Source: Candidatus Poribacteria bacterium (GTDB lineage: Bacteria > Poribacteria > WGA-4E > WGA-3G). Taken from it: DNA of 64,000 nucleotides. Positions within the stretch are counted from its first letter, which is position 1. Each line of letters starts with the position of its first letter. The stretch spans positions 203,043-267,042 of the forward strand of contig JAGWBV010000003.1 in the NCBI GenBank assembly GCA_021295715.1, read 5' to 3'. This document shows positions 1 to 64,000 of this stretch, piece by piece. A program made the translations under genes and the position numbers. The notes below the pieces were generated by a model. The model saw only the letters and a list, made by a program, of their open reading frames with translations. It had not been told where the DNA came from and searched no databases.

Positions 1-1
1 A

Positions 2-334
2 ACGAAAGAAGAACCTAAGGTAGAACCGGTAGAAGAAATACCGGATCCGACAATACCCGAATTTTCACCAGAGACACAAGGATTCGGAATTGAACCGGAA
101 ATAGAAGGATTAGAAACTGAACCACCGCCTCCCACGCCACAAATCCCGTTGGTCCTGTGGATAGCGACGAACAAAGATCTGTATACACATCACACTCGCT
201 CTGCGGATGTATGGGAGTACACAACGACACCCCAGATACTCACGGGTGAATTGATAGTAGATTCTCTCGTCGTGGTAAACAATAGAATCTGGTTAGCGAC
301 CTCTAACGGTTTAGCAACTATGAATGCTCAATAA
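2..334 (+). CDS. 3' end of a gene entering from upstream (partial, function unknown)
   Basis: Frame 2 is open from the window edge to TAA at 332-334. It translates as a Pro/Glu-rich linker followed by a C-terminal domain. The ORF-track piece 149..334 is only its Met-initiated tail. Confidence 0.4.
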   Translation, partial: TKEEPKVEPVEEIPDPTIPEFSPETQGFGIEPEIEGLETEPPPPTPQIPLVLWIATNKDLYTHHTRSADVWEYTTTPQILTGELIVDSLVVVNNRIWLATSNGLATMNAQ

Positions 335-382
335 ACCTGTTCGCAAGCGTAAGATACGAAAACCGCAAGGTAAATTTATAAA

Positions 383-1219
383 ATGCAACCGACATCCACA
401 AAACTTATTACGCGTTGGGCAACTGGTGAACCCATCCAGGTCGAGGACGAGTTGGTTGTTGAGGAACCGCTTGAGATTCGGGTGGGACAACAGAGTTTGA
501 TCGTTGTGATGCGGACGCCCGGACACGATTTTGAACTCGCCGCGGGCTTTCTTTATACGGAAAGCCTCATCACTTCCGGTGATGACATCGAAATCATCGC
601 CTATTGTGATGAAGAAGATTCTGGGACGCAGTCGTCGGGTTTATCGTCGTTGCAGAATATTGTCAACGTTCGCCTTACGGAGGAACTGGACCTTGATGCC
701 GAATCAGGTTGGCAGCGGAATTTCCACGCAAATGCGAGTTGTGGACTCTGTGGCAAAATGACGATTGAATCCGTTAGACAGCAGGTATCGCCGTTGAATT
801 CCGGATTCCACACCAATCAAGAGGTATTCTATAAACTCAACGATCGGTTAAGAAAAGCGCAATCCGTTTTTGAAAAAACGGGTGGACTCCACGCCGCTGG
901 GTTATTCGATGAAAAGGGTGAACTCCTGATTATCAGGGAGGACATAGGCAGACACAACGCTGTCGATAAAGTGATCGGACACGCGTTACTATCTGACTTG
1001 GTGCCGCTTGATCGGTATATCTTGATGGTGAGCGGACGCGCCAGTTTTGAAATCGTCCAGAAAGCTCTGTTTGCGCGTATCCCGATTATCGTCGCCGTCT
1101 CGGCAGCATCTACACTCGCCGTAGATCTCGCCACAGAGGGTAACCTCACGTTAATAGGTTTCATGCGGGGGCAGAGCATGGCAGTCTATAGTTGTCCAGA
1201 ACGCATTCACTGTCAATAG
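383..1219 (+). CDS. fdhD: formate dehydrogenase accessory sulfurtransferase FdhD
   Basis: The 278-aa product matches FdhD/NarQ family length. It carries the signature GRHNAVDKVIG and a conserved Cys-containing loop (ASCGLCG). Confidence 0.85.
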   Translation: MQPTSTKLITRWATGEPIQVEDELVVEEPLEIRVGQQSLIVVMRTPGHDFELAAGFLYTESLITSGDDIEIIAYCDEEDSGTQSSGLSSLQNIVNVRLTEELDLDAESGWQRNFHANASCGLCGKMTIESVRQQVSPLNSGFHTNQEVFYKLNDRLRKAQSVFEKTGGLHAAGLFDEKGELLIIREDIGRHNAVDKVIGHALLSDLVPLDRYILMVSGRASFEIVQKALFARIPIIVAVSAASTLAVDLATEGNLTLIGFMRGQSMAVYSCPERIHCQ

Positions 1220-1336
1220 CGCACAAACGAAAAGGAGAGTCGGATAACTTTTGCTATCTTTTTGAGATGACGCGTCTCTATAGGGGTAAAAGGAATTCGG
1301 GCTTACAAAGCCCTCCTATAAAGGAGCAAAATTTTT

Positions 1337-1621
1337 ATGTTAAGCATTTTAAACGGCATCCAAGGGCTCGTCAATCTTCTATTTTTCGTAGCTATTGTTG
1401 GGACTTTGGTGGTCTCGTGGATATATGCCAGCCGGTTGAAGAAACAGTACGGTGCCGAGTTTCCGTGGAGCAAAACAGCCTCTATTGTCGGGATCGAAGT
1501 CCTACTTTGGATGGGATTTAACTTTTTCTGGGAAATTTTTGAAGCGTTCTGGCTGCCAATTACGATTGTCGCCATTATTGTTATTGTGCTTATCTCGCGA
1601 AAGAAAAGGAGATATGTATGA
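1337..1621 (+). CDS. small membrane protein (two TM helices, Lys/Arg-rich tail)
   Basis: AAGGAG sits 8 nt before the ATG. The product has two long hydrophobic stretches and no recognisable family. Confidence 0.4.
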   Translation: MLSILNGIQGLVNLLFFVAIVGTLVVSWIYASRLKKQYGAEFPWSKTASIVGIEVLLWMGFNFFWEIFEAFWLPITIVAIIVIVLISRKKRRYV

Positions 1622-1687
1622 GCAAAGTTAAGGGTGGTGTGCCTTGAACGCGCGCTACCCAAAAAATGAACCTAAGGAGTGCTAAAT

Positions 1688-2740
1688 ATGAGTCGGACAG
1701 GGAGAGCCGTGGTCGCGTGCGGCAAAGATTTTGAAATTCGTGAGTACCCGGTTCCTGAACCTGAACCTAACACGGTGCTGCTTCGTCAGGAGTTAGCAGG
1801 GATTTGCGGAACTGACCTTCACAACTGGCAGAACGGCTTCCAACAAGAAGTTTTACTCGGACATGAAAACGTCGGTATTATTGAGGCGATTGGTGAAGGC
1901 GTGGAAACCGATTATGTGGGTAAACCGGTTAAAGAGGGTGACAGGGTCATCTTCGCGCCGGGAACAAACTACGGTGCCTACGGCTTTCAGTGGAACCCAG
2001 ATGAGGCACCACATTTTCGCGGTGGGTTTGCGGATTATATGTATCTCAACTACCCGAATACATGCTTCATGAAGACCGATGCATCACCTGAAGTTGCTGT
2101 ACTCACAGAGCCGTTTACTGTCGGTGTTCACGCCGCAATGCGGGGTGAAATAAAATTGGGGGATACCGTCGTTGTGCAGGGTTCCGGTGCTATTGGGCTT
2201 GTGACGCTTGCGTGTGCGAAATTGAGCGGTGCCGCAAAAGCGATTATGGTCGGTGGACCTGCCGGACGATTGGAACTCGCGAAACGACTCGGTGCCGACG
2301 TAACGATTGACATTGAGGAGGTCACTTCTGTCGAGGAACGGACGGAACTCGTGAAAGCGGAAACGCCCCGTAAAGAGGGGGCAGATGTCGTCTTTGAATG
2401 CGCGGGTTTCCTTCCGGCAACGCCAGAGGGTTTGGGTTACACACGCCGTAGCGGGACTTTTGTTGAAGTTGGGCATTTTGTAGATATGGGTTCAATCGAT
2501 TTCAATATCAACCAATTGTTGATGCGCAAAAACCTTCGTGTTGAAGCTATTTGGGGAAGCAGTTACGAGCACTTCGTTCGTGGTTTACCACTCCTTGAAC
2601 AGAGCAATTTGCCGTTCGCCGACATGATTAGCCACCAACTGCCACTCTCACAGGTTGGGGACGGATTTAAGGCACTTGACGGCGGTTATCGTATTAAAGG
2701 TGAAACGGCGATTAAAATTGCGGTTCGGGCTGAAGAATAA
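1688..2740 (+). CDS. zinc-dependent alcohol dehydrogenase (MDR family, threonine/sorbitol dehydrogenase-like)
   Basis: The GICGTDLH zinc motif is followed by the GHE motif and a GSGAIG Rossmann motif. The likely true start is ATG 1688 (AAGGAG 8 nt upstream); the track starts at GTG 1679. Confidence 0.85.
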   Translation: MSRTGRAVVACGKDFEIREYPVPEPEPNTVLLRQELAGICGTDLHNWQNGFQQEVLLGHENVGIIEAIGEGVETDYVGKPVKEGDRVIFAPGTNYGAYGFQWNPDEAPHFRGGFADYMYLNYPNTCFMKTDASPEVAVLTEPFTVGVHAAMRGEIKLGDTVVVQGSGAIGLVTLACAKLSGAAKAIMVGGPAGRLELAKRLGADVTIDIEEVTSVEERTELVKAETPRKEGADVVFECAGFLPATPEGLGYTRRSGTFVEVGHFVDMGSIDFNINQLLMRKNLRVEAIWGSSYEHFVRGLPLLEQSNLPFADMISHQLPLSQVGDGFKALDGGYRIKGETAIKIAVRAEE

Positions 2741-2815
2741 ACAAATTCAAGAAAATCGTGCGTTCAAGCGCATATAATGTGCGCTGGTATCGCGCGCCCA
2801 CAGGAGGCATAATTA

Positions 2816-3835
2816 ATGGCAAAAACGTATCGCGTCGGCTTCGCATCTCTTGTGCATGACCATGTATGGGGTGAACTTCGCCACTGGAAGGCACATCCAA
2901 ACGTTGAAATTGTCGCTGCAGGCGATGTCAATGCGGAATTACGCGCCCAATTCAGCGCAGAAGTCGGTATCGAGAATATCTATAACTCTTGGCAAGAAAT
3001 GGTGGAGAAAGAGGAATTAGATATTGTCCAAGCGGCCTCGGAAAACAATGCGGGTGCTGACATCGTCGAAGCGGCAGCGGCGAAAGGGATCCACGTCGTA
3101 TCCGAAAAGCCGATGGCTGCGCGACTCTCACAAGCGGATCGGATGCTTGCCGCAGCGGAGAACGCTGGTACCCTATTGATGGTGAACTGGCCCACCGCAT
3201 GGAGTCCCGCACTCAACACCGCAATGAACCTCATCAAAGATGGGGCGATTGGCGACATTTTCTATTTCAAATGGCGTTCCGCACATAATGGACCGATGGA
3301 AATCGGGTGCTCTCGCTACTTCTATGAGTGGCTCTACGATGAAGAGAAAAATGGTGCAGGTGCGTTGATGGATTACTGTTGTTACTGCGCCGATATGTGT
3401 GCCTACCTCCTCGGTCTGCCACAGCAAGTAACGGCGTTCCGCGGCACCTTTGTTAAAGACTATCCGATCCCTGACGACAACGCCGTCATCGTCATGAAAT
3501 ACGGCAATGCGTTTGGACTCACGGAAGCATCTTGGACCCAAAAGGTTGGCTATATCACACCGAATCCGGTAGTCTATGGCACGGAGGGCGCGTTGATGGT
3601 AAGCGGCAACGAAGTTCACCTGCATCCTGCAAATGGCGACGCTGAAGTAGTTACCCCTGAACCACTCCCAGAGGGCAAACGCAACGCCGCGGAATACTTT
3701 ATTCACTGCTTGGAGACAGGCGAACCGATTGAAGGTCTGTGCAGTGCCAAAGTGAGCCGTGATGCCCAAGAAATCCTCGAAGCGGGACTGGTGTCAGCGG
3801 ATAGTGGACAGGTTGTTAACTTGCCGATGTCGTAA
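2816..3835 (+). CDS. Gfo/Idh/MocA family oxidoreductase
   Basis: An N-terminal NAD(P)-binding Rossmann region (RVGFASLVHDHVW ... EIVAAGD) precedes the typical C-terminal alpha/beta domain. GGAGG lies 8 nt upstream of the ATG. Confidence 0.85.
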   Translation: MAKTYRVGFASLVHDHVWGELRHWKAHPNVEIVAAGDVNAELRAQFSAEVGIENIYNSWQEMVEKEELDIVQAASENNAGADIVEAAAAKGIHVVSEKPMAARLSQADRMLAAAENAGTLLMVNWPTAWSPALNTAMNLIKDGAIGDIFYFKWRSAHNGPMEIGCSRYFYEWLYDEEKNGAGALMDYCCYCADMCAYLLGLPQQVTAFRGTFVKDYPIPDDNAVIVMKYGNAFGLTEASWTQKVGYITPNPVVYGTEGALMVSGNEVHLHPANGDAEVVTPEPLPEGKRNAAEYFIHCLETGEPIEGLCSAKVSRDAQEILEAGLVSADSGQVVNLPMS

Positions 3836-3888
3836 AGTATCACGGGTGCGGTTTCAGACCGTGCCCATAGGAACGTCAGGAGAAATTG

Positions 3889-4650
3889 ATGAGCAATAGA
3901 ATTCCAATAGCGTTACAACTATATTCCGTTAGAGATGATTGTGCAGGCGACCTATCTTTAACGCTCCAAGCGGTCGCACAGATGGGTTATGAAGGTGTTG
4001 AGTTTGCGGGTTACTATGATCGGACTGCCGAAGAATTACGCGGGATGTGCGATGACCTCGGATTGAAAGTTGCGGGGACGCATACAGGGATAAACACACT
4101 TCTCGGTGATGAACTCGCCAAAACGGTTGAATTCAACAAGGGACTCGGCAATCCGTATCTGATTGTGCCGGGACTCTCTGCGGAGTACCAAGGTTCGCAA
4201 CAAGCATGGCGTGAGACAGCAAAACTCTTCAACGATATTGCTGAAAAAATCGCTGATCAAGGGATGTTCACGGGTTACCACAATCACACAGGTGAATTCA
4301 CACCGATGGAAGATGAAGTTCCGTGGGATATATTCGGCGAGAACACCCGTGACGATGTCGTGATGCAAATTGACATCGGTCATGCCCTTCGCGCAGGTGC
4401 CGACCCTGTGGCGTATATTGAACGCTATCCCGGTAGATCGAAATTGGTGCACCTGAAAGAGTATTCACCTACGAATGACAAGGCAAACGTCGGTGAAGGT
4501 GAGATTCCGTGGGAGGCTGTGTTCCATGCCTGTGAAACCGTCGGTGGCACGGAGTGGTACATCGTTGAACAGGAAAGTTACGCCTATCCACCTCTTGAAT
4601 GTGCGGAACGCTGCATCGAAAATCTACGAAAGATGGGGAAAATTTCTTAA
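3889..4650 (+). CDS. sugar phosphate isomerase/epimerase (xylose-isomerase-like TIM barrel)
   Basis: The product shows the AP endonuclease 2 / xylose isomerase-like TIM pattern (GYEGVEF ... HNHTGEF ... IDIGH). Start is ATG 3889 with AGGAGA 5 nt upstream; the track begins at TTG 3886. Confidence 0.8.
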   Translation: MSNRIPIALQLYSVRDDCAGDLSLTLQAVAQMGYEGVEFAGYYDRTAEELRGMCDDLGLKVAGTHTGINTLLGDELAKTVEFNKGLGNPYLIVPGLSAEYQGSQQAWRETAKLFNDIAEKIADQGMFTGYHNHTGEFTPMEDEVPWDIFGENTRDDVVMQIDIGHALRAGADPVAYIERYPGRSKLVHLKEYSPTNDKANVGEGEIPWEAVFHACETVGGTEWYIVEQESYAYPPLECAERCIENLRKMGKIS

Positions 4651-4853
4651 TTATACCTTGCGGAGAAACAACGGACGTTTGAACGCTAACGTGCGTCCCT
4701 CAAATCCGTTTGCGTGTTTTTGCAATGTAATACAAGGAATGAATTTCGTCTATTCCCAGACTAAATCCGGTGTTTCTGCGTATTGTTGCAAGCTGCGTTT
4801 AAAAACCTTTCCGTAGATCCGCTTTCCACTTCGTTTCAAGCTGCGCGCTTTTT
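4646..4853 (-). repeat. copy of composite intergenic element, reverse-oriented relative to flanking genes (start-proximal box overlaps the stop codon of the upstream gene)
   Basis: TTAATTATACCTTGCGG at 4646-4663 is followed by the CGTCCCTCAAATCCGTTTGCGTGTTTTTGC and TTTCTGCGTATTGTTGCAAGC hairpin modules seen in the other copies. No gene start abuts the box in its sense orientation. Confidence 0.6.
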
Positions 4854-5612
4854 ATGCTAAAATCCAAAAATAGATTGACACCTAAAGGACAGCGACCTAC
4901 CAGTCGTTCCGATAGTGTTGAAACAGATCTTTTGCTCTGGTGGGAAGATTTTTATCTTCCCATTTTCGAGTACGTCCTCCCAAAAATTGGGAATCTGGAA
5001 GGGAAAAAGGTCCTTGAACTCGGTACTGGTACTGGGGGCACTGCGACGCTGCTGGCGAAACGGGGTGCCTCTGTTATCGGCATAGATTTACTGCCTTTTC
5101 GACTCGCTGAAGCGCAGGCGCGCGCAACAGAACACAACGTCGTTGAGGCGGTTAATTTTGCCCTGATGGACGCGACGCATCTCGCCTTTCCCGATAATAC
5201 CTTCGATTTTATCATTTCTAAATCCGTATTGGTTTTCACAGATCATCGGCAAACTGCGAAAGAATGCTACCGCGTTCTCAAACCGGAGGGAAAAGCGATC
5301 TTCATGGAAAACATGCGCCATCACCCGATGGTATGGTTGTATCGGAAAATGTTCCTGAAGTATTCGGGTAAACTGCGTTACTTTTCAGTGGGGGATATTG
5401 AAACCGTCGGTGCTGAATTTGAGAAGTTGGAGCATCGTGAGTTTCATCTCTCCGCCGTGAGCGCACTGTTTTGGCAGAAATGCATTTCTATCCCACTATT
5501 TTATCGGTGGAGCCTTCGCATCCTTAAAGTGATTGATACATCTCTCCTGAAATGCCTACCATTCCTCAAGCGATTCTGTTGGATTACTGCGATGATTTGC
5601 CACAGAGATTAG
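4854..5612 (+). CDS. class I SAM-dependent methyltransferase (type 11-like)
   Basis: VLELGTGTGGTATLLAKRGASVIGIDL is the glycine-rich SAM motif I, followed by an FDFIIS acidic motif. The N-terminal boundary is uncertain. Confidence 0.75.
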   Translation: MLKSKNRLTPKGQRPTSRSDSVETDLLLWWEDFYLPIFEYVLPKIGNLEGKKVLELGTGTGGTATLLAKRGASVIGIDLLPFRLAEAQARATEHNVVEAVNFALMDATHLAFPDNTFDFIISKSVLVFTDHRQTAKECYRVLKPEGKAIFMENMRHHPMVWLYRKMFLKYSGKLRYFSVGDIETVGAEFEKLEHREFHLSAVSALFWQKCISIPLFYRWSLRILKVIDTSLLKCLPFLKRFCWITAMICHRD

Positions 5613-5640
5613 TGATCTGACATACTTCCATAGTTAAGTG

Positions 5641-5990
5641 CGTAGGATGGGTTGAACCATAGGTGTCAATTTAAGAAAAAACTGATCGTGGTACCGTAGG
5701 TTGGGTAGAACGGATTCCATCAAACCCCGAAAAAGGCACAGAAAAATGGAAACTCGCCAGACACGCTATAGCCACCAGATACCGAGTGAAACCCAACGCT
5801 TTGGGGGGAGACTTCCGTGACACTGACCGCATGAAGTTGGGTTTCACTGTGTTTTTGAGAGTATAGGGTGTCTATCAAATTTCAGGTGTGTTTGGCACCC
5901 CGATGTTCGCCTTCTCAACACCGTTCTACCCAACCTACGGGCGCATTGTTCTTGGGTTCAACCCGGTTCGGTTAGGGAACCGAACCTATC
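5641..5990. repeat. MITE-like element with 20-bp perfect terminal inverted repeats and nested internal hairpins
   Basis: CCGTAGGTTGGGTAGAACGG at 5694-5713 is the exact reverse complement of 5921-5940. There is an outer pair GGGTTGAACC (5649-5658) / GGTTCAACCC (5955-5964) and an inner pair GTGAAACCCAAC / GTTGGGTTTCAC. A related partial copy lies at 19655-19700. Confidence 0.5.
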
Positions 5991-6070
5991 GGGGTCTGGG
6001 TGAACGTCGCGTTTAATGCAATATAAACTTTTAGAAGTGGTATAGCATGGCGGAGAAGTCTTTGCCGTTG

Positions 6071-6865
6071 TTAGCCATGTTTCAGCCAATTGTCAAAAAG
6101 CGGTTTGAGCCGTTCGGGGAGACTTCCTAAAAAAGTGGGTTCGTTGAGCCATTCTTGACTGGTCGGACTCTGTGGATTTGGAGGTTCATTTTCCGAAGGA
6201 ACAGTGAGAACAGCATAGTGGAGCGTCTGCCGTTTTTTCCCAGAAAGGTTGTATCCTTTGTGGAGCAGGCTTGAATTGTAAAAGACGATGTCACCGGCTT
6301 TCAGGTCTACGACCCGTTGGTTCGGCATCGCTGCCTGTGGGGTTTGTCGTATGACAGCGCGCTCGGCATCTGTGAGTTCACGTCGATGGCTACCCGGGAC
6401 GATATAAAGGGTCTCATCGTCATAAAGCGCACCATTGAGTTGAACGTGGCTTCTGAGTCGACTACGGAGGGTTTCAAGTGGGACTTCCCCATCGGGAGCG
6501 GAATCTCGATGCCAATTGATGTGATACGGTTTTCGATCGGAACTGAGGAGAAGCGTGCAGAGGTGATACCTTAACCTTTGCCCAATAAGTGCTTCAATGA
6601 CATCTAATATCTGCGGATGTGCAAGCGCGCCGACGAGTGCTTGCTCGCGAATGCTTGGGTGAAAAATGTTATTGACCCCCCAGATGTCATCGCGTTCGCT
6701 ATCTATGTAGCGTAGGTGGTCGGCGTGTAGACCTTCAACACGGCATTTGTGGAGTATCCGATCGATAGCATTCCGATAGGTTTGGATGTCGGTTTCAGAG
6801 AGTGCGCTCTTACGAATAATATAACCATTTTCAACAAAGGCATCAATTTCTGAGTGGGTTAGCAT
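6071..6865 (-). CDS. phytanoyl-CoA dioxygenase (PhyH) family protein
   Basis: The product has PhyH-fold length and motifs: a HxD...H 2-His-1-carboxylate facial triad context (WHRDS, PGSH). It is one of four paralogs in the window. Confidence 0.8.
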   Translation of the reverse strand: MLTHSEIDAFVENGYIIRKSALSETDIQTYRNAIDRILHKCRVEGLHADHLRYIDSERDDIWGVNNIFHPSIREQALVGALAHPQILDVIEALIGQRLRYHLCTLLLSSDRKPYHINWHRDSAPDGEVPLETLRSRLRSHVQLNGALYDDETLYIVPGSHRRELTDAERAVIRQTPQAAMPNQRVVDLKAGDIVFYNSSLLHKGYNLSGKKRQTLHYAVLTVPSENEPPNPQSPTSQEWLNEPTFLGSLPERLKPLFDNWLKHG

Positions 6866-6897
6866 CTTAGGTTTACCTCATGACATGGTAACAGTTT

Positions 6898-7302
6898 CTA
6901 AGTCGAATTGTCTGGACAGTAGAGGTCGTTAAACTCAATTTCGTTTCCATCCGGATCAAAGATGAAGAAAGCCCGACATTTACCGCGCGGGTCATCAAAA
7001 TCAAAAGGTCCGCGAGTCCGATATGGCAGAGAAGCGAACTGTTTGGTGAGTTGATTAATTCGATCGGTGTCCGTCACGAAGGCAAAGTGCATGGGTCCCC
7101 CTGCATCATGCCCGGGGCTTCCTGCTTCTTTGAGGACAAGATGTCCATTATCTAAGTAGATATAAAGCTGCCGATTGTTGCGCTCAAGAACTTCAAATCC
7201 GAGTAGATCTCGGTAAAACTCCGCTGCGCGTTCAAGATTGGCAACTTTAACGAAGACTTCTCCAATGCCGTAATAACCGTTCATAGCGTATCCCTCCGAC
7301 AC
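6898..7302 (-). CDS. VOC (glyoxalase/bleomycin-resistance/dioxygenase) family protein
   Basis: The 134-aa product has the paired beta-alpha-beta-beta-beta module pattern: GIGEVFVKVANLERAAEFY ... HFAF ... DPDGNEIEF. Confidence 0.75.
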   Translation of the reverse strand: MSEGYAMNGYYGIGEVFVKVANLERAAEFYRDLLGFEVLERNNRQLYIYLDNGHLVLKEAGSPGHDAGGPMHFAFVTDTDRINQLTKQFASLPYRTRGPFDFDDPRGKCRAFFIFDPDGNEIEFNDLYCPDNST

Positions 7303-7375
7303 TACGGTATCTGGTAAACAAAAAGGCTCTGGATTGGTGAAATCCGGAGCCTCTTTGTCTTAGGCTACTGATACC

Positions 7376-8221
7376 TTAGCGTTTCTTGATGTGTGCCCAT
7401 GTGGTAGCGAGTTTCCCCTGCGCTTCCACAGCAACGGCACCGAGAACTGCGCCACCAGCGAGTTCTTTTACTTCGTCTTCACTGATCGCACGTTCCCAGA
7501 AGTAGACCTCGTCAATCATGCCATCAATCCAGAAGTCGTTGCCAGCATTACCGCCGACTTGCCGTCCGACACCGAGTTCAACCGGACGCTCCGGGAACGT
7601 CAATAGTGGGGTCTCAATCGGTCTCGGATTCTGCTGTCCACTGGCGGGAACTACAGTATCACCGGTAACAGAGGAGGTTACATACGCTGTCGCTTCTTCA
7701 CCATTAACAACGTAAGCGACGTGAACCCATTCCTCTTCTGCGTAAACATTGTCAGTGGCAAACCAACCTTCGCTGCCTGCCCAGCAGCTGCCCCAGGTCA
7801 AATTTGCCTCGGACGTGGTGCACATTCGCACCATGAAGTGGTCACCCCAACCGACCTTGTCGCCTTTGAAGAACATCGCGGAGTGGTTCCTGCCCCCGCC
7901 TGTTCTGATGTAGAACCACAAGGAGACAGAGAAGATACCGTCCTCTTTTTCAAGGCTTGCGGAGGAAGGGATTGCGACATACTGTCCAGTGTCCTCGCCG
8001 GTTGCGGGATTCTCTGGATTCTCAACGTTAAGTGCCATACCGAATTCCGCGTTTATGGCACTCGCCCCGTTCACAAATTCGCCATCGTTACTTCCGATGG
8101 AATCGTTTGCCGTGCCATCGTCAAAGTTCCAAACAGAGACGAGACCATCTTCAAGCCCGGCGTAGCTATTGACACCGAGCATCATAAGTGCTAAAATGAA
8201 AAACAGACAAATGTGCTTCAT
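7376..8221 (-). CDS. secreted LamG/concanavalin-A-like lectin domain protein
   Basis: It has an N-terminal signal peptide and a Laminin_G_3-type C-terminal motif (DGMIDEVYFWERAISEDEV). It is a tandem paralog of 8311..9147. Confidence 0.7.
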   Translation of the reverse strand: MKHICLFFILALMMLGVNSYAGLEDGLVSVWNFDDGTANDSIGSNDGEFVNGASAINAEFGMALNVENPENPATGEDTGQYVAIPSSASLEKEDGIFSVSLWFYIRTGGGRNHSAMFFKGDKVGWGDHFMVRMCTTSEANLTWGSCWAGSEGWFATDNVYAEEEWVHVAYVVNGEEATAYVTSSVTGDTVVPASGQQNPRPIETPLLTFPERPVELGVGRQVGGNAGNDFWIDGMIDEVYFWERAISEDEVKELAGGAVLGAVAVEAQGKLATTWAHIKKR

Positions 8222-8310
8222 AATAAAGCTCCTTATCGTTTCAATTCTAACTTAGCGGGTTTGCGATAGAATCGCACGAACCCGCACTGTTTTTAGTTCC
8301 TCAATTGTAT

Positions 8311-9147
8311 TTAGCGGTAATGATGATAGGATTTGACCTTTCCCCAAGTGGTAGCTAATTTGCCTTCCGCTTTGACAGCCAGTGCCTTTTCTGGACGTGT
8401 GCCACTACCGAGTTCCTCGACTTCCTCTTCAGAGAGGGCGCGGTCCCAGATGATAACATCGTCGATGATGCCATCAAGGAATGTATCGTTGCCATCATTG
8501 CCCCCGATACCTCGACCTGCACCGAGTTCCAAAGGACGATCTTTGAACAGATTATAGGGTTCCGGTGCCAATTTTGGGTTTTGTTGACCACTCACAGGTA
8601 TTTCGGTTTTCCCGCCCTCTGGTGTTACGTATCCAATTGCCTCCTCACCATCTGCCGTCTGGCAGAGATGGAACCACTTATCGGTTTCAATGGCACCATC
8701 CGTGGCGAACCAATTTTCGGCACCGCCACTTGTTGTTCCCCACGTCAGACCGGTATCACTGGTTGTCACGATACGGAAGGTGAAGTTCGCACCCCAACCG
8801 ACCTTTGCGCCTTTCCAAACCCCAGAGTGGTTTCTTCCCTCGCGGACATAGAGCCAATAGGAGACAGTATGTGCTCCCTCAATTATTGACTCAAGATCGG
8901 CGTTAAATTCAATATCCGCCCGTGAATCTTGATTCCCATCAACATCCAACGCCTTCCCAAATTTGCCATCACCCGTGATTGTAGCTCCCTTGAAGAGTTC
9001 GCCGTGTGCATTCCCTATGGCATCCGTCACCTTTCCATCGTCAAAGGTCCAGGCAGCGATGACGCCATCATTTATGTCTGCGAACGCAGAAACTGAAACA
9101 CCGATCATTAACACAACGATAGCGAGTATAGAAATATATAGTTTCAC
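8311..9147 (-). CDS. secreted LamG/concanavalin-A-like lectin domain protein (paralog)
   Basis: It has a signal peptide ending VSAFA and the same architecture and C-terminal motif (DGIIDDVIIWDRALSEEEV) as 7376..8221. Confidence 0.7.
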   Translation of the reverse strand: MKLYISILAIVVLMIGVSVSAFADINDGVIAAWTFDDGKVTDAIGNAHGELFKGATITGDGKFGKALDVDGNQDSRADIEFNADLESIIEGAHTVSYWLYVREGRNHSGVWKGAKVGWGANFTFRIVTTSDTGLTWGTTSGGAENWFATDGAIETDKWFHLCQTADGEEAIGYVTPEGGKTEIPVSGQQNPKLAPEPYNLFKDRPLELGAGRGIGGNDGNDTFLDGIIDDVIIWDRALSEEEVEELGSGTRPEKALAVKAEGKLATTWGKVKSYHHYR

Positions 9148-9795
9148 TTTAATTGTCCTCCGTTAGTGGATTCTGGTAGCGAACAAACACCAACGAACCG
9201 TTTGAAGAAAAATTTGTAAGGTTGGCGTTATCCGCACCAACTTTATAATTCGGGCTGTCCAATTCGTCCATTTCTAAATTATAACGTGCGGACTGCCCAT
9301 AATAGATAGCGGTCTGACACCGCATAAGCATTCATCGTAGTGCGATTCATTACGCGTCCCAGTGATGATAAATTGTCCTGTCACATATACATCAAGAATG
9401 AGACGCAGTATTATCTAAAAAGAATTTAACGAAAAAAGTAAACTTTTTCCGCAAAAACTTGTCTAATAAGTGAAAGCAAAACAGAGATGCCTCTTTGGAG
9501 ATTTACACAATCCCAGTAACCCAAGTTGCTACCTAACAGACAAGCACTTGGCAGTTTTGCTTTTCAATACCATGGGGGTTCCGTTGCAGTGTTTCTACCC
9601 GGGCACAGGCTAAAATACTGAGAAGGAACTCCCCGTGGTCCCGATTATTTAGCGATTTACACACTTCGCGCCGACTTTTCATCCGACCCAGATACAAATT
9701 CAACTTGTAATATAAGAAATCTGACGCAGAAATGAGGGTTCACGCTCTATTAAAAAACAATATGTTATATAACTATTTTTGTCAAGAAAAAAAAT

Positions 9796-11421
9796 TCATT
9801 CCGAAACAATTTCTTTCCCTTCAACTGCAATAAGCCGTTGATTCACCGAAAGGTTGGTTGCAGTATCAACAATTCCACTGTTCCAACGGATTTCCAACAA
9901 GTCAATATTTTCAGCATCCTTCAGTCCGAAATGAACCCGAAGGTCGCTGAATGCGAGATAACTTCCACTACTCTTCACTTCTGCATACTGCGTGAGTCCA
10001 CCAGCAACAACTTTGATATGCGCGCCGATAGCGGAACGGTTGCTTTTTGTGCCGACGGCTTGCACCTGTATCCAATTGTTTTGGTTCCCCCCCTCATTTC
10101 TCAGGAGATCAACGGTCTGATTCCAGTTCGTGATAAGGATATCGATGTCGCCATCGTTATCATAGTCGCCAAAAGCGGCAGCTCGACTTGTCTTACGCAG
10201 TGCGAACCCCTCTCCCATCTGTGCTGTGACATTCGCGAATTTCCCATTACCTAAATTCCGAAAGAGTAGATTTTGCTGCGGTGTCGTCGTGGATCGATCG
10301 ACCTCGGCGATGTTGTCCATGGTATGCCCATTTGCGACGAATATATCCTTGTAACCGTCGTTATCGACATCGAGAAAACCGATGCCCCAACCGAGGTAAC
10401 GATGTGTGTGTTCGGCAACCCCAGCAGGAATTGTGGCATCAATGAAAAAGTTGTCCCCTTCATTGTGGTAGAGAGTATTCGTCTCGTTCTGGAAGTTACT
10501 GACTGTGAGATCTAATTTGCCATCGTTGTCATAATCTGCGAAGGCGACCCCCATCCCCGCTTCTGCTTTTCCCATATCGCTGCAGCTGACACCAGAAAGC
10601 AATCCCGCCTCTTCAAAGGTGCCGTCGCCTTGATTTTCAAATAGGAAATTGAAATCCTGATCGTTGGCGACATAGATGTCAATGTCACCATCGTTGTCAC
10701 TATCTCCAATGGCAACGCCGAGACCGTGCGCAGCAGGGACGCTTAACAAACCGCTCTGTTCGGTCAGATTGATGAAAGTGCCGTCCCCTTTGTTACGATA
10801 CAATACATCTGGTTGCGGGGGATAAGAACTCGGACCACAGTAAACAGCAATGTCGTGTCGATAACACGGTTTGTCAGTATTAGGGGTATATTTCGCATAA
10901 TTGCTCACGTAGAGTTCCAGAAACCCATCATTGTCAAAGTCAGCAAAGGCACAACTCGTTCCCCATCCGGTATCTGCGACCTGTGCGGCGGCTGCGACAT
11001 CGGTGAAAGTGCCATTCCCATTGTTACGGTAAAGTGCATTGTCACCGAAGTTGGTTACATAGAGGTCTATGTTGCCATCGTTATCGTAATCGCCGGCGGT
11101 TGCGCCGACACCATAGCGGGTATCGCCGACACCTGCGATGCTGGTGACATCTGTGAAAGTGCCATCACCGTTGTTGTGGTAGAGAACGTTCGTAGGGAGT
11201 GGCGCAGCGACCTGCTCTCCCTGCGGACTCGCATTGATAAGGTAGATGTCCAAATATCCGTCGTTATCGTAATCGAAGAAGCCACCGCCTGATCCGTATT
11301 GCTCATTAAAGAGACGTTCGCCGCTTTCACCGTCGGTGTGCTTGAAGTGAATCCTTGATTCTTCAGCCACCTCAACAAAAGTGACAGCGTATACTACAGA
11401 CGACACGAAAAAGGCACACAT
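9796..11421 (-). CDS. secreted FG-GAP/VCBS repeat protein with C-terminal ASPIC/UnbV domain (CRTAC1-like)
   Basis: It contains multiple DxDxDGxxD calcium-binding FG-GAP repeats (FDYDNDGYLDIY, GDYDNDGNIDLY, etc.) and an ASPIC/UnbV-like C-terminus. The signal-peptide start is ATG 11421; the track's longer version would read through the upstream repeat box. Confidence 0.8.
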   Translation of the reverse strand: MCAFFVSSVVYAVTFVEVAEESRIHFKHTDGESGERLFNEQYGSGGGFFDYDNDGYLDIYLINASPQGEQVAAPLPTNVLYHNNGDGTFTDVTSIAGVGDTRYGVGATAGDYDNDGNIDLYVTNFGDNALYRNNGNGTFTDVAAAAQVADTGWGTSCAFADFDNDGFLELYVSNYAKYTPNTDKPCYRHDIAVYCGPSSYPPQPDVLYRNKGDGTFINLTEQSGLLSVPAAHGLGVAIGDSDNDGDIDIYVANDQDFNFLFENQGDGTFEEAGLLSGVSCSDMGKAEAGMGVAFADYDNDGKLDLTVSNFQNETNTLYHNEGDNFFIDATIPAGVAEHTHRYLGWGIGFLDVDNDGYKDIFVANGHTMDNIAEVDRSTTTPQQNLLFRNLGNGKFANVTAQMGEGFALRKTSRAAAFGDYDNDGDIDILITNWNQTVDLLRNEGGNQNNWIQVQAVGTKSNRSAIGAHIKVVAGGLTQYAEVKSSGSYLAFSDLRVHFGLKDAENIDLLEIRWNSGIVDTATNLSVNQRLIAVEGKEIVSE

Positions 11422-11589
11422 TAGGAAAGAAAAACGAATTTTTAATTTTACCTTGCGGATAAACACTGTGGGTTTCATCTGTGGCATGCCTTTCTCAAAT
11501 CCGCCTGCGTGTTTTTGCTTGGGTATTTCTGCGTATTGTTGCAGGCTACTGCTTTGAGTCTAACGAACACGTCTTAACGGAGACAGAAA
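11422..11589 (-). repeat. copy of composite intergenic element (start-proximal box 11439-11458)
   Basis: It contains TTTTTAATTTTACCTTGCGG plus the AAATCCGCCTGCGTGTTTTTGC and TTTCTGCGTATTGTTGCAGGC modules. Confidence 0.6.
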
Positions 11590-13191
11590 TTAAAAACGCT
11601 TTTTTGTAGCCTCCATCGCCAGACGAATCTCGTTCAAGCGGTCTTTGTAGGCGGTATTCTTCGGTTCTAAGTCAATTGCGCGTAAGATAGACTGTTCCGC
11701 CTGCGTATATGCTCCGTAGCGGTAGTATGCGTAAGCGAGGGTATCCAAGCGAGCGGCATTAGCGTCTAACGCGACAGCACGTTCCGCCAATTCAACTGCG
11801 CGCTTCAGGTGCTCACCTTGCGATGCATAAAGCCACGCGAGATTGTTATGCGCATCTGCCGAGTTTTCATCCACAGCAATCGCTTGCGTAAAAGCGTGAA
11901 TAGCATCTGAGACCTGCTGCTGTTTGAGATGAAGAACGCCCTGTCGTACCCACGCTTTTGCGTCATTGGGATGGATGGATGTCAATTGTTGGTAAACGGC
12001 AATCGCGTCGGCAAACATGTGTTGCTGGGCATAGACCTCTGCGAGTCCATAGTAGGCTGGGGTTAAATTCTTATCCCGTTGAATCGCTGTTTGAAGACAA
12101 CTCTGTGCTTCAGTGAACTTGCGTTGGCGAGCGTGCAACCAACCGAGATGGAGATGTGCTTCAGCGTCTGTATCATCAAGCGCAATAAGGTGTTGAAAAG
12201 CTGAAACTGCTTCTGCGAACTGCCCCGTCTGCATGTAAAGTCCGCCCAAATTGTGATAAAGCAGGAGTGTATTGGGATGCAACGCAGTAGCGATTTTATA
12301 GGCGTGAATTGCTTCCTTAGAGTTGCCGATTTCAATGTGTGCTTCTGCCAGTTTCACATGTGGCTCTAAGGCAGTCGGTTGCTCCAGCAAGCGTCTGCGA
12401 TATCGGTTCGTCTGATCGTTATAGGTTTTCACCCGTTGGAAAGAGGTCATCAATTTTTTCGCTTCCGCCAGATTCTGTTTGGCAACATCACCATCCGAAC
12501 GCTGTCCCAAACGTCGATAAACGAGCGCGAGATTGTAATGGGTCTCGGCGTGATACGGCGCGATCGTGAGAGCCGTCTGGTAATTCTGGGCGGCGTCCTC
12601 TAATCTATCCTGTAGGAACGCAATTTTGCCCAACCCCTGATAGACGGGTGCGAGGCTTTCATCCAGTGCGAGTGCCTGCTGATACGCACGTTTCGCCAAC
12701 GCCAACTTACCTCTTTGGACGTAAGTATCGGCAAGTCGGAAAAAGGGTTCAGCGTTCTTTGGTAGCATGGCGACAGCGTGTTGCCCGTGGTTTTCAGCGT
12801 CTACGAACCTTCCTTGTGAATGGTAAAGCCGCGCCAGACAGACATGGGCAACACCGTGAGTCCGTGGCGATGCAGGCAATTCCAAAGCATGGAGATACGC
12901 CTCTAACGCATCGTCGGTTTTTTCCTTGAGTCTATAAACCGCACCGAGTTCGCAGTACGCCTCTGCATTTTGTGGGTTCAATTGCAAGACTCGCTGAAAA
13001 TCGGCGAGTGCTTCGTCATAAAGTCCCAATTGGATTGCGCGCATCCCGCTGGCATAATATTTGGACTGTTCGTCGTCAAACACATTATCGGTTTGCTGAG
13101 CAAAAACCAGAGATGCAACAAAGCAGAAAGCGAGGAAGTTCGTCACAAACCAACTTTTTTTCCCATGACCGCTTTTGAAGTGATTCCACAT
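11590..13191 (-). CDS. TPR repeat protein (signal peptide or TM anchor, then at least 12 TPR units)
   Basis: It shows repeated 34-aa TPR pattern (AEAYCELGAVYRL ... ALEAY..AL). Start is ATG 13191 with GGAGG upstream. The 13281 start in the track would overlap nagA. Confidence 0.8.
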   Translation of the reverse strand: MWNHFKSGHGKKSWFVTNFLAFCFVASLVFAQQTDNVFDDEQSKYYASGMRAIQLGLYDEALADFQRVLQLNPQNAEAYCELGAVYRLKEKTDDALEAYLHALELPASPRTHGVAHVCLARLYHSQGRFVDAENHGQHAVAMLPKNAEPFFRLADTYVQRGKLALAKRAYQQALALDESLAPVYQGLGKIAFLQDRLEDAAQNYQTALTIAPYHAETHYNLALVYRRLGQRSDGDVAKQNLAEAKKLMTSFQRVKTYNDQTNRYRRRLLEQPTALEPHVKLAEAHIEIGNSKEAIHAYKIATALHPNTLLLYHNLGGLYMQTGQFAEAVSAFQHLIALDDTDAEAHLHLGWLHARQRKFTEAQSCLQTAIQRDKNLTPAYYGLAEVYAQQHMFADAIAVYQQLTSIHPNDAKAWVRQGVLHLKQQQVSDAIHAFTQAIAVDENSADAHNNLAWLYASQGEHLKRAVELAERAVALDANAARLDTLAYAYYRYGAYTQAEQSILRAIDLEPKNTAYKDRLNEIRLAMEATKKRF

Positions 13192-13196
13192 CTGCT

Positions 13197-14342
13197 TCAC
13201 CGTTGTGCCTCCGAATGATATACCAAGGCATCTCCAATAATTGTCGCCAGCAGATTGATTTCGCAGTGTGCTGGATCCCATTCAAAGAGAATTAGGTTCG
13301 TCTGCGCTTCTACGCGTTTTTTTGCGTTAAGGAGACGCATCGGTTGTAGCGTGGCGAGTGAGACTGATTCCTCAAGGGAAATACCTGCAAACCGGACACT
13401 GTTCTCAATACCGCGTGCTAATTCGATAGCAGAACCGGCGAGATACTCTGTCCCGACCAATCGGACACATCGTTCTGCGGTCAATTCCACCGATTTTCCT
13501 GCAAACTGATAGATACCGGGCTTCATTCCGGCTAAAGCGACAGCATCGCTGACAAGAAGGCACCGATCAAGCGTTTTGGCGCGTATCATCGACTTAGCAA
13601 CGGTAGGCGGGAGGTGATGCCCATCAACAATAAGGCTTGCCCAGAGCTCATCAGCACCGAGTTGCTCCCAAATATAATTCGGATGGCGACGAATTAAGGC
13701 GTGCGCACCATTGCCGAGATGCGTGGACAGTCTCGCGCCAGCGTCAATTGCCGCTCGAATATCGTCCGCCGAAGCATCTGTATGTCCCAATGCAACGACA
13801 ATCCCATTCGCGACCAGCTTTTCAATAAACGGACTGGCACCCTTTTTTTCAGGGGCGAGCGTTACAATGGTGATTTGCCCTTCGGCACTGTCCTGCCACC
13901 GCTGAAACTCGTCCCAATCCGGTTCTCTCACATGCTCTAACGGATGTGCGCCTCGCGGTCCATCCTCGGCGGAGATATAGGGTCCTTCAAGATGGATTCC
14001 AAGCACTGAGTGTGCAACAAGCGGATCGGCTTTACACGCTTTTAGAATAGCACGAAGGGAATTACGGATTCCCTCAAAAGAACCCGTCACAACTGTGGGA
14101 CACAAGAAGCCGGTGCCGACCCGCCACAGGGCGCGGACCATTTCGGATACATCTTCCGACGTAACGGTAGCAACATTGAGGTCGAATCCAGCAAAACCAT
14201 TCACCTGAATATCTATCAATGCCGGTGCGATCCATGTGTTGCTGTTGACAGAGCCTACTTTGTGAATTGTTTGAACGTGCCCATCAGTCAGAACAATCTC
14301 GGTAGGGGTGTTATTGAAAAGTGTACATCCACGAAATTTCAT
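13197..14342 (-). CDS. nagA: N-acetylglucosamine-6-phosphate deacetylase
   Basis: The product is an amidohydrolase-fold NagA: DIQVNGFAGFD N-terminal metal motif, a HLEGPYIS region, and a HTDA/H-x-H context. No SD; CTGACTG CTGATGG CTGACTG C TATAAA AAAC precedes the ATG. Confidence 0.85.
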   Translation of the reverse strand: MKFRGCTLFNNTPTEIVLTDGHVQTIHKVGSVNSNTWIAPALIDIQVNGFAGFDLNVATVTSEDVSEMVRALWRVGTGFLCPTVVTGSFEGIRNSLRAILKACKADPLVAHSVLGIHLEGPYISAEDGPRGAHPLEHVREPDWDEFQRWQDSAEGQITIVTLAPEKKGASPFIEKLVANGIVVALGHTDASADDIRAAIDAGARLSTHLGNGAHALIRRHPNYIWEQLGADELWASLIVDGHHLPPTVAKSMIRAKTLDRCLLVSDAVALAGMKPGIYQFAGKSVELTAERCVRLVGTEYLAGSAIELARGIENSVRFAGISLEESVSLATLQPMRLLNAKKRVEAQTNLILFEWDPAHCEINLLATIIGDALVYHSEAQR

Positions 14343-14686
14343 GTTTTTTATAGCAGTCAGCCATCAGCAGTCAGCGCGGAATAGAAGATTGAAAGTCCCT
14401 TAGATGGAAGAATGGAAAGATAGGTGTCCGACTGTGCAACCTTCCAACCAAGCCTTGCTACCCAAACACTAAAGGTTCCCAATGGTTTCTATAATACCTG
14501 AAAACGGATTTGTTACCAAGAAAAAAGGGTTGCATTTTTTGGCGAAATTCGGTTAAAGTATATTCAAGAACATCTGAACCAGTTTACGGAACTATCGTCT
14601 GATTTCTTCGGAGCAAGTTTTCGGAACATATAGGTCACGCCGAAATTTCTGCTGAAGGGAGTAACGATTTGGACGTGGAGGACAAA

Positions 14687-15425
14687 ATGGAATATTTAGC
14701 ATACGGAAAAGGCAGGGCATCTCAATAACACCTGTGAAAACTATGAAGCTGGCGGCAAACTGATGTTGAAGGCTCTTGACGAAGGTATCACGTTCTGGGA
14801 TACCGCCGAAGGTTATGGAAGTCAACCGCATCTCGGAGAGGCAGTACGTCAAATTCCGCGAGAGGAAGTTGTCATACAAACGAAAACCGGTGCGAAAGAT
14901 TATGAAGGTGCCAAGGCAACACGTTCTCTTCAGGAAATGCAAACGGATTACTTAGATGTTCTATTACTGCACGGTATCGCCTCGCCTGAAGATTTAGTAT
15001 CGCGAGAAGGCGCACTCGACGCGTTCCGAGAAGCAAAAGCGGCTGGCAAAATCCGAGTTATTGGCTGTTCTACACATATCTATACAGGTTCGGTGATGGA
15101 CGCAGTGATTGACCACCCAGAACTTGAGGTAATTCTGACGACAGCCAATAAAGAGGGTAAGATGTTAGAGGGCGGTCCTTTTAATCGGCATCTGGAATAC
15201 ATCGAACGTGCCTATTCGCTCGGTAAAGGCATCAGTATCATGAAGGTTATCGTCGCAGGTGATATTCCAGAGGCAGATATGCCGGAATGGATTGCGTGGG
15301 GTTTTAACCTCGAAACGGCACATGCGATCAACCTCGGTATCAGCGATTACCCGCACATCACACTGGATGTCGGTCTTGCCCGTGCGAGTGCGAGACGACG
15401 TTTGATACAACGTAAAGCGGCTTAA
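14687..15425 (+). pseudogene. aldo/keto reductase with a disrupted N-terminus (probable pseudogene or truncated)
   Basis: The SD-preceded ATG 14687 encodes MEYLAYGKGRASQ then a stop. That peptide resembles the AKR N-terminus (MEYRxLGKTG...). The AKR core resumes in another frame (ALDEGITFWDTAEGYG ... 14763..15425) without the first beta-strand segment. Confidence 0.5.
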
Positions 15426-15627
15426 AGGCGGTTGGCAATTGGCTGTTAGCGAATGGTGACTGGCAATTAGCAATCAGAAAGAGGTCCGTAAAGAGGTTTT
15501 CTTACAACCAAACTGATAGCCTGCAACAATACGCAGAAATACCCAAGCAAAAACACGCAGGCGGATATAAGGGAAGCACGTAATAGTCCAAACGCACGTT
15601 GTTCCTCCGCAAGGTAAAAATAAAAAA
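15426..15627 (+). repeat. copy of composite intergenic element in plus orientation (heptad repeats, AAGAGG, GC hairpin, start-proximal box fused to the TTG start of trmH-like gene)
   Basis: The order is TTGGCAATTGGCTGTTAGCGAATGGTGACTGGCAATTAGCAATCAG, then AAAGAGG, then GCCTGCAACAATACGCAGAAA, then CAAAAACACGCAGGCGGAT, then CCGCAAGGTAAAAATAAAAAA, then TTG. Confidence 0.6.
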
Positions 15628-16140
15628 TTGAAACAACTACGCGGCAAACCGCTCAAAGACTTTCTGAAGCAGGTGAAACCGCCGGAAAGAGAACTGGTTT
15701 TTATCCTACAAGACGTGCAAGACCCGGTGAATGTCGGTTCTGCATTTCGGATAGCGGACGCATGTCGTGTGAAAGAACTAATCTTGACAGGTATCAGCGC
15801 ACAACCGCCCCACCCATTGGTGCGCAAAGTGGCACGCGGGAAACACAGAAGGGTCAAATGGCGATACACTGAGCAGGCAGCGGACGCGATTGCATTACTT
15901 AAAGCCGATGGTTACATGAGCTGCGCTTTAGAAGTTACTGCGCACTCCATGCGTTACGATGAGGCAGACTATCCAGAAAAAATCTGTCTCATCGTAGGAC
16001 ACGAAGACCACGGGGTAACGAAACGAACGCTTGCTGCCTGTGACATGGTCATCTATCTTCCAATGTATGGCGCGGGAGCCTCACTGAACGTTCACGTCTC
16101 GCTCGGTATCGCCGCCTATCACATTTTACATCAATTTTAA
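15628..16140 (+). CDS. SpoU/TrmH family RNA 2'-O-methyltransferase
   Basis: VFILQDVQDPVNVGSAFRIADACRV is SPOUT motif 1, with the C-terminal knot motifs present. The start is TTG. Confidence 0.8.
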   Translation: MKQLRGKPLKDFLKQVKPPERELVFILQDVQDPVNVGSAFRIADACRVKELILTGISAQPPHPLVRKVARGKHRRVKWRYTEQAADAIALLKADGYMSCALEVTAHSMRYDEADYPEKICLIVGHEDHGVTKRTLAACDMVIYLPMYGAGASLNVHVSLGIAAYHILHQF

Positions 16141-16320
16141 TAGTTGTCAGTTATCAGCACGCTGCGCTTTCAGTTATCAGTTAAGAGATCTTGGTTTAAC
16201 AATACCGTCTTTTAACTTATAACCGACAGCCGACAACTCATAACTACAAAGAGATACGTATCCAATCAGAGAACGACGATTGACTTAATGGATCAACCGT
16301 AGCGAGGACCATAGTAAAAA

Positions 16321-17394
16321 ATGTCGAAAACGATGCGAGCGATTATGTGTCGCGAACCGTGGGATTACCGCCTCGAAGAGGTCCCGATGCCAGAGGCAGG
16401 TCCCGGCGAAGTCGTCATTAAGGTGAATGCATGCGGGGTCTGCGCAAGCGACATTAAGTGTTATACAGGCGCGCCACTCTTCTGGGGAGATGAGAATCGC
16501 AAACCGTATGTAGAAGCACCCGTTATTGCTGGACACGAATTCATCGGTGAAGTCGTGGAACTCGGTCAGGGGGCTGGCGAGAAGTATAAACTTGAAATCG
16601 GTGATACGGCTATTGCAGAGCAGATAGTTCCGTGTTGGGAGTGTCGGTATTGCCGAACTGGGAAGTACTGGCTTTGCCAAGTCCATAACATCTATGGGTT
16701 TCAACCGGTCGTGAACGGTGGTATGGCGGACTATATGAAGTTCCCGGCGCGCTCGCTTGTCTACAAGGTGCCTTCTGAGATTCCGACAGCAAATGCCGCA
16801 GTGATTGAACCACTCGCTTGTTCTATTCATGCCATCCAACGCGGAAACATTGAGTTTGGTGATGTTGTCGTGATTGCGGGGGCAGGCACGCTTGGACTCG
16901 GTATGATCGGCGCGGCACGGTTGAAAAATCCGGGTGTGCTTATCGCCATCGACCTGATGCCGAACCGGTTAGAGGTTGCCAAAAAATTGGGAGCGGATAT
17001 TGGAATTAATCCATCGGAAACGGATGCTGTTCAAGAGGTGTTGGATCTCACGGAAGGCTACGGCTGTGATGTCTATATTGAGGCAACGGGACACCCGAAG
17101 GCGGTTGAGCAGGGACTGCACATGATTCGGAAGGCAGGCACCTTCGTCGAATTCAGCGTTATGCGGGAACCGGTAACAGTGGACTGGACGATCATCGGCG
17201 ACACGAAAGAATTGAATATCCACGGTTCGCATTTAGGACCGTATGCGTATCCGCTGGCGATTGATTATATCCATCGCGGTTTAATTGAAGTCGAGCATAT
17301 TGTGACGCATCAACTGCCGTTGGCGGACTATCTCACAGGATTCGAGATGGTTCAAGAAGGGGCGGATTCGATTAAGGTACAGTTGGTGCCTTAA
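16321..17394 (+). CDS. zinc-dependent alcohol dehydrogenase (sorbitol/threonine dehydrogenase-like MDR)
   Basis: It has a catalytic Zn site (GVCASD...H), a structural Zn Cys cluster (CWECRYCRTGKYWLC), and a GAGTLG Rossmann motif. Confidence 0.85.
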   Translation: MSKTMRAIMCREPWDYRLEEVPMPEAGPGEVVIKVNACGVCASDIKCYTGAPLFWGDENRKPYVEAPVIAGHEFIGEVVELGQGAGEKYKLEIGDTAIAEQIVPCWECRYCRTGKYWLCQVHNIYGFQPVVNGGMADYMKFPARSLVYKVPSEIPTANAAVIEPLACSIHAIQRGNIEFGDVVVIAGAGTLGLGMIGAARLKNPGVLIAIDLMPNRLEVAKKLGADIGINPSETDAVQEVLDLTEGYGCDVYIEATGHPKAVEQGLHMIRKAGTFVEFSVMREPVTVDWTIIGDTKELNIHGSHLGPYAYPLAIDYIHRGLIEVEHIVTHQLPLADYLTGFEMVQEGADSIKVQLVP

Positions 17395-18005
17395 CTTTGT
17401 CCAACAGATGCCTGACTTGCCGCTTTGAAGACGGCATTAATTGCCCCGAAGAGAACTGGCAAATTATCTATACTAAAACCCGTTCTATTTTGGATGAAGG
17501 CATCGTTAACAAGTTTCCCAAATTGCCATCGTTCCCCATCGCTGACAATACCGTACACCGGGGTATCCGGATCATCGTTGATTTTTTGGGCAGCGACTAA
17601 TTCTGCCAAGCATTGTCCCCAGCCTTGCTCAAAATCATTCTTCTTTGCTTCAACAGCAATTATCAAGGGTGTTCCAACAACAGTCATCCCTAATTCGGAT
17701 TTTGTAGCGACGAGGTAATCTGGCGTACCGTTCAGGGTTTCATCATAGGTAATGGGTTCCCTTATCCAGAGCGCGTAAGTATCAGCATACGCTTTGTAAG
17801 CCTCCTTTAAAACAGGAAAAATAATCGCTTCACAGCGCGATGCCTCAGATGAGAAAACGTTGACGTTTTCCATAGTAAATTTGAATTCTTGCAAAAACTG
17901 CTCCGAAGGGCTCGCCGCTTTAACTTTGAAAAAGTCATTTGTTATGTATTTGATTCTAAATTTTTTTTGGACTTCAGAGACCCTTTTGAAATCACTAAAT
18001 GCCAT
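17391..18005 (-). CDS. stand-alone PD-(D/E)xK nuclease-fold protein (HsdR-N-like restriction endonuclease-like domain)
   Basis: Core motif GTPDYLVA ... LIIAVEAKK (D ... E-x-K). Start is ATG 18005 with GGAGG upstream. Confidence 0.55.
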   Translation of the reverse strand: MAFSDFKRVSEVQKKFRIKYITNDFFKVKAASPSEQFLQEFKFTMENVNVFSSEASRCEAIIFPVLKEAYKAYADTYALWIREPITYDETLNGTPDYLVATKSELGMTVVGTPLIIAVEAKKNDFEQGWGQCLAELVAAQKINDDPDTPVYGIVSDGERWQFGKLVNDAFIQNRTGFSIDNLPVLFGAINAVFKAASQASVGQS

Positions 18006-18314
18006 GATTTTTATGCCTCCGGTGGATAATAACCTGCAGGTAACAACTCGGATTAACATATATTATATCTCAATATAGAATATAAACGTAATCTTTTTCT
18101 CATACCGTATTCCACACTTGGAGTGGATGAAAAGTGTGGACAGATACGGAGTTCCGCGTATACGCGGAGAGGGGTAAACCGATTTCAGCATTTTAGATTT
18201 GATCCTTTTCAAAAACTCTGGTAGAATACACGGGAATATGAAGAGACAGTAAGAACAACCAAAACAAAAAACGATATACGAGAATATAAGGAGTTAGGCA
18301 ATCCCTCCGGTTTC

Positions 18315-19595
18315 TTGCCTAATTTTCCGATGAAAATTACCGAGATTGAATCAATTCCATTGCGTGTGCCTTACGAAGAACGGATTCGCAAGAGATACTA
18401 TCACTTCGCGATGACCGAGTTGGTCACGGTCTATAAATTTTATACCGATACCGGTCTCATCGGTCTCGGAGAGAACCCAGGACCGCCGTTTGATCAGGAG
18501 GTGCTGGATGCCTATCTCGGCACGAATCCGTTCGATCACGTCATGGGTGACGGACGTTTTAATCTCGACATGGCGTGCTACGACCTGATGGGGAAACATC
18601 TTGGTCTGCCAGCATGGAAATTGATGGGTCAACAGGTTCGACAGTGGGTTGCGATGGGGTGGTGGATGCCGTGTATGTCTCCTGAGGACACCGCTGCTGA
18701 GGTTCAAGTCGCTGCTGAACGCGGATACCGCGGTTTGAAGTGTAAAGCTCGGGCTTTCTACGATGTTGTCGAGCAGTCGCATGCGATCCAAGAGGTCGCG
18801 TCCCCTGACTTTCGCGTGGAGTTCGACTTCAACGGCTCGTTAATTAATGTCGAAAAGGCACTACCTATCCTACGGGAACTGGAGAAAATTCCGGTCGTCA
18901 AGGGTCTCGAAGAACCGATTTTCGCTTATGATGTGGAGGGGTGGCGACGGTTACATCAAGAGATTCGGATTCCGTTCTATTTGCATGGTGTCGGTGTTAT
19001 CCGGGAGGGTGCCTCGCGTCAACCCTCTGGTCCATGGATTGGACTTCGGGTAGGCGATTTTGACGGTGCGCTGTGTAGCCACGAGAGTGTCAAAAGTGCG
19101 TTGGCATCGGGGTGGGCTTTCGCTGCTGCGAATACACCGATCCTACTCCAGTATGTCGGGACTGGTATTACGGCGGCATTTGCGTGTCATCTGGGAGCCG
19201 TGATACCGACAGCCACTATACCGGGTGTCACTGCGAGCCACGCTTATGAAAGCGATCTACTTGTTACACCGCACAAAGTCCAGCGCGGATTTATGCAGGT
19301 CCCTGACGGTCCCGGTCTCGGTGTCGCATTAGATGAAGATGCCGTGAAACGGTATTCCCAAACGCCTGAACCGACATGGGCGCGGCACATCTCCGTTGTC
19401 ACGTTACCGGGTGGCATAAAGCACTACTACCGAAACCTGCAACAAGCGGAACGTCTCATGAAGCAGGGGGTGGACGAATCTTATGCTCCGGGTGTCCGTC
19501 TGGATGAGTGGGAGGACGACGGTAGTGAAGCGTTTGACCAACTCTTCAAGCAGTTACAGGAGAGAGATTGGCCCGTGTGGGAGACATCGGTTTAG
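18315..19595 (+). CDS. enolase-superfamily enzyme (mandelate racemase/muconate lactonizing enzyme-like)
   Basis: It has the N-terminal capping-domain pattern and a central barrel with acidic metal ligands. Length is 426 aa. Confidence 0.75.
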   Translation: MPNFPMKITEIESIPLRVPYEERIRKRYYHFAMTELVTVYKFYTDTGLIGLGENPGPPFDQEVLDAYLGTNPFDHVMGDGRFNLDMACYDLMGKHLGLPAWKLMGQQVRQWVAMGWWMPCMSPEDTAAEVQVAAERGYRGLKCKARAFYDVVEQSHAIQEVASPDFRVEFDFNGSLINVEKALPILRELEKIPVVKGLEEPIFAYDVEGWRRLHQEIRIPFYLHGVGVIREGASRQPSGPWIGLRVGDFDGALCSHESVKSALASGWAFAAANTPILLQYVGTGITAAFACHLGAVIPTATIPGVTASHAYESDLLVTPHKVQRGFMQVPDGPGLGVALDEDAVKRYSQTPEPTWARHISVVTLPGGIKHYYRNLQQAERLMKQGVDESYAPGVRLDEWEDDGSEAFDQLFKQLQERDWPVWETSV

Positions 19596-19745
19596 TGTTG
19601 GGTTTCGCTATAATCCCAATGATGTTAAGATGCCTGAATTCCGAAGGTGAGACTTTAGTCTTGGGAGTTCTCCGTGATCTCCGCTCTACCCAACCTACGC
19701 ACTACGCACGAATCAGCTAACCTGTATGACAAGGAGTAGCATATT

Positions 19746-20555
19746 ATGATGACACCTGAACAACGTTATCTTTTCGATGTTACCGGTTACCTTCACCTGA
19801 AGAATGTCATGAGTGACGAAGAACTGAAAACGGCGCAAGAAGCCGCAAACGAATACATCAACACGCCTACTGAAGAACTCCCACCCGGATTTAATTCCAG
19901 CGAAAAGAACCTCCCAAACGGCTTTGCCTTTGCGAAACCCTTAGAGGCACTCACGATGCACCGATCAACGTGGCCGATCATCAAGGAACTGACGAATAAC
20001 AAACCGCAGTTGATGCGTGGCACAATGATTGCGGATCGGGCGGGTGTGTCAGAGTCGGCGGAAGGGCTCCGCTTGCATTGCGCACGAGAGGATTTTGGAT
20101 GGCACTGTAACCGTTATGAGGTCCGACACGGTCAAATCTTCTGTGACGATTTTGTTGTCTTTCCGTATCTGTTCGATGTGCATCCGGGAGATGGTGGATT
20201 GCTGGTCGTTCCCGGCACACACAAGACTCTTTTTGATCGTCCCGAACACCTCTACAACAACGGAAAGATTAAGGATACTGATGATGTTCCAGAAGGGGTC
20301 GTTAACATCACACCAAAGGCAGGGGATTTCGTAATCATCTCTGAACTCTTGACGCACGGTGCACTGCCTTGGAAACCGAAAGACCGCTATCGTTGCGTCC
20401 TGACCTTACGCTACAGACCGCAACATCGTGGCGAGAGTCGAGTGCCGCCAGAGGTTAGAACACGATTATCACCAGAAACGCTGGAACTCATCTCCCAGGC
20501 AGACCACTATCACACGAAAGAGATCGTTAAAAAGGATGTTATTACATTGACGTAA
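19746..20555 (+). CDS. phytanoyl-CoA dioxygenase (PhyH) family protein
   Basis: PhyH-like N-terminus (RYLFDVTGYLHLKNVMSDEEL) and a HxD..H triad context. Confidence 0.8.
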   Translation: MMTPEQRYLFDVTGYLHLKNVMSDEELKTAQEAANEYINTPTEELPPGFNSSEKNLPNGFAFAKPLEALTMHRSTWPIIKELTNNKPQLMRGTMIADRAGVSESAEGLRLHCAREDFGWHCNRYEVRHGQIFCDDFVVFPYLFDVHPGDGGLLVVPGTHKTLFDRPEHLYNNGKIKDTDDVPEGVVNITPKAGDFVIISELLTHGALPWKPKDRYRCVLTLRYRPQHRGESRVPPEVRTRLSPETLELISQADHYHTKEIVKKDVITLT

Positions 20556-20619
20556 TCGGGGTTACAACCCCCACTTTGGGGTTACAAACCCTCCCCCCAA
20601 ATGCGTTCTTAGATTTGCG
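20556..20619. terminator. bidirectional terminator region between convergent PhyH genes (tandem GGGGTTACAACCCC-type hairpins)
   Basis: Two tandem G4-loop-C4 hairpins lie between the stop codons at 20555 (+) and 20620 (-). Confidence 0.4.
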
Positions 20620-21495
20620 TTAATCGACGGGTCTTACTGCTGGCGTGCCATGCTGCTCACACCATGAGGCAAGTGGGCTTTCACCACCGCCTGGATGATA
20701 TTCTTGCGTTTTCTTGAAGGGTTCTCCAACCAGATACCGATCGAGCGGCGACAACTTATCCAACAAATCCTGTTCCTGTGTCCGATAATCCATCGGCATT
20801 ACCCAACGGTAACCGTAACCGAACATTACAGCTTTGCGCGTCTGGTCAGTTAGGTTTGTTGCCCCTGCATGAAAAATACGATTCTCAAACAGTAGGCAAT
20901 CGCCGGGTTGTAGGCTCGGTTCGAGGGCACCCTCTGGATCCACCTTTCCTTCTGGAATGGAAATCCGTTCGAGCAGATGATTGCTACCGGGAGCGACGAG
21001 CGTTGCACCGGAATTGGGTTCGCTCAGATCGGTGAAGTAGTAGGCGCATTTTAGCAAGATGCGTGGTAACGTGTTACCGTGTGTTCTTGTCGCGATAGCG
21101 TAGTCGCGATGCCAACCCGGCATACGGGCGGTGTCCGGTGTGTCCGGTGGATCCGGGTGTTTATATATCAGGTGTGAGGTCATGAGTTGCAAATGCGCCC
21201 CGAGCAGCTGCACGACAACAGGCAGAATGGTCTCCTGCGCGATGAGGGGAATGAAGGTATCGTCAATGGAAATGCAATTTCGGAAACTGTCATATAAGTT
21301 GTTGGAGTTGTGTTGGCGGTTCTCACGCCGATCGCTCGCCATGAGTCGATCGCTCGCTTCAATGAGTTCTTCAAGAGTATCCGAATCCAGCACGTTCCGG
21401 ACGATGAGATAGCCATTGTCGTCAAAATGACGTATGTCTTCATCGGAGAGCGGATACCAGTCGAGGTCAATCGCTGCTTCGTTTGTGTGTGCCAT
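20620..21495 (-). CDS. phytanoyl-CoA dioxygenase (PhyH) family protein
   Basis: PhyH-like N-terminus (YPLSDEDIRHFDDNGYLIVRNVLD) and a HxD triad (WHRD). Confidence 0.8.
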   Translation of the reverse strand: MAHTNEAAIDLDWYPLSDEDIRHFDDNGYLIVRNVLDSDTLEELIEASDRLMASDRRENRQHNSNNLYDSFRNCISIDDTFIPLIAQETILPVVVQLLGAHLQLMTSHLIYKHPDPPDTPDTARMPGWHRDYAIATRTHGNTLPRILLKCAYYFTDLSEPNSGATLVAPGSNHLLERISIPEGKVDPEGALEPSLQPGDCLLFENRIFHAGATNLTDQTRKAVMFGYGYRWVMPMDYRTQEQDLLDKLSPLDRYLVGEPFKKTQEYHPGGGESPLASWCEQHGTPAVRPVD

Positions 21496-21727
21496 TGTTG
21501 TCCTCCGGCGCGGTTATTACCTACAACTTCGTTCTTCGCTATGGGTCATTGATCCTATCGTGACAGGATATTCTCTGGAAGTCCCTTCCCCCTTATCAGG
21601 GTGCAGAAATACTCCTTTCTTCTGATTATATTATACCGAAGACGTATTAAACCACAAATCAAATTCGGAAGACGCTCTAAGGCGAGGTTGGGAAACCTCG
21701 CCAGCAGACAAATAGGGGAAAGAGGTG

Positions 21728-23791
21728 CTATTGAAGCAGTTCTACAAATGCTTCGACATCCGTTGTGGGGGCTTGGCAGACGTAATTCTCGCAGACGTAA
21801 GCGGTTGCGGTGTTGTCAACTTGGGACTTGTTCGCGAGAAGCGGTAATGTCTGTCCGTCAGTGGATTCACTGAAAGCAACGATCTTGTTGGGCTGATACG
21901 TGCCGTGTAATGCTGCTAACATCGCGTCCGTTTTCGCATCCCCTTTTTCACCAACAATCGCAATCTCTTTCGGTGTCGATAGCAGGAATGCTAACTCACA
22001 GAGCAGTTGACCGGATCCTGCGGGCATCCCCTCCATCTGATGGAAGTAGAGCAACAACGTCTCAACGGCTTTGTCGTGGAATCCGGAGTTGTCGAGGTGT
22101 TTGGCGAGTCGTAAGAGGCTGTGAATCGCCATAGATGCACCGGAAGGCGTGGCACCGTCGTAAGCGGATTTGGATTGGACGATAAGGGTTTCGTGCGCTT
22201 TGCCGGTGAAGAAGAACCCGTCGCCTGCGTCGTCACCGAACTGATCGATCATGATGTGTGTGAGACGCTCGGCTTCAGTAAGCCATCTCGGTTCAAAACT
22301 GGCTTCGTAGAGAGCGATTAACCCAGCGATGAAGTAGGCGTAATCCTCAAGATAGGCGTTGAGGTGGCTTTTACCAGCACGATAGGTGCGCAAAAGAAGT
22401 CCGTTCTCTTGAGATAGGGTTGTCAAGACGAATTCAGCGGATTTTTCACACGCCTCAAGGTATTCCGGTTTCCCAGTCAGTTGATAGCCCATCGCCATAC
22501 CGCGGATCATAATTCCGTTCCAACTGGTGAGGATTTTATCGTCTAATCCAGGTTTAATCCGCTTTTCCCTCTCATCAAACAGTTTCTGTTTCCCATCTGC
22601 GAGGAGAGTTTCCAGTTCTCCGACATCCATCTGCAGTTTTCGGGCAAGAATGTCAGGTGGCGTTTGGACTTGGAGAATGTTTTCTCCTTCAAAGTTGCCT
22701 TGTGGTGTAATGTCGTAATACTCACAGAAGATTTCGGCGTTTGCCTCACCGATGATGTCTTCCACATCGTTCGGTTCCCAGACGAAGAATTTGCCCTCTA
22801 CGCCTTCGCTATCAGCATCTTGGGTGGAATAGAAACCGCCGTTTTCTGCGTCGTACATCTCGCGAAGAAGGTAGTCGAGGGTTTCGGTGGCTATATCGCG
22901 ATAGAACGGTTTCTGAGTGGCTTGGTACGCCTCAAAATAGGCGACGACGAGTTGTGCGTTGTCGTAAAGCATTTTCTCGAAATGCGGGACAAGCCAGTGT
23001 GCGTCGGTGGAATATCGGTGGAAACCGCCACCGAGTTGGTCATACAGACCACCGCGCGCCATCTTCTCCAGCGTAAGCTCGACCATCTCTAAGGCGTTGG
23101 CGTTGCCACTGTGATGCCAATAGCGTAACAGGAAAGGCAATCCCATGCTGGGCGGGAATTTAGGGGCATTGCCGAATCCACCGTGTTGCGAATCGAATTG
23201 GGAGTGGTAGTGCTGAAAAGCATGGGTCATCAATTCTTCCGTGAGTTCATGGTGGTGCGGGTCAACGACGTTACTCATCTGGGTAAGGTGTGCGGTAATT
23301 TGGTCGGCTTGCTGTAGGACCTCCACATTCTGATCGCTGAACGCCTCGGCAACAGCGTGCATCACCTTTGGAAACCCGGGTCTACCGTATCTGTCAGTCG
23401 GTGGGTAATAGGTTCCGCCGTAAAAGGGTTTCAGATCAGGCGTGAGGAAGACTGTCATGGGCCAGCCGCCTTGACGCGTCATGATCTGGACGGCGTTCAT
23501 GTAGATTTCATCTAAATCAGGGCGCTCTTCTCTATCGACCTTGACATTGATGAAAAGTTCGTTCATGACCGCGGCGATCTCCTCATTTTCAAAGGACTCA
23601 CGTTCCATGACGTGGCACCAATGGCAAGCGGAGTAGCCGATACTCAGAAGAATAGGCTTTTGCTCATCCTTGGCGCGCGTCAACGCTTCTTCGCCCCACG
23701 GATACCAGTCAACGGGATTATGCGCGTGCTGGAGCAGATAAGGGCTTGTTTCATGGATAAGGCGGTTGGTATGCTGAGATGTATCGTGCAT
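21728..23791 (-). CDS. thioredoxin-domain protein, YyaL/DUF255 family (thioredoxin fold plus six-hairpin glycosidase-like domain)
   Basis: N-terminal [12 protein letters not shown] ... ACHWCHVM motif and 687 aa length are typical of this family. Confidence 0.8.
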
Positions 23792-23852
23792 GTGGGCATT
23801 TCTCCAATGTGTGGGACGCTAACTCAGAGGATATCTGCGCGCTTAAGATAAT

Positions 23853-23880
23853 GGGCGGGTGCTAAGAAACCCCGCCCGTC
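23853..23880 (-). terminator. GC hairpin downstream of the tRNA pair (possible terminator)
   Basis: GGGCGGGTGCTAAGAAACCCCGCCC forms an 8-bp stem. The U-tract is weak. Confidence 0.3.
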
Positions 23881-23893
23881 CAAGTGAAGAGGA

Positions 23894-23965
23894 TACCGCT
23901 ACGGGGATTCGAACCCCGGTTTGGTGGCTGAGAACCACCCGTCCTAACCCCTAGACGATAGCGGC
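23894..23965 (-). tRNA. tRNA-Glu (anticodon CUC)
   Basis: Cloverleaf read by hand: acceptor GCCGCUA / UAGCGGU (G1-U72), a Glu-type 3-bp D stem, anticodon loop UUCUCAG, and a GGGGTTCGAATCCCC T-arm. Confidence 0.8.
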
Positions 23966-23986
23966 ACATTGATAGAATGAAAGGGA

Positions 23987-24057
23987 CTGCCCGGGAAGGA
24001 CTCGAACCTTCACTACGTGGTCCAGAGCCACGCGTCCTACCATTAGACGACCGGGCA
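23987..24057 (-). tRNA. tRNA-Gln (anticodon CUG)
   Basis: Acceptor UGCCCGG / CCGGGCA with the U1-A72 pair typical of bacterial tRNA-Gln, anticodon loop CUCUGGA, and a GAAGGTTCGAGTCCTTC T-arm. Confidence 0.8.
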
Positions 24058-24134
24058 TTGATCCACATTTGCAGACCTGTTGCGTTTTTAAGTATATCTT
24101 AATTAACAGCGTTTGTCAATTCTTTTTCAAGAAT

Positions 24135-25625
24135 TTACTGCATTGGTATGACCGAGACTGAGATATTGGAAAGGGTATAGAAAATATTGAGGAATCCAAT
24201 GAGAATCGTTGGGATGACAAAGACGCTCAAGAGCACGAACGTGCCGGTAGAAAAGGAGACCTGCGCTGTTTCCTCCGCAGCATCTTCGAGAAACATCGCT
24301 TTCACAATACGGGCATAATAGTAGAGCGAGACGACGCTATTGAGTAGACCGACAAATGCGAGCCAGTAATATCCTTGCTCAAGGACAGCGGCAAAGAGTA
24401 GCCATTTTCCGAAGAAACCCGCGAACGGCGGAATCCCTGTCAGCGAAAAGAGGAAAATCGCCATTGCCCAAGCGACCAATGGTGCACGCGAGGCGAGACC
24501 CCGGTAGCCCTCAATCATTTCACTCCCCTCCTCATTCGCAATCAGGACAACGACATAAAACGCGCCTAAGTTCATAAAGAGATAAACAACGAGGTAGAAG
24601 AGGATAGCGCCGACGCCTTCAGAGGTAAGCAGAACACCGCCCATCAAAAGGTAACCCCCGTGTGCGATGCTGGAATAAGCCAATAAACGTTTCACATTCT
24701 GCTGTGGCAAAGCGGCGAGATTTCCGACAGTCATCGTCAATGCGGAGACTATTGCTAACATAAAGGTCCAATCAACAGCTTGCATCAATTCAGAGTTGCC
24801 GAACCCGGAGTAGAAAAACCTGATGAACAAGGCAAAACCTGCGGATTTTGAGGCAACCGACAGAAAAGCAGTGATTGGAATAGGTGCGCCTTCGTAGACA
24901 TCAGGGGACCACATGTGAAACGGGACTGAGGCTATCTTATAGCCTACACCCGCAAGAATGAAGGTTATCGCAATCAGCACGGCAAGAGGGGCAACATCCC
25001 CAGATGCGAGGAGCTCGGTGAGTCGCACGCTAATTTGACCGAGATCGCCGGAGCCAGTCATCCCGAAGAGTAGGGACAATCCAAAAAGCATGGTTCCCGA
25101 CGCGACTGCCCCATACGTGATATATTTGAATGCGGCTTCACTCGAACGGGGGTTATGCGTCAAGAATCCAGCGAGAATATAGGAGGTAAGACTCACCGTT
25201 TCCAACGAGATGAATATCATCAACAGATTCGTTGACGAAGCCATCAGGAACATTCCGAGGGTAATGGCTAACAAGAGCGCGTAGTATTCGCCTTTCAATC
25301 GTGCGTCGAGTTCCTCGGAGCGGAGAGAAAAGAGAATCGTTGCAGCCGTTGCGAGCAGCAACAAAACTTTGAAAAAGCTGGAAAACACGTCAAGTCGGAC
25401 CATTCCCAAAAAGAGAGAAATAGGACCTTCATCGCCGAAAGAGAAGTGTGTGATAAGGACAGCGGCAAAAACGCAAATACAGCCTGCGAGGGAGAGATGT
25501 GCGACGGCGGAACTTTCTCTATCCTTCACGACGAGGTCAAGGAGCACAACAGCGGCGGCAAAAATCACAAGGAGGATTTCTGGACTGAAGTAGAGGAGGC
25601 TTTCGATGTTGCTTAAGGGTTGCAT
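24135..25625 (-). CDS. nuoN: NADH-quinone oxidoreductase subunit N
   Basis: A 496-aa polytopic antiporter-like subunit at the distal end of the nuo operon. ATG 25625 is fused to the repeat box. Confidence 0.9.
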   Translation of the reverse strand: MQPLSNIESLLYFSPEILLVIFAAAVVLLDLVVKDRESSAVAHLSLAGCICVFAAVLITHFSFGDEGPISLFLGMVRLDVFSSFFKVLLLLATAATILFSLRSEELDARLKGEYYALLLAITLGMFLMASSTNLLMIFISLETVSLTSYILAGFLTHNPRSSEAAFKYITYGAVASGTMLFGLSLLFGMTGSGDLGQISVRLTELLASGDVAPLAVLIAITFILAGVGYKIASVPFHMWSPDVYEGAPIPITAFLSVASKSAGFALFIRFFYSGFGNSELMQAVDWTFMLAIVSALTMTVGNLAALPQQNVKRLLAYSSIAHGGYLLMGGVLLTSEGVGAILFYLVVYLFMNLGAFYVVVLIANEEGSEMIEGYRGLASRAPLVAWAMAIFLFSLTGIPPFAGFFGKWLLFAAVLEQGYYWLAFVGLLNSVVSLYYYARIVKAMFLEDAAEETAQVSFSTGTFVLLSVFVIPTILIGFLNIFYTLSNISVSVIPMQ

Positions 25626-25845
25626 ATTTTAATTATACCTTGCGGTTCGGTCAGGTGCGTGGGTTCAATAATGTTTATCGGCGTATAACCGCCTGCGTGT
25701 TTTTGCTTGGGGTCTTTGCTTGGGCGTTTCTGCGTATTGTTGCAGGCTTTCTCATTTACCTGATTGACAGAATCCGTTTTTAATTTACCTGCAGGACACC
25801 GATGAGGTTGGTAACCGACTCGGAATGATAATGTGTCTACTGCCG
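25626..25845 (-). repeat. copy of composite intergenic element between nuoM and nuoN; includes an untranslated 31-bp duplicate of the nuoM 3' end
   Basis: ATTTTAATTATACCTTGCGG at 25626-25645. GCAGGACACCGATGAGGTTGGTAACCGACTC occurs at 25791-25821 and again at 25854-25884. Confidence 0.6.
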
Positions 25846-27354
25846 TTACTGATGCAGGACACCGATGAGGTTGGTAACCGACTCTCTGAACATATCAATA
25901 GCGAAGTTGGGCCAGACACCAAGCACGATGGTTAAGATTCCAAGCGGCACCAGTGTCAAGATTTCACGTCCATTGATTTCGGACAGTTTTTCATATTTAG
26001 GGTTGAGTGTCCCCAAGAAAACCCGTTGAAGCGTCCAGAGGAAATATGCCGCACCGACAACAATACCAATTGTGGACAAGATAGTCAACAGTTTGAATCT
26101 ATCGTAGGCACCGAGTAAGGAGAGTGCCTCTCCGACGAATCCGCTCAAGCCGGGCAGTCCCAAAGAAGCCATGAACGCAAGCGTCGTAATGCCAGTATAG
26201 ACGGGCATTTTACTTCCCAGGCCGCCGAATCCATTGATTTCACGGTGGTGCGCTCTGTCGTAAAGAACACCAACGAGTAGGAAGAGCATCGCACTGATGA
26301 CACCGTGGTTAAACATCTGAAGAATCGCACCGGTGATGCCACTATCATTTCGAGCGGCAAGCCCCAAGATAACGAAGCCCATGTGCCCGATACTGGAATA
26401 CGCCACCAACTTCTTAAAGTCGGTTTGTGCCAACGCACAGAAGGAACCGTAGACGATATTAATAAATCCAAGAAGTGCAAGACTATTGCCCCAGAAACCT
26501 ATCCCGTTCGTAAAATGGTCCAAGCCTTGTGGGAACATCGCCATGTTAACCCGAACCAGTCCATAAGTTCCCATCTTTAGGAGAATCCCCGCAAGGATAA
26601 CGCTAATGGCTGTCGGTGCTTCGACGTGTGCATCGGGAAGCCATGTATGGAACGGGAAGATCGGGACCTTAACGGCAAACCCGATAAAGAAACCCACGAA
26701 AACCCAGATCTGGAAGTCGGGGTTGTTAAGGGCGTGTCCTGCTGTAGATGCTAACGTAATGAGGGTCGGAATATCAAAGGTCCGCGCACCCGGTGCTCCA
26801 CTGTTGAGATAGACCGCTATCATCGCAACCAACATTAACACACTACCGAAGAGCGTATAAAGGAAGAACTTAATCGCAGCGTATTCGCGGCGCGGTCCGC
26901 CCCAGATACCGATAAGGAAGTACATCGGCAGGAGTGTCAGTTCAAAGAAAACGTAGAAAAGGAACAGATCCAAGGCAGCGAAGAAACCCAGCATCCCGGT
27001 TTCGAGCAGTAGGAACAACGCCATGTAAGCCTTGATACCTTTCTCGATGTTGCGCCAAGAGGCAATAACGCAGATAGGACCTAAGAGTGCAGTGAGGAGC
27101 AGAAGCGTCACACTGAGTCCGTCAATGCCGATGTGGTATTGGATATTAAATGCTTGGATCCAAGGAACGTTGACGACGTACTGCGTTCCTGCAGTCGAGC
27201 GGTCGTAGGATATGAATAAAGCGACAGCGAGTGCGAGAGGAATGAGTGTAAAAAGGAGCGTAACGCGTTTAACCAGTTCCTCTGACTCGCGCGGCAGAAG
27301 TAAAACAGCGATCATCCCGAGCAACGGGATAAAAATCATTAGCGACAGTAACAT
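25846..27354 (-). CDS. nuoM: NADH-quinone oxidoreductase subunit M
   Basis: A 502-aa antiporter-like subunit with the conserved TWLPDAHVEAPT region. Confidence 0.9.
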   Translation of the reverse strand: MLLSLMIFIPLLGMIAVLLLPRESEELVKRVTLLFTLIPLALAVALFISYDRSTAGTQYVVNVPWIQAFNIQYHIGIDGLSVTLLLLTALLGPICVIASWRNIEKGIKAYMALFLLLETGMLGFFAALDLFLFYVFFELTLLPMYFLIGIWGGPRREYAAIKFFLYTLFGSVLMLVAMIAVYLNSGAPGARTFDIPTLITLASTAGHALNNPDFQIWVFVGFFIGFAVKVPIFPFHTWLPDAHVEAPTAISVILAGILLKMGTYGLVRVNMAMFPQGLDHFTNGIGFWGNSLALLGFINIVYGSFCALAQTDFKKLVAYSSIGHMGFVILGLAARNDSGITGAILQMFNHGVISAMLFLLVGVLYDRAHHREINGFGGLGSKMPVYTGITTLAFMASLGLPGLSGFVGEALSLLGAYDRFKLLTILSTIGIVVGAAYFLWTLQRVFLGTLNPKYEKLSEINGREILTLVPLGILTIVLGVWPNFAIDMFRESVTNLIGVLHQ

Positions 27355-27641
27355 TTTTTAATTATTCCTTGCGGTTCGGTCAGGCGGGTTTAAGGTTTAG
27401 AATGCCTTTCCGTATACCCGTCCTCCATTTCATTACGGACTATGCGTTTTGTAAAATTAACTTAAGACAGCAGCCTGCAACAACGGAGCAGGCGGAGCCC
27501 CCAAAATCGTTATGAAACTAACCCCTTCATTTAACGCCTTGCGAACAATTAGAAAACCTCCACTTCGTTACGGGCTACGGGTTTGTGCGACACCAAGTCC
27601 CTGCGCGTAATGGAATGGAGTGCGGGGTGAAAACCCAACAG
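27355..27641 (-). repeat. copy of composite intergenic element between nuoL and nuoM
   Basis: TTTTTAATTATTCCTTGCGG at 27355-27374 is fused to the nuoM ATG. The distal GCCTGCAACAACGGAGCAGGCGG hairpin module is present. Confidence 0.55.
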
Positions 27642-29814
27642 TTAGAGAACCCGAAAAATCAAGATTAACAACACAATTCCCGCGAGCACAACGAAGAGAT
27701 AGGTCTGAATCGCGCCGGTCTGGATCTGACGAACTCTTCCACCAACTGCCCATGTAACTTCAGCGACTCGATTGACGATGCCATCAACGACACGATTATC
27801 AAAAGCACCGATGAACACAGCGAGGAAATCGCGCGTTACTTTTCCAACACCGTTGACGATACCGTCAACAATAGTTCCATCAAATTGAGCAAAGAGTCGT
27901 GCTTTCCACACCGTTAGCGCGACCAATACATCGTCGTAAAATTCGTCAAAGTAGTATTTATGCCAGAAAAGATTATAAAGCGGTCGAAATGTCGTTGCGA
28001 CAGATTCGGCAGACAAAGTTCTCCTGTGGTAGAACAACCATGAGAGCAGTATACCTAATCCAGCGGCGCAGATAGATAGAATCATCGCGATGGCATGTGC
28101 GGGACCGTGTCCATGATGTCCATCATCCGCGTGCGCGCCGTGTGTATCGTGTCCGCTTTCTTCGGCTGCGACTGCTTCAGAAACGCCGAAAAGCGATAGT
28201 GTAATCCCCGCCTTGTTAGTTCTGCTGTCCGGTGAGACATGCGCGTGCTGCGGTGCGTGAAGATGCGGTTGTTCTGGCGGTTTAATATAGTTATCGTTAA
28301 ACCAAAGTATATTCACGACAGGCAGACTTAAAGCAGCCAAAATGAGGAGCGGCACGGTCATCGACTTCGGGGATTCATGCGCCATGTCGTGCATCTCCTG
28401 ATTGCGCGGTTCGCCGAAGAAGGTCATGAAAATCAGTCGGAACATATAGAACGCCGTAATTCCAGCGGCAAAGAGTGCTATACCGAATAGGAGATAGTGA
28501 TGGACGGAGTTCCATTCCATCGCCCGCCCGAGCACGCCGCCTAAGATCGCGTCCTTGCTCCAGAACCCGGAGAAGACAAAAGGCACTCCAGAAATAGACA
28601 ACGTTGCGATGAGCATCGTGACAAAAGTAATTGGCATTTTGTGGCGCAATCCGCCCATGTTCCGCATGTCCTGATCGGGCGGAATCTCGGAACCGTGATC
28701 ATGGACTAAATCGTGGTCGCCGTGGGCATGCCCATGTTCATCGTGGTCGCCGTGGGCATGATGCATAGCGTGGAAAGCGTGGATAACGCTTCCTGAACCG
28801 AGAAACAGCAGTGCCTTGAAAAAGGCGTGTGTCGTGAGGTGGAAAAGTCCCGCGACATAACTGCCAGCCCCAATCCCAAGCATCATATAGCCAAGTTGGC
28901 TAATTGTGGAGTATGCCAGAACCCGTTTAATGTCGAAGCGAACAATAGCGATAGTCGCAGCGATGAGTGCGGTAATACCACCGATATAGGCAATTACCAG
29001 AGACGAGGTCTCTGTTAGAATCGGGAACATCCGAGCCGTGAGATATACCCCGGCGGCAACCATTGTGGCGGCATGAATCAATGCACTAACGGGTGTAGGA
29101 CCCTCCATCGCATCAGGGAGCCATGTATGCAACGGCACCTGTGCCGATTTACCAATAGCACCACAAAAGATGAGGACACCTGTTCAATAGAGAAGCAGCC
29201 TGGGCAAAAATACCGTCTCCTCCGTAGAGTGAGAGCGTTTCAAATTTGGTGAAGAGCATCATCATGCCGATGAACATACCGACATCACCGACACGGGTCG
29301 TCAAAAATGCTTTTTTACAGGCATTCGCGGCGGAGTCCTTTTCAAACCAGAAACCGATGAGCAGATAAGAACAGAGTCCAACGAGTTCCCAACCGATATA
29401 AATACCGAGCAGGTTATCCGACACGACCAAGAAAAGCATGGAAAAGGAAAAGAGCGAAAGGTAGGCAAAAAACCGTGGGTATCTCGGATCCCCGTGCATG
29501 TAGCCCATCGAGAAAATATGAACGAGGCTACTGACGAGCGTGACAACAATCAGCATGATCACTGTAACGCTGTCCAAATAGAAACCCATAGAGAAGGTAA
29601 CACCACCGAGCGAAATCCACTGAACTGTATAAGGGACTGGGTCGGGAACGACTTCTCGCAAAAGCAGGAGCGAAGAAATAAGTGCAACGAGCATTGCTGC
29701 AGTGGATAGATAATCCTGTCGCGGGAAACTCCGATTTCCCAAGCCCAAAAGCCCAAAGATCGCAAATGCGGCAAGTGGGCAAAGCAAGATGAGACTTATT
29801 AAAAATACAATCAT
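27642..29814 (-). CDS. nuoL: NADH-quinone oxidoreductase subunit L, reading frame interrupted (two ORFs 29149..29814 and 27642..29138)
   Basis: The N-terminal ORF ends abnormally (... AQAASLLNRCPHLLWCYW*). The next frame reads TGVLIFCGAIGKSAQVPLHTWLPDAMEGPTPVSALIHAATMV, which is the canonical NuoL motif. A 1-nt indel lies near 29181-29190. Confidence 0.75.
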
Positions 29815-29936
29815 ACTTTGTTAATTTAAGCCTTTCCTTCTATTAGTTTTCGGTTATCAGTTCTCGGCTATCGGTCAAGACAGGTTTTGTGCCTCCGAAA
29901 CCTCTTGTAACTGATAACTGAATACTGATAACTCTC

Positions 29937-30245
29937 TTAACCTTTTAAGGTATCAACTTCGTTGGGACGTATGCTACCGAATTCACGGTAGATCGCGAGG
30001 ATAATCGCCAAAAAGACAGCGGCTTCCGCTGCGGCGAGTACAATCCCAAAAATCGCGATAATTTGTCCGTTGATGTCCTCCGGCGGTGTCATAAAACGCG
30101 AGAATGCGGCAAAGTTAAGATTACACGAATTAAGAATAAGTTCAATTCCCATCAAAATACTAATGGCATTGCGTCGGGTCAGGACAGCGAAGATACCGAG
30201 CGTGAACAGAATCGCACTGATAACGAGATAGTGTTGTAGGGTCAT
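29937..30245 (-). CDS. nuoK: NADH-quinone oxidoreductase subunit K
   Basis: It is 102 aa with three TM helices and the conserved Glu-containing TM2/TM3. Confidence 0.85.
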   Translation of the reverse strand: MTLQHYLVISAILFTLGIFAVLTRRNAISILMGIELILNSCNLNFAAFSRFMTPPEDINGQIIAIFGIVLAAAEAAVFLAIILAIYREFGSIRPNEVDTLKG

Positions 30246-30345
30246 TTTTTTAGTGGCTATCGGCTATCGGCTATCGGCTATCAGTAAAGAGGATTTCGTT
30301 TAACAAAAGACTCTTGTGACTGATGGCTGATGGCTGATGGCTATC

Positions 30346-30864
30346 TTAGTCCCTAACCTCCTTTCGGGAAATCAGGGCGGCTCCGATTAATGCAACTAAC
30401 AACAGCACAGAGACGACTTCAAAGGGGAGAAGAAATTGCCCATTCAGGATCAATTCGCCAATGCGTTCTGTTGTCGGTGGAAGCTCGGTGCCATCGTCGG
30501 TGAGATTCTTCCATGCGGGTGTATTCGCAATAACGGTTAAGAGCAACATAAGCAGTGCCAGCGCAACCACACCTCCGAGCAGAAGTTGCCCGCGTTCAAT
30601 ATGAACGCGCATCTCCAAGTGTCCGCTGGTCATCATGACACCGAATAAAATGAGGACGAGTATACCGCCGACATAGACAATTACCTGCGTTGCGGCGAGA
30701 AAATCAGCCTGTAAAAAGACATAAAGCCCAGCAACCCCAAAGAGCGTCACCATGAGCGAAAACGCCGCGTGGACGATGTTTCGGACATTGACAACAACGA
30801 GCGCGGACGCAATTGTCATCAGGGCAAATCCGTAAAAAACAAAGGTTTTGAGCGTAAATTCCAT
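30346..30864 (-). CDS. nuoJ: NADH-quinone oxidoreductase subunit J
   Basis: A 172-aa membrane subunit. ATG 30864 is fused to the repeat box. Confidence 0.85.
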   Translation of the reverse strand: MEFTLKTFVFYGFALMTIASALVVVNVRNIVHAAFSLMVTLFGVAGLYVFLQADFLAATQVIVYVGGILVLILFGVMMTSGHLEMRVHIERGQLLLGGVVALALLMLLLTVIANTPAWKNLTDDGTELPPTTERIGELILNGQFLLPFEVVSVLLLVALIGAALISRKEVRD

Positions 30865-31014
30865 ATTTTAATTTTACCTTGCGGAGAAACAATGTGCGTT
30901 TCGGCTTTTAGGTGCGTCGCTTATATCCGCCTGCGCCGTTGTTGCAGGCTACTGCTTCCGGTCTAACGAAAGCCTCTTTACTGACTGCTAATTGCTAATC
31001 GCCAATTTTACCGT
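30865..31014 (-). repeat. copy of composite intergenic element between nuoI and nuoJ
   Basis: ATTTTAATTTTACCTTGCGG at 30865-30884 is followed by the ATATCCGCCTGCGCCGTTGTTGCAGGC hairpin module, then CTGACTG CTAATTG CTAATCG heptads. Confidence 0.6.
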
Positions 31015-31734
31015 CTAATCCGCGGCATCCACTTCTTCGGTGCTACCTTTACCGTACATTTCTTGCTTGTCAAACTTAAAGATTAAATCCGACCGATCAA
31101 ATTTGGAGTATTCAATCCCGGCGAGCGTGTCCTTCATGGTGAGACACTCCGTCGGACAAACCTCAGTGCAAAGTCCACAATACATACAGAGGGACATATC
31201 GATATCGAACTGATCGAGATAGAAAACGACCGGATTTCGGGTGACAACCCGCGACACCTCGTCGCTGGAAAAAGTCTGGGTCCGATTCTCAATCCCGGAC
31301 GACTCAAGGCGGTCTACGACCTCCTGTGGACCTTGGCGAGAGGTAATATTCGTGAGGGTTATTGAATCCGCCGACTTTACCTGTTTATCGTCACCTTCAA
31401 TGAGACCGATGATTTCTCTGCCATCCTTGAGGTGCACAACATTCATGCTATCCCAGAGTTGTTCACCCTTGGGAAGTTTGGTCCCTGTGATCATAATGCA
31501 ATCAACCGGACAAATCATCTCACATTTTTTGCATCCGATGCAATCCTCAATTCGATTGTAGAGTTGCCCGCGATACCCTTTCGGAATCTCTCGAACGTTC
31601 CGTTTCTTTTCAAAGTCATGTTCATACGGGTATTGATGCGTGACGTTCGGTTCAAAAAACTGCCTGATCGTCACCCGCATCCCGACGAGAACGGTATAAA
31701 CGCCTCTGTAGATGTTTCGTATGTATTTGTCCAT
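31015..31734 (-). CDS. nuoI: NADH-quinone oxidoreductase subunit I (2x[4Fe-4S] ferredoxin-like), with a large insertion between the cluster motifs
   Basis: CIGCKKCEMICP and CMYCGLCTEVCP are separated by about 118 aa, versus about 39 in canonical NuoI. Confidence 0.85.
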   Translation of the reverse strand: MDKYIRNIYRGVYTVLVGMRVTIRQFFEPNVTHQYPYEHDFEKKRNVREIPKGYRGQLYNRIEDCIGCKKCEMICPVDCIMITGTKLPKGEQLWDSMNVVHLKDGREIIGLIEGDDKQVKSADSITLTNITSRQGPQEVVDRLESSGIENRTQTFSSDEVSRVVTRNPVVFYLDQFDIDMSLCMYCGLCTEVCPTECLTMKDTLAGIEYSKFDRSDLIFKFDKQEMYGKGSTEEVDAAD

Positions 31735-31880
31735 ATTTTAATTTTACCTTGCGGTGGAACAACGGATGCTTTCGACTTTCACGGCATTCCTTAAATCCGC
31801 CCTCCACTACGTTACGGGCTACCGGTTACGAGACTCTCCTAACCTAAGCTGCCACTTCCATATTCACTGACTGCCAATTG
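31735..31880 (-). repeat. copy of composite intergenic element between nuoH and nuoI
   Basis: ATTTTAATTTTACCTTGCGG at 31735-31754 is followed by the AAATCCGCCCTCCACTACGTTACGGGCTACCGG module, then CTGACTG CCAATTG TTAATTG heptads. Confidence 0.6.
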
Positions 31881-33155
31881 TTAATTGCTCATTACTCCTT
31901 GTGGTGCGGGACTCTGCGTGAGTCCCCTTCCAGCGACTTTATATGCGGCGATAAGTCCAATATAGATAATTGTGCAGCTAATGGCGGTGCTAATCACGGT
32001 GTCCTCTGGGAAAATGAGTCCCCAGATGCCAGTGCCTAAGATGTTGAAGAAGGCGATCGGGATAAAGTATTTCCAGCAGAGATTCATAAGTTGATCTACT
32101 CTCAAGCGCGGCAATGTCCATCTCAACCACATCATCAAAAAGACGAGTGCCATAGATTTGATAACGAAACCGGGGAACCCGCCGAGGATATCGTAACCCG
32201 GCAAAACGCCTTCCCAACCGCCGAGGAAAAGCGTTACAGCGATTGCGCTCACTGCAAACATATTCGCGTATTCAGCGATAAAGAAGAGTGCGAAGCGCAT
32301 ACCGCTATACTCGGTATGGAAACCCGCCACAATTTCAGATTCGGCTTCGGGCAAATCAAACGGTGTTCGGTTCACCTCAGCGATAGAAGAGATAAAGAAG
32401 ATAAAGAATGCAATAAAAGCAAAGGGTGTTCGGAAAATGAGCCAACTGAAAACGCCATTGGATTGACTTGCTACAATCTCCTGCATGCTTAAACTTTCGA
32501 CGAGCATAACAACAGTGAGAATGGAGAGACCGAGTGGGATTTCATAGCTGACAATCTGGGCAGCGGAGCGGAGCGACCCCAACAGTGACCATTTGCTATT
32601 CGAGGACCAGCCTGCCATGATCACCCCCATGACAATTACAGAGGAGATCGCCATTATATAGAAGATACCGATATTAAAGTCACTCACCAATATACCTTCA
32701 CTAAAGGGAATAGCGGCAAAGACAGCGAAAGAGCAGGCAAAAATGATATAGGGAGCAAGCAGAAAAAGGAGTTTATCGCCTTGTGGAGGAATAAAATCTT
32801 CTTTGAAGATGAGTTTCACACCGTCGGCTAACGTTTGCAGGGTGCCCCACGGTCCGACGCGCATGGGACCCGTTCGATTCTGGAAACGTGCGGAGACCTT
32901 TCGTTCTGCGAGCACCAACACCAACGGAAGTAGTGGGACAACTCCAACAAAAACGCCAGCACATGCGAACATGATGAGAACTGTGCCTATCTCCACAGGA
33001 AAATGCGAAGCAACCGCTTCCGGCAACCGCGGAATTACAACGTTCTGTATAAATTCCTCCGCCCAATTGAGCTGATTCTGTAAGTTTATATTGGGTAAGA
33101 AACTTTCAGATATGTTGAAGTCTGGGCGTGCAAACAGTGCCCTAAAATCCGACAT
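31881..33155 (-). CDS. nuoH: NADH-quinone oxidoreductase subunit H (with N- and C-terminal extensions)
   Basis: The conserved ERKVSARFQNRTGPMRVGPWGTLQTLADGVKL region is present. At 424 aa it is longer than the canonical length of about 330. Confidence 0.9.
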   Translation of the reverse strand: MSDFRALFARPDFNISESFLPNINLQNQLNWAEEFIQNVVIPRLPEAVASHFPVEIGTVLIMFACAGVFVGVVPLLPLVLVLAERKVSARFQNRTGPMRVGPWGTLQTLADGVKLIFKEDFIPPQGDKLLFLLAPYIIFACSFAVFAAIPFSEGILVSDFNIGIFYIMAISSVIVMGVIMAGWSSNSKWSLLGSLRSAAQIVSYEIPLGLSILTVVMLVESLSMQEIVASQSNGVFSWLIFRTPFAFIAFFIFFISSIAEVNRTPFDLPEAESEIVAGFHTEYSGMRFALFFIAEYANMFAVSAIAVTLFLGGWEGVLPGYDILGGFPGFVIKSMALVFLMMWLRWTLPRLRVDQLMNLCWKYFIPIAFFNILGTGIWGLIFPEDTVISTAISCTIIYIGLIAAYKVAGRGLTQSPAPQGVMSN

Positions 33156-33199
33156 CCAATCTCCTTATCTGATTCGGTAAACTTCGATATGAAGCGCGT

Positions 33200-34405
33200 T
33201 TACCGGTCGACTTCTCCCATCACAATATCAATGCTGCCGATAATCGCGATAATATCTGCGACCATTAAACCGCGACTGAGTTCTTGGAGTGCGCTCAAAG
33301 CACTGAAACAGGGGGAACGTCCCTTGAGACGGACCGGCTTCGGTGTGCCGTCGCTGACAATGTAGAATCCGAGTTCACCGCGCGGGGCTTCACTGCGGAA
33401 ATAGATTTCGCCTTTCGGTGGACGGACGGCTTTTAAATCTGCCATCACTGGACCACCGGGGAGCCCTCCCGCTAAAATCTGTCGGACAATTCGGACAGAT
33501 TCCTTCATCTCATCCATACGGATTTTGTATCGACTCCAGCAGTCCCCGACGACCGCCCCTAATTCTGGAACGTCCACAGCAACAGGGACATCAAAGTCGA
33601 ACCTGTCGTAAATAGAGTAGGGTTCGTCTCGTCGCAGATCCCAATCAACACCGGAACCGCGAAGGTTCGGACCTGTCGCGCCGTAACTCAGTGCCATCTC
33701 CGCTGGCATAACAGCGACCCTCATCGTGCGTTCCGCGAAGATGCTGTTTTTTGTCAGGAGTTCGTTATATTCGTCAATCAACGGTTCAAAATAGTCTAAA
33801 AATGCTTCGACTTCGTCCAAAAAATTCTGTTCTGTAATGGAACCCGGTTCCATCGGGATGATTTCGGAAACGCCACCGATGCGGATATAGTTATAGGTGA
33901 GCCGTGCGCCGCACACTTTCTCAAAAAGTAGGAGCAACCGTTCTCGATCCCGGAAGGCGTAGAGAAATGGGGTAAACGCGCCGAGGTCCATCCCGTAGGT
34001 CCCGAAGGACAGGAGATGACTCGCAATACGATTTAATTCACAGATAAGCACCCGCAGGTATTCCGCCCGTTCCGGCACCTCAAAGTTCTTGCTTTCATCC
34101 GCCTCCAACAATTTCTCGACAGCGAGACAGAATCCCCAGTTCTGGTTCATCGCCGCTATGTAATCCATTCGGTCGGTAAAGGGAATAATTTGGGGATAGG
34201 AGAGATTCTCGGAATGCTTCTCAAAACAGCGATGCAGGTAGCCGATGTGGGGGATTGCTTCCCGAACGACTTCACCATCCAATTTCAATTCCAGCCGTAA
34301 CACACCGTGTGTACTTGGATGCTGAGGTCCCATATTGACAACCATTTCATCGGCGAACGGTTTCAACTCTATAATTTTGCTTTCAGTCTGTGGTGTAGTT
34401 TCCAT
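33200..34405 (-). CDS. nuoD: NADH-quinone oxidoreductase subunit D (49-kDa subunit)
   Basis: It carries the MVVNMGPQHPSTHGVLRL signature. The ORF directly abuts nuoH (44-nt gap), so nuoE/F/G are not in this operon. Confidence 0.9.
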   Translation of the reverse strand: METTPQTESKIIELKPFADEMVVNMGPQHPSTHGVLRLELKLDGEVVREAIPHIGYLHRCFEKHSENLSYPQIIPFTDRMDYIAAMNQNWGFCLAVEKLLEADESKNFEVPERAEYLRVLICELNRIASHLLSFGTYGMDLGAFTPFLYAFRDRERLLLLFEKVCGARLTYNYIRIGGVSEIIPMEPGSITEQNFLDEVEAFLDYFEPLIDEYNELLTKNSIFAERTMRVAVMPAEMALSYGATGPNLRGSGVDWDLRRDEPYSIYDRFDFDVPVAVDVPELGAVVGDCWSRYKIRMDEMKESVRIVRQILAGGLPGGPVMADLKAVRPPKGEIYFRSEAPRGELGFYIVSDGTPKPVRLKGRSPCFSALSALQELSRGLMVADIIAIIGSIDIVMGEVDR

Positions 34406-34615
34406 TTTTCAATTTTACCTTGCGGACTTTTAATTTTACCTTGCGGTTAAAACAGGGTAGTTTGGTTTATGACGGTCTTTTCTTAAATCCGCTTTCCACT
34501 TCGTTTCAAGCTGCGTTTCTTTTTACGTAGGACTTACGCGTTCTCTCTTAATTTTTGGATTTTACCACTATATATGATACCACTTTTGCCGTTTAATGTC
34601 AAATCTGAACTGCCC
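34406..34615 (-). repeat. copy of composite intergenic element between nuoC and nuoD, with two tandem start-proximal boxes
   Basis: TTTTCAATTTTACCTTGCGG (34406-34425) and TTTTAATTTTACCTTGCGG (34428-34446) are followed by the CTTAAATCCGCTTTCCACTTCGTTTCAAGCTGCG module. Confidence 0.6.
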
Positions 34616-35101
34616 CTAATACGGCACGCGCATACCGCGATAGAATTCCGGTTCCTTATAATCCTTACGTAGCGGGTATCCGTCCCAATCATCGGGAAGC
34701 AAGATGCGGCGGAGATCGCTGTGTCCCTCAAAAAAGATGCCGTAGAGGTCATAAGCTTCACGTTCGTGCCAATCGGCTGTTTTCCAGATATGTGAGACGC
34801 TTGGGAGGTGCGAATCGGTTTTCGGAACTGTTGTTTTCAGCACCACGCTATGCCGATGCTGCATGGCATAGAGATGGTAGACAATAGCAAATTCTTCGTC
34901 GTTGGCACTCAAATCAACACCACTAAGGCACATCAGGGAATCAAATGCCAATGTGTCGGTTTCGGCGAGATATTGGCACACATCGGCGATTGCTGAGGGG
35001 GCAATACGAATATTCGGGTCACCAGCGAGTTCGGTGTCAAAACCGAGGATGGCTTCACCAAACTGTTTGGTCAGGACTTCATAGATTTCTTCTGGTTTCA
35101 C
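34616..35101 (-). CDS. nuoC: NADH-quinone oxidoreductase subunit C (30-kDa subunit)
   Basis: 161 aa with the conserved ADWHEREAYDLYGIFFEGH motif. Confidence 0.85.
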   Translation of the reverse strand: MKPEEIYEVLTKQFGEAILGFDTELAGDPNIRIAPSAIADVCQYLAETDTLAFDSLMCLSGVDLSANDEEFAIVYHLYAMQHRHSVVLKTTVPKTDSHLPSVSHIWKTADWHEREAYDLYGIFFEGHSDLRRILLPDDWDGYPLRKDYKEPEFYRGMRVPY

Positions 35102-35209
35102 GTATATCCTACTCCATGATCGCGATTACAAATCGCTCCTATCGTTGAACGAACTGGTATTTTAGGTAGTGGTTTCAGGCTTTCGGCGCAGCTTGCAAGC
35201 CGAAACTTG

Positions 35210-35779
35210 CTATGTACCTTCACCTTCTGCAGTTTCAGTGCCTTCAATCTCGTACCACTCCGTTTTGGTAAAGAGTCTCTTTAGGAAGGGCACGTGATCG
35301 CGTTTCGCGACAGTCTGGGTTTTAATTTTCTCTTGTAATTTAAGCAGCCCTTCAATGAGTGCCTCCGGGCGTGGTGGACACCCAGGCACATAAACGTCAA
35401 CAGGGATAACCCGATCAACGCCTTTGAGAACGTGATATCCGTGTTGCCAATAGGGTCCGCCGCTGGTAGCACAACTGCCCATTGAAATGACGTATTTCGG
35501 TTCCGGCATCTGCTCATAAAGGCGTTTAATTCGAGTTGCCATTTTGAGCGTCACCGTGCCAGAGATGACCATGAGGTCAGATTGGCGGGGTGTCGCACGC
35601 GGCACACCTGCCCCGAATCGGTCGAGGTCGTAGTTGGAAGCGGCAGTCGCCATAAACTCAATAGCGCAACAAGCAAGTCCGAACGTCATGGGCCAGAGTG
35701 CGGAGGAGCGTGCCCAGTTAGCAACGGCATCAACTGAGGTGACAATAACGTTTTTGTCCAGTTTCTCATCAATTATCAT
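35210..35779 (-). CDS. nuoB: NADH-quinone oxidoreductase subunit B
   Basis: It has the N2-cluster motifs GLACCAIE and [10 protein letters not shown], and VPGCPP. The likely start is ATG 35779 (GGAGGG upstream, 7 nt after the nuoA stop) rather than the overlapping 35863. Confidence 0.85.
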
Positions 35780-36179
35780 AACTTTCTTCCCTCCGGACGG
35801 ATTGAACTTCCAACTGCGTGGATCGAATCCACTCCAGATCCCCCTTTGCCCAGACGTATGCAAGTCCGACTAACAGGATCGCGATGAAAACGAGCATCTC
35901 CAAAAATGCGAAGAGCCCAAAGTCGCGGAAAACGACCGCCCACGGGAAAAGGAACACGGTCTCCACGTCAAAGATTAGGAAAATGAGCGCGATGACATAA
36001 AACCGGGTGTTAAACTTAATCCGCGTATCACCGATCGGATCTTCGCCGCATTCGTAGGGGATATACTTTTCGCCTGAGAATAGTTTGGTCTGCAGGAGGC
36101 GAGAGACAGTCAGGTTTAGGACGACAAATAAACAGCCAACAATCAAGAAGATTAGCACATTTGCGAAGTTAAAAAGCAT
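35769..36179 (-). CDS. nuoA: NADH-quinone oxidoreductase subunit A
   Basis: It is 136 aa with three TM helices and is the first cistron of the operon. Confidence 0.85.
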
Positions 36180-36237
36180 TCTGGATTATCCTTGGGAACC
36201 GCGATGTAGCGAAAACTTTGTGCATGGATGACTTCAT

Positions 36238-36275
36238 TTTTAAAATTATATATCATTTTGCGCTAATTTGCAAGT
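36238..36275 (-). promoter_or_regulatory. candidate sigma70-type promoter of the nuo operon (TTGCAA-N17-TATAAT)
   Basis: On the minus strand the -35 TTGCAA lies at 36268-36273 and the -10 TATAAT at 36245-36250. The spacing is exactly 17 nt, about 60 nt upstream of the nuoA ATG. Confidence 0.45.
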
Positions 36276-36493
36276 AAAATTTTCAACCTGCGCGAGGGCA
36301 TCGTGTTCACTCCTGTTTTTCACGAAAACGCTTCTCCAGCATCTGGATTCAGTCCTGACTTTTGACATTCGCCACGTAGTTGTTAGCAACTGTGGGCTGC
36401 GGTGAGACAGGTAAAACTGAGGGATCAAACCAATCACCTAAAAAATTGTGTCCATGCATGCGCAAACTGAAAGTTTACGCTACAAAACTTGGA

Positions 36494-37270
36494 TTATTCT
36501 ATCGTTAGTGCGATCTCATTAGATACAAGCGATGCTTTCCCACGCCGCGCTTTGACAGGCAAGTAAACGTCCTTCACCTCATCCTTGTGTCTTTCTTCAA
36601 TAAACTTGAGTTGCTCGTTGTAATAGCTAACCGCGTCCTGCTTTGCGGCGGCTTGAAGATTCGGATCATTCTGAAGCCGCGCGAGATCGCGCTTTAATTC
36701 GGCCACCTCGGGGTGATCTTCAATTATAGATTCCCGGTAAACTTCCAAGTCAATTGCAAGCGTTACGGTGTAAGCACCGGATTGTAGCTGATAGTATCGC
36801 TGGATATCTTTCAAGGTCAGTTCCTGATTCATGTCCGCTTTGAAATCAAACCCGTGAATACACCGGACAGACTTTCCGTCGTGCGTTACATATTTCTGTG
36901 GGTTCTCTTGTGTAATCGCGCGTTTCGGTTCAACAACCTGTCCGTTCGCGTCCTTCACTGTTATCTGCGTGAAGGCACCCTTCGTTGCCACGCTAAAAGA
37001 AGGCACAAGCAAGTCAAATTTGCCGTTCTGAATATTGAGCTGAAGGGGAATCTCCTCCTTCGCAGCATAATTCGTCTTTGGGGTCGAGAGTTGGAGTTCC
37101 GCGAGCGGACGTGATGCTTCTTCCGTCTCTGTAGCAGCGGTAGGTGCTTCGGTTTCGGTTTGCATCGTCTGTAGGTTTCCGATGCACCCAGCAAGCGTCA
37201 GGACAAGTAGCAAGAGGTAAAAAGGAATGAATTTTGGGATCGTTTGGCTGACAAGATTACGAAGTATCAT
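36494..37270 (-). CDS. hypothetical lipoprotein
   Basis: It has a lipobox LTLAGC after a hydrophobic N-terminus. No family was recognised. Confidence 0.5.
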   Translation of the reverse strand: MILRNLVSQTIPKFIPFYLLLLVLTLAGCIGNLQTMQTETEAPTAATETEEASRPLAELQLSTPKTNYAAKEEIPLQLNIQNGKFDLLVPSFSVATKGAFTQITVKDANGQVVEPKRAITQENPQKYVTHDGKSVRCIHGFDFKADMNQELTLKDIQRYYQLQSGAYTVTLAIDLEVYRESIIEDHPEVAELKRDLARLQNDPNLQAAAKQDAVSYYNEQLKFIEERHKDEVKDVYLPVKARRGKASLVSNEIALTIE

Positions 37271-37289
37271 TTAAAACTCCTCATATATT

Positions 37290-38369
37290 TTAAAGCGTAA
37301 TGCCGAGTCCAGCTCCGGAAGGCACTTCAATAAATCCATCAACGATTTCTTCGGGTGGATCAATAAGAGACGCACGCCAGTCTACTTCGCCCCACGCGTA
37401 TTCAAGGATTGCAAAGTTCGGCACACTCGCCATGCATTGCACACTCGCGGCAGTCGCGACAGGACCACTCGGATTGTGCGGTGTTACCATGACGTTCCGT
37501 GCAGCAGCAAGGGTCGCAATTCTTTTCAAACCCGAAATTCCGCCGACATGCTTGACATCCGGTAAGATATAATCAACGTTTGTTTGGGTTAGCAACCGAT
37601 CAAAATCTGTGAGGGTTCGTAAACGTTCACCGGTTGCAATTGGGATACTAATGGACTGACTCATATAGGCGAAGGCATCAAGATTATCCAAGGACACGGC
37701 ATCCTCAATCCAGAAGAGATGCAAATCCTCCAATTCTTTTGCGACTTGGATGAGAATACCCGGGTTAAAACGGCTATGGCAATCCACCATCAAATCGATA
37801 TCCGCACCAATCGCGGCACGTATCGTGCGAATGCGATCAATTCCCGTGCAGATAGCAGGAGTCAGCGTTCCACGTGAAAGGTTCGCGACGGAAACATCGT
37901 CAAAAGGCGCACATTTTATGGCAGTAAATCCGTCAGCAACGGCGCGTGCGGCGTTGGTGGCAAAACCGGACGGCGTGCGATCGAGGGTCGCACGGTTGAT
38001 ATTGGCGTAAAGGCGGATTTTTTCTCGGCACTTGCCACCTAACAATTGATAACTCGGTATATCCAATGCCTTACCTATCAGATCGCACATTGCGTGCTCG
38101 ATCCCGCTGAGAGCGGTATGGTAGGAATGGCTTTCGGAGCCGTGGTAGAAACGTTGGTGAAATGCCTCCAATTGAAACGGATCCCAACCGACGAGCGAAG
38201 ATTTGAGTGTGTTAATGATATCTTGGATGCGCGTGTCATCCCTACCGTGGGAAGCTTCGCCAACCCCGACTCTGCCATCATTGGCATGGACTTTGACGAA
38301 GACCCAATTGCCGCGGTGGTTTACCTGAACGATCTCGGTCTCTATGTTTGCGATTTTTAGTGTGGGCAT
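37290..38369 (-). CDS. enolase-superfamily dehydratase/racemase (galactonate-dehydratase-like)
   Basis: MR/MLE-type N-terminus (KIANIETEIVQV ... VFVKVHANDGRVGVGEA) and barrel-domain acidic residues. The likely start is ATG 38369. Confidence 0.75.
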   Translation of the reverse strand: MPTLKIANIETEIVQVNHRGNWVFVKVHANDGRVGVGEASHGRDDTRIQDIINTLKSSLVGWDPFQLEAFHQRFYHGSESHSYHTALSGIEHAMCDLIGKALDIPSYQLLGGKCREKIRLYANINRATLDRTPSGFATNAARAVADGFTAIKCAPFDDVSVANLSRGTLTPAICTGIDRIRTIRAAIGADIDLMVDCHSRFNPGILIQVAKELEDLHLFWIEDAVSLDNLDAFAYMSQSISIPIATGERLRTLTDFDRLLTQTNVDYILPDVKHVGGISGLKRIATLAAARNVMVTPHNPSGPVATAASVQCMASVPNFAILEYAWGEVDWRASLIDPPEEIVDGFIEVPSGAGLGITL

Positions 38370-38459
38370 TTTTAAGGTAATGGAGCGGCGAGGCATAGGT
38401 GCCTCGCCTTACAGAATTTTTGGCGTCGCTTGCAGGTTTGCAAAACTTGCCACACAAAA

Positions 38460-39107
38460 CTACGATGCCGCTGCCCATTTCACACCTTGGGTGAGGAATT
38501 TCTGCATTCCGGCGCGCTCAAAGGTTCCGGGTCCGTGCCCCAAAGTGGTGTAAAAGACGCGTCCAGAACCGTAAGACCTGACCCATGCCATCGGGTGTGC
38601 CTTACCGAACCACTCAGCAGATGCCAACACATGAATGTGCGGATCGTGGGCGGAGATATAGATTTCATCTTCCACATCAAAATCTTCGACACCTTCGGTC
38701 GTAGGATGTTCGCTATCCTCAATATGGACAGTAAACGTTGAGCCGGGCGGATGCCAATTGGAAGCACCACCGATGAGATCCATTGCTTGACCACTGATCC
38801 ACCACGCGGTCCCGTGAATGCCGACCAGCCCCTTGCCGCTATTGACAAATTGGAACAAACCCTCTTCTTCAGCGGATGCTAAATCGGAGACACGGGCGAC
38901 GGAGCCGTCCGCTTGGCGTTCCGTCCGCGTGAAGCCGGTGCCAAAGACACACGCATCGTAGGAATTCAATGCCTCGGATGCTAAAATCCCTTTATCGTCA
39001 GTTAACGTCGCTGAAATATTAGCATCGTCGGCGAGAAAATCGTGAATGATGCTGGCACTTGCATTGAAACCGTGGTTTTCACCTGATAATACGAGAATTT
39101 TCGACAT
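38460..39107 (-). CDS. ThuA-like (class I glutamine amidotransferase-like) protein
   Basis: KGLVGIHG ... RVFYTTLGHG matches ThuA family motifs. Confidence 0.75.
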   Translation of the reverse strand: MSKILVLSGENHGFNASASIIHDFLADDANISATLTDDKGILASEALNSYDACVFGTGFTRTERQADGSVARVSDLASAEEEGLFQFVNSGKGLVGIHGTAWWISGQAMDLIGGASNWHPPGSTFTVHIEDSEHPTTEGVEDFDVEDEIYISAHDPHIHVLASAEWFGKAHPMAWVRSYGSGRVFYTTLGHGPGTFERAGMQKFLTQGVKWAAAS

Positions 39108-39360
39108 GAGAGCCTCCAGTGTAAATCAAAGACACATTGCGTCTTAATGGCACAAACAATTTGAAAACGGCACTAAATCCGCCGCTTACGATAAAAAATC
39201 GAACGCAAGAACTGCAATTTGTGGAGATAGTTTAATGGAAACTCAAAATTGTGTCAAACCAATTCTCAAAAATTTACCCCTTCAGAAAAAAATTGAACTT
39301 TATTAATGCCTCGTGTATAATTCGTAGCAATCTGATATTCCGACTACACGGAGATAGCAC

Positions 39361-40158
39361 ATGAAAATGCCCAAACTCGTCGTTGGATACCTTATGGATG
39401 ACGAAATGTTCGTCAAATCTTTCACGATCCCAGAATCTCACGATTGGATCAAGTGGTTAGCGAACGAGGAACTTGCTCAGTTTTTTGGGGAATTACTGGA
39501 ATTGATGATCCAAATTTCAGAGGACAAGGAAGATAGCGAAACGCTTCAGACTTTTCTCGACTTTTGGCATGAAATTGCCTTAAGTTGGCGCGAAATAGCC
39601 TTAGGCGAGGAAGATTCTGAGATATTTGAAGAAGCTAGCAAGACCTCTCCGACCGTCGTTACCGATTGGAGCGTTGATGCTTTAGAAGCTGCCTTAAAAG
39701 GGCAAGATCCCGCGACGCTTTTGAATTCTCTCGCCGGTTTCATCGGAAAAGCCATGATCGGTTCCGAACGGGATGTCGTGGCAGATACTTTGGAGGCAGA
39801 ACAGGAATTGGATTCGCCCTGGATAGATATTATTGGGGTGCAACCGGAGCAAAGACCAAGGACTCGCAAGACGCACGCTGAACCGGAGCCTGTGGCTGAT
39901 GTGACGAAACAGCAACGAGACACCTACTTAGCGCAACCTATCCGCGAACTTGAACTCTCTACCCGAGCCTACAATTCTCTTAAAAATGAAAATATCAAAA
40001 CCGTCCGAGAACTCGTCGCAAAAATGGAATGGGACCTTCTGGAATACCAGAATTTCGGAGAGAAGTCGCTCCTCGAAGTCCAAAACCGACTCGCTGTCAG
40101 GGGCCTCTACCTCGGAATGGACCCCGACGACACGGACGACGAGGAGGCATCATTCTAA
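39361..40158 (+). CDS. protein with unknown N-terminal domain and C-terminal RNA polymerase alpha-subunit CTD-like helix-hairpin-helix domain (paralog A)
   Basis: The C-terminus IRELELSTRAYNSLKNENIKTVRELVAKMEWDLLEYQNFGEKSLLEVQNRLAVRGLYLGM aligns residue-by-residue with the E. coli RpoA CTD ([58 protein letters not shown]). It has an acidic tail, and GGAGA lies 6 nt upstream of the ATG. Confidence 0.65.
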   Translation: MKMPKLVVGYLMDDEMFVKSFTIPESHDWIKWLANEELAQFFGELLELMIQISEDKEDSETLQTFLDFWHEIALSWREIALGEEDSEIFEEASKTSPTVVTDWSVDALEAALKGQDPATLLNSLAGFIGKAMIGSERDVVADTLEAEQELDSPWIDIIGVQPEQRPRTRKTHAEPEPVADVTKQQRDTYLAQPIRELELSTRAYNSLKNENIKTVRELVAKMEWDLLEYQNFGEKSLLEVQNRLAVRGLYLGMDPDDTDDEEASF

Positions 40159-40270
40159 ATGCCCACATTTTCGATAATATCGATCAACCCCTCAATATGT
40201 GGGAAAACTATTGGGCGGAATATCGCCTAATTGGCGTAAATTCAACATTCTTGCTACAAGGAGACACCAG

Positions 40271-40957
40271 ATGAAAGATGCTAAACTCGTTGTCGGATAC
40301 CTTATAGACGACGAATTGCTCGTCAAATCTGTTCCAATTCCAAAGCCCCACGATTGGGTCAAATGGTTACCGGTAGAAGACCTCGTTGTGTTTTTTCAGG
40401 AATTATTCCAAGTCATAACACAGATTTCAGAGGAAAAGGGAGATAGCGAGACGCTTCGGACCTTTCTCGACCGTTGGTGCGAAGCTGCGTCAGAATCGGA
40501 GCATTATGCGGCGATTTGGGAATCCCTCCCTCATTCGCTCCAAAGAGTCTTGCTCAATCCTGAACGGGACATCGTGGCAGATATTGCTGAGGCAGAACAG
40601 GAATTGGATTCGCCCTGGATAGATATTATCGAGGCCCAACATGAACGGGACCCGCTATTCCCTAACATCTACAGGGAGCCGGAGATCGCTGATGTGACGG
40701 AACAGGAGCGGGATGATTACTTAACCCTATCTATCGCCGCACTCAGACTCCCTACCCGAGCCCACAATTGTCTCGAAAGGGCAAACATCTATACCTTACG
40801 CACACTCGTCGAAAAAACGGAAAAAGAACTACTACTGATCAGTTATTTCGGGATGGGATCGCTCCAAAAAGTCAAAGCAGGACTCGCTCCCATGGGGCTT
40901 TACCTCGGAATGGACCTGGACCCGGAGGAGCTCGATGAGGACGAGGACTACGACTAA
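40271..40957 (+). CDS. paralog B of the alpha-CTD-like domain protein
   Basis: It has the same architecture as paralog A. A 40-nt stretch (EAEQELDSPWIDII) is identical in DNA sequence between the two. AAGGAGA lies upstream of ATG 40271. Confidence 0.65.
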   Translation: MKDAKLVVGYLIDDELLVKSVPIPKPHDWVKWLPVEDLVVFFQELFQVITQISEEKGDSETLRTFLDRWCEAASESEHYAAIWESLPHSLQRVLLNPERDIVADIAEAEQELDSPWIDIIEAQHERDPLFPNIYREPEIADVTEQERDDYLTLSIAALRLPTRAHNCLERANIYTLRTLVEKTEKELLLISYFGMGSLQKVKAGLAPMGLYLGMDLDPEELDEDEDYD

Positions 40958-41015
40958 AACACTCTCAGAAATTGCTGGGACACTTTCCACTGAACATGAC
41001 AAAAGGAAGATGCTA

Positions 41016-41952
41016 ATGCTTAACGTCCGAGAAACACGTCAATATCTCAAAGAATCCGAATTTGAAACCCTCTTTACACAAGAACTTGGATGGGGACCAT
41101 CACACCCAAATACTTCCCATCACAGTAGATGAAACTGAATATACACTCACCGCAATTGCCGAAAAACGCGGAATGGTCGTCTTTGAGTGTGCCGCAACCG
41201 GAGTTTCCGACGAAAGCATCCCCGATTACGCCACCCGTCGCAAAATTCAAAAGCAGGTTGCCAAATCCGTCCACGAACACTTCATCATCTACACCGACGC
41301 TGAGAAAACCACACAAATATGGCAGTGGGTCAAACGCGAACAGGGGAAACCCGATGCATGCCGTGAACACCGGTATAACAGCAACGAACAATCTGGAGAC
41401 TCCCTCATTCAGAAGCTGCGTGCCATCGTTTTTACCCTCGAAGAGGAAGAGGATCTTTCACTTCCTGACGTGACCGGACGCGTCGGAGCAGCCTTTTACG
41501 CTGAACGGGTTACCAAAAAGTTTTATGACCGTTTCAAGAAAGAGCATGACGTATTCCTTAAATTTCTCAAAGGCATTCCCGATAGAGAGATGCAAAAGTG
41601 GTACGTTTCAGTAATGCTCAACCGCCTGATGTTCATCTATTTCATTCAGAAGAGAGGTTTTCTCAATAACGACGAAAACTATCTACTTACTAAATTGGCA
41701 GATAGCCAATCGAGAGGCATCAACGGATACTACAAAGAATTTCTCTGCCCACTCTTCTTTGAAGGATTTGCGAAACCGGAAGCAGAACGGAGCAGAGATG
41801 TAAAACGCCTGCTCGGTAAAATTCCCTACCTCAACGGCGGTATCTTTCAACAACACCAGCTTGAGACACTCCACGGCGAAAACATTGACATCCCAGACAA
41901 GGCGTTTGAGCAACTTTTCAGGTTCTTTGAGCAATACCAACAGGAGATTTAG
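41016..41952 (+). pseudogene. frameshifted, C-terminally truncated N-terminal fragment of a type IIG/BREX PglX-like restriction-modification enzyme
   Basis: Frame A reads ... EFETLFTQELGW and frame B reads DHHTQILPITVDETEY ...; they join across a GGGG run at 41092-41095. The NRLMFIYFIQKRGFL motif is typical of the helical linker of Eco57I/TaqI-like gamma-class MTases. A stop at 41952 leaves only about 310 aa. Confidence 0.45.
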
Positions 41953-42753
41953 CGCGCTTCGCATTATCTTGTTTATCCTAAAATCCTGAAAATTTTGATT
42001 CAGACAATTATGCTCTGGGATTGGCTCCGCACTCCGTCAAAACGTCGAACAATCCCGCGCCTACCCTCCGTTGATTGCTAATTCATCTGGAGGGTCTACG
42101 CGAAACATCTCGTGTTTTCACGGAGAGAGGACATATTGCCTTCCACGAACCCACTGACCCCCTGACTTTAGAAAATCCTCCGTGAATCGCACTGAAAACC
42201 TACCACAGAAAACATCTTCCTCCAGTAGACTAAAGAACGTTATTCCCTTCCTATCCTGAAAATCCTATAATCCTGATTCAGACAGTATAAACCGAAGCCT
42301 TCCTCCCACCTTTGAAATTTCAGAGTAAACTTCTGAGAAACCTCCTGAAAAAACCGCTGAGAATCCAGTCCCAGTATGGGTTCACGGACTTTTCCTGAAA
42401 CCTATTATTTTTCCATTTACTCTGAATACTCTGAAACGCGCACTATTTCCTTTACGGGACTGCTGTGTAATACGGTTGCACGTATTCCCAACTTCTGTTA
42501 AAATTGTAGATGAAGGAGTTTTAAACAGTCTATGAAAACTATACAACAAAAAAACACAACGAACAAAAAACAGAAGCAACGCCTCGCTTTTCCTGTCTAT
42601 GATGAAGAGGACATCCTCAACTTGGACGCGGTCATAGTCACCCCTCCACCGCGTCGATCAGGCACAATACGAGTTAAGTTAATATACAAGGGACGCAGTA
42701 AACCAATTCCGGTTGAGGATCCTTGGGAAGAGTAGTTAGTTGACATAAGCATT

Positions 42754-43404
42754 ATGAAATCATCCGACTACAATGACAATGTCTTTATCAATTGTCCATT
42801 TGATCCAGTTTACAAACCGCTGTTTGACGCAATAGTGTTTGCAACATACGATTGCGGTTTTGTCCCTCGTTGTGCGCTTGAAGAAGACAATGCAAGCCAA
42901 GTTCGGATTGATAAAATCTATAGTATTATTGAGGTTTGCCGTTATGGCATTCACGACATATCCAGAATAGAATTAGACGAGGATTCAGGTTTCCCTTGAT
43001 TTAATATGCCGTTGGAATTGGGTGTTTTCCTCGGTGCTAAGAAATTTGGTGTAGAAGAACAAAAAGGAAAAAAATGTCTCGTACTGGACAGTGAACCCTA
43101 TCGATATCAACAGTTTATCTCAGATATCGCAGGGCAAGATATTCAGGCACACAGCAACGCGCCAGAGGAAATTATGGCAGTCGTCCGGAATTGGCTCCGC
43201 ACCGCGTCGAGACGTCGGACAATTCCAGATGGAAGCATCATTTGGGGACGTTACCAAGACTTTATGCGGGATTTACCGCAAATGGCTCAAATATGGCAGT
43301 TAAATGCTAATAATCTGATTTTTAATGATTATACTTGGATGATTGTGAAGTGGTTGCGGACTAAAGAGAATCGTTTATCTCAACATGTTCAAGGAGGTGA
43401 TTAG
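42754..43404 (+). pseudogene. nucleoside 2-deoxyribosyltransferase-like / SLOG-superfamily protein interrupted by an in-frame TGA
   Basis: ORFs 42754..42999 and 43006..43404 are in the same frame, separated only by TGA at 42997-42999. The N-terminus VFINCPFDPVY resembles the NDT start (YLAGPFF), and LNMPLELGVFLGAKKFG resembles the NDT catalytic Glu region. Confidence 0.45.
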
Positions 43405-43405
43405 C

Positions 43406-43708
43406 GTGGCAAGGAAGAGAATTATCAAAGATCCCCCCAAGCGGGGCAATCTTACAATAAGTCAAATTCAACAGGCAGTAGAGGCAGTTGTTTACGACTT
43501 GACTAAAGATACGCATTATGTCGTTCAGGGCGATAAAGGCGGATGGGATGTGAAGCGTAGCGGTGCTACAAAATCATCAAGGCATTTCTCTACTAAAAAG
43601 GAAGCTGTGCAGTACGGGCGGGAAGTCAGCCGAAATCAGAAAACTGAATTTGTTATCTGCCATAAAAATGGCACTATTCAACGTACCAACAGTCACGGGT
43701 CTGATTAG
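43406..43708 (+). CDS. DUF2188 family protein
   Basis: HYVVQGDKGGWDVKRSGATKSSRHFSTKKEAVQYGREVSRNQKTEFVICHKNGTIQRTNSHG matches the DUF2188 pattern. The start is GTG 43406, 4 nt after AAGGAGGTGAT. Confidence 0.65.
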   Translation: MARKRIIKDPPKRGNLTISQIQQAVEAVVYDLTKDTHYVVQGDKGGWDVKRSGATKSSRHFSTKKEAVQYGREVSRNQKTEFVICHKNGTIQRTNSHGSD

Positions 43709-44371
43709 ATGACCGTTTCCCACGTTGTAAGAAGAAACATCCGCCTCCTCAGTCTTCGGAATACAGGTTCTTTCCAGAGAGACGATAAGTTTGAATATCC
43801 GTTGTCTGTACTGCGGGAATCGATTATCAACGCATTGATTCATCGCAACTATCAAAAACACTCGGATGTCCGAGTTTTCATATTCGACAACCGCGTTGAG
43901 ATTATTAATCCCGGCACTTTTCCAGAAGGGATCAGCCCAGACACGCCAGTCCATGAACCGGTAAATCCCATCTTAAGCCGATTCATGTACGATATTGGTT
44001 TCATTGAGCGTTACGGCTCTGGTATCAGGATGATGAAAAGGCTCTCCGCGGAATGGGGAAACAAGGAACCGCGTTATGAATTTCATCCACTTCAAACCAC
44101 AATCATCTTTGATTCGCCGATTCAAGAGAGCACTTTTATAGAGATTGACGATATTTCAGCACAATTGAGCGAGCGTCAAAAGAATACCCTGTTTCATGTA
44201 GAAAAAAACGGGCAAATTGCGACAAGAGAATATGCGGAGATCAACCATATTTCGCCCAGAACTGCCTATACCGAACTCAAGGATTTAACAGACAAAGGGC
44301 TATTGACTGCAATAGGCAAGGGAAGAGGAATTAGGTACGTCCGAAAAGTGGACGATCAGGTAATCGATTAA
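43709..44371 (+). CDS. N-terminally truncated HATPase_c_4 (RecG-C-terminal-like) domain protein with C-terminal wHTH
   Basis: ESIINALIHRNYQKHSDVRVFIFDNRVEIINPG is the HATPase_c_4 core. The N-terminal AlbA_2 domain usual for this family is absent. Confidence 0.55.
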   Translation: MTVSHVVRRNIRLLSLRNTGSFQRDDKFEYPLSVLRESIINALIHRNYQKHSDVRVFIFDNRVEIINPGTFPEGISPDTPVHEPVNPILSRFMYDIGFIERYGSGIRMMKRLSAEWGNKEPRYEFHPLQTTIIFDSPIQESTFIEIDDISAQLSERQKNTLFHVEKNGQIATREYAEINHISPRTAYTELKDLTDKGLLTAIGKGRGIRYVRKVDDQVID

Positions 44372-44427
44372 TTGCGTGATTAATTGCGTGATTAATTGCG
44401 TGATTAATTGCGTGATTAACTACGCGA
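44368..44427. repeat. tandem repeat (TTAATTGCGTGA) x4 perfect plus one degenerate unit
   Basis: The 12-bp unit is repeated head-to-tail and overlaps the stop codon of the preceding gene. Confidence 0.8.
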
Positions 44428-44467
44428 ACGTAAGCAGTAGAACCTACATGAAGGATACTAACAGTAA

Positions 44468-45115
44468 GTGACGCAGTCAATTCAACGTATCACACAAAAA
44501 GACACGGATTATCCAACAGGATTGGAGCAGTATTTAAAAACGGAGACACCGGAAACGATCTGGGCACGCGGGAATATTGACCTGTTACTTGGGCAAAACA
44601 CCACCTTAAGCGGAGACCTCTGGGCACTTTTCTGCTCCAGCAAATGTCCCGGGGATATTATCCTGAAAACGCACGACTTAGCTCAAACATTCAAGGAAAG
44701 AGAGATCCCAACGATCGGTGGGTATCACTCTCCAGTTGAACAAGAGTGCCTACGCGTTTTACTGCGTGGCTCACAACCGATTCTTTTATGTCCGGCACGG
44801 AGCATCGAAAACATGCGACTGAAATCGGCGTGGAAGGAGGCGTTGTCTGCGGAGCGTCTATTAATCCTATCTATTTTTGAGAGTCGCCATCGGCGATCAA
44901 CAGCGGCATTGGCGCACCAACGCAACGCCTTTGTTGCCGCACTTGCGGATAAAATCTGTATCGCCCACGCTGCAGAGGACAGCAAGATTTTGGAATTCGC
45001 GCAGATGGTGTTGGCGTGGGGCAAACCCGTTTTTACTTTTGAGACACCAGCAAACGATTCACTTTTTCAACTTGGGACACGACGGATTGAAACGTCCCAA
45101 TTCGGAGGCAAATAA
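44468..45115 (+). CDS. DprA/Smf-like Rossmann-fold (SLOG superfamily) protein, Rossmann domain only
   Basis: The blocks ALFCSSKCPGDI, IGGYHSPVEQECLRVLL, PILLCPARS, QRNAFVAALADKICIAHAAEDS and KPVFTFE align with the DprA Rossmann-domain blocks. Confidence 0.65.
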   Translation: MTQSIQRITQKDTDYPTGLEQYLKTETPETIWARGNIDLLLGQNTTLSGDLWALFCSSKCPGDIILKTHDLAQTFKEREIPTIGGYHSPVEQECLRVLLRGSQPILLCPARSIENMRLKSAWKEALSAERLLILSIFESRHRRSTAALAHQRNAFVAALADKICIAHAAEDSKILEFAQMVLAWGKPVFTFETPANDSLFQLGTRRIETSQFGGK

Positions 45116-46017
45116 TGGCGGAAACCGTTTTTTTGGGAGACCATGAACTCACCTTTCCCGGTCCACACCTCGGTGTGCTTCGGGACTGCAACACTGTCCT
45201 TGATTCAGCAGAAGGCTTGCACAAACAGATAGCGGAGGACGGGTATCTCCTCGTCCGGGGCTTAATCGATAAAGAAAAAGTTGCCGCGGGACGACGGGCT
45301 ATCCTTGAATACGCCAACGGAAACGGGAAAGATGAGGTCTTCAAGTCCGGCACTGACATAATGGAGGCGGTCGCTGGTGACGGAAGACCTGGGCGAACAA
45401 TGGGCACGCCCGCCGTTACGCACCATCCAGATGTGCAGGCGGTTTTGGAGGGAGACGAACTCTTCAAGTTCTTCCGAACCTTCTTTAGCGGCGATACCCG
45501 AACCTTCGATTACAAGTGGCTACGGTTCGTCCGTCCTGACGGTTGGTCGGGACCCCATTTCGATTTCGTCTACATGGGGAGAGGCTCGGAGCAGCTGCAC
45601 ACCTGTTGGGTACCATTCGGCGATGTGCCAGCAACGATGGGAACATTGACTGTGCTTGTCGGGTCGCATAACCTCCCAAGCTTCGCTCGGATTCGAGATA
45701 CCTACGGCAAAACAGATGTTGACAGAGACGGCACCCCTGGACATTTCGGGAACGTTCCGATGGAGATCAGCGAAAAATACGGCGGTGAGTGGCAGACAGC
45801 GGATTTCGAGATGGGAGATGTCATCATCTTCACGATGCACACGATGCACACCTCTACGAAAAATCTCTCCGACAGATGGCGAATCAGTTGTGACATCCGT
45901 TTCCAACCCGCAGCGCACCCAATTGATGAGCGATGGGTCGGCAAAAACCCGATCTCTCATACGGGCAGTCAGAAGATTTCGTTTGAAGAGGCAAAGGAAC
46001 AGTGGGGATTGGAATAG
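45115..46017 (+). CDS. phytanoyl-CoA dioxygenase (PhyH) family protein
   Basis: It has a PhyH-like N-terminus and HFDF / H-x-D context. Its ATG overlaps the stop of the DprA-like gene (TAATG), and GGAGG lies 6 nt upstream. Confidence 0.8.
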   Translation: MAETVFLGDHELTFPGPHLGVLRDCNTVLDSAEGLHKQIAEDGYLLVRGLIDKEKVAAGRRAILEYANGNGKDEVFKSGTDIMEAVAGDGRPGRTMGTPAVTHHPDVQAVLEGDELFKFFRTFFSGDTRTFDYKWLRFVRPDGWSGPHFDFVYMGRGSEQLHTCWVPFGDVPATMGTLTVLVGSHNLPSFARIRDTYGKTDVDRDGTPGHFGNVPMEISEKYGGEWQTADFEMGDVIIFTMHTMHTSTKNLSDRWRISCDIRFQPAAHPIDERWVGKNPISHTGSQKISFEEAKEQWGLE

Positions 46018-46126
46018 AGGGGCATAAACCTTTATTACCAGTAGGCGAGGTTAGAAACCTCGCCAGCGGCGGAGGAGGATAGTTGAAAATCGAACAACTG
46101 TCCACAGGTTTTCGGGCTTTACTATA

Positions 46127-47302
46127 TTAGCCGAACAACGCTCGTCGGATCTGACGCACTGCTTGACGAATGCGATCTTCGTTCTCTACAAGGGCAATGC
46201 GGATATAGCCCTCGCCGTTATGCCCAAACCCCGCGCCGGGAGAAACACAGACCTCTGCCTCGCTGAGTAGTTTCATGGCGAATTCCATGGAACTCAGGTG
46301 CTTCCATGCTTCAGGGATCGGTGCCCAGACGAACATCGAAGCCTGCGGTTTTGAGACCTTCCATCCGATTCTGTTCAGACCATCCACAAGTACATCACGG
46401 CGTTTTTGGTAGACAGCAGCGTTTTCCATCACCGTATCCTCTGGAGTGCGCAGTGCCATAATTGCGGCAACTTGGATCGGTGCGAAAATCCCATAATCGT
46501 AATATCCTTTAATCCGAGCGAGTGCTTCGACAATCTCACGGTTTCCAGCGGCAAACCCACACCGCCAGCCTGCCATATTGTAGGATTTAGACAGAGAGAT
46601 AAATTCAATACCGATATCCTTCGCGCCTTTCGCTTGCAAGAGACTGGGTGCCTTGTAGCCATCAAAAACAATGTCTGCATACGCCAAATCGTGGATTACA
46701 ATAATCTCCTGGCGTTTTGCGAAGGCGACAATCTCTTCAAAGAACCCAAGGTCAACGACAGCACCCGTTGGGTTATGCGGAAAACTTAAGATTAACGCCT
46801 TGGGTCTGGGCCAAATGTCGCGTGTGATTTCGGTGAGCGAGGGGATGAAATCGTTCTCTTCTGTGAGTGGTATACTCACCACACTTCCACCTGCGAGCAC
46901 AATGCTGTACATGTGAATAGGAAAGGTCGGATTTGGGACCATCGCTAAGTCACCGTTGTCAATCAAGGCTAAAGCGAGGTGTCCGAGTCCCTCTTTTGTG
47001 CCAATAACAGCGATCGCCTCTTCATCCGGATCAATATCTACACCGAATCGACGTTCATAATGCCAACTGACTTCCCTGCGCAGGTTGTAGATGCCACGCG
47101 AAACGGAATAGCGGTGATTTCTGAGTTCTTGTGCCGCCTCCGTCAATTTATCAATAATGGGTTGTGGCGTCGGTTGATTTGGATTGCCCATCGCCAAATC
47201 GATAATATCAATGCCTTGCTGCCGACGTTCATGTGTTAACTGTCTGAGCTTGCCGAACATGTATGGTGGAAGTCGATTTAAGCGTTTTGAAAATATATTC
47301 AT
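46127..47302 (-). CDS. class I/II pyridoxal-phosphate-dependent aminotransferase (alanine / LL-diaminopimelate aminotransferase-like)
   Basis: N-terminal RLPPYMF...IDLAMGNP, a PLP-lysine region SKSYNMAGWRCGF, and 391 aa length. Confidence 0.8.
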   Translation of the reverse strand: MNIFSKRLNRLPPYMFGKLRQLTHERRQQGIDIIDLAMGNPNQPTPQPIIDKLTEAAQELRNHRYSVSRGIYNLRREVSWHYERRFGVDIDPDEEAIAVIGTKEGLGHLALALIDNGDLAMVPNPTFPIHMYSIVLAGGSVVSIPLTEENDFIPSLTEITRDIWPRPKALILSFPHNPTGAVVDLGFFEEIVAFAKRQEIIVIHDLAYADIVFDGYKAPSLLQAKGAKDIGIEFISLSKSYNMAGWRCGFAAGNREIVEALARIKGYYDYGIFAPIQVAAIMALRTPEDTVMENAAVYQKRRDVLVDGLNRIGWKVSKPQASMFVWAPIPEAWKHLSSMEFAMKLLSEAEVCVSPGAGFGHNGEGYIRIALVENEDRIRQAVRQIRRALFG

Positions 47303-47458
47303 TTTTTTAATTTTACCTTGCGGGTAAAGTTCGTGCGTTTGGACTATAACGTGCGTCTCTCAAATCCGCCCTCCGCTACGCTTACGGGCTACGGGGTTTG
47401 AGATTCTCTTAAGAGGATATTTTTGTGAGACGAAAACCTCTTAACTGACTGCTGATTG
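47303..47458 (-). repeat. copy of composite intergenic element between sulfatase and aminotransferase genes
   Basis: TTTTTTAATTTTACCTTGCGG at 47303-47323 is fused to the ATG. The CTCAAATCCGCCCTCCGCTACGCTTACGGGCTACGG module follows, then the CCTCTTAAGAGG palindrome, then CTGACTG CTGATTG CTAATGG CTATCTG CCATCTG heptads. Confidence 0.6.
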
Positions 47459-48889
47459 CTAATGGCTATCTGCCATCTGCCAATATGTTCGTAACCGATC
47501 GCCCCAATTCGATATGACTCCCTTCGGGCTTGGATGCACGATTTGTTGCCGATGGAGTCTCACTTCTTGGGCGAATAGTTTGTTTCTGCATATCTTAACG
47601 ACTTCATCGTAAGTTGGGTTTCCTGCCAAATTTTCTGTTTCCCCAGGATCATTGTGTCGATCAAATAGTTGAGCAAGTCCAAGTTGTTCGGCATCTGGTC
47701 CAGGAGGCTGGAAGTCCTCTATTGCTTTCGGTTTGTATTCTGTAACGTATTTATACTGATTCGTGACAATTGCACGCCCCCAATAATTGCTCTCTATGTA
47801 GGCGTAATCGCGCCAAGGGACACCCTTCCCCTCCGCGAGCGGGCGGACACTCAATCCCTGTATCCCTTCAGGCACATCAACACCGGCGTAATCGCAAACG
47901 GTAGGGAACAGATCAACACCTGAGATGAAGTGCGTTTCGTCAAATCGATCCTTCTCTACAGGAATACCCTCTCCCAAACACGCGACGATGAACGGCACTC
48001 TTATGCTCTCTTCGTAAAGCGTGAATTTCTGGAACATCTGATGGCTACCGCATGCCTCCCCGTGGTCTGCGCTGAAGATAATGAGCGTGTTATTGTGCCG
48101 AGATGTCTCTCGCAGGAGCGTGAGGACTCTTCCAATTTCTGCGTCCACCTTTTCAATGAACCGATAATAGTTCCACCTCAGATAACGCCAGTGGAGTTCA
48201 TCCCAGCCCCGTATCCCTTTAAGAATCGCCGCGTGGATAAGCGCGTCGTCAACCCTTCGGCAGACACGGTGTAACACCGTTTCCCGCTCATCGTAATCGA
48301 AGTTTTCTGGGAGCGGTGGCAGATCGTCTTCGGAAACTATTCCCTGCTCCAACGGGTTTGGAATATGTTTCTCCTCATGGTTGTGCAAATATTCGCATAC
48401 GTCGTGCGGATCGACGTAACCGATTTGGAGATAAAACGGATCGTCTTTGTCGTAGTTTGTCAAGAAATCTGCAACTGCGTGCGTAGATGCTGAATCGTAG
48501 TATGCGGCACCGCCTGCGCCAATATCCTGTTGCCCATAATAGAGGGTCCGAAAACTCTCGCGGACATCTCTGCCCGGAACATGCCACTTACCGCAGTGGA
48601 ATGCTTGATAGCCACCCGCGTTGAGCAATTGCCCAAGGTCAGGAATTTCTGAGTGTAAATACCCACCGTTAAACGGCACCCCCGTCTCGGAGGTGTATAA
48701 ACCTGTTGCCCAACTGGAACGAGCGGCAGCACACACCGGATCCGTACAGAACGATCTGCGAAATGAGGTCCCATTCCGATGAAGTTCATCGATATTGGGT
48801 GTCCGAAGGAACGGATTTCCGTAAGCCGAAATCGCATCCCACGAGTGCTGGTCGGTGTTAATAAAAAGAATATTGGGGCGTTCGTTCAT
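47459..48889 (-). CDS. sulfatase (formylglycine-dependent arylsulfatase family)
   Basis: NILFINTDQHSWD metal-binding N-terminus, and the CAAARSSWATG variant of the C-x-(P/A)-x-R formylglycine motif. Confidence 0.85.
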   Translation of the reverse strand: MNERPNILFINTDQHSWDAISAYGNPFLRTPNIDELHRNGTSFRRSFCTDPVCAAARSSWATGLYTSETGVPFNGGYLHSEIPDLGQLLNAGGYQAFHCGKWHVPGRDVRESFRTLYYGQQDIGAGGAAYYDSASTHAVADFLTNYDKDDPFYLQIGYVDPHDVCEYLHNHEEKHIPNPLEQGIVSEDDLPPLPENFDYDERETVLHRVCRRVDDALIHAAILKGIRGWDELHWRYLRWNYYRFIEKVDAEIGRVLTLLRETSRHNNTLIIFSADHGEACGSHQMFQKFTLYEESIRVPFIVACLGEGIPVEKDRFDETHFISGVDLFPTVCDYAGVDVPEGIQGLSVRPLAEGKGVPWRDYAYIESNYWGRAIVTNQYKYVTEYKPKAIEDFQPPGPDAEQLGLAQLFDRHNDPGETENLAGNPTYDEVVKICRNKLFAQEVRLHRQQIVHPSPKGVISNWGDRLRTYWQMADSH

Positions 48890-49677
48890 ACACGGTCCCC
48901 CATCTTCTCTCTAAGCACCAGCGTCTCGAAAAAGGTTGAAGCGATAGCAATGTTTCCGTGTCCATCGAGCCACCAATACGAAGGCAAAAGTCCAGTCCCG
49001 TAAAGATAATAACCGTCAAGCGGAATCGGGGTCTGTATCGTCTCAAGGAAACCGAGTTTACTTTTTAGTCTCAGTTGTTCCAAGTCTTCAAGGACAGCAA
49101 TGTCTATTCCATCGCCGGACGCTTGAATTGTTCGGACGAGCGCGGGAATGACATCAAAGAGTGCCCAATTGCATGTCAATTTGACAGATGCGTCTACTGT
49201 TCCTGCAGCAATTTCAGTACCGTTGATACGCAGCCGCACTTCTGAATCTGAGGTGAGATAGCCTGCACACACCAATTGGAAGTATTCATCGTCGGCACTG
49301 TTTCGGGCATCAACACTCCAATTACCGCTAAGCGGACGATGGTTTTCATCGCTACAACAGAATTGCATTTGAAGATTCTCGCCGCTTGTTGTATTTTCGT
49401 ATTTGACCGAATAGTGCCACAGGTTATCGTTTTTGCTCCGTTCGATGATGGCTGTCCCGATGCTCAGTGTCTCTGAGTTCTCTCCTCTGTTATAGCCGCG
49501 CCAGTAGTTCGGTAGTACATTGTAAACATGCGTGATCGTTTGCGCCGTTTGGGTGCCGCGTGTGGCAGCTTCGGGATCATACCCGCGAAGCGTTCCAATC
49601 AATTCTTGTGAAAATTGGGGGTTTTGGGCACCGTAATTGTAGTCAAAGGACCAGTGCAGCGGCTTGCTATCATTCAT
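48886..49677 (-). CDS. hypothetical protein (co-transcribed between nfi and sulfatase)
   Basis: There is a 4-nt overlap at both ends (ATGA). No family was recognised. Confidence 0.5.
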   Translation of the reverse strand: MNDSKPLHWSFDYNYGAQNPQFSQELIGTLRGYDPEAATRGTQTAQTITHVYNVLPNYWRGYNRGENSETLSIGTAIIERSKNDNLWHYSVKYENTTSGENLQMQFCCSDENHRPLSGNWSVDARNSADDEYFQLVCAGYLTSDSEVRLRINGTEIAAGTVDASVKLTCNWALFDVIPALVRTIQASGDGIDIAVLEDLEQLRLKSKLGFLETIQTPIPLDGYYLYGTGLLPSYWWLDGHGNIAIASTFFETLVLREKMGDRV

Positions 49678-50372
49678 GGCGTTGGAACCATTGGCATATT
49701 TTGGGAAACTTTACTGGATGCAGCATTATGTGCATAACGGGTTGTTTCGGGTAATCGGTAGCCTCTACAACATGCGAGAGTCAAGGTGCGTGCTGAATCC
49801 AAAGAGATTCGGTGTCCTATGGATATGTAGACCACCCGAACGTTGTTACGCGTGCGAACAACAGTGCCGATCACCTCGTCTTTGTCCATCAGGCAGGTAT
49901 AAGATCCCTGTTCGGCTTCTGGCTCCTCGTATCGTCCCCAAAGTCGAGATTTTGCACATCCAATCGTCGGTTTATCCAAAATTAGCCCTAAATGTGATGC
50001 GAGTCCAAACCGTCTTGGGTGTGCGATCCCCTGACCGTCCACTATCACCAGATCAGGTTCGGTTTGCAACTGTGTGAATGCGGTTAATAGGGGCGGGATT
50101 TCCCGAAAGGACAGCAACCCCGGTATATAAGGAAAACGAACAGGGCTTTCAGTAACCACGCTATCTACCACCTGCAACTCGGGAAAGCTCAGGACGACCA
50201 CGGATGCGCGTGCGATGTCCTTTTTCAGTCCGATATCTACCCCGGCAACGGTATTGATTTTCCCAAACTGGTCTGTTTTAACCACCTGCGTGCGGAGTTC
50301 ATTTTGGAGTCTCCGTGCTTCTGCGGGGGAAACATCCCATGAATGGAGGGCGCGATACTGTATAGCTGCCAC
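49674..50372 (-). CDS. nfi: endonuclease V (deoxyinosine 3' endonuclease)
   Basis: VAGVDIG ... PYIPGLLSFRE ... VDGQGIAHPRRFGLASHLG are Nfi family motifs. Confidence 0.85.
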   Translation of the reverse strand: MAAIQYRALHSWDVSPAEARRLQNELRTQVVKTDQFGKINTVAGVDIGLKKDIARASVVVLSFPELQVVDSVVTESPVRFPYIPGLLSFREIPPLLTAFTQLQTEPDLVIVDGQGIAHPRRFGLASHLGLILDKPTIGCAKSRLWGRYEEPEAEQGSYTCLMDKDEVIGTVVRTRNNVRVVYISIGHRISLDSARTLTLACCRGYRLPETTRYAHNAASSKVSQNMPMVPTP

Positions 50373-50524
50373 TGTTCGTTTTCAATGTAAACGTCGTCGT
50401 GTTTTACAATGCTTCAGGTGCAAAGAAAGCGTGCGGTGGTAAACCCTCCGCGGATGCTTGTAATATTATAACACAAAACACTTCGATTGTCAAGCCTTTT
50501 CGGCGTAGCTTATGCGTCGAATGA

Positions 50525-50677
50525 CTATTTCTTTTGCCTCGTCTCTTTGACCTCAACGGCACCGGGCTTCGTAATATGCCGGATGCCCGCGAAGAAGGCA
50601 GAGAGGACTAAATAACCGCCACCAATACCGATGAGGGCACCCAAACTGCCGATAATTAACTCTATTCCGTTGAACAT
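50525..50677 (-). CDS. possible 50-aa single-TM peptide (below the ORF-track size cutoff)
   Basis: The ORF encodes MFNGIELIIGSLGALIGIGGGYLVLSAFFAGIRHITKPGAVEVKETRQKK. It lies at the edge of an AT-rich ORF-poor stretch. Confidence 0.3.
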   Translation of the reverse strand: MFNGIELIIGSLGALIGIGGGYLVLSAFFAGIRHITKPGAVEVKETRQKK

Positions 50678-51173
50678 TATATGTTCTCCTCAAAATGGTG
50701 TTTTTATAATCGCTCTATATGAACCTGTCGGCGTTTCTCAAATTTTGAGTCTATCGCCTAAATTATTACAGGCAGTTAACGAAAGTATCTATCAATCGGT
50801 TTCAAAATTATTATATTAACCTAAGCAAAATGCGGATTAAACGCTAAATTATATATAAAGTCCCAATTTAACAATTAACAACGAGTTTTAATATTTGACT
50901 TATAAGGCAAATTAAATTTTATGTATAACTTCAAAATGAGCAGGAAACCGATCGGTAAGAGGATAGTGATCAGGTATTAGCAAGAATGATGCCACCGCAG
51001 AAACGCCAATATGAGAGAATACGCCAGCAAAATGTGTGTAATTAAACACAATAGGACAGAGAACTCGTGAAAAATGTGGCAAAATTGAAACACTCCAATA
51101 TGGTATGTTTCAAAGTGAATCTTTTCAAACGAGAAGATAAAACGTGAATTTCGGGAGGATTGTTGGAATGGAT

Positions 51174-51923
51174 TTAGTCAAGCATGGCAAAGATGCTGGG
51201 TGGCACGAGGTGTTCAATGGCTTCGCCCTGCTTTAACAGTTCACGAACCTCTGTTGAGGACATATACGCGTAAACATCGGGAAGTAGAAGGCATGAAACG
51301 TAGGGGGCATATTGGCGGATCTCCGGTTGTTCCATGAAAGATTCAATTGTCTTAATATCTGCCGCTGCTCGGTTCGCAACAATGAAGCGGGCATCTACAA
51401 AGAGTTCTCCCAATTCGGTGTGGAAATCCGTGTAGTATTTCGGGTCAAAGATTCTTACAAGGGTATCGTAGCCAACGATAAAATGGAACTCGGTTCTTGG
51501 TGGTAAAATCGCTTTTAAAGCGGTGACTTTATCAATATACCTACCGTGGCTTGATACACCGACAGAGAATTTTTCTCGGTTCTTCGTGTAACTTTTGAGA
51601 GTCAAGAGCCTTGCGGCAAGCGGTAAGCCAAACACCGTTTTATCCACATTCGCCTTTGCAAGGAGTAGGAGCAGTTCGTCCAACTGGTATTCAACAATTG
51701 TGTCCTCAATCATCTTGGTATGTGCAAGCGTTAGGGGATTGAAGGAACCTGAAAAAATGCCGAGTTTTTTACCGGTTTCAGATATTGATGTTTCTGCACG
51801 GTGCACCAGTTCTATCCGCGGCGATGCTGTTGGATCCAACCGATGAAAGAGTTCGGTGTAGCGTTCATAGTCCGGATGATGTTCACACTTATGTGTCAAC
51901 AGGTCCAATAATGAGTTCGCCAT
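51174..51923 (-). CDS. HxGH-type nucleotidyltransferase superfamily protein (NaMN/NMN adenylyltransferase- or cytidylyltransferase-like)
   Basis: GIFSGSFNPLTLAH resembles the (H/T)xGH motif. There is an N-terminal extension of about 45 aa. Confidence 0.6.
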   Translation of the reverse strand: MANSLLDLLTHKCEHHPDYERYTELFHRLDPTASPRIELVHRAETSISETGKKLGIFSGSFNPLTLAHTKMIEDTIVEYQLDELLLLLAKANVDKTVFGLPLAARLLTLKSYTKNREKFSVGVSSHGRYIDKVTALKAILPPRTEFHFIVGYDTLVRIFDPKYYTDFHTELGELFVDARFIVANRAAADIKTIESFMEQPEIRQYAPYVSCLLLPDVYAYMSSTEVRELLKQGEAIEHLVPPSIFAMLD

Positions 51924-52007
51924 TCGTCTACCTGGGTTCGTGCTCTGAGAAGCACAAACTAACGGTCTCCTATGCTACAAGGGTGGCAACTTGTGTTAAA
52001 GATAGAA

Positions 52008-52799
52008 TTAATCCGTGTCAATTTCCGCTTTTTTCGCTTCTTCCCAGATTGCATCAAGACTCTCTAAGTCTTGTGCTTCAAAACTGGTGCCGCGACGTTC
52101 TAATTCTGCTTCCATCCATTTAAAGCGTGTCATAAACTTGCGGTTCGCCGCCCGCAGTGTTTCTTCGGCTTGGATCTCCATAAAGCGGCAAAGATTGACA
52201 ACGGCAAAAAACAGATCGCCGAGTTCCATCGAAACTGCTTCCGGTTCATCTGCCTTGATACTTGCCTTGACTTCTTGGAGTTCTTCGTCAACCTTGGCGA
52301 CAACATCGGCAAGTTCATCCCAATCGAAACCGACACGGGCGGCTCGGTTCTGTATTTTCTGAGCGCGGAGCAGTGTGGGAAGCGCGTCCGGAATCCCATC
52401 AAGGACCGATTTCCGATCCTCGTAGCCCGCCTCTTGGCGTTTAATCTCTTCCCAGTTTTTCACAACTTCGTCCGAATCCTCAACGTCGATATCACCAAAG
52501 ACGTGTGGGTGTCGCCGAATGAGTTTCTCTGTGAGTATTTCGATCACGGCGTAGATGTCAAAATCCTTATGTTCTGCTGCGATCTGTGCTTGGAGCATAA
52601 TGTTCAGCAGGAGATCGCCCAATTCCTCTTTCAATTTCTTCGGGTCGCCTGTGTCAATGGCTTCAAGCGTCTCGTAAGTTTCCTCAATGAGTGTGGATTT
52701 CAGCGTTTCATGCGTCTGCTCCCGATCCCACGGACATCCGTTCTCACTTCTTAATGTCGCGATGACCCCCACAAGTTCTTCAAACAATTCCTTTTTCAT
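52008..52799 (-). CDS. mazG: MazG family nucleoside triphosphate pyrophosphohydrolase (tandem MazG domains)
   Basis: CPWDREQTHETL ... EETYETLEAI ... ELGDLL in the first domain, with a repeat of the EExxE pattern in the second. Confidence 0.85.
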   Translation of the reverse strand: MKKELFEELVGVIATLRSENGCPWDREQTHETLKSTLIEETYETLEAIDTGDPKKLKEELGDLLLNIMLQAQIAAEHKDFDIYAVIEILTEKLIRRHPHVFGDIDVEDSDEVVKNWEEIKRQEAGYEDRKSVLDGIPDALPTLLRAQKIQNRAARVGFDWDELADVVAKVDEELQEVKASIKADEPEAVSMELGDLFFAVVNLCRFMEIQAEETLRAANRKFMTRFKWMEAELERRGTSFEAQDLESLDAIWEEAKKAEIDTD

Positions 52800-52809
52800 A
52801 GAATCCTCC

Positions 52810-54090
52810 TTATTTTGTTGCTGTTTTGTTTTGCAAGGCTTTTACATGTTTTTGGACTTCCGCGTAGCGTTTTGCCTTTGGGAAGTGGGTAAGATAGAGT
52901 TTGTAGAGTTGCAACGCACGCGTATAGTTTTTCTGCGCTTCTGCCTCGCGCGCTCGATCTTCTAACGCATCCGCTTTGGCATTCAGCAGTTCACTGAGCA
53001 GTTGCACGGCATGTGCTTCAAAGACGCTGCCAGCATATTTATTGCGGAACGCTTCTAATGTCTTTACTGACGCCGCGTAGGGCTTCTCACCCGCTGCCTT
53101 CTTTAGCCGATTGAATTGTGTTTCGGCTTGGGTACCGAGATATATTGCGGATTCTTCCGCCGTGCGGCACAACTTCGTATCCGGTAAAATCTTTGCAATT
53201 CGGGTATAAAGTGTGAACGCTTCTCCAAGCCTCCCATTTTTTTCAGCGATCTGCGCCTTGTCAAACCCAGATTCAACCTGTTTCATGGGTCCGTAAGCGA
53301 TAAGCCACTCCCGCATTTTCGTTTTTGTCATCCATTGTGGAGAGAGTTTGTGCGTCTCATCTTTCCACTCCTCAAAAGCCACATCTGCACCGGACTCTGT
53401 ATAAAACTGAAAAGCACGTTTTGCGCGTGGATAATGTGGGTCATCCAATTCCCCGACACCATAGAAAAAGGGATGCCCGCGGATGAGTTCCGCCGGTGGT
53501 GGATTCATGTCCACATAGCACCTACCAGCCCCAAGGACGAGATTCCCGGCTAACCGACCTAATAACTGCTCTCCGAGAACGGTTGTTGAGTAGCCACCTT
53601 GACTATAACCGCCCATAAAAATGTAGTCTTGGTCAACGTTCACCCGTGTTGAGATAATTTCTAACGCCTCATCAAAGAAGATTTTCTCCGGTCCGGTTGT
53701 GTTGAAGCGGAGTTTATGGTAGTAAGCGTCAGTCGCGTAATTCATACCGGCAACAATGAATCCTTGCCCCTTCGTCACCTGTTTGAAGGGCCAGGTTGTG
53801 GCTGTTCCGCGGTAGCCGTGATAACAAAAAATAACAGGAAATGGACGTTGGTCGGTGTAATCAATCGGAAGGTAAAGCAGAAATGTCTTTCCTGTTTTTG
53901 GAGCCGTGATACGCACCTCTTTTCCCGCGGACAGCGTAGGGAACTCAGCGGCGAATGCGCTATGGAACAGAAGCAGCAGGAGCGCGTTGCAGCATACAAT
54001 CCTCACGCTGCAGAATAAATTTTTGGAACGTAGACCTCTGATAGCAAATTTCGGAAACCTGCAAGTTGCGCCGAAAAAGTGTATTCTCAT
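52810..54090 (-). CDS. secreted alpha/beta-hydrolase (esterase/PHB-depolymerase-like) with C-terminal TPR-like region
   Basis: Signal peptide, a FMGGYSQGG nucleophile elbow (G-x-S-x-G), and a helical repeat tail. Confidence 0.65.
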   Translation of the reverse strand: MRIHFFGATCRFPKFAIRGLRSKNLFCSVRIVCCNALLLLLFHSAFAAEFPTLSAGKEVRITAPKTGKTFLLYLPIDYTDQRPFPVIFCYHGYRGTATTWPFKQVTKGQGFIVAGMNYATDAYYHKLRFNTTGPEKIFFDEALEIISTRVNVDQDYIFMGGYSQGGYSTTVLGEQLLGRLAGNLVLGAGRCYVDMNPPPAELIRGHPFFYGVGELDDPHYPRAKRAFQFYTESGADVAFEEWKDETHKLSPQWMTKTKMREWLIAYGPMKQVESGFDKAQIAEKNGRLGEAFTLYTRIAKILPDTKLCRTAEESAIYLGTQAETQFNRLKKAAGEKPYAASVKTLEAFRNKYAGSVFEAHAVQLLSELLNAKADALEDRAREAEAQKNYTRALQLYKLYLTHFPKAKRYAEVQKHVKALQNKTATK

Positions 54091-54815
54091 GTGTCTGTTC
54101 CGTTCTCTTGGTCTTGAAGGGTTTCTAATTGAATAATCAGTTGACCGAGTTGCAGTCGCAAGAGCAGCGTATAGATTTGCATCAGGAGCGTAACCTGTGC
54201 TTCTGTTGGTAAATCACTGGCGTGAATTACCGCGAGGAGTCTGTCTGCACGTTGGCGGATTTCTTCGGCTTTCTCTAAGTCGTCGTCTGTTTCGACTGTG
54301 CTCTCTTTGATGAACTGCCAAATGCGATCCTGGATTTCCAGCATATAGTTTTTTGCCATTGCGGTGCGTGCGCGTTTCGCAGAGTCAACCCAAATTGTAT
54401 TTGCTTTCCAATTAAGCATGAAAGCGATACTATTGATGAGCACATCGCGGAGGGTATCCTCGCCAGAAAGGAGTTCCTCAACATTGGTGATTCCCTCTGC
54501 TTCTGCAGAGAATGTCCGCACGCGCGTATACTCTTTCAGGTCTTTCAGCATCAACTCGTTTTCAGCAATGAGATGCCAAAGGTCCGAACTCGTTGAAAGC
54601 AAGGTCTCTACACGGTTGCAAACCGGACCGGGAATTTGTGAGCGGATGCAGTAATAGTGGAGGCTGTGGAGCCGACTTCTGAGGTCTTGCAAACTCTCAG
54701 TCGTCTGGAGTTCCGAAGGGTGCGCGATGGATGGAAGGACATCCTCCCGAATCTGATTCAAAAGTGTAGGGATAGAGCGTTCAGCATTCATGTTGCGGAT
54801 CCCAATAATAGGCAA
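54087..54815 (-). CDS. hypothetical protein
   Basis: It overlaps the downstream gene by 4 nt (ATGA). No family was recognised. Confidence 0.45.
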   Translation of the reverse strand: MPIIGIRNMNAERSIPTLLNQIREDVLPSIAHPSELQTTESLQDLRSRLHSLHYYCIRSQIPGPVCNRVETLLSTSSDLWHLIAENELMLKDLKEYTRVRTFSAEAEGITNVEELLSGEDTLRDVLINSIAFMLNWKANTIWVDSAKRARTAMAKNYMLEIQDRIWQFIKESTVETDDDLEKAEEIRQRADRLLAVIHASDLPTEAQVTLLMQIYTLLLRLQLGQLIIQLETLQDQENGTDT

Positions 54816-54938
54816 GCGTTTGTTAGCACAATTTTCTTGTCTAATAGCGTAGCAGGTTTTTCGGGAAAAGTCAACTTGACATTTGTTATCAGGAGGTGTT
54901 ACAATGTGGATAAGAAACGCAAGAAACCGAGGACTGCC

Positions 54939-55487
54939 ATGAAACTACTTATCGTCGCAGTTATCAGCATCACTCTTTTTGGGATGTTCGTGGCTGTTGC
55001 CGATGAAAAATCAGAAACAGCACCGCCGAAAGTCGGCGATACAGCACCGGATTGGACGCTCCAAGACGCGGAGGAAAAGGAGCACGCCCTGAAGAAGTTG
55101 CGCGGTAAGGTTGTTTTCCTCATTATGGGCAATCGTAAGATTCGGGAAGAAGACGACAAGTGGGCAGAGGCGTTCCAGAAGGAATACGGAGAAAACGAAC
55201 GGGTTGTCGCCTATATTATTGGTGATTTACGGAGTGTTCCGGGATTCATACCGAAACGATTTATCAGAAGTCAACTGAAGAAAAACCCGCCTGCTGTGAA
55301 ATTCCTACTGGACTGGAAGGGAGAGGTCCACAAACAGTATCAGACGGAAGAAAAGAAACCGACGCTCTATCTCATCTCACAGAAAGGCACGATTGTGTTC
55401 CATCGGAAATCGGATTTCAAAGCAGACACTTATGCTGAACTGAAGAAAGCGATTGACAAACTCTTAGCAACACCCGATGCGAAGTAA
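54939..55487 (+). CDS. secreted thioredoxin-fold (AhpC/TSA/TlpA-like) protein lacking a CxxC motif
   Basis: Signal peptide MKLLIVAVISITLFGMFVAVA, then a redoxin-like APPKVGDTAPDW ... LRGKVVFLIMG core without cysteines. The start is ambiguous (GTG 54906 in frame; ATG 54939 overlaps the stop of a 12-codon uORF). Confidence 0.55.
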   Translation: MKLLIVAVISITLFGMFVAVADEKSETAPPKVGDTAPDWTLQDAEEKEHALKKLRGKVVFLIMGNRKIREEDDKWAEAFQKEYGENERVVAYIIGDLRSVPGFIPKRFIRSQLKKNPPAVKFLLDWKGEVHKQYQTEEKKPTLYLISQKGTIVFHRKSDFKADTYAELKKAIDKLLATPDAK

Positions 55488-55531
55488 CTTTTTGTGTATC
55501 TGCTCCGATCGTCTGATGTCTTCTATGATGG

Positions 55532-56413
55532 ATGGCGGAAACTATGTCTACAAAGCTGAAAAGAGAACCCTATTTGTCCAGCCCAATCTTCCTTCTTGTT
55601 GCCGGTCTACTTCTCGGGGGATTCGGTTTCTTGGCAATTCGCGTGGCGGTAGATGACGGGGTTTTTCAGATTTTAGCGTCTATTCTTTTAACCCTTTGCG
55701 GTTTATCTGCTGCGGTATATGGGTTCATGGGAGTGCTGGAGGGTAAACAAGCTCGGAAACTGACCAGAAGCGACTTACAGGAAATACAGGTACTCTCTCA
55801 GAGCCTCAAGGTGCGTTATCCTACCTACATTTTGAAGGTTCACAAACTAAAAGAGAAACACGATGCACTCCACGAGAAGTTTCCCGAAATCCGAGAGTAT
55901 TCCGAAGAATTCAAACGCCGTATCAAGGCACTTCAAGCCGAATTGGTTGCATTGGAAACCCAGCTTCACGATACTCTACAGAAGCACGCGCCCGTTATAG
56001 ATAGCGATAACGTGGACAGTATCGCGAAAAAGATTCTCTGGTCGGATAAGCAGATTCAGTTGACACAGTTAGATTCGACTTTAAAAACGCTCGCTGAGAC
56101 AGAAAACCCGATGGTCCCGGAGCATTACCGTGGTGTATTGAATCAGATACACCGCGATTTCAAGAGACTTGATGGTGGCGTGACGCTTTATCACGAATTG
56201 CTGACAGCATGTACCAGTGAAACTGTAGCGTTTGATGTTGTTCTTGGATTGAAACAGGAAGTTGAGGAAATTGACACCCTGATCTCACAGCATGAGACCA
56301 AACTACAAAAGTTGGAAACGGACACCCAAACACAATATGAGTTGTCGGAAATGGCACTGTCAATGTTTCAAGAGCGTTTTGAAGCGTTCAAGGCAGATTG
56401 CGAACAATCATGA
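55532..56413 (+). CDS. hypothetical membrane-anchored coiled-coil protein
   Basis: Two N-terminal TM helices are followed by a long heptad-rich region. Confidence 0.5.
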   Translation: MAETMSTKLKREPYLSSPIFLLVAGLLLGGFGFLAIRVAVDDGVFQILASILLTLCGLSAAVYGFMGVLEGKQARKLTRSDLQEIQVLSQSLKVRYPTYILKVHKLKEKHDALHEKFPEIREYSEEFKRRIKALQAELVALETQLHDTLQKHAPVIDSDNVDSIAKKILWSDKQIQLTQLDSTLKTLAETENPMVPEHYRGVLNQIHRDFKRLDGGVTLYHELLTACTSETVAFDVVLGLKQEVEEIDTLISQHETKLQKLETDTQTQYELSEMALSMFQERFEAFKADCEQS

Positions 56414-56419
56414 AAGGGA

Positions 56420-57406
56420 ATGGATATGAAATATCTCGTCACCGGTTGCGCTGGATTTATCGGATGGAAAGTGACAGAATTATTGCTGGAGGCTGGTCAC
56501 ACTGTTGTTGGGATTGATAACTTAAATGCCTCGTACGATACGCAAGTCAAGCAGTGGAGGCTTGAGCAACTCGAAGGCACCCCCAATTTCCACTTTCACC
56601 GTTCAGACATCTGTGATCGGGAAACATTGCAGGCGATATTCAAGAGGGATATCCCTACATTCGATGCGGTGATTAACCTCGCAGCGCGTGCTGGCGTTCG
56701 GCATTCTGTTGAGGATCCATGGGTATACGTGGATACAAACGTGACTGGTACGCTGAATTTACTGGATCTGTGCCGCGAGTTTGAAGTGAAGAAATTTGTG
56801 TTGGCATCAACATCAAGTCTATACGGTTCAAATAACAGTCTTCCGTTCAGTGAGGAAACGAATACAGACGGACCTTTGTCCCCTTATGCTGCATCGAAAA
56901 AAGGTGCCGAGTCGATTTGCCATAGCTATCACCATCTCTACGGCATCGACGTAACAATTTTCCGTTTTTTCACCGTGTATGGGCCCGCTGGCAGACCCGA
57001 TATGAGCGCGTTTCGCTTTGTGCATTGGATTAGCGAGGGGAAACCGGTTACCGTCTATGGCGATGGCAAAGAATCTTCACGGGACTATACCTATCTGGAT
57101 GACATAGCAAGAGGGGTGATTGCGGGGCTGAAACCGCTCAAGTACGAGGTGATTAACCTCGGTTCCGATAGTCCTATTGTGCTGATTGATACGATTCGGT
57201 TGATAGAGGAACTGGTTGGTAGAAAAGCCGAACTCACGCACCAACCGTTTCATCCGGCGGATGCCCGCGCCACGTGGGCAGACATCCGTAAAGCGGAAAA
57301 ACTTTTAGGATGGCGACCGCAAGCCAGTTTCCGTGAAGGAATCACTGCACTTGTAGAGTGGTACCAAGCGAATCGGGAATGGGCAAAACACATCCAGACA
57401 GACTAA
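56420..57406 (+). CDS. NAD-dependent epimerase/dehydratase (UDP-sugar 4-epimerase, extended SDR)
   Basis: VTGCAGFIG Rossmann motif, a YAASK catalytic Y-x-x-x-K, and 328 aa. Confidence 0.85.
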   Translation: MDMKYLVTGCAGFIGWKVTELLLEAGHTVVGIDNLNASYDTQVKQWRLEQLEGTPNFHFHRSDICDRETLQAIFKRDIPTFDAVINLAARAGVRHSVEDPWVYVDTNVTGTLNLLDLCREFEVKKFVLASTSSLYGSNNSLPFSEETNTDGPLSPYAASKKGAESICHSYHHLYGIDVTIFRFFTVYGPAGRPDMSAFRFVHWISEGKPVTVYGDGKESSRDYTYLDDIARGVIAGLKPLKYEVINLGSDSPIVLIDTIRLIEELVGRKAELTHQPFHPADARATWADIRKAEKLLGWRPQASFREGITALVEWYQANREWAKHIQTD

Positions 57407-57429
57407 ACAGCAGTTGCATCTGTAAGCCG

Positions 57430-58026
57430 TTATCGCAATAGGGCGACCGCTTTTTTTAATGCTGCTGTGTCTACCTTTATTTTTGCGATCTCTGCTTCGC
57501 GTTGAACATAGGTGAGCGTATGCGTCGCACTCATTGGGGCGGCAATGTCTTGAACGATCTTATGGAGACGTTTCACATCGGCTTTCTTGATGCCGGTCTG
57601 TGCTTCGATGCGGGTATGCAGCGCGGCTGGCGTTTCTGGAGTTTCTGGCTCTTCAACGGGTGCTGCACGTTTGGAAGGTGCTTTACTATTTTTGGTCTTT
57701 GATTTCGCTGTGGTAGAAGTCGCTGTTTTCGCACGGCGGGTTCGTTTCCGAGATGTCCCTTGTTTGGAAGTCTGAATTTTCCCTGTCTCCAGTGATTTGA
57801 CCCCACACTCCTTACACAACTTCGCTGTGATATCAGCCAAAGTCATCGTTACAATTATTTCTGTGATTGCGCCACAGAGCTCGCATTCGTCAAGGTTTTC
57901 GATGCTTGTAAGGATCTCGGCGTGTATTCCGAGCATCTTTTCTTTGTCGGTTTTTGTCTGCTTCTCTTTCTGACAGAGTGCGATGAGTTTCTGTGCTGCT
58001 TTTTCGATTGTGTCTAAATGTCCCAT
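57430..58026 (-). CDS. hypothetical protein with CxxC...CxxC zinc-ribbon and Lys/Thr-rich low-complexity region
   Basis: CELCG ... CKECG pair. The likely start is ATG 58026. Confidence 0.45.
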   Translation of the reverse strand: MGHLDTIEKAAQKLIALCQKEKQTKTDKEKMLGIHAEILTSIENLDECELCGAITEIIVTMTLADITAKLCKECGVKSLETGKIQTSKQGTSRKRTRRAKTATSTTAKSKTKNSKAPSKRAAPVEEPETPETPAALHTRIEAQTGIKKADVKRLHKIVQDIAAPMSATHTLTYVQREAEIAKIKVDTAALKKAVALLR

Positions 58027-58261
58027 GTTGTCCCCCAAAGATGTAAGGCACGGTGACCTCAAGGCAAGATATTTTAACAGCAAGTTTTGGCTTGCAAGCT
58101 GCGCCAAAATTTGAACATTACTTGTAGGTGAGATTATTATGTCTCAATGGCATCCGTCACTCCCCTAAAACCGAACGCTAAGTTTGCAACAACGGCGCAG
58201 GCATCCCTTAAGAAAGGCACTTCAAAGTTTTAACCTACGTCGTTTAACTACTAAGGTAAAA

Positions 58262-59848
58262 TTAAAAAGTTTGCGACGCAGCAACGCGGACTTTGTCTAT
58301 ATAGAGTTTATACTCGAAACTATCTATGAGTGCCTCGCAACTTGCGGAAATAATATTCTCTGAAACACCGACGGTACTCCAAATCCTTTCACCATCGCCC
58401 GCTTCAATTAATACCCGAACTTTTGAACCCGTGCCAGCCTTCGTATCCAACACCCGAACTTTATAATCTATGAGTCGAACCGTCTGGAGGGCAGGATAAA
58501 ACTGCTCAAGTGCCTTTCGGAGTGCGGTGTCAAGGGCATTGACGGGACCATCTCCATCAGCGGCAGTGTGTGCGGTAAGCCCGTCTGGGGTTGTGACTTT
58601 TATAGTCGCTTCGGAACGCATCGCGAAGTCGCTGAACTGTTCGATAATCACGCGGAAACCGACAGGTTCAAAGAAGGCTTTGTACGCATTGAAAACCTTA
58701 TGCGTCAAGAGTTCAAACGAGGCTTCGGCGGCTTCGTATTGGTAGCCTTCCTGTTCCGCTGCTTTGAGGCGTTTGAAGAGTTCCAGTACCTGCGGTGAAT
58801 CCTTGTCGTAATCCGGGTACTCCCTCTCGATTTTCTTCATAATAGTGCCGCGTCCGGCTTGATCGGAAACCAGAATTCGTTGTGTATTGCCGACTGTTTC
58901 CGGTACGACATGTTCATAAGTGAGACGGTTTTTACGGATGGCATCGGTATGTAAACCGCCTTTATGCGCAAAGGCGGAACGTCCAACGTAGGGTTGACGT
59001 TCGTCATGCGGGAGGTTCGCCAATTCACTGATGAGTCGGGAGACGCGTGTTAACGCCTGCAACTGCGTATCACTGAGGGACTTTATTCCGAGTTTGAGTT
59101 GAATTGTAGGGATAATGGCGGCGAGATTCGCGTTTCCGCACCGTTCACCGTAGCCGTTGAAAGTGCCTTGTATATGGGTTGCGCCTGCCTGCACGGCGAG
59201 CACTGAGTTCGCGGCACCCATTCCTGCGTCGTTGTGGGTATGGATACCGACAGGCAATGACAGATCGGAGAGGACGACTTCAACACCTTCCTGAATTTCT
59301 AAGGGCAATCTGCCGCCATTCGTATCACAGAGGACGAGGCAATTCGCGCCACCAGCGGCAGCGGCTCGTAGCGTTTCCATCGCATATTCAGCATCGTCGG
59401 CGTAACCATCGAAAAAATGCTCGGCATCATAGATGACCTCACGACCATTTTCCACGAGATAACGGACAGAACTCTCAATTAATTCTAAGTTCTCCTCAGC
59501 TGTGACGCGTAGGACATCAGTCGCATGAAGTCGCCAACTTTTTCCAAAGATCGTTACAATTCTTGCCCCTGTATCCAGCAAAGCGGTTAGATTTGGATCG
59601 GCATCGGCGGTATAGGTGGGATAGCGCGTGCTACCGAACGGCACGATGGTTGCCGTTTCGAGCGCCATGCCTTTTGCCCGCTTGAAAAATTCTATGTCTT
59701 TTGGATTGGAGCCGGGATAGCCGCCCTCAATATAGCGAATGCCTAACTTATCCAATGCCTCTATGATGATGAGTTTATCTTCAACAGAAAACGCCACGCC
59801 TTCTGCTTGGCTACCATCCCTGAGTGTCGTATCGTAAAATTCAACCAT
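58262..59848 (-). CDS. cimA: citramalate synthase / 2-isopropylmalate synthase family (CimA-like)
   Basis: N-terminal TTLRDGSQAEGVAFSVEDKL DRE-TIM metallolyase motif, a HTHNDAGMG (HxH) motif, and 528 aa with a C-terminal LeuA-dimerisation-like domain. Confidence 0.75.
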   Translation of the reverse strand: MVEFYDTTLRDGSQAEGVAFSVEDKLIIIEALDKLGIRYIEGGYPGSNPKDIEFFKRAKGMALETATIVPFGSTRYPTYTADADPNLTALLDTGARIVTIFGKSWRLHATDVLRVTAEENLELIESSVRYLVENGREVIYDAEHFFDGYADDAEYAMETLRAAAAGGANCLVLCDTNGGRLPLEIQEGVEVVLSDLSLPVGIHTHNDAGMGAANSVLAVQAGATHIQGTFNGYGERCGNANLAAIIPTIQLKLGIKSLSDTQLQALTRVSRLISELANLPHDERQPYVGRSAFAHKGGLHTDAIRKNRLTYEHVVPETVGNTQRILVSDQAGRGTIMKKIEREYPDYDKDSPQVLELFKRLKAAEQEGYQYEAAEASFELLTHKVFNAYKAFFEPVGFRVIIEQFSDFAMRSEATIKVTTPDGLTAHTAADGDGPVNALDTALRKALEQFYPALQTVRLIDYKVRVLDTKAGTGSKVRVLIEAGDGERIWSTVGVSENIISASCEALIDSFEYKLYIDKVRVAASQTF

Positions 59849-60146
59849 GTTATTTTCACAGCAAGTTTTGGCTTCCGCTTTTGAATATACGCTTACAAGC
59901 TTCGCCCTACAACGCCAAAATTTAGCGTCTCCTTTTATTATTTTTATGTCGTAATTTCTGCTAATTTACCTTATGATATTTTAACACATCTCAGAGCAAA
60001 AGTCAAATTTTGTCTGTGTTTTACGGAGTGCTGATGGGAAAGTAAAAGCCTTGTGCTGCGTCCATTCTGAACCCCTGAAATCAGCATATATAGTTATAAT
60101 CCGTTTGTATTTTGATAATTCACTCAAATGTGGTACTATAAAAAGT

Positions 60147-61439
60147 ATGAAGACCTTTGCTATCTTTCTATTTTGCGGTGCGTTGTTGTTCTCAGGCTGT
60201 GGAATCCTCACTACCAAGCCGATTCAAACTGAACCACCGATACCCTCTGTAGACCCGATTGAAAGACTACAGACCGATATTGATGCCGTTTTGCAAGAAG
60301 AGTTGTTCACGAATGCAAGTATCGGTATCAAAGTGGTTACTGTTGAAACAGGGGAGGTGATTTACGAAAAAAATTCCCATAAGTTACACCATCCCGCCTC
60401 TACAACAAAACTCTTCACAGCAGCGACTGCCTTAGCGAAATTGGGGTCGGACTATCAATGTGAGACCACACTCTATGCTGATGCCATTGTGAGGGGTGAA
60501 GTCTTAGGGAATATCTATCTAAAAGGTAGAGCTGATCCGGTGCTCCAACCCCAAGACATTGCCAAATTAGGTGATGCCTTGCTGCAAGCGGGTGTGAAGT
60601 CAATACAGGGGAACATCGTTGTCGATGAAACATATCTTGATGCCATTTGGGAGGGTCCAGGGTGGATGTGGGACGATAGACCGCTGTGGATCAACGCGTT
60701 GAGTATCCGAGAAGTCGAACCTGATGCAAGCAAAATGAGTAGGGCACTCGCCTGCGGACACCTCTTGAAAACGACGTTGATGGAAAAAGGCGTTAACGTC
60801 ATAGGTAATGTAGTGTCAGGAACAGTCTCGTCAGAGGCACACACTGTTGCCAAGCACCTATCACCGCCACTTGCTGACATCCTCAAGTTAATGAACAAAC
60901 CGAGTGACAATTGGACTGCCGAACTGGTTTTCAAAACAATTGGTGCTGAGGTAATGGGTGAACCGGGGACGTGGAAAAAGGGTAGAGACGTTGTTGCTGG
61001 GTTTTTAGCAGAAATCATGGACGAACCGCCGATGCATCGGTTCGTTGACGGATCTGGACTTTCTCGTTACAACCTCCTCAACGCCGAATTACTCACGAAG
61101 TTGCTCGTCTATATGTATCACAATTTTGAGGTGATGCCGGAGTTTTTGGCATCGCTTCCGATTGCGGGTGTCGATGGCACCCTGAAAAATAGGATGCAAG
61201 GTATGTCTGCTGAGAAGGTATTGCGTGCGAAAACGGGGACGTTGAGTGGTGTTTCTGCACTCGCTGGCTATACTGTGACAGCAGACGATGAGGTGTTTGC
61301 GTTCGGGATCCTCATCAGTCATTATGTTGGTCCAGCAAGATTGGCGCGAAGTATCCAAGATAAGATTGGGAATTATTTGACAGGGTTTAATCGCCATCCG
61401 GTGAGTAACGTTAGCAGTAAACCCTCCCAAGACGAATAG
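60147..61439 (+). CDS. dacB: D-alanyl-D-alanine carboxypeptidase/endopeptidase (PBP4, peptidase S13)
   Basis: Lipoprotein-type signal (LLFSGCG), SxxK (ASTTKLFT), SDN (PSDNWTAE) and KTG (AKTGTLSG) motifs. Confidence 0.8.
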   Translation: MKTFAIFLFCGALLFSGCGILTTKPIQTEPPIPSVDPIERLQTDIDAVLQEELFTNASIGIKVVTVETGEVIYEKNSHKLHHPASTTKLFTAATALAKLGSDYQCETTLYADAIVRGEVLGNIYLKGRADPVLQPQDIAKLGDALLQAGVKSIQGNIVVDETYLDAIWEGPGWMWDDRPLWINALSIREVEPDASKMSRALACGHLLKTTLMEKGVNVIGNVVSGTVSSEAHTVAKHLSPPLADILKLMNKPSDNWTAELVFKTIGAEVMGEPGTWKKGRDVVAGFLAEIMDEPPMHRFVDGSGLSRYNLLNAELLTKLLVYMYHNFEVMPEFLASLPIAGVDGTLKNRMQGMSAEKVLRAKTGTLSGVSALAGYTVTADDEVFAFGILISHYVGPARLARSIQDKIGNYLTGFNRHPVSNVSSKPSQDE

Positions 61440-61731
61440 GAATAACTTGAGCATATACTTTATCAAGGCAATTCTCTTGCTATCTGGGTTTTCACGTGGT
61501 ATAATATTAGCGATTTTGAGGGACAGATCTAATAAGATACTAAAGTTTGGACAATATTTCAGAACTCAAGCTGCCTTGTCAAAAGGCAGCGTCCTATCTT
61601 TTTGAACACAGGTGTTAATATTCTGCGAGTTTGTATTTTCAGGGGAACTCGTAGAAAATCCGCACGCCCGGATCTGTGCCTGTAGATAAGCGACTCGAAG
61701 CCCTTGTGTGAGTTTCTTGGGGTGATACCAA

Positions 61732-62081
61732 TGAATACCGAGGAACTCACAGACGGTCTTGACGGTTATCGGTTTTTCCGTCGGGGGTGGCAGTGTGAAG
61801 ATGAGTTTCGTGAGACTCGCTGCAGTGAAACTCAGTTGCACGAAGCGATTGATGCTTTTTCGAGATTTCACCTGATACCCGCTGAACCCGAAGTGTTGCT
61901 TGACGTCTCGAAAGGCGGTCTCGATCTGCCACCTGTGTTGATAGTATTCAATGATCTTTGGTATCTCGAGCGTCAGGTCTGTTGTAAAGACGAGGAAATA
62001 CCGATAGGGTTTCCAACGTTTCGGTGTAATTTCACCATCGGCCGTGCCAGCGGTTCCGCTGCTGGTATTCCAAAAACATAG
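61732..62081 (+). CDS. hypothetical protein
   Basis: ATG 61732 is the first in-frame Met with a plausible context. No family was recognised. Confidence 0.3.
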
Positions 62082-62119
62082 CAGTTTTTAATTCAACAAA
62101 CACACTACATGGCGCTTTT

Positions 62120-62440
62120 ATGCGAATTGTTAGAGAAAATGAGTTAGCGAAATTTGCAGAGCGACATCCAAATACTCGTGCCTCCCTCAACCATTGGGCA
62201 CAATTGATGAGAGAAGGAAGTTTTGAGTCGATTATTAACTTGCGTGAAACGTTCGGACGCGTTTCACCAGTGAAGGTCCGTCCCCGAAGGTTTAATCGCA
62301 AATCGGTAACACTGACGGTTTTCAATATTAGTGGCAATGATGCCCGCCTCATTGCGGTTGTACAATACACGAAGCAGGTTGTGATTATCGATCAGGTGCT
62401 AACGCATAATGAGTATGATACAGGAAATTGGAGAAAGTAA
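62120..62440 (+). CDS. higB: type II toxin-antitoxin system HigB (YgjN) family toxin
   Basis: MRIVRENELAKFAERHP ... VFNISGNDARLIAVVQYTKQVVIIDQVLTHNEYD aligns along its length with E. coli HigB/YgjN (MHLITQKALKDAAEKYP ... VFNVGGNELRVVAMV ... IREVMTHKEYD). Confidence 0.8.
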   Translation: MRIVRENELAKFAERHPNTRASLNHWAQLMREGSFESIINLRETFGRVSPVKVRPRRFNRKSVTLTVFNISGNDARLIAVVQYTKQVVIIDQVLTHNEYDTGNWRK

Positions 62441-62443
62441 ATC

Positions 62444-64000
62444 ATGTTGACTGAAAAACCTCCTATACAAAATGTATCGCCAACACCAACTTCTTTGGGA
62501 CTTAACGTCCTATTTGAGAAAACAGACATTAGTGTGTTCCTCCAAAAGCAAACAATTGCTGAATTCAGTTCTGAACATCTACAAACACTAATGTGGGAGA
62601 ACGCCCCTGAAATTCCGATGCCATCTTCCGAACCGGCGCAAGCATCAGTACAGCAACAGATTGAATCCGGTCCATACTCGGAGAGCGACTACCAATGGCT
62701 TGTGGAGATCCTTGAGGGGTTAACCGATGTAGCGAATCGGAATGCCAATAACAGTTTCACTACACTAACCGAAACTGACTACGAGCAACTTGATGCAGTG
62801 CTAAAAGAGTTAATCTATGTCGTTGGTGACGATGAAAAGCATCCCTTGGCACCATTAATGGATTTTATCGGTATCCTTATCACGAAATATGAGGACGAAC
62901 ACTTTCAAAAATTAACAGATCTGTTTCCTGAACTCACAAAAAATATAACATCAAATGACACAAAAATTGAGGATCGAAAAGAAAAATCCACGACCAAGGT
63001 CTCAGACAAATCCACAAATACTCTTGCCGCAGCGGCTTTTTTTTCTATCGGTAACCTTTTTTTGGAAGGAGATAAGAGAGAAGAAGCAATTCTCGCCTAC
63101 CATCAGTCAATTCGGCTAAAACCTAATTCTGCCGAAACCTACTACCATCGTGGCGAGGCAAAATACTTGCTTGGGAAGTATGAATCTGCAGCTGCTGACT
63201 TCGATGAAGCCATTCGGATTAACCCAACTGATCCTTATGCCTATCTTAAGCTCGCCAATGTAAAGTGCGCGCTGAGTCAATATAAGGCTGCTATTGCTGA
63301 TTTTGACAAAGTTATCCAATTGAATTCAGATGAAGTTTGTGTTTACTTTGCTTATCTGATGCGTGGTTGTATAAATAGGTTACTGGGTCAATATAAGGCT
63401 GCTATTGCTGATGCTGATGAAGCCCTTCGATTAAATTTGGATGATCCTTCCGTCTATCTTGCTTACGCCACTCGCGGTGGGGCAAGGAATGCCCTCAAAG
63501 AATATGAAGATGCTATTGGTGATTTTAACGAAGCTCTCCAGTACAATGCAGATGATGTTGCAACTTATGTTATGCGTGGGCACGCGAGAGCTGCATTAGG
63601 TCAACATAAGGCTGCTATTGCTGACTATGACGAAGTAATATGCCGCAAGTCAGATGATGCCTATGTTTACTTTAGGCGAGGACTTAGTAAGTTAATCAAA
63701 AATATGTTTGAAACTGCCATTGTTGATTTTGATGAGAGCATTCAACTCAAGGTAGACGATCCCTGTGCCTACCTTATGCGAGGAACAGCACAGTTCATAA
63801 GGAAACAATACGACGCTGCTATTGCAGATATCGACCAAGCCATTCGACTAAAACCTGATTCTGCTCTAAACCATATAGGCTTTGCCTACACTATGCGAGG
63901 AGGTATAAAATTCATGAAAGGTCAATATAAGATTGCGATGGACGACCTTGATAAAGCTATTCAGATTAAATCCGATCCTTCTCTAAACCATATAGATCTT
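62444..64000 (+). CDS. partial (3'-truncated by window) protein with a HigA N-terminal-like domain followed by at least 9 TPR repeats, encoded 4 nt after higB
   Basis: Open frame from ATG 62444 to the window end (absent from the ORF track because no stop). DYEQLDAVLKELIYVVGDDEKHPLAPLMDFIGILITKYEDEHF resembles the E. coli HigA/YgjM N-domain (EEQYTQALELVDHLLLNDPENPLLDLVCAKITAWEESAPEF). From about residue 200 onward there are TPR units (AILAYHQSIRLKPNSAETYYHRGEA ...). Confidence 0.6.
   Translation, partial: MLTEKPPIQNVSPTPTSLGLNVLFEKTDISVFLQKQTIAEFSSEHLQTLMWENAPEIPMPSSEPAQASVQQQIESGPYSESDYQWLVEILEGLTDVANRNANNSFTTLTETDYEQLDAVLKELIYVVGDDEKHPLAPLMDFIGILITKYEDEHFQKLTDLFPELTKNITSNDTKIEDRKEKSTTKVSDKSTNTLAAAAFFSIGNLFLEGDKREEAILAYHQSIRLKPNSAETYYHRGEAKYLLGKYESAAADFDEAIRINPTDPYAYLKLANVKCALSQYKAAIADFDKVIQLNSDEVCVYFAYLMRGCINRLLGQYKAAIADADEALRLNLDDPSVYLAYATRGGARNALKEYEDAIGDFNEALQYNADDVATYVMRGHARAALGQHKAAIADYDEVICRKSDDAYVYFRRGLSKLIKNMFETAIVDFDESIQLKVDDPCAYLMRGTAQFIRKQYDAAIADIDQAIRLKPDSALNHIGFAYTMRGGIKFMKGQYKIAMDDLDKAIQIKSDPSLNHIDL

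Follow-up and report, generated by a model that had tools for sequence, protein, structure and literature searches.

A probable REPIN-like doublet of GTAG-tagged REP hairpins with giant loops in Candidatus Poribacteria

What kind of element is the inverted repeat that lies between two convergent genes of a Candidatus Poribacteria bacterium, and how might it have been copied? The window, i.e., the whole 64,000-nucleotide stretch of this genome analyzed here, contains a 458-nt gap (5613-6070) between two convergent open reading frames (ORFs), and this gap houses the whole feature (Table 1). A previous reading, based on the sequence only, had proposed a MITE-like element with perfect 20-bp terminal inverted repeats and offered a structured noncoding RNA as the alternative. 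The repeats themselves were verified: the 20-nt arm CCGTAGGTTGGGTAGAACGG at 5694-5713 recurs as its exact reverse complement at 5921-5940, with 207 nt separating the arms, and, with up to 3 mismatches allowed, the window contains 3 occurrences of the 20-mer, compared to 0.00 expected from 100 shuffles; the third is at 19681-19700 on the minus strand. The inner inverted pair reported within the same span (GTGAAACCCAAC / GTTGGGTTTCAC) is equally real and sits within 5776-5797 / 5836-5857. The 20-nt arms and the inner pair are far beyond chance expectation.

Because of how it compares with other copies, the window element is best read as two units of ~102 nt placed tail to tail, rather than as one body with two terminal repeats. 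The unit layout is 5'-GTAGGTTGGGTAGARCGG (head), an interior of ~71 nt, and AGYGAAACCCAAC-3' (tail). The left arm is the head of unit 1 plus 2 nt, the right arm is the head of unit 2, and the inner inverted pair corresponds to the two unit tails; the units measure 102-103 nt each, and the doublet spans ~245 nt. What the sequence-only reading had taken for a partial second copy near 19.7 kb is a complete unit, the other end of which (GTTGGGTTTCGCT at 19597-19609) had been missed; this unit fills the intergenic space from the stop codon of ORF 18315-19595 to the beginning of a PhyH ORF at 19746. The resemblance drawn at the time between GAGACTTCCGTGA and GAGTTCTCCGTGA links nonhomologous parts, namely the spacer and a unit interior, and we regard it as coincidence. 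GTAG is located directly 5' of GTTGGGT in all 3 window units.

Table 1. Coordinates of the features in the window.
Feature	Position	Strand	Description
SAM-methyltransferase ORF	4854-5612	+	Left neighbor of the element, stop codon facing the gap
Degenerate head-like motif GCGTAGGATGGGTTGAAC	5641-5658	+	Contains GTAGGATGGGT; without tail
Outer module ACCATAGGTGTCAATTTAAGAAAAAAC... (also given as CCATAGGTGTCAATTT...)	5656-5693	+	Separate repeat
Unit 1, class A	5696-5797	+	GTAG head GTAGGTTGGGTAGAACGG, 71-nt A-rich interior, tail AGTGAAACCCAAC
Inter-tail spacer	5798-5835	.	38 nt
Unit 2, class B	5836-5938	-	Head GTAGGTTGGGTAGAACGG, 72-nt interior, tail AGTGAAACCCAAC (minus-strand reading)
Hairpin of a second REP family	5965-5989	-	ATAG + GTTCGGTT-CCCT-AACCGAAC on the minus strand
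PhyH-family dioxygenase ORF	6071-6865	-	Right neighbor of the element, stop codon facing the gap
Complete single unit, class of its own	19597-19698	-	GTAGGTTGGGTAGAGCGG, 71-nt interior, AGCGAAACCCAAC

The gap as a whole is a mosaic of repeats, comprising the degenerate head, the outer module, the doublet, and the hairpin of a second REP family, which opens an 80-nt repeated module (5965-6044). The motif at 5641-5658, previously listed as a third, degenerate copy of the end motif, does contain a sequence 1 mismatch away from the 11-nt head core, but has no matching tail, and can at best be called a head in truncated or degenerate form; GTAGGATGGGT occurs as a genuine REP variant beside some genes for REP-associated tyrosine transposases (RAYTs; loci L145 and L171). 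The outer module is found in inverted copies on both sides of many doublets and on the left side only in the window. The hairpin at 5965-5986, also pointed out earlier, reads GGTTCGGTT-AGGG-AACCGAACC on the forward strand, and its relatives read GTAG + GTGCGGTT...AACCGCAC. A 10-nt pair said to bracket the element (GGGTTGAACC / GGTTCAACCC; 5649-5658 / 5955-5964) is present, but is at chance level, with an estimated ~0.2 such pairs expected per 700 nt, and is not conserved in other copies. Short ORFs cross the element, and their frames are not conserved, because the doublet alignment has many 1-2 nt gaps.

The sequence-only reading depended on the existence of further copies, and these are plentiful. 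A scan of contigs from one genome per species for exact matches to the 19-nt head yielded at least 120 loci, including 30 doublets of the same architecture. Some 96 of the loci listed come from ~34 Candidatus Poribacteria or Poribacteria-like assemblies, with 21 of them on chromosome OZ251998.1 alone, and the others are from cyanobacteria, Desulfobacterota, Pseudoalteromonas, Pseudomonas, an anammox bacterium, and an Anaerolineae MAG; none of the loci listed is syntenic with the window, and exact look-ups with the proteins of the two flanking ORFs retrieved no recorded match. In blastn searches with positions 5561-6100, homology extended over ~5654-5945 at 70-87% in some 30 loci. The window element belongs to a family that has expanded in the genomes of Candidatus Poribacteria. 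No copy of the element was found in viral contigs. Our literature search retrieved no description of these repeats in Poribacteria, where palindromic sequences were mentioned only in connection with CRISPR, and the sequence strings matched only primers, by coincidence.

The loci listed, together with the window, contain 192 heads, of which 174 are accompanied by a tail and form complete units, with the GTAG tag preceding GTTGGGT in every one of the 174. Because the loci were chosen for an exact head match, one head per locus looks more conserved than it would otherwise; this choice did not act on tails and second heads, which are nevertheless nearly invariant in the doublet alignment. Distances between head and tail have a bimodal distribution: of the 174 units, 34 have 0-1 nt and 134 have 67-74 nt. 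Among the loci listed, the long form is essentially confined to Poribacteria, and outside this phylum the short form is almost the sole one. The interiors of long units fall into classes A, B, C, and D (31, 46, 33, and 7 distinct sequences, respectively) plus several small classes. All 37 doublets among the loci listed have their GTAG ends outward, and 30 of them are asymmetric A+B pairs with a spacer of 37-43 nt and variable sequence.

On chromosome OX639992.1, a ~500-nt doublet-bearing block recurs in five ~99% identical copies, dispersed at 1.58, 2.87, 3.19, 4.27, and 5.21 Mb, and therefore the family has been copied recently in at least one genome. Repeated blocks end at different positions in different copies and genomes. 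According to crude ORF calling, 81 of 100 elements lie clear of any ORF of at least 100 aa. Orthologous units are kept across species (e.g., L035/L059/L065/L095), and in syntenic locus pairs the orthologous gaps are occupied differently; among these pairs, no site was cleanly filled by an A/B doublet in one locus and empty in the other.

Within each unit, head and tail form the stem of a hairpin: GTTGGGT and ACCCAAC pair over 7 bp, followed by an unpaired internal loop (AGA versus GAA) and then by a 2-bp RC/GY stem (AC/GT in unit 1). The 7-bp stem is invariant, and the second stem covaries, the variable head R/tail Y pair being G-C in 89, A-T in 73, G-T in 5, and A-A in 7 of the 174 units; double changes are found in short forms, e.g., GTCGGGT/ACCCGAC. 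Among the aligned doublets, 20 have AU and 8 have GC at the intra-unit pair (columns 164-254), and the competing inter-unit pair (columns 16-254) is broken in exactly the 8 GC doublets, which correspond to about four independent lineages. Compensatory changes are absent from the inter-unit pairs; at their sole variable position, these pairs are broken in 8 of the 30 doublets, and the intra-unit pair is kept there.

Folding predictions gave -7.6 kcal/mol for unit 1 (z = -0.07), and a 7+2 bp stem closing a loop of ~75 nt is predicted to be thermodynamically weak. For the doublet, a long hairpin is predicted (-137.7 kcal/mol, z = -5.35). In the consensus fold of the 30 doublets, nothing but the invariant stems of heads and tails was retained (covariation term, -0.13 kcal/mol), and per-class consensus folds revealed no consensus structure in the 71-nt interiors of any class on either strand. 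On the GTAG strand, the interiors contain 36.7% A and 16.9% G, compared to 26% and 24%, respectively, in the window. No similarity between the class consensus interiors was detectable (z = -0.1 to 2.3); their lengths are nevertheless equal, with ~84-85 nt between the 7-bp stem halves of the Poribacteria long units. Loop length is fixed, and loop sequences belong to unrelated classes.

REP elements are normally copied by a dedicated RAYT transposase, and genes of this kind are flanked by the same ends in other lineages. The short form GTAGGTTGGGTAGAGCGGAGCGAAACCCAAC (31 nt, with 0-1 nt between head and tail), present in cyanobacteria, Desulfobacterota, and gammaproteobacteria, has the layout of a GTAG-tagged REP. 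At one locus (L048) of a Desulfatiglandaceae MAG, a 180-aa ORF (locus positions 5053-5592) lies between a plus-strand REP 40 nt upstream (4982-5012) and a minus-strand REP 11 nt downstream (5604-5634). Its product is a RAYT, which scores 203.5 bits against the NCBIfam model NF047646 (REP-associated tyrosine transposase; cut-off 80) and also matches PF01797. The same REP-RAYT-REP arrangement is present at L201, and GTAGGTTGGGT (at most 1 mismatch) accompanies 49 of 80 metagenomic homologs of the L048 protein (48-63% identity), typically with a plus copy 40-90 nt upstream of the RAYT gene and a minus copy 30-70 nt downstream.

REPs with long loops also flank RAYT genes directly, with 48/49 nt (L149), 49 nt (L142), and 54 nt (L175) between the 7-bp stem halves, and further long loops measure 63 nt at L163 and 72 nt in arrays adjoining the L133 gene. 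Since several RAYT loci carry long-loop REPs, loop expansion is a trait of this REP/RAYT clade, and Poribacteria, with 84 nt between stem halves, represent its upper end. RAYTs (HUH/Y1) account for all transposase genes that were found between these ends; none is of the DDE type. Neither the window nor the 96 Poribacteria loci (~8 kb each) yielded a RAYT of the cognate clade in searches with regular expressions, tblastn, and an HMM built from 81 RAYTs. Y1 genes in Poribacteria loci (L105, L015, L108, and L047) are unrelated to the cognate clade and are flanked by other repeats. A large protein search returned 7993 RAYTs, and among the 120 matches listed, the named ones are mostly cyanobacterial. 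One RAYT-bearing ENA contig of 5.98 Mb looks cyanobacterial.

Our preferred reading, to which we assign a probability of roughly 0.7, is that the window element is a REPIN-like doublet of giant-loop GTAG REPs, nonautonomous and presumably copied by a RAYT. Two GTAG-tagged REP hairpin units lie inverted, with the GTAG ends outward and the tails facing the 38-nt spacer, and, compared to ordinary REPs, the apical loop of each hairpin is enlarged from a few bases to ~71, which accounts for a unit of ~102 nt and a doublet of ~245 nt. The topology of the A/B doublet is that of REP-RAYT-REP minus the gene and, as at L149, the two REPs have equal loop lengths and different loop sequences; the doublet may have originated from a RAYT gene with two flanking REPs, the gene having been lost subsequently. 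Copying would proceed in trans and via single-stranded DNA, with the REP-associated tyrosine (HUH/Y1) transposase recognizing the GTAG tag and the stem on the single strand and generating no target-site duplication (TSD); recognition by the RAYT may also explain the near-invariance of heads and tails. A single-strand mechanism of the IS200/IS605 type is established for the RAYT enzyme family, and, to our knowledge, no tested RAYT is known to accept substrates with a 7+2 bp stem and a ~75-nt loop. In the window, the hairpins of the element might, as a side effect, form a barrier where the convergent genes or their transcripts have their 3' ends.

The length-locked loop admits a further interpretation, which is conceivable, although we consider it doubtful. 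The long units could represent a distinct hairpin element, in which the REP stem clamps a length-locked (~71 nt), sequence-free, A-rich single strand, and REPIN-RAYT-like systems could be active far beyond gammaproteobacteria (in Poribacteria, cyanobacteria, and Desulfobacterota) in forms missed by detectors. The fixed length would then answer a mechanical or functional need, such as the spacing of a RAYT dimer, or the loop would be exchangeable cargo.

It is improbable that the element is primarily a host-retained architectural or regulatory sequence that is no longer mobile and serves as a bidirectional hairpin barrier, an mRNA 3' stabilizer, or a nucleoid-protein site. Its location between the stop codons of convergent ORFs fits such a role, as do the retention of orthologous units across species and the fixed loop length with free sequence, which could mean a spacing requirement; such functions are documented for REPs and bacterial interspersed mosaic elements (BIMEs; PMC2817692, PMC3733652). 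Nevertheless, no terminator-like site or T-run was found at the element, and doublets show no preference for convergent gaps, with 2 of 18 classifiable doublets in convergent and 12 in tandem gaps, nor do single units show an orientation bias (19 same versus 15 opposite), both counts being based on crude ORF calls. The five near-identical dispersed copies in one genome further point to recent copying. A host role is, in any case, compatible with the REPIN-like doublet.

We likewise attach little weight to a classical MITE, that is, an internally deleted derivative of an IS with a DDE transposase, moved by cut-and-paste through its 20-bp terminal inverted repeats (TIRs). The part of the sequence-only reading that describes a small, noncoding, multi-copy element bounded by perfect inverted repeats stands, and units of classes C and D in Poribacteria do reside inside elements of ~215 nt that have TIRs of 13-15 bp (ACGTGAGTTCGAYA) and AT-rich duplications of 7 bp (TGTACAA, TACAATA, TTATTTA, and TTGTTTA). 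However, at the ends of the 30 A/B doublets, where TSDs would be expected of a MITE, the best direct repeats are 1-4 nt long, no better than in random sequence, the flanks just outside the arms are conserved too, and the limits of the repeated block vary by copy; the lack of TSDs and the varying limits argue against a classical MITE. Moreover, the arms are REP heads, which are found singly as well, each with its own tail, and no IS or DDE parent with these ends was present in 200 loci, where RAYTs were the only transposase genes flanked by them. Because related class C/D units ride inside TIR/TSD MITEs, another transposase could contribute to the spread of the family.

The structured RNA, whether an RNA gene or a cis-regulatory RNA of ~250-350 nt, is very unlikely: the predicted folds of region 5640-5995 are, on both strands, far more stable than those of shuffled sequences (z = -5.35 and -6.45) and several sequence blocks are conserved between species, but the low energy is due to the palindromic arms and does not differ between the strands, consensus folds keep only the head and tail stems and leave the 71-nt interiors unpaired, dozens of copies are dispersed in all gene contexts and in both orientations, Rfam searches of the whole window (gathering scores) and of 5400-6300 (E ≤ 10) returned only two tRNAs elsewhere and chance-level hits, and no consensus promoter or terminator belongs to the element, upstream of which lie 2 weak promoter-like sites. 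An integron attC site, the letters of which (GTTRRRY/RYYYAAC) fit the unit, was rejected because attC sites have the order 5'-RYYYAAC ... GTTRRRY-3' (inverse core and core sites) and the units show the opposite order (GTTGGGT ... ACCCAAC), whichever strand is read.

Existing descriptions portray REPs and REPINs as very short hairpins, and most work on them concerns proteobacteria. Here, a loop of 71 nt, constant in length and unrelated in sequence, interrupts the GTAG hairpin, which has diversified into several classes and occurs in large numbers in a candidate phylum of sponge symbionts. Should these units be copied by a RAYT, then both the substrate range of RAYTs and the taxonomic spread of REPIN-RAYT systems exceed present descriptions. 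REPIN detectors would miss such forms, because they rely on short repeats less than 130 bp apart. The repeats fill many intergenic gaps of Poribacteria and can be expected to affect assembly, gene calling (through spurious crossing ORFs), and searches for small RNAs.

Among the known systems, bacterial MITEs (Nezha, Correia/NEMIS, ERIC, and others) are similar to the window element in size, inverted ends, and noncoding, intergenic, multi-copy nature, and the class C/D relatives truly lie inside TIR/TSD MITEs, whereas the A/B doublet has neither a TSD nor a DDE-type parent and its ends are halves of REP hairpins. The BIMEs of enterobacteria are, like the window gap, mosaics of hairpin repeat types and linker modules recombined by locus, but their modules and sequences are different.

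The likeness to REPINs (Bertels and Rainey 2011, PMC3116915) is closer. REPINs consist of two inverted REPs around a variable spacer, are called at distances below 130 bp, and are tied to Group 2/3 RAYTs of gammaproteobacteria (10.1101/2021.07.10.451892). The shared features include two inverted REPs with conserved ends and a variable middle, recurrence of the doublet rather than of the single REP as the unit (30 A/B copies), the lack of TSDs, and vertical inheritance at orthologous sites. By contrast, the heads in the window are 207 nt apart (tails 38 nt), beyond the 130-bp rule, the two halves belong to different unit classes (A and B), covariation favors intra-unit over inter-unit pairing, and REPINs have a single cognate RAYT in the same genome, whereas none was found in the Poribacteria loci (~8 kb each).

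The closest relatives of the window units are GTAG-tagged REPs of the GTAG-3/14/15 type, with a 7-bp stem, unpaired trinucleotides, and a GC-flanked loop. REPs have been defined by a GT(A/G)G head followed by a palindrome, and RAYT genes as invariably lying between two REPs in inverted orientation (Nunvar et al. 2010, PMC2817692), and the Coxiella burnetii REP GTAGGTTGGGCTGAGCTTGCGAAGCCCAAC from the same study is a close relative of the short form reported here. The 24 GTAG families known from several phyla have stems of 6-13 bp, loops mostly of 2-4 nt and up to 27 nt, and GC-flanked loops after unpaired di- or trinucleotides, with dimers that have GTAG outside and lie 20-100 bp apart as the commonest arrangement (Di Nocera et al. 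2013, PMC3733652). The Poribacteria units agree with this type in the 5' GTAG abutting the GTTGGGT/ACCCAAC stem, in the unpaired AGA/GAA followed by a covarying 2-bp GC/GC or AC/GT, and in being high-copy, extragenic, and predominantly GTAG-outward dimers, with the short form flanking RAYT genes in other lineages. They differ in the loop of ~71 nt (about 85 nt between stem halves) versus 2-15 nt usually and 27 nt at maximum in PMC3733652, in the unit length of 102 nt versus 20-40 nt (a range that the 31-nt short relatives fit), and in the fixed loop length, the unrelated loop-sequence classes, and the host phylum. GTAG REPs and REPIN-like doublets are elements of an already known kind, and what is new here is the giant, length-locked loop and the occurrence in the phylum Poribacteria.

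The giant-loop REPs, GTAG-tagged hairpins with a loop of ~71 nt whose interior sequence defines classes A-D, also occur inside larger elements. At five Poribacteria loci (~8 kb each), class C/D units lie within ~215-nt elements bounded by inverted ends, ACGTGAGTTCGAYA, and by 7-bp AT-rich target duplications (TGTACAA, TACAATA, TTATTTA, and TTGTTTA). These elements are true MITEs with a giant-loop REP inside.

Features in the window and in the scanned Poribacteria loci (L numbers)
Feature	Location	Coordinates	Strand
Dispersed repeat, 49 nt	Window	4723-4771	
Repeated module, 80 nt	Window	5965-6044	
PhyH-family dioxygenase gene	Window	6071-6865	-
PhyH-family dioxygenase gene	Window	19746-20555	+
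ORF	Window	45115-46017	+
Short GTAG REP, GTAGGCGAGGTTAGAAACCTCGC	Window	46041-46063	+
ORF	Window	46127-47302	-
IS200-type Y1 transposase gene	L105	905-1387	
IS200-type Y1 transposase gene	L015	3668-4207	
IS200-type Y1 transposase gene	L108	6798-7310	
RAYT-like ORF, 238 aa	L047	2957-3673	-
~215-nt element, class C/D unit	L120	~6150-6420	
~215-nt element, class C/D unit	L003	6460-6680	
~215-nt element, class C/D unit	L011		
~215-nt element, class C/D unit	L005		
~215-nt element, class C/D unit	L114		

Arrays built from a further hairpin repeat, CACCCCGTAGGGGTG plus CTATGTCTATAG, flank all three Y1 genes. The same repeat forms the start of all five near-identical ~500-nt blocks that carry the A/B doublet (inverted class A and B units) on chromosome OX639992.1; these blocks end in a GGTGCGGTT hairpin. 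The RAYT-like ORF (RAYT, REP-associated tyrosine transposase) scored 63 bits against NF047646, under the cut-off of 80 bits, and yet another GTAG REP, GTAGCGCAAACTTT...AGTTTGCG, is present both in its flanks and within it.

The window holds further repeats. The short GTAG REP, distinct from that of the doublet, sits in the gap between two convergent ORFs, and its stem, GCGAGGTT/AACCTCGC, was found again in Poribacteria loci. The 80-nt module opens with the hairpin GGTTCGGTTAGGGAACCGAACC and shares 86% identity with L022 7299-7220, with further matches in L082, L017, and L069. It is a member of a second REP-like family, which has the pattern GGTKCGGTT-N4-AACCGMACC with TAC/TAT after it. The 49-nt stretch, between ORFs 3886-4650 and 4854-5612, is another dispersed repeat (94-96% identity to L028 1113-1161 and L062 6937-6893), and ORF 4475-4816, which spans it, may be spurious. 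Both sites of giant-loop units in the window adjoin PhyH genes, one lying downstream and the other upstream of its neighbor; because units are few in the window and genomes of this type commonly carry PhyH genes, we treated this adjacency as coincidence.

Among all long units of L001-L120 and the window, loops keep to a locked length of 69-73 nt, and the class A-D loop sequences are unrelated to each other, lack structure, and are A-rich on the GTAG strand. Other RAYT lineages likewise have a fixed loop length (48/49, 49, 54, 63, and 72 nt).

Follow-up and report, generated by a model that had tools for sequence, protein, structure and literature searches.

The respiratory complex I (nuo) operon in the window (the whole 64,000-nt stretch of DNA analysed here, from a sponge-symbiont bacterium, with gene identities checked by Pfam) contains copies of a modular repeat whose last 20 nt, hereafter the box, abut individual start codons. 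A full copy occupies the whole intergenic spacer and has its modules in a fixed order, as the preliminary description of this DNA had proposed for heptamers, hairpin and box: tandem heptamers, one or more GTAG-tagged hairpins, an unstructured stretch of about 45 nt, and the box, CCGCAAGG-TAWAATTAAAAW.

Repeat copies in the nuo operon

The nuoC-nuoD spacer (34406..34615, minus strand) contains a canonical promoter, TTGACA-N17-(TG)TATCAT (34574-34602). Downstream of it come the hairpin GCAGCTTGAAACGAAGTGGAAAGC and the proximal stretch, and then a tandem pair of minus-strand boxes (34427-34446 and 34406-34425) that repeat with a 21-nt period and end at the nuoD ATG. The nuoH-nuoI copy (31735..31880, minus strand) has the hairpin GCCCGTAACGTAGTGGAGGGC and a box (31735-31754) ending at the nuoI ATG; its ortholog in locus L016 is a different variant, set in flanking coding sequence that is about 95% identical. 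Between nuoI and nuoJ (30865..31014, minus strand), heptamers (30986-31007) precede a hairpin with the GTAG tag, GCCTGCAACAACGGCGCAGGC (about 30929-30952), which a proximal stretch of 44 nt separates from a box (30865-30884) that ends at the nuoJ ATG. The next two spacers, also read on the minus strand, lack the box. Between nuoJ and nuoK (30246..30345) a hairpin stands between the heptamer arrays GCCATCA x3 and GATAGCC x4 (sense strand), a Shine-Dalgarno site is absent, and only ACTAAAAAA is found ahead of the ATG; between nuoK and nuoL (29815..29936) there are heptamer arrays and an AAGAGG...CCTCTT-type hairpin, and in place of a canonical box a degenerate tail, AAGGCTTAAATTAACAAAGT, precedes the ATG. 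TRF reported 7-nt arrays in both of these spacers as well as at 30986-31007 and 14352-14375.

The nuoL-nuoM spacer (27355..27641, minus strand) is a composite: its sense-arm box (27355-27374) ends at the nuoM ATG, and an inverted arm (27464-27556, plus strand) terminates in an alternative box, CGCCTTGCGAACAATTAGAAAA (27535-27556). The junction between the arms (27461-27478) is identical to that of a composite in locus L050. The nuoM-nuoN copy (25626..25845, minus strand) has a box (25626-25645) ending at the nuoN ATG and, further inside, a box-like sequence, CCTGCAGGTAAATTAAAAA (25777-25795), joined to 32 nt duplicated from the 3' end of nuoM (25790-25821 repeats 25853-25884). The preliminary description had boxes ending exactly at the ATG of nuoN, nuoM, nuoJ, nuoI and nuoD, two of them in tandem before nuoD, and regarded a conserved modular element that is co-oriented with genes and fused to their starts as unexpected in a compact nuo operon; both points are borne out.

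Copies elsewhere in the window

Within the window there are 11 matches to the box CCGCAAGGTAAAATTAAAAT at up to 3 mismatches, compared to 0 in 100 shuffles, and a profile search returned 12 element copies plus fragments. A box is present at all nine copies listed in the preliminary description; the profile search added 58171-58270 (plus strand), 27464-27556 (plus strand) and 4798-4849 (minus strand), and a solo box without hairpin module (363..382, plus strand) ends where a gene of the FdhD family begins (ATG, 383). A full copy (15426..15627, plus strand) with heptamers, a long GCCTGC...GCAGGC hairpin, the proximal stretch and a box (15607-15626) precedes a SpoU methylase (trmH-like) gene that starts with TTG (15628), and the element is absent from the orthologous spacer in locus L032. 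Another (47303..47458, minus strand; box 47304-47323) precedes a class I/II aminotransferase gene with its ATG at 47302. At both of these genes the adjacency noted earlier stands, but the box does not end exactly at the start codon, as had been stated; one extra A lies between.

The remaining copies have other relations to their neighbours. The box (11439-11458) of the copy at 11437..11589 (minus strand) had been placed 18 nt upstream of the start of an FG-GAP gene, which is probably wrong: the box likely lies inside the 5' coding region of this FG-GAP/ASPIC gene (ATG at 11478 or 11487), where it is translated as RKVKLK in the n-region of a signal peptide. The copy at 4642..4853 (minus strand; box 4644-4663), which includes the partial second hairpin module at 4798-4849, is antisense to both of its plus-strand neighbour genes, and the TAA stop (4648-4650) of gene 3886..4650 is provided by the reverse complement of the box. 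The copy at 58171..58270 is antisense to both of its minus-strand neighbours; its core is mutated, with CTACTAAGG where CCGCAAGG is expected, its box TTA (58262-58264) forms the TAA stop of gene 58262..59848, and its ortholog in locus L118 has an intact core.

Conservation of the hairpin and box

The hairpins are REP-like, occurring singly or in greater number, in interchangeable variants and sometimes as inverted pairs. The hairpin subtypes of the preliminary description are confirmed: compensatory base changes are present along with sense-strand G-U pairs, and covariation scores 0.313, a value that none of 500 shuffles attained (0.169 for shuffled sequences). An exact GTAG tag accompanies 72 of 144 hairpins, and hairpin position is fixed at 45-47 nt upstream of the box. 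Among hairpin-anchored copies not selected by the search pattern, A10 of the box is kept in 100% and T14 in 97%, while positions 9, 11, 13 and 15 are variable, position 13 as W.

In 92 of 231 boxes a start codon follows 10-14 nt after CCGCAAGG, with a peak of 66 boxes at 12 nt. Genes next to a box are without another Shine-Dalgarno site; the remaining genes use GGAG or GAGG, mostly 6-8 nt upstream of the start. The AAGG of the box lies 12 nt from the start, and the earlier statements that the remaining genes use Shine-Dalgarno sites and that the AAGG is too distant to act as a normal one are both upheld. The region from -20 to +20 is also less structured in box genes (-1.9 kcal/mol) than in Shine-Dalgarno genes (-4.1 kcal/mol). 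The upstream neighbour of a box-adjacent gene points the same way in 73 cases and is divergent in 6; the figures for Shine-Dalgarno genes are 116 and 29 (p=0.02). Tail duplications shift the core to 17-25 nt from the ATG in L063 (nuoN), L029 and L052, and in L088 an alternative box without AAGG, CGCCTTGCGAAYAATTARAAAA, is directly followed by an ATG, a putative start.

Beyond what had been described earlier, the element is a mobile-looking, REP/BIME-like mosaic whose inverted box adjoins stop codons as sharply as the sense box adjoins starts: of 39 ORFs on the opposite strand, 30 terminate at a TAA inside the box. Because the inverted box supplies a stop in these 30 cases, box adjacency is not only about starts, and because stops are hugged equally sharply, part of the adjacency must stem from the dynamics of insertion and deletion. 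One box in L050 stops 2 nt short of a tRNA-Ser gene.

Distribution and turnover

A scan of public genomes found at least 120 loci, with Candidatus Poribacteria MAGs accounting for 77 of 80 among the matches listed. No RNA-derived contig came to light. The element is a Poribacteria-wide family of mosaic interspersed repeats, at a density that we estimate at about one copy per 5-10 kb, i.e. several hundred per genome. The same junction in related species can differ by presence or absence of the element or by replacement of one variant with another. In L026 the junction reads nuoM-TAG-GGAGG-N12-ATG-nuoN and has no element, whereas in the window and L063 an element ends at the same ATG; from this comparison, a Shine-Dalgarno site has been replaced by the element at nuoN. 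Tandem arrays occur in L101 (7 x 142 nt) and L024, and composite elements with boxes at both outer ends in L050 and in the window (nuoL-nuoM). Copies spread, recombine and are replaced in the manner of mobile or mosaic DNA. Nine of 70 copies are 5'-truncated, so that just 8-49 nt remain past the upstream stop, and in these the box still adjoins the ATG. A census made independently of the box showed core changes of at least 2 bases in 6 of 27 copies away from a start and in 0 of 27 start-adjacent ones.

Promoters stand just before the element at nuoD in the window and L016 (TTGACA-N17-TATCAT), in L043 (TTGACA-N17-TATAAT) and in L115 (TTGACA-N17-TAAAAT), and they share their form with tRNA promoters.

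Discussion

We prefer, tentatively and with a probability of roughly 45%, an explanation in which transcripts include the element, as a 5'UTR or as a spacer between cistrons, and ribosomes load at its AU-rich, Shine-Dalgarno-poor end. We infer both transcription through the element and the ribosome-loading role from the canonical promoters upstream of the element at three loci, from the mostly co-directional upstream neighbours, and from truncated copies that retain the box beside the ATG. The start-codon spacing, the low structure around box-adjacent starts, the covarying hairpins, the core decay away from starts, the exchange at nuoN and the precedent of Neisseria REP2 and Borrelia IR repeats also speak for it. 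An AU-rich translation enhancer had been offered in the preliminary description as the alternative to a -10 element, and it is now the better supported of the two. Other observations count against ribosome loading. The 16S tail is canonical (CACCUCCUUUCU) in 10 metagenomic 16S genes chosen by what we take to be the Poribacteria primer site, in whose flanks boxes are absent; pairing with it is possible for the AAGG only, at a spacing longer than usual, and box-16S complementarity is no better than with shuffled boxes. The AAGG may not be needed, as the L088 box and the tail duplications suggest. The invariant CCGC, A10 and T14 are not accounted for by ribosome loading, and a -10 (A-11/T-7) or a protein site fits them equally; at the tRNA-Ser gene of L050 translation is irrelevant.

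Leaderless genes of Actinobacteria and Deinococcus have a promoter motif, TANNNT, 6-7 nt before the start codon, and the box could likewise be an outward-facing -10. Transcription would then begin with the A of the ATG, and both within operons and elsewhere the mRNAs would be leaderless and monocistronic. The geometry claimed in the preliminary description holds exactly (TANNNT-N6-ATG, with TAWAAT at -12 to -7 and a G at -14), the conserved A10 and T14 fall at -11 and -7, box-adjacent genes start with ATG more often than Shine-Dalgarno genes do (89% versus 78%), and the tail duplication at L063 nuoN preserves TATAAT-N6-ATG while displacing the core. The box that ends just before the 5' end of tRNA-Ser also fits, as do certain boxes that directly precede a Shine-Dalgarno site and start. 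However, the box has neither a -35 nor a TG extension, while real Poribacteria promoters (tRNA genes, nuoA, nuoD) are near-consensus TTGACA-N17-TATAMT, and canonical promoters lie 120-180 nt upstream of three start-adjacent boxes. Divergent contexts, which require a promoter, are depleted among box-adjacent genes; TTG and GTG starts exist, including that of the SpoU gene; ORFs that read through a box imply that it is transcribed in those cases; and box-less genes have no general TANNNT peak at -12. We regard the leaderless promoter as rather unlikely. About equally doubtful is an account of the element as essentially selfish DNA, mobile or mosaic in the manner of REP/REPIN or MITE sequences and without evolved host function, its box a terminal recognition sequence, its abutment of starts, stops and tRNA the outcome of target choice and spacer deletion, and its AU-rich end merely tolerated as an initiation context.

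Much of the anatomy fits this selfish origin: REP-like hairpins with a GTAG tag, interchangeable and invertible modules, tandem arrays, composites with outer boxes, presence/absence and variant replacement among close species, the nuoM 3'-end duplication joined to a box tail, the 30 stops from inverted boxes, and termini conserved above interiors, as is typical of mobile elements. GTAG-REP termini are a known source of TAG stops (PMC3733652). On the other hand, start-abutting boxes (92) outnumber opposite-strand stop-giving ones, core decay is confined to copies away from starts, and 5'-truncated copies always retain the box beside the ATG; because box-adjacent genes are without another ribosome-binding signal, the box region has to support initiation at the very least. 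A single box without a terminal inverted repeat is found in most copies, a target-site duplication was not identified, and a crude motif search of 1 Mb found no RAYT-like ORF. RNase E-type enzymes recognise the motif RN|WUU, and the box tail might instead be an endonuclease site at which a polycistronic transcript is cut just upstream of each AUG, uncoupling cistron stabilities while upstream hairpins shield the 3' end of the upstream fragment. Its AAAUU fits this motif with U14, 97% conserved, as the key +2 uridine and position 13 varying as W; the element is intercistronic, with covarying hairpins just upstream, and boxes adjoin tRNA ends in L050. But the positional pattern is identical to that compatible with a -10, the leader left after a cut 8 nt ahead of the AUG would be very short, and solo boxes occur without hairpins. 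We consider cleavage quite improbable.

The closest known analogues are Neisseria REP2 and the GTAG-REP/BIME repeats. Neisseria REP2 (CREN) and Borrelia plasmid IR repeats are likewise 120-150-bp intergenic repeats without terminal inverted repeats, with internal stem-loops near the 5' end, located immediately upstream of unrelated ORFs, to which they are fused as 5'UTR, ribosome-binding site and translation start region (PMC3184786). REP2, to which we liken the element by description and not by sequence, differs in that a promoter and a ribosome-binding site can be recognised in it and an ATG belongs to it; in the element described here the ATG is outside the repeat unit, since tandem arrays lack it, and there is no normal Shine-Dalgarno site or -35. 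REP2 also numbers about 25 copies per genome against our estimate of hundreds, and the copies here are found mainly between genes of one direction, some of them within an operon, in a mosaic of GTAG-REP modules and heptamers. GTAG-REP/BIME/REPIN sequences share a palindromic hairpin about 21 nt long that follows GTAG, high copy number, extragenic location between unidirectional and convergent ORFs, inverted pairs, mosaics with other motifs, termini that may give stops, and probable transcription (PMC3733652, PMC2817692). REPs, however, usually follow genes, lack a conserved box near the start and are associated with a RAYT transposase, whereas here the hairpin is locked to a start-abutting box and sense orientation is in excess. 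Cyanobacterial STRRs share tandem heptanucleotide arrays in intergenic DNA, although the heptamers are not those of STRR1-3, and mycobacterial MIRUs are operon-oriented intercistronic repeats that touch flanking stop and start codons, although the element lacks the small bridging ORFs that MIRUs typically have. Correia (CREE/NEMIS) repeats of Neisseria are also small, abundant, gene-proximal and co-transcribed with genes, and their AT-rich termini can serve as outward -10 elements (PMC3184786), but they are bounded by terminal inverted repeats of 26 bp and duplicate a TA target, whereas the element here is mostly single-ended. Leaderless genes have been described in Actinobacteria and Deinococcus (PMC3160421, PMC3898074, PMC4007540). 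The distance from -10-like hexamer to ATG is identical in their promoters; there it is a genome-wide architecture, whereas here only the box carried by the repeat has it, Shine-Dalgarno sites serve the other genes and real promoters have a strong -35.

If the ribosome-loading explanation is right, the sense-orientation element would be carried in mRNA from the upstream gene or from a canonical promoter just before the hairpin, with the hairpin as a structured 5' or intercistronic segment and the box as the final 20 nt ahead of the AUG. The tail of the box, AU-rich and free of structure, would permit ribosomes to load without a normal Shine-Dalgarno site, and the contact of the AAGG with the 16S tail would be no more than weak and long-spaced. 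Selection would maintain the box where it adjoins a start codon, and boxes elsewhere would decay or serve incidentally as a TAA stop or a lysine-rich signal-peptide n-region. A mobile-looking repeat would in this way have come to replace the Shine-Dalgarno site in about one in seven genes, including nuoD, nuoI, nuoJ, nuoM and nuoN.

Copies of the element in the window

The 20-nt start-proximal box CCGCAAGGTAAAATTAAAAT has 11 matches with at most 3 mismatches in the window, against 0 in 100 shuffled sequences. This pattern search recovered the box at every place listed in the preliminary description and added a solo box at 363-382, immediately 5' of a FdhD-family gene. A profile search with a model built from 117 copies finds 12 element copies plus fragments in the 64 kb, among them one at 58171-58270 whose core is mutated, and an inverted arm at 27464-27556. 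Aligned copies bear out the order of modules described earlier (heptamers, then hairpin variants, then about 45 nt, then the box), TRF confirms the 7-nt arrays, and Pfam the gene identities; TRF also places 7-nt arrays in the box-less nuoJ-K and nuoK-L spacers. One earlier assignment is probably wrong: the FG-GAP gene, said to start downstream of its box, has an ORF that opens upstream of it (ATG 11487 or 11478), so that the box is translated as RKVKLK within the n-region of a signal peptide. In a second FG-GAP paralogue (11590-13281) the 5' coding region, again a signal-peptide n-region, resembles a diverged proximal stretch and box; at the locus compared with this paralogue, L032:2340-2570 (L-numbers denote loci fetched from other genomes), the hairpin GGAGGG may be a Shine-Dalgarno site for an in-element GTG. 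A perfect 12-nt tandem repeat, GATTAATTGCGT x4.5 (44366-44419), and a 21-nt repeat, TTGGCACGAAATAGCCTTAAG x1.9 (39564-39603), are both unrelated to the element.

Range and abundance

A public scan for the box, with one genome per species, returned at least 120 loci. Because 77 of the 80 loci listed are Candidatus Poribacteria MAGs, mostly sponge-associated bins but with complete chromosomes included, the window is poribacterial and the element characterises the phylum Poribacteria; a Scandinavium match among those listed is due to chance, as are 5 matches in the viral contigs scanned for a host expression signal, all inside coding DNA. Box counts give an estimated density of about 1 per 9 kb in the fetched loci, one seed per locus discounted. 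At gathering score Rfam recognises two tRNAs alone in the whole window and leaves the element unmatched, and at E<=5 the nuo region yields a chance miRNA match alone. Literature searches on Poribacteria repeats, promoters and leaderless genes turned up no description of the element. The finding is real, abundant and phylum-wide, and apparently undescribed, and the box offers an inexpensive sequence marker for the phylum.

Position relative to gene boundaries

We tabulated the spacing of 231 boxes from 120 loci and the window, measured from the box core CCGCAAGG, which includes CCGC and AAGG. The start codon of a long ORF lies 10-14 nt past the core in 92 of the 231 boxes, and exactly 12 nt past it in 66 of these 92. 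Starts at 11-15 nt (94 boxes) comprise 84 ATG, 5 GTG and 5 TTG, whereas box-less genes have 78% ATG starts and carry GGAG or GAGG mostly 6-8 nt upstream. Over the box-less genes of all loci, GGAG/GAGG has its main peak at -12..-10 with a shoulder at -19..-14, and several single genes, such as nuoN of L026 and the window gene at 16321, have GGAGG or GAGG 12-13 nt 5' of the ATG; long Shine-Dalgarno spacing may be tolerated in Poribacteria.

Boxes that do not adjoin a start include 11 in tandem 21-nt box duplications, 19 within tandem whole elements (e.g. 7 x 142 nt in L101), 14 followed by a normal Shine-Dalgarno site and start, 27 with an ATG opening a long ORF at most 200 nt downstream, 64 with no sense gene downstream and 3 too close to the locus edge for classification. 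Of 101 boxes that are neither start-adjacent nor tandem, 39 point towards the 3' end of a long opposite-strand ORF, and in 30 of the 39 that ORF stops at the TAA within the reverse complement of the box; the window holds two such cases, at 4648-4650 and 58262-58264. A composite element in L050 lies between two tRNA genes, one of its boxes abutting the tRNA-Ala CCA end and its second box stopping 2 nt 5' of tRNA-Ser. These stop-codon and tRNA cases, set beside the start cases, show that the box lies with its outer end tight against gene boundaries, whichever way it is oriented.

At several loci (L085:1278, L056:2302, L117:6770, L086 and L003/L051) the canonical TTGACA-N17-TATAAT promoter of the next gene lies 10-40 nt past the box, which places the AT-rich tail of the box at the position of an UP element. 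Several other genes read through the box in frame as PQGKIKK... (L039, L072 (MurQ-like), L054, L090 (homocysteine methyltransferase-like), L032:2490, L025, L028 and L113), and neither at their conserved N-terminus nor 5' of it is there an ATG, GTG or TTG. These genes may start at the ATT within the box (box positions 13-15), which in several cases would yield typical MKK... signal or lipoprotein peptides.

Turnover and mosaic structure

Comparison of the window with syntenic loci of other species, at 77-92% identity, reveals differences in where the element sits. The nuoM-nuoN junction of L026 is 21 nt long, contains GGAGG and is free of the element; in the window and L063, a 220-nt element ends at the same ATG. 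Between nuoH and nuoI, the window and L016 carry different element variants within flanking coding sequence that is ~95% identical, and both variants end at the ATG. L118 has two antisense copies absent from the window, one of which substitutes the last codon and stop of a gene, and the spacer of the SpoU gene, which holds an element in the window, is empty in L032. The nuoM-N spacer of the window also repeats 32 nt of the nuoM 3' end, joined to a box tail. Modules occur in both orientations, and there are two alternative start-proximal boxes, CGCCTTGCGAAYAATTARAAAA and CAGYCCAGGAGNNATAAATTAAAAA. Mobile or recombining mosaic DNA behaves in this way.

The minus strand of L101 (~2650-3650) carries seven box-terminated 142-nt tandem units with an ATG after the last unit only, and L024 has a further tandem array of whole elements at ~4990-5210. 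A sub-module present in many loci (e.g. L008, L016:7662, L100, L106 and window 15540-15580) lies as GAAAYACCCAAGCAAAAAC inside the long hairpin variant, and its reverse complement GGGTTTTTGCTTGGGTRTTTC directly follows hairpin B; seen in both orientations, the sub-module behaves as an independently invertible or insertable unit.

The hairpin module

Folding of the aligned copies supports structure in the hairpin module only, RNAalifold adding otherwise a trivial CC/GG pair. When the check for covariation proposed earlier was carried out, compensatory changes were present: under an explicit structure, hairpin pairs change jointly between C-G and U-A (89/11, 90/10 and 53/45), with 65/26 for an inner loop-closing pair. 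The covariation score of 0.313 exceeds both the 0.169 of shuffles, none of 500 of which reaches it, and the slid controls, whose maximum is 0.146. A common U-G pair is found on the sense strand only. Of 144 modules, 72 have an exact GTAG 5' of the hairpin, and the majority of the others are off by one base. The distal module contains a second hairpin, AAGAGG...CCTCTT. A structured RNA over the proximal 45 nt and box was rejected, as single-sequence folds do no better than shuffles and RNAalifold gives no further stem; an apparent AGGAAC/GTTCCT helix reflects subfamily linkage instead of covariation.

Comparison with known repeats

The nearest functional analogues would be the Neisseria REP2 and Borrelia IR repeats, which contain stem-loops and provide unrelated genes with their 5'UTR and start region (PMC3184786). 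Like REP2-type repeats (~120-150 bp), the element (150-290 bp) is single-ended, lies directly 5' of ORFs and has stem-loop-forming inverted repeats in its 5' part. It differs from REP2 in probably lacking its own promoter, in having neither a normal ribosome-binding site nor an ATG (in tandem arrays the unit stops at box position 20, without the ATG), in being far more abundant, in lying mostly between co-directional genes and in being a mosaic. The hairpin module also fits the sequence definition of GTAG-REPs, a 20-40-nt palindrome with an unpaired GTAG tag at one end, and its stem pairs covary; GTAG is the tag of one REP superfamily, whose termini supply stop codons (PMC3733652). Inverted hairpins and composite arms at window 27355-27641, L028 and L050, together with one sub-module in both orientations, recall BIMEs. 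A crude HUH...Y..NP motif search of ~1 Mb of Poribacteria loci found no gene for a RAYT (Y1 tyrosine transposase). Unlike Correia-like MITEs, most copies have one box, inverted boxes being limited to composite forms, and comparisons of filled with empty sites gave no target-site duplication. Unlike MIRUs, the element has no bridging small ORF, and the frame ending at the box TAA lacks a start codon in 30 of 39 copies.

Transcription and translation initiation

Real promoters in these genomes (tRNA genes, nuoA and nuoD) are near-consensus TTGACA-N17-TATAMT. The preliminary description had suggested that the box is itself a -10 driving leaderless transcripts, and its -10-like hexamer does lie exactly at -12..-7 from the start; moreover, copies found by way of the hairpin, and so free of bias from the search pattern, retain A10 in 100% and T14 in 97% of cases but vary at the positions around them, which speaks for a -10. 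However, the box has no -35, although the real promoters here have one. At three independent loci (nuoD, in L016 as in the window; L043; L115) canonical promoters stand just 5' of the element and make it a 5'UTR; they are locus-specific, the repeat consensus itself containing no -35/-10 pair. Divergent upstream neighbours are scarcer for box-adjoining genes (73 co-directional, 6 divergent) than for Shine-Dalgarno genes (116 and 29, p=0.02), and 9 of 70 copies are 5'-truncated, leaving 8-49 nt past the upstream stop, yet retain a box adjoining the ATG. Core decay is confined to copies away from starts: in a census with a box-excluding model, 0 of 27 start-adjacent but 6 of 27 non-adjacent cores have two or more changes. 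Finally, some ORFs read through the box. A leaderless promoter is therefore unlikely, and the missing -35, upstream promoters, co-directional neighbours, truncated copies, core decay and read-through together speak for transcription of the element and for a role of its 3' end in initiating translation. We put the probability of this reading, a transcribed repeat with the box as a Shine-Dalgarno-poor initiation region, at roughly 0.45. That the element is purely selfish seems doubtful to us, and a site of RNA processing is very improbable. A search for transcript-derived contigs covering nuoI returned long metagenomic contigs only, and CsrA, sigma-54, sigma-28, IHF and boxA/nut readings, judged by eye, do not fit the consensus positions.

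The 16S 3' tail is canonical (CCUCCUUUCU): 10 metagenomic 16S genes with the Poribacteria primer site end in GGATCACCTCCTTTCT. Pairing of CCGCAAGG with an extended tail was thus rejected, and AAGG alone can pair. A Shine-Dalgarno site (at least 4-5 complementary nt, 5-9 nt upstream) was rejected too: AAGG provides 4 nt at a distance of 12 nt rather than the usual 6-8, which upholds the earlier view that it lies too far from the start. Complementarity to other parts of 16S is no better than in shuffled boxes (longest run 7). The box CCGCAAGGTTAAAACTCAA does resemble the sense strand of the 16S helix 27/900-tetraloop region, CCGCAAGGTAAAATTAAAA (L145, L162, L179), a likeness that includes a 9-nt identity and may be chance. 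In L088 an alternative, AAGG-less box is followed directly by ATG, and tail duplications increase the distance between core and ATG; what counts therefore seems to be the AU-rich tail and not AAGG. The -20..+20 region is less structured in box genes (-1.9 kcal/mol) than in Shine-Dalgarno genes (-4.1 kcal/mol). At nuoK, which has no Shine-Dalgarno site, ACTAAAAAA alone stands 5' of the ATG, and initiation in A-rich, unstructured contexts seems to be normal in this organism. The invariance of CCGCAAGG is not explained by the translation model and may serve propagation of the element or a binding protein.

The complex I cluster occupies the minus strand at 24135-36179 and comprises 11 genes (nuoA, B, C, D, H, I, J, K, L, M and N); nuoE, F and G are missing. 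Near-consensus promoters 5' of nuoA (36245-36273) and within the nuoC-nuoD spacer (34574-34602) suggest at least two transcription units. On the same strand nuoL is split at 29139-29180 into ORFs 29149..29814 and 27642..29138 by a frame change just before a conserved 24-residue motif; nuoL is intact (733-742 aa) on contigs whose NuoI is identical to that of the window. An indel introduced in sequencing or assembly, or else pseudogene formation, accounts for the split.

Implications for Poribacteria

A bolder reading, to which we give only a slim chance, makes the box a signal dedicated to initiation (a site where ribosomes or a factor bind independently of Shine-Dalgarno pairing, or a -35-less leaderless promoter), spread by REP-like mobile DNA to ~1/7 of genes phylum-wide, with CCGCAAGG recognised by a Poribacteria-specific protein. 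Nothing comparable as an initiation signal is present in Rfam or the literature searched, and if this dedicated-signal reading is true, the repeat would carry an expression regulon extending into the complex I operon.

Start calling in annotation of Poribacteria MAGs is affected, as the FG-GAP gene, the box read-through and the lack of a canonical start beside some boxes illustrate, and gene finders based on Shine-Dalgarno sites will misplace Poribacteria starts. If the box drives initiation, a mobile repeat would have overwritten the ribosome-binding sites of many genes in an uncultivated phylum of sponge symbionts, including those of single cistrons of a respiratory complex with 1:1 stoichiometry, and the element would be a natural portable expression cassette that reshapes operon architecture.

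Follow-up and report, generated by a model that had tools for sequence, protein, structure and literature searches.

The window analysed, a stretch of 64,000 nt of Candidatus Poribacteria DNA, contains two neighbouring open reading frames, genes A and B, which encode proteins of 265 and 228 aa as reported in a first-pass annotation of the same sequence (Table 1). An alternative GTG start would lengthen the gene B product to 252 aa, but the extra part is only read-through of the helicase debris described below. The proteins are paralogues, as had been proposed (46 % identity over the whole length, E 2e-66), and the acidic tails that follow their C-terminal domains read as originally quoted (DPDDTDDEEASF in A and DPEELDEDEDYD in B). 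The gene A product is 100 % identical to P0001, and the gene B product shares 93–94 % identity with the products of the B genes in the related loci L006 and L009. The stretch of about 40 nt said to be identical between the paralogues is 41 nt long and encodes EAEQELDSPWIDII, a conserved motif; outside it, the DNA of A and B is 72–73 % identical. Of the two origins suggested for this stretch, gene conversion is the better account, because the A and B types are both old and mosaic across genomes, and recent tandem duplication was discarded.

Table 1. Features of the gene A and gene B region. Positions are those of the window
Feature	Residues	Position	Strand	Remarks
Gene A promoter, predicted		39286-39321	+	Promoter scan, 10/12 match
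A-tract of gene A promoter, 7 nt		39286-39292	+	Abuts the -35 box on its upstream side
-35 box, TTGAAC		39293-39298	+	17-nt spacer to the -10 box
-10 box, TATAAT		39316-39321	+	
Gene A		39361-40158	+	265 aa; stop codon TAA at 40156-40158
Gene A N-module	1-80	39361-39600	+	
Gene A variable acidic linker	81-180		+	
Gene A motif ELDSPWIDII	149-158	39805-39834	+	
Gene A alpha-CTD	181-253	39901-40119	+	
Gene A acidic tail	254-265	40120-40155	+	
HKD-SNF2 helicase remnants		40159-40228	+	About 70 nt; blastn
Helicase start codon and first ~11 codons		40159-40192	+	One base lost
Helicase internal piece	about 314-326 of the helicase	40192-40228	+	
Gene B surviving 5' leader with Shine-Dalgarno		40228-40270	+	Equals L006 sequence; upstream alignment
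Gene B		40271-40957	+	228 aa from ATG at 40271
Gene B N-module	1-75	40271-40495	+	Linker next
Gene B motif ELDSPWIDII	111-120	40601-40630	+	
Gene B alpha-CTD	141-214	40691-40912	+	
Gene B acidic tail	215-228	40913-40954	+	
Identical stretch, 41 nt		39793-39833 (A); 40589-40629 (B)	+	Exhaustive exact-match search between A and B
MmeI-like type IIG remnant		41016-41940	+	Residues 1-308 of 1084, frameshifted

The N-terminal part, of about 170 aa, had been described as a domain related between A and B but belonging to no recognised family. The mutual relatedness holds, but the region is not a single domain. It comprises a module of about 75 aa (the N-module), a variable linker predicted with low confidence, and the conserved ELDSPWIDII motif. 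In Pfam and NCBIfam, no curated family matches this part besides DUF6247, which falls below its cut-off (19.1 bits against 26.9; seen in 7 of 11 relatives, best E 3.2e-5) and was mentioned in no paper in a literature search. These databases also gave no match of A or B to helix-turn-helix families, and neither A and B nor the phage alpha-CTD ORFs had a match in PHROGs. Two AlphaFold2 runs, on full-length A and on B's N-terminal part, gave mean pLDDT values of 61 and 59, respectively; in A, the N-module reached 60–80 and the linker remained below 50. The N-module is predicted, with low confidence, to form a beta-hairpin and three helices. The fold check that had been proposed for this region revealed no structural relative, as Foldseek found nothing in the PDB with E <1 for the N-module and a profile search of the N-terminal part against PDB sequences found nothing significant. 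Relatives were found separately, by sequence.

The N-module and motif share 37–77 % identity with a stand-alone protein of 109 aa (AT109), and the common region includes, after about 75 aa, the segment L-N-S-E-x-D-V-L-A-D-I-x-E-A-E-x-E-L-D. In five genomes (L004, L007, L015, L017 and L030), the gene for this homologue takes the slot of gene B, with the same promoter, leader and acidity. In L004, L015 and L030, it and a RelE/ParE toxin gene (ParE93) overlap by 4 nt, and in L007 and L017 it lies next to ParE93. ParE93 (93 aa) scores 26.6 bits against a cut-off of 23 for Pfam ParE_toxin and matches a RelE-like PHROG (4e-14). The 109-aa protein is a putative antitoxin, and one further relative, P0145, is fused to a HicB antitoxin domain, the HicB_lk_antitox match covering only the extra domain of P0145. 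A and B resemble type II antitoxins in this homology and through the HicB fusion. They differ in that they have no toxin partner, a small gene beside or overlapping a toxin gene being seen only for the 109-aa homologue, in matching no curated antitoxin family other than the sub-threshold DUF6247, and in that the toxin-side end is replaced by the linker and the C-terminal domain. A likeness of the motif region to the toxin-binding segment of YefM was considered and dropped, as there was no BLAST similarity to E. coli YefM.

The similarity of both C-termini to the C-terminal domain found in the alpha subunit of RNA polymerase (alpha-CTD), the point on which the first-pass annotation had staked its reading beforehand, is significant. 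Against a curated gathering cut-off of 23.8 bits for Pfam RNA_pol_A_CTD (PF03118), A scores 75.5 bits (E 2.7e-21, aa 185–245) and B 54.4 bits (E 1.1e-14, aa 145–205). Gene A product also matches 55 solved RpoA chains in the PDB (best E 2e-13), and its alpha-CTD is modelled as helical with a pLDDT of about 90. UP elements and activators dock, by textbook account, on the alpha-CTD, a domain that to our knowledge is normally confined to RpoA. A and B themselves are not alpha subunits. A Pfam search found neither of the RpoA N-terminal domains (PF01193 and PF01000) in them, which would prevent assembly into polymerase, and the RpoA equivalog models (TIGR02027, NF0035xx) score far below their cut-offs (at best 78.2 against 302, and 68.6 against 227.8). 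True Poribacteria RpoA proteins (P0108–P0115) contain all three domains, and A and B are encoded in defence hot-spots rather than in the ribosomal-protein operon.

Outside the family, the best matches to A and B are Poribacteria RpoA proteins. The identity is 57 % for A over RpoA residues 232–314 and 47 % for B with the tail included, the similarity extends through the flexible EPEP linker and the LGMD-acidic tail, and many lineage-specific residues are common to the family alpha-CTD and Poribacteria RpoA. On these alignments, the alpha-CTD of the family, together with its linker and acidic tail, is identified as a copy of the RpoA of the lineage itself. The host domain is nearly invariant within the lineage, whereas the family copy has drifted to 47–57 % identity.

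This drift has spared the residues that contact DNA. In an alignment numbered after E. coli RpoA, the R265 equivalent, which is R202 in A and R162 in B, is conserved in 95–100 % of the family, N268 in 65–80 %, C269 in 91–100 % (S in window A) and G296 in 100 %, with S or T at position 299, so that at the sequence level the 265 determinant for DNA (R265, N268, C269, G296, S299) is present. The contact determinants for sigma and activators are not kept. Every Poribacteria RpoA has E at position 261, the sigma contact, where most family members have G and window B has R; at position 287, the host RpoA has K and most family members have W. Conservation is restricted to the fold core and the DNA-contact residues, and the surfaces vary. 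As the DNA contacts are retained and the sigma contact at 261 is lost, the pattern speaks for DNA binding rather than for mimicry of protein contacts.

In related Poribacteria, the gene order is A, an HKD(PLD)-SNF2 nuclease-helicase, B, and an MmeI-like type IIG restriction enzyme. A and B had been taken for a tandem pair, but in the 20 distinct loci compared they flank the 3.4-kb helicase gene, and are adjacent only where that gene has been deleted, as in the window; their adjacency is secondary. An A-type gene lies upstream of 8 of the 12 intact helicase genes, and in 7 of these 8 loci the helicase ATG comes directly after its stop codon. The MmeI-like gene is preceded by B in six loci, about 60–130 nt away and uncoupled, and by the antitoxin-like gene and ParE in five. 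The family is found next to ThuA, after Xan_ur_permease, and with type IIG, HKD-SNF2, AAA_15/21, ParE and TnpB genes. Gene content and order are best read as placing A and B in a Poribacteria-specific family of head genes belonging to a two-enzyme anti-phage cassette. The claim that the two genes lie directly upstream of a defence island is correct as to position, but they are more than neighbours, being the promoter-proximal genes of its two operons. The cassette was considered as a BREX or BREX-related DUF499 system, defined by PglZ and BrxC, or a DUF499 ATPase, beside a methyltransferase and helicase (PMC12839542). This was rejected, as the gene lists of intact loci contain the HKD-SNF2 helicase, the MmeI-like enzyme and small head genes only, with no DUF499, PglZ or BrxC.

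In the window, the helicase gene is reduced to about 70 nt of remnants between A and B, and tblastn found no other helicase sequence there. By blastn, window positions 39000–40192 correspond to L007 9642–10833, positions 40192–40228 to L007 11739–11775 and to L006 3380–3416, and positions 40228–41939 to L006 5958–7668; from 41940 onward, the sequence is one located far downstream in L009. The decayed restriction locus noticed earlier downstream of gene B is indeed there, in the form of the MmeI-like remnant. When the L006 enzyme is used as query for tblastn, residues 1–31 are in one frame and 24–308 in another, at 94 % identity. The L006 enzyme itself is intact (PADLOC REase_MTase_IIG, E = 0, positions 4–1095 of 1100), and a full-length nuclease-methylase-specificity polypeptide of this kind is not present in the window. 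Gene A is thus followed by helicase debris and gene B by an MmeI remnant, and neither has a toxin partner. These junctions show the tandem paralogues to be the scar of a decayed defence cassette, an origin that matters for the annotation of such loci.

The head genes are dispensable for the enzymes of the cassette, and hence accessory rather than core. One intact enzyme pair has no head gene at all (L029) and four have only one (L010, L013, L016 and L030). This bears on the possibility that the proteins act directly on the enzymes, A binding the HKD-SNF2 helicase and B the MmeI-like enzyme. They might inhibit these in the manner of antitoxins or DNA mimics, or serve as chaperones or adaptors, and the alpha-CTD would hold the complex on DNA. 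In favour of this, the N-module and motif have a homologue in antitoxin position, the stop-to-start junction of A and the helicase is arranged and coupled as is usual where an inhibitor gene precedes its enzyme gene, and intact A and B survive in five decayed loci, outlasting the enzymes as antitoxins do toxins. The proteins are also very acidic (median net charge −32, pI 4.26), but so are the other Poribacteria proteins examined (RpoA −30, helicase −49). Enzymes that are intact with one head gene or none need no neutralising, B is not coupled to MmeI, and solo copies of the family occur at sites with no defence gene (L014 and L022). We therefore consider direct control of the enzymes unlikely.

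Gene A has its own predicted promoter, of the sigma-70 type. The window has one occurrence of the pattern AAAANNTTGAAY-N16-18-TATAAT, where 0 would be expected, and of the 30 loci fetched, 19 contain this strict form. The matches checked, namely those in L006, L007 and L030 and those about 74 nt upstream of locus-centred family genes, all lie upstream of family genes. An A-tract promoter precedes nearly all head genes examined, the exceptions being gene B of the window, where it has been lost, and L014, which has no clear -35 box. Alignments of the regions upstream of A and B show that promoter and leader are conserved. Before gene B, the deletion took the -35 box and most of the -10 box, and a promoter scan found no promoter-like site in the window, whereas L006 has one at 5933–5961. 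Between head and enzyme genes, no terminator was found other than a weak hairpin across the junction of the A stop and helicase start; this hairpin and the leader fold no better than shuffled controls (z −0.9 to +1.0). No Rfam family was found in 38500–43000, no conserved inverted repeat or palindromic operator was seen on inspection of the promoter alignments, and the promoter pattern defined no wider regulon in the window and fetched loci.

The head gene is a fixed unit, consisting of a strong promoter with an A-tract, a conserved leader, the N-module with its motif, a flexible linker, and the alpha-CTD with its acidic tail. The reading we prefer, though at somewhat less than even confidence, is that A and B are accessory, self-regulating leader proteins that control defence operons through their copied DNA-binding domain. 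The N-module would form a dimer, which is an assumption, as its predicted structure is of low confidence and has no fold match. Two tethered alpha-CTDs would result, as in the alpha dimer of polymerase but minus the assembly platform, and would bind the minor groove of A/T-rich DNA via the retained R265-type determinant. The N-module is acidic (net charge −7 to −11) and the entire protein is at about −30, so that only the alpha-CTD, with acidic segments on either side, would be left to bind DNA. The most plausible target is the A-tract beside the -35 box of the head genes' own promoters, where the bound protein would compete with the alpha-CTD of polymerase itself. The head gene, and with it the nuclease gene transcribed behind it, would thereby come under negative feedback; for gene A, the nuclease gene is also translationally coupled. 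In the window, the enzymes are gone, and A and B would be left as orphan regulators, B without a promoter of its own. However, the A-tract could simply be an UP element for polymerase itself, the solo copies and the survival of A and B in decayed loci could reflect a function independent of the operon, and the fast evolution described below would also be expected of a protein at a conflict interface.

Feedback control is the role of controller proteins and antitoxins in restriction and toxin-antitoxin operons. The controller (C) proteins and BrxR/CapW are a close parallel, in that in related loci the head gene is small, co-oriented with the nuclease operon it heads and driven by a strong promoter of its own (in the window, the nuclease genes themselves have decayed or been deleted), gene A is translationally coupled, the enzymes can do without the heads, and autoregulation is presumed. 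C proteins form helix-turn-helix dimers of the Xre type and have defined C-boxes, and BrxR/CapW belong to the wHTH-WYL proteins. In contrast, the sole nucleic-acid-binding candidate in A and B is the alpha-CTD, and no operator repeat was found.

The first-pass annotation had proposed binding to UP elements or the diversion of activators from polymerase, and along these lines the same domain could act more widely. A free alpha-CTD dimer, if abundant, might titrate UP elements or activators genome-wide and independently of its neighbours, as a global competitor of polymerase alpha. The near-consensus strong promoter, the retained DNA determinant and the maintenance of solo copies away from defence genes are compatible with such a role. 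It is nevertheless very unlikely, as the family is tied strictly to variable defence slots and was found only in Poribacteria, neither the 261 nor the 287 contact determinant is conserved, and the rate of evolution is high for a global regulator.

The dN/dS of the family is 0.24–0.64, against 0.07–0.09 for neighbouring genes (ThuA, MR_MLE and the helicase), so that the family evolves 3–7 times faster. The highest value, in the linkers, would suit relaxed constraint and, together with loci that are often decayed and rearranged, the idea that A and B are relics without present function, left by a toxin-antitoxin module that had captured a piece of rpoA. We regard this as highly improbable, since full-length reading frames are present in about 107 family clusters at 90 % identity, dN/dS is <1 in every segment, divergent lineages such as L021 have kept both types, and promoter and leader are conserved.

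Fast amino-acid evolution would also be expected if the proteins were integrated decoys or guards, the alpha-CTD copy, tethered to the antitoxin-derived module, serving as bait for phage proteins directed against the host alpha-CTD. If a take-over factor captured the bait, or its R265 equivalent were ADP-ribosylated, the adjacent nucleases would be derepressed or activated. R265 is the target of T4 Alt/ModA, and its equivalent is nearly invariant here; domain, linker and tail are all copied from the host RpoA, and the family sits only in defence hot-spots. We know of no phage effector for these uncultured hosts. A bait at 47–57 % identity to a near-invariant host domain is a poor mimic, the protein-contact positions 261 and 287 are lost, and the heads are dispensable for the cassette, all of which make a decoy role distinctly unlikely. 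Phages do target polymerase alpha (PMC7552054), and an alpha-CTD-like domain has been reported in PglW of BREX type 2 (PMC12839542), with weak matches to PglW and PbeC found here. A decoy, if real, would be a bacterial counterpart of the integrated decoys of plant NLRs, at the level of operon control.

Whichever mechanism applies, be it feedback through a contest for a UP-like site, control of the nucleases at the protein level or a lure for phage factors, the arrangement would constitute an undescribed wiring of immunity to the transcription machinery. The lineage has copied the alpha-CTD of its own polymerase, joined it to an antitoxin-type module and placed the product at the head of two anti-phage nuclease operons. 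Literature searches returned no description of stand-alone alpha-CTD proteins or of the A/B family. The reach of the finding is limited in that the family was found only in Poribacteria, which are uncultured sponge symbionts; a scan of JGI metagenomes added two further loci only, and phage and plasmid collections yielded only alpha-CTD-only matches to rpoA genes.

The RNA-polymerase alpha-CTD-like helical domain of PglW offers a partial precedent from an anti-phage system (PMC12839542). As in the cassette described here, that system has an MmeI/PglX-type methyltransferase, and A has a weak profile match to PglW (PADLOC E 2.7e-6). However, in PglW the domain is internal to a 1400-aa kinase/nuclease protein, whereas A and B are small stand-alone proteins that end in it, and their alpha-CTD is a recent copy of the host RpoA.

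Other small proteins combine an unrelated N-terminus with one alpha-CTD scoring over the Pfam cut-off, namely NCBIfam NF005841 (95 aa, 'hypothetical protein') and short ORFs on IMG/VR viral contigs (L025, L027 and L028). Unlike A and B, they are near-neutral or basic and lie in different contexts, their N-termini are unrelated to those of A and B, and they do not share the unit of promoter plus N-module. If the decoy reading were correct, the small alpha-CTD proteins on viral contigs would represent the phage side of the same contest.

Genes A and B are present in the window as the first-pass annotation described them, and the acidic tails quoted there are correct. The reported similarity to the alpha-CTD is significant, with scores against Pfam RNA_pol_A_CTD (gathering score 23.8 bits) of 75.5 bits for A and 54.4 bits for B; 55 solved RpoA chains align to A, and AlphaFold2 models the alpha-CTD part at pLDDT ~90. 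Neither protein reaches the RpoA equivalog cut-offs, and Pfam and equivalog profile searches found no alpha N-terminal domain in either. On these profile scores, A and B are true members of PF03118 but are not RpoA; their overall architecture is established. They are indeed paralogues, 46 % identical over their full length (E 2e-66), and their DNA aligns in three blocks at 72-73 % identity.

The top matches of A and B outside their own family are RpoA proteins of Poribacteria (57 % identity for A, 47 % for B). The similarity spans the EPEP interdomain linker, the whole domain and the LGMD-acidic tail, and, column by column, many residues specific to Poribacteria RpoA are common to the family. 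It is established that the C-terminal module was copied from the alpha-CTD of the lineage's own RpoA. Of the DNA-contact positions (E. coli RpoA numbering), the equivalents of R265 (95-100 % of the family), C269 (91-100 %) and G296 (100 %) are conserved, N268 is conserved in 65-80 %, and position 299 is S or T. Positions 261 and 287, which are sigma/activator contacts, are not conserved. The family proteins are very acidic (median net charge -32, pI 4.26), and the alpha-CTD segment is neutral, as in host RpoA.

Every named relative belongs to Candidatus Poribacteria, a group of uncultured symbionts of sponges. A word-indexed search recovered ~107 clusters of relatives that are full length. When one genome from each of 185,579 species was scanned, 10 loci turned up, every one of them in a Poribacteria MAG, and the N-terminal profile matched only 36 of 1.84 billion representative proteins at E up to 0.001.

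The N-terminal part was originally said to match no recognised family. No curated family (Pfam, NCBIfam) or solved structure was matched; however, relatives do exist. In the models, a beta-hairpin and three helices take up the chain to about residue 75 (the N-module, pLDDT 60-80), followed by a low-confidence linker of variable length and a conserved ELDSPWIDII motif. A 109-aa protein encoded in B's slot in other loci is 37-77 % identical across the N-module and the L-I-N-S-E-P-x-V-L-A-D-I-A-E-A-E-Q-E-L-D segment, and ends in GGGKPWSQIKKEIGL in place of linker and alpha-CTD. Its reading frame shares 4 nt with that of a 93-aa product, which matches Pfam ParE_toxin (26.6 bits, cut-off 23) and a RelE-like PHROG (4e-14). 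In P0145, a distant relative, the N-module lies ahead of a HicB antitoxin domain (2.2e-10), and 7 of 11 relatives gave sub-threshold matches to DUF6247. The arrangement of these genes suggests that the N-terminal half is an antitoxin-type module. The 109-aa protein appears to represent an antitoxin family not described before, with similarity to DUF6247 that stays below threshold.

Comparison of 20 distinct loci established the genomic context. In the canonical arrangement, ThuA (opposite strand) is followed by A, a 1132-aa HKD(PLD)-SNF2 protein (the helicase), B and a 1084-aa MmeI-like type IIG enzyme, with a handful of small genes and one that is DprA-like further downstream. PADLOC assigned the helicase to 'HKD+Snf2' (3.9e-53), with further DrmD-like hits, and the MmeI-like enzyme to REase_MTase_IIG (E = 0). 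Although A and B are adjacent in the window, as first noted, this tandem is a deletion scar, since the helicase gene intervenes in the canonical order. DNA alignment with three comparison loci (L007, L006 and L009) established that the helicase gene was removed in two steps; past 41940 the window continues with sequence that L009 carries much further downstream. B's own -35 box was lost through the deletion, and the A stop/helicase start junction is still present. The restriction gene downstream, rightly called decayed, is truncated and frameshifted. Different, independent partial helicase deletions were found in L009 and L011.

Features of the window and of the fetched comparison loci (L numbers)
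Feature	Location	Strand	Remarks
Gene A	window 39361-40158	+	265 aa
Gene B	window 40271-40957	+	228 aa, ATG start after GGAGA Shine-Dalgarno sequence
Exact 41-nt repeat	window 39793-39833 (A) = 40589-40629 (B)	+	encodes EAEQELDSPWIDII
Segment running through A and into helicase gene (first 35 nt)	window 39000-40192		collinear with L007 (DNA alignment)
Internal helicase piece, 37 nt	window 40192-40228		DNA alignment
From 43 nt before B to MmeI-like gene codon 308	window 40228-41939		matches L006
TAAATG junction	window 40156-40161		A stop/helicase start
Hairpin GGCAT...ATGCC	window 40147-40164; L006 2427-2444		spans A stop and helicase start codons
Split 216-aa gene	window 42754-43404		81- and 132-aa ORFs
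Short DprA-like gene	window 44468-45115
109-aa and RelE/ParE two-gene module	L004 10203-10810; L015 14248-14855; L017 14256-14860; L030 9478-10085		replaces B between helicase and MmeI-like genes
Helicase and MmeI-like genes	L029 6001-12901		adjacent, helicase intact, no head gene
P0067	L020 1918-2910		330 aa, two tandem alpha-CTDs
IS605-type OrfB/TnpB	L001 7520-8635; L006 267-1379; L016 15960-17024		in or beside island
Viral alpha-CTD ORFs (IMG/VR)	L025 7689-8246; L027 7815-8225; L028 3178-3531		185, 136 and 117 aa, respectively
rpoA paralogue	L024 5263-6270		335 aa, full length, near terminal-protein gene

The split 216-aa gene has no family match and is whole in L006; its interruption represents further decay of the same island. 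Its neighbours are a 67-aa ORF, a gene that matches the one recorded as DUF2188 in L006, a HATPase_c_4-type gene and the short DprA-like gene. The recurrent IS605-type genes fit rapid turnover of the island. L001 and L004 both lie on ENA contig ctg105775 (10.3 Mb), where the ThuA/MR_MLE/NADH-dehydrogenase synteny is present twice, with one transposase-ridden island and one intact cassette; this reflects either two strains joined in assembly or a large real duplication.

An A-type gene precedes 8 of the 12 intact helicase genes, with the helicase ATG directly after its stop codon in 7 of these. The slot before the MmeI-like gene holds B in six loci, is empty in two (L010, L029), and in five genomes (L004, L007, L015, L017, L030) the 109-aa/RelE-ParE module substitutes for B, with the 4-nt frame overlap seen in L004, L015 and L030. 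The arrangement in L029 means that the two-enzyme core can stand alone, and the head genes are established as dispensable for the two enzymes. Full-length family genes also outlast decayed enzymes (window, L001, L009, L011, L012). Another hot-spot follows a xanthine/uracil permease gene and carries a helicase-B-MmeI set in L016, solo family copies in L014 and L022, and P0067 in L020, followed there by a 146-aa MmeI fragment, an AAA_15/AAA_21 ATPase and a 178-aa gene. We consider it unlikely that the head-gene products are protein-level modulators of the enzymes.

For the N-module, linker and alpha-CTD, dN/dS is 0.24, 0.55 and 0.50 in A and 0.52, 0.64 and 0.36 in B; values for ThuA, MR_MLE and the helicase are 0.09, 0.08 and 0.07. 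That the head proteins are functionless relics seems to us very improbable. Within one gene pair, divergence differs sharply from segment to segment, and the types of N- and C-terminal part occur in mixed combinations, which indicates that recombination between copies is frequent. This accounts for the identical stretch (41 nt, rather than the 40 nt first given) better than recent duplication, which was then proposed as the alternative to gene conversion.

Of the A, B, antitoxin-like and solo genes that were examined, nearly all have one and the same layout upstream: A-tract, TTGAAY, 17-nt spacer, TATAAT, conserved leader, GGAG. Only window B (promoter lost) and L014 (no clear -35 box) depart from it. 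The strict promoter pattern has a single match in the window, against a chance expectation of none, and was matched in 19 of the 30 fetched loci, and the matches checked were all upstream of family genes. The leader matched no RNA family and showed no significant RNA structure. No terminator-like site was found between head and enzyme genes except the weak hairpin at the A stop/helicase start, which is conserved yet no stabler than shuffled controls (z -0.5 to -0.9).

We tentatively favour A/B-type proteins being self-regulating leader proteins. The N-module would dimerise the head protein, and the two tethered alpha-CTDs would bind A/T-rich DNA, most plausibly the A-tract that adjoins the -35 box in the head genes' own promoters. 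In E. coli, the proximal UP subsite lies at this position. A head protein bound at that site would be in competition with the alpha-CTD of RNA polymerase itself, and both the head gene and the nuclease gene that follows would be throttled. The model fits the place of these genes at the head of operons, their fixed promoter module, their kinship to antitoxins, and the retention of DNA-contact residues while protein-contact surfaces are free to vary. The acidic flanks of the alpha-CTD, the failure to find an operator repeat, and the copies persisting without neighbouring enzymes count against it. A head protein that retains the DNA contacts might instead be a global competitor of alpha, which we judge improbable.

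A literature search turned up no paper that describes the family or an alpha-CTD used in this way. Restriction-system C proteins and antitoxins resemble the head proteins in position and likely logic, but in tests of fold and family the head proteins matched neither group. PglW of type 2 BREX is reported to contain an alpha-CTD-like domain (PMC12839542) and was matched weakly by A. Other stand-alone alpha-CTD proteins, also uncharacterised, exist in NCBIfam NF005841 and as small viral-contig ORFs. In the three viral ORFs listed, the N-termini are unrelated and the alpha-CTD at the C-terminus scores 69-73 bits, above the Pfam cut-off. These ORFs matched no PHROG family; if truly phage-encoded, they would be a viral counterpart of the head proteins. 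That the latter are an integrated decoy for phage factors attacking alpha is rather doubtful, if somewhat likelier than global competition. A gene annotated as RNA polymerase alpha subunit was matched in 22 Streptomyces plasmid records, and the one inspected, the linear plasmid NZ_CP108499.1 of Streptomyces sp. NBC_01240 (L024), carries the full-length rpoA paralogue.

Follow-up and report, generated by a model that had tools for sequence, protein, structure and literature searches.

A type II antitoxin is commonly portrayed as a protein in which a neutralizing domain is joined to a DNA-binding domain. In the HigB-HigA pair of Escherichia coli K-12 (YgjN-YgjM; PDB 5IFG and 6KML), the PF09907 toxin is encoded by the first gene and the antitoxin gene follows a few bases on. 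Toxin-antitoxin-chaperone (TAC) systems (HigB1-HigA1-SecB-like of Mycobacterium tuberculosis; HigBAC and CmdTAC of E. coli) combine a HigB-type toxin and its antitoxin with a protein-binding third component that is genetically tied to the antitoxin, namely, a SecB-like chaperone recognizing a C-terminal chaperone-addiction (ChAD) extension. Further precedents exist for multi-component HigB systems (PMC9519451, PMC11980606). Among them, PD-lambda-2 consists of a HigB-like first gene (A), a multidomain second protein that starts HigA-like and carries both a helix-turn-helix (HTH) and an ImmA/IrrE-type peptidase (B), and a needed third component that is P4 antitoxin-like (C); its HigA-like B component is toxic and is rescued by A (Vassallo et al. 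2022, PMC9519451).

The locus analyzed here lies at the end of a 64,000-nt stretch (the window) of the chromosome of Candidatus Poribacteria, a sponge symbiont (contig JAGWBV010000003.1, assembly GCA_021295715.1). As in E. coli, a PF09907 toxin gene comes first and the next gene starts a few bases on, encoding a protein with a helical domain homologous to the N-domain of HigA. Unlike E. coli HigA, this protein has no HTH but a disordered 76-residue leader ahead of that domain, an extra duplicated helix, and ~15 TPRs, amounting to 740 amino acids in total. The locus shares with PD-lambda-2 a HigB-like first gene and a multidomain second protein starting HigA-like, whereas the HTH, the peptidase, and the P4 antitoxin-like protein are all missing, and no third small gene is present. 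Its accessory part is instead the TPR array, and the locus is stably chromosomal rather than a defense island or mobile element. The likeness to TAC systems resides in the HigB-type toxin, the antitoxin, and a putative protein-binding third part, with control of antitoxin stability as a possible shared logic. However, this third part is TPR based and fused or adjacent to the antitoxin, and no SecB-like protein is encoded among the locus neighbors.

Organization of the higB locus

The higB gene (positions 62120 to 62440, forward strand; ATG at 62120, TAA at 62438 to 62440) encodes a 106-aa YgjN-type toxin of the RelE superfamily. Against the Pfam HigB_toxin profile (PF09907; curated cut-off, 27 bits), the protein scored 66.9 bits (E = 1.9e-18) over positions 2 to 73 of 74; it also matched E. 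coli HigB (5ifg_A) with an E value of 3e-6. Alignment of seven divergent homologues, E. coli HigB included, revealed Arg76 and the T95-H96-x-E98-Y99 motif as invariant; we take these to be conserved RNase-type residues with a catalytic role. These matches and invariant residues bear out the placement of the toxin in the YgjN/HigB family by the preliminary description, and HigB would be expected to be toxic through ribosome-dependent mRNA cleavage.

The second gene starts at the ATG at 62444, i.e., 4 nt past the last base of the higB stop codon (three spacer bases), and runs on the forward strand through 519 stop-free codons to base 64000. It leaves the window there and was for this reason missing from the original list of open reading frames, as had been presumed. 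The full length was taken from four metagenome contigs (L001 to L004) that encode an identical HigB and are 99.7 to 99.9% identical in the upstream DNA. Completed in this way, the gene has 740 codons; by reading, a single residue differs from the 519 encoded in the window, and the final 221 residues come from the near-identical contigs, not from the window itself.

The 740-aa protein is laid out as 76 disordered residues, a three-helix core, a linker, the TPRs, and a conserved tail. Residues 1 to 76 (62444 to 62671) form an N-terminal extension of low confidence (AF2 pLDDT below 50) that is probably disordered. The core, residues 77 to 166 (62672 to 62941), is of the HigA-N type according to homology and the AF2 model, with residues 80 to 103 forming an extra helix and residues 105 to 162 constituting the strictly HigA-like stretch. 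The preliminary count of about 90 unique leading residues was roughly right. Residues 167 to 194 (62942 to 63025) are a variable linker, again with pLDDT below 50. No ChAD element was identified; the disordered extension and the linker are no more than candidates for one. Residues 195 to 519 (63026 to 64000) hold TPR units 1 to 9 and the start of unit 10. Pfam TPR_1 matched the window part of the protein in nine stretches (E = 3.6e-47), and unit parsing of the completed sequence yielded 15 repeats, some of which measure 37 to 39 residues. At the DNA level, repeats are spaced by 102, 111, or 117 nt and multiples thereof. At least nine units had been read from the window; nine are complete there, and TPRs continue in the completed protein up to its C-terminal helix. 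PADLOC matches of this protein were weak and of TPR type only, and no enzymatic domain was found.

No HTH family was detected by Pfam or NCBIfam in either the 519-aa or the 740-aa version of the protein, as claimed from the window alone. When an HMM was built from the C-domain of enterobacterial HigA, it matched P0104, a bona fide HigA homologue described below, and none of the Poribacteria proteins. The ORFs adjoining the higB locus were likewise devoid of an HTH, and the short HTH antitoxin that might have been encoded nearby was not found among them.

The higB locus is surrounded by genes for PBP4, PhyH, sulfite oxidase, and SOD. A weak candidate for a sigma-70-like promoter of the higB operon (TTGCTA-17-TATAAT with a TG; 61477 to 61505, forward strand) was identified; sites of this kind were not more numerous than expected from shuffling. 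A TATAAT(ATT) box ~120 nt upstream of higB is common to several orthologous loci, and in the window a 485-bp insertion lies between the TATAAT box and higB. An ORF at 61704 to 62081, examined as a possible third-component regulator, was rejected: it has no Pfam match and lies inside this insertion, which neither a near-identical strain nor other species have. Neither an outstanding operator-like conserved palindrome upstream of higB nor any Rfam match within 61400 to 62500 was found.

Homology of the core to the HigA N-domain

The HigA-like core escaped the direct searches. Neither Pfam nor NCBIfam matched the N-terminal 194 to 199 residues, and neither library models such a core. PDB searches with the N-region (phmmer) or with a shallow family profile (hmmsearch) did not find HigA. 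When the shallow profile was compared by hhalign with the sequence of E. coli HigA alone, only 19 columns were aligned, with 2% probability. A 145-sequence HMM scored a nonsignificant 4.4 bits against E. coli HigA alone. The PDB search with another alignment (A5), contaminated by TPR starts, retrieved TPR proteins only, and Foldseek was uninformative with a first AF2 model of residues 1 to 194 (pLDDT 55).

A bridge to HigA was provided by the 132-aa protein P0104, which the family profile found among 1.84 billion representatives (E = 6.5e-10). Over a stretch of 49 aa, residues 105 to 153 of the Poribacteria protein share 63% identity with P0104 (pairwise E = 3e-17). P0104, in turn, matches E. 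coli HigA (5ifg_B) along its whole length (residues 9 to 132; E = 1e-9), and the C terminus of P0104 matches the enterobacterial HigA HTH (E = 1.9e-16). Comparison of the core with the enterobacterial HigA N-part by hhalign reached a score of 29.2 (P = 4.7e-5), higher than all shuffles and than the 31 control profiles (scores of 18 at most), and residues 108 to 162 align with HigA 25 to 72. Finally, an AF2 model restricted to residues 77 to 166 (pLDDT 85; 112-sequence MSA) placed E. coli HigA as the top three of 350,542 PDB chains in Foldseek, with E values of 1.5 to 2.6 that are individually not significant.

As no curated profile models the domain, the homology rests on the bridging sequence, the profile-profile comparison, and the fold ranking, which identify the core as a homologue of the N-domain of HigA (YgjM), in line with the preliminary description. 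The profile search proposed there was successful in the hhalign format, whereas Pfam, NCBIfam, and direct HMM-to-PDB searches all missed HigA. The N-domain of HigA is said to contact HigB in 5IFG, and the core is presumably the HigB-binding domain.

Orthologues, a split form, and a wider HTH-less family

The higB-TPR locus is syntenic across 12 Poribacteria genomes; it is vertically inherited in Candidatus Poribacteria and chromosomally fixed. Orthologous loci with an intact higB keep the 3-nt gap behind its stop codon, as do distant pairs. The dN/dS ratios were 0.088 for higB (36 ortholog pairs, dS of about 0.5), 0.137 for the core (36 pairs), and 0.17 for the last 120 aa of the TPR protein. 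The ratio of 0.44 for residues 1 to 76 indicates relaxed constraint, and the linker region (residues 166 to 200) gave 0.41. The orthologues measure 440 to 740 aa, with the number of TPRs varying freely among them, and the order of HigB, core, and TPRs recurs in divergent paralogues and in tandem arrays.

The same chromosomal site is occupied in another Poribacteria lineage (L027) by a split form, with separate genes for HigB (99 aa), an antitoxin (147 aa), and a TPR protein (537 aa). The latter aligns to residues 168 to 737 of the fused protein with 39% identity (E = 2e-118). Such a fusion/fission pair is strong evidence that the TPR array is functionally linked, and the occurrence of separate antitoxin and TPR genes at this locus in a sister lineage suggests a three-part toxin-antitoxin system. 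In 4 of the 12 related genomes, however, higB is a pseudogene or absent: a nonsense codon interrupts it in L010, a 5′ deletion affects it in L017, and L015 and L019 lack it. The TPR-protein ORF is intact (447 to 721 aa) in three of these four (L010, L015, and L017) and may thus have a HigB-independent function. The deletion in L015 took higB together with the stretch encoding residues 1 to 76.

The nearest relatives of the core are stand-alone HTH-less HigA-N-like proteins of about 75 to 150 aa. They share with it the motif ..TExEY..L...LD.LID.VGEDE.HPLASLM..IG.LIE.YEDEHVPEL and the lack of a DNA-binding domain but stop after the core, whereas the window protein goes on to the linker and the TPR array. 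Core proteins adjoin a PF09907 HigB at 3 to 12 nt in independent lineages (L022, twice; L025; L026; L027; L035), and in the last four of these stand-alone proteins directly follow HigB. HTH-less HigA-N proteins make up at least 8,000 sequence clusters; no relatives were found in viral contigs. The stand-alone proteins are named "antitoxin HigA" in IMG and "hypothetical protein" in NCBI, and our literature search retrieved no paper describing this family. With HTH-less HigA-N proteins this widespread, it is not the missing HTH that sets the locus apart. The earlier picture of TPRs standing where HigA has its HTH is accurate in that TPRs follow the core, but misleading, given that the nearest relatives are stand-alone proteins lacking an HTH and that the split form encodes the TPR protein in a third gene of its own. 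Likewise, the architecture is unusual for a type II system in its TPR partner and in the fusion, not in the loss of the HTH.

Proposed mode of action and alternative explanations

The homology, gene order, synteny, and selection observed make it probable that the locus is a HigBA-derived module composed of HigB, an HTH-less HigA-type antitoxin core, and a linked TPR array. HigB would act as a YgjN/PF09907-family endonuclease that cleaves mRNA in a ribosome-dependent manner and would be cotranslated with the 740-aa protein, the core of which (residues 77 to 166) would bind it directly and keep it inactive. Because it lacks a DNA-binding domain, the 740-aa protein is not expected to repress its own promoter, unlike E. 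coli HigA. The TPR solenoid may serve as a protein- or peptide-binding accessory, i.e., as a stabilizer or chaperone of the antitoxin or as a ligand sensor. The fate of the antitoxin and the release of HigB could thereby be tied to a TPR-bound partner, as they are to the third component in TAC and PD-lambda-2. A bolder proposal, which we advance only tentatively and consider rather doubtful, is that of a previously undescribed tripartite system, conserved across this sponge-symbiont phylum, in which HigB and an HTH-less HigA-N antitoxin operate with a sensing or chaperoning TPR partner. Encoded by two genes if fused and three if split, it would be a TPR-based TAC analogue, where a phage, sponge-host, or cell protein or peptide docking on the TPRs would alter antitoxin stability or conformation and lead to translation arrest by HigB.

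The losses of higB, together with the persistence of the TPR ORFs in three of the genomes concerned, are also what a domesticated or decaying toxin-antitoxin remnant would leave, in which the TPR protein has its own job, the core is vestigial, the fusion arose accidentally by loss of a stop codon and the intergenic bases, and HigB is dispensable. Truncated or HigB-fused metagenome fragments (P0011, P0017) and the free variation in TPR number and protein length are compatible with such decay. Nonetheless, the low dN/dS of both higB and the core, the preserved 3-nt coupling, and the recurrence of the HigB-core-TPR order in divergent paralogues and tandem arrays argue against it, and we regard this scenario as unlikely. 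The alternative that the HigA-N similarity is spurious, leaving an ordinary TPR protein next to a HigB that is either an orphan or neutralized in trans, could invoke the absence of a HigA match in Pfam, NCBIfam, and PDB HMM searches and the presence of a stand-alone 75-aa HigA-N-like gene elsewhere in Poribacteria, including the metagenome sample that yielded L001. It is largely refuted by the 63% identity to P0104; the convergence of hhalign, Foldseek, and this bridge on HigA and the repeated adjacency to HigB across lineages also speak against it, and we consider it barely credible.

Sponge symbionts are reportedly rich in TPR-type repeat proteins, and in a Poribacteria symbiont the 740-aa protein might be a eukaryote-like repeat effector acting on the sponge host, with the adjacency to higB being meaningless. 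However, sequence reading by eye disclosed no obvious secretion signal at its N terminus, the protein contains a HigA-type domain, its translation is coupled to that of higB, and the split form holds all three genes at the same locus, rendering this explanation very improbable. Equally remote is a reversal of roles as in PD-lambda-2, with the large second protein as growth inhibitor or effector and the HigB-like protein as its restrainer. This idea draws on the match of HigB to the PADLOC profile PD-Lambda-2_A (PDLC03979; E = 1.3e-16) and on the toxicity of PD-lambda-2 B and its rescue by A (PMC9519451). Against it, the core did not match PD-Lambda-2_B even at E values up to 10, in contrast to E. 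coli HigA and P0104, which did; the ORF has no counterpart of the HTH and peptidase of B, nor any other enzymatic domain, and the RNase-type residues of HigB are intact.

What is new in the HigBA-derived module is its TPR partner, whether fused or adjacent, and not the loss of the HTH. The HTH-less HigA-N proteins, with their thousands of clusters and no Pfam or NCBIfam model, point to a large class of HigB partners that is poorly annotated. The Poribacteria locus ties this domain to a long TPR array at one chromosomal site, under purifying selection across species, which offers a testable model of a repeat-protein scaffold controlling a ribosome-dependent RNase in symbionts where toxin-antitoxin systems and TPR proteins are both enriched for unexplained reasons. 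If true, the model would widen the range of accessory modules that gate toxin-antitoxin toxins beyond SecB-like chaperones and peptidases.

The higB gene and its long partner

The higB gene (62120-62440, + strand) encodes a 106-aa protein that matches Pfam HigB_toxin PF09907 (E 1.9e-18, 66.9 bits; gathering score 27) and aligns over its whole length with the E. coli/Shigella HigB structures 5IFG_A and 5YCL_B (E ∼3e-6), which confirms its earlier assignment to the YgjN/HigB family. R76 and the T-H-x-E-Y motif are kept; together with the function of the family (reviewed in PMC11980606), they suggest that the protein is an active ribosome-dependent mRNase. Compared with E. coli HigB, the Poribacteria proteins carry a basic insertion of ∼11-14 residues (VKVRPRRFNRKSVT; HigB residues ∼51-64, window 62270-62310). 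Upstream, a 485-bp insertion (61540-62024) lies between a conserved TATAAT box and higB. It occurs in the related loci L001-L004 and is absent from L006, a near-identical strain (flanks 98-99%), and from other Poribacteria species. No second copy was found within the window, and a 116-aa ORF mostly inside the insertion (61731-62081) had no Pfam, PADLOC or Rfam match.

Three bases separate the higB TAA stop from ATG 62444, the start of the second gene (62444 to 64000, + strand), whose first 519 codons contain no stop in the window. Because this frame is open to base 64000, it is missing from the mechanical ORF list, as the preliminary description had noted. A sequence look-up retrieved nine metagenome contigs with the exact HigB sequence, four of which (L001-L004) repeat the neighbourhood of the window, with 99.7-99.9% identity in the DNA upstream of higB. 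In all four, the second gene has 740 codons, and our own reading of the translations found one residue different from the window ORF in the first 519. TPR_1 matches the window ORF from residue ∼195 on (E 3.6e-47, 9 stretches), as expected from the TPR units previously proposed to follow the HigA-like segment, and the portion recovered beyond the window continues with TPRs to near its end and holds no HTH: on the last 240 residues, all Pfam matches are of TPR type. Simple motif parsing counted 15 TPR units in the 740-aa protein, some of 37-39 residues, before a C-terminal tail that is conserved (..FQKALELAE..NQDLKTEIEQSLKELN). At the DNA level, units spaced by 102, 111, and 117 nt are 60-81% identical to one another, which makes it easy for units to be gained or lost in frame; orthologue lengths span 440-740 aa. 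The next gene downstream, on the opposite strand, encodes PhyH. Small ORFs in the PBP4-higB interval and antisense to higB showed no HTH and no other Pfam match; a hidden adjacent HTH antitoxin, the case that had been held to argue against the architecture, is absent near higB.

HigA ancestry of the N-terminal core

Pfam and NCBIfam gave no match to residues 1-194/199 of the window ORF, and direct searches of PDB sequences with the N-terminal region or its family did not recover HigA. In Pfam, the only match of E. coli HigA itself is HTH_3, which leaves the N-domain without a model there. The profile search that had been suggested as a check failed in its direct form but succeeded through an intermediate. 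The Poribacteria family alignment (A2, residues 77-170) was turned into a profile and run on 1.84 billion representative proteins. It matched 419 of them at E <= 1e-3, with 77 reaching E <= 1e-10; one of the 419 is P0104 (132 aa), at E 6.5e-10. P0104 is a full-length E. coli HigA homologue: its residues 9-132 match 5IFG_B 12-137 (E 1e-9), and its C-terminus is matched by an HMM built on the HTH domain of enterobacterial HigA (E 1.9e-16), the HTH of E. coli HigA also being C-terminal (PMC7984235). That the similarity to the HigA N-domain might be spurious is strongly argued against by pairwise BLASTP of P0104 with window ORF 105-153 (63% identity over 49 residues, E 3e-17). Comparison by hhalign of a 145-sequence core alignment with the N-terminal part (78 columns) of an alignment of 89 enterobacterial HigA sequences scored 29.2 (P 4.7e-5, 48 columns; ORF 108-162 = HigA 25-72), against 9.6 for the reversed profile and at most 18 for 30 column-shuffled profiles. 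AlphaFold2 modelled residues 77-170 (112-sequence alignment) as three long helices (pLDDT 85), for which Foldseek ranked the E. coli HigA chains 5ifg_B, 6kmq_B, and 5ifg_D first to third among 350,542 PDB chains, albeit with none individually significant (E 1.5-2.6, TM 0.39-0.42). Combined, the bridging sequence, the profile-profile match, and the fold ranking establish the core as homologous to the HigA N-domain, as first claimed. This is the domain of E. coli HigA that HigB reportedly contacts in the work of Yang et al. in 2016 and Jadhav et al. in 2020. Core helix 1 (SESDYQWLVEILEGLTDV; window 62672-62830, ORF residues 77-128) resembles a copy of the HigA-like helix start (TETDYEQLDAVLKELIYV), and BLASTP with P0104 gave a weak second HSP at this helix; it may be an internal duplication confined to the TPR-linked subfamily.

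Run on 5.8 billion proteins, a profile built from the stand-alone group of core proteins matched at least 7996 at E <= 0.001 (of 8000 candidates scored, the upper limit). The best 120 of these are 74-97 aa long and lack any Pfam domain; those named by NCBI come from Poribacteria, Zixiibacteriota, Pyrinomonadaceae, cyanobacteria, and Desantisbacteria. Stand-alone core proteins are labelled 'hypothetical protein' by NCBI and auto-named 'HTH-type transcriptional regulator/antitoxin HigA' by IMG. For 140 of the best 150 representative matches, TPRs were present in 21 and a Pfam HTH in none. Among the 162 collected proteins, our own HigA-HTH HMM found the complete domain only in P0104; P0120 and P0162 carry a truncated start of it. 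HigA-N antitoxins that lack an HTH are common, and the distinctive feature is therefore the TPR partner, fused in the window; of the architecture originally deemed unusual, the fusion remains so and the HTH loss does not. The literature searched yielded no description of a HigA-N domain with a TPR partner. Some stand-alone core genes are orphans with no adjacent HigB. In L032-L034:2501-4714, a stand-alone gene for a 75-aa HigA-N-like protein lacks an upstream higB and precedes, by 51 nt, a gene for a 644-aa DUF8034 protein. This pair occurs in Poribacteria, including the L033 contig from the metagenome sample of L001, and the 75-aa product may be an orphan antitoxin or have another pairing.

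Conservation, fusion, and fission of the locus

A pattern scan that covered a single genome for each species yielded 12 loci, titled Candidatus/uncultured Poribacteria (11) or 'uncultured bacterium' (1). Eleven of them, with the sought homologous fusions, have their downstream neighbourhood in common, in the order PBP4-type peptidase S13, higB, core::TPR, phyH (-), sulfite oxidase (-); at L013, the peptidase gene lies beyond the contig end. HigB identity among the Poribacteria species at these loci is 85-93%. The site is a stable chromosomal one, not an island, and a search of viral contigs found no relatives. Only L019 has a different neighbourhood, on its right-hand side (L019:3349-4480), with two small core ORFs (96 aa; truncated 227 aa) and no higB. 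By the Nei-Gojobori method, the median dN/dS of ortholog pairs was 0.088 for higB (dS 0.51), 0.137 for core residues 77-165, and 0.17 for the last 120 residues of the core::TPR protein, with 0.44 for residues 1-76 and 0.41 for the linker. Toxin, core, and TPRs alike are under purifying selection. Defects of higB comprise a nonsense codon (L010), a 5′ deletion (L017), and absence (L015 and L019), and the long core::TPR ORF persists in L010, L015, and L017. The L015 deletion also took ∼65 codons from the start of the antitoxin gene and spared the core. The resulting ORF (L015:3878-6043; 721 aa, core and TPRs) overlaps the end of the PBP4 gene. P0012 belongs to the same higB-less variant, and the new N-terminus (MTGWNELCGEEESS..) recurs in a 243-aa protein of another genome. 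In the metagenomic proteins P0011 and P0017, a HigB N-terminus (MRIVRENELA.FAE.H.NTRASL) is joined in frame to the antitoxin; both proteins look like deletion fusions or like copies of the locus in decay.

The more distant paralogue P0034 (436 aa) is encoded on a contig with two tandem higB and core::TPR pairs after a third TPR gene. In this array (L022:1-4311), the end of a TPR protein comes first, then HigB (111 aa) with a 560-aa core::TPR protein, then HigB (105 aa) with the 436-aa one, and the module thus duplicates as a unit. Past the conserved ending, the 436-aa protein carries an additional C-terminal tail, basic and acidic. Stand-alone core genes follow a PF09907 higB by 3-4 nt in L025 (146 aa), L026 (114 aa), and L035 (79 aa; NCBI-named Pyrinomonadaceae). 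L027 and L029, the most telling of these loci, keep the synteny of Poribacteria (epimerase, LeuA-like, PBP4, then phyH, sulfite oxidase, SOD) and carry three genes at the site, for HigB (99 aa), a core-only antitoxin (147 aa), and, starting 173 nt past the latter, a TPR protein (537 aa). This 537-aa product can be aligned with the fused protein over residues 168-737 of the latter (39% identity, E 2e-118), first repeat and C-terminal tail included, and L024 has the same split layout. Fusion and fission at an orthologous locus are strong evidence that antitoxin and TPR protein work together. P0081, P0091, P0135, P0143, P0160, and the L023 protein combine a long N-terminal extension and the core with C-terminal tandem peptide repeats (e.g., RPPGRGLRAAYNADEPEYTPAQLNLIKSQ); in L023:1284-4949, a separate TPR gene follows.

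Roles of the core and the TPR array

The window thus holds a conserved, translationally coupled pair of a YgjN-type HigB and a protein without a DNA-binding domain, in which the HigA toxin-binding domain is the only recognisable non-repeat domain and to which a TPR module is genetically linked. The preliminary description is supported, and its interpretation holds at the level of architecture. We infer that the core binds and neutralises HigB and that transcription is not autoregulated by the antitoxin, in contrast to E. coli HigA, a protein that binds palindromes in the promoter (PMC11980606). The TPR solenoid would be a protein- or peptide-binding accessory.

Repeated loss of higB while the TPR gene stays would fit a domesticated remnant whose TPR protein has its own, HigB-independent function, but this reading is hard to square with how strongly higB and core are constrained and with the recurrence of the three-part association. 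A swap of toxin and antitoxin roles, as in PD-lambda-2, is countered by the lack of an enzymatic domain in the second protein, and a secreted eukaryote-like effector by the lack of a secretion signal obvious by eye. With modest confidence, and by analogy with other three-part HigB systems, we prefer a model in which the TPR array would act as a stabiliser or sensor. In toxin-antitoxin-chaperone (TAC) systems, a SecB-like chaperone shields the antitoxin and can be displaced by a phage protein (PMC11980606, PMC9519451), whereas PD-lambda-2 combines a HigB-like protein, a HigA-like::peptidase fusion, and a third protein (PMC9519451). Although window HigB matches PADLOC PD-Lambda-2_A (E 1.3e-16), PD-Lambda-2_B finds no match in the second protein and the locus has no SecB-like gene, which rules out membership in either system. 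The fused and split forms together provide a clean, testable hypothesis: in sponge symbionts, a HigB system would be gated by TPRs.
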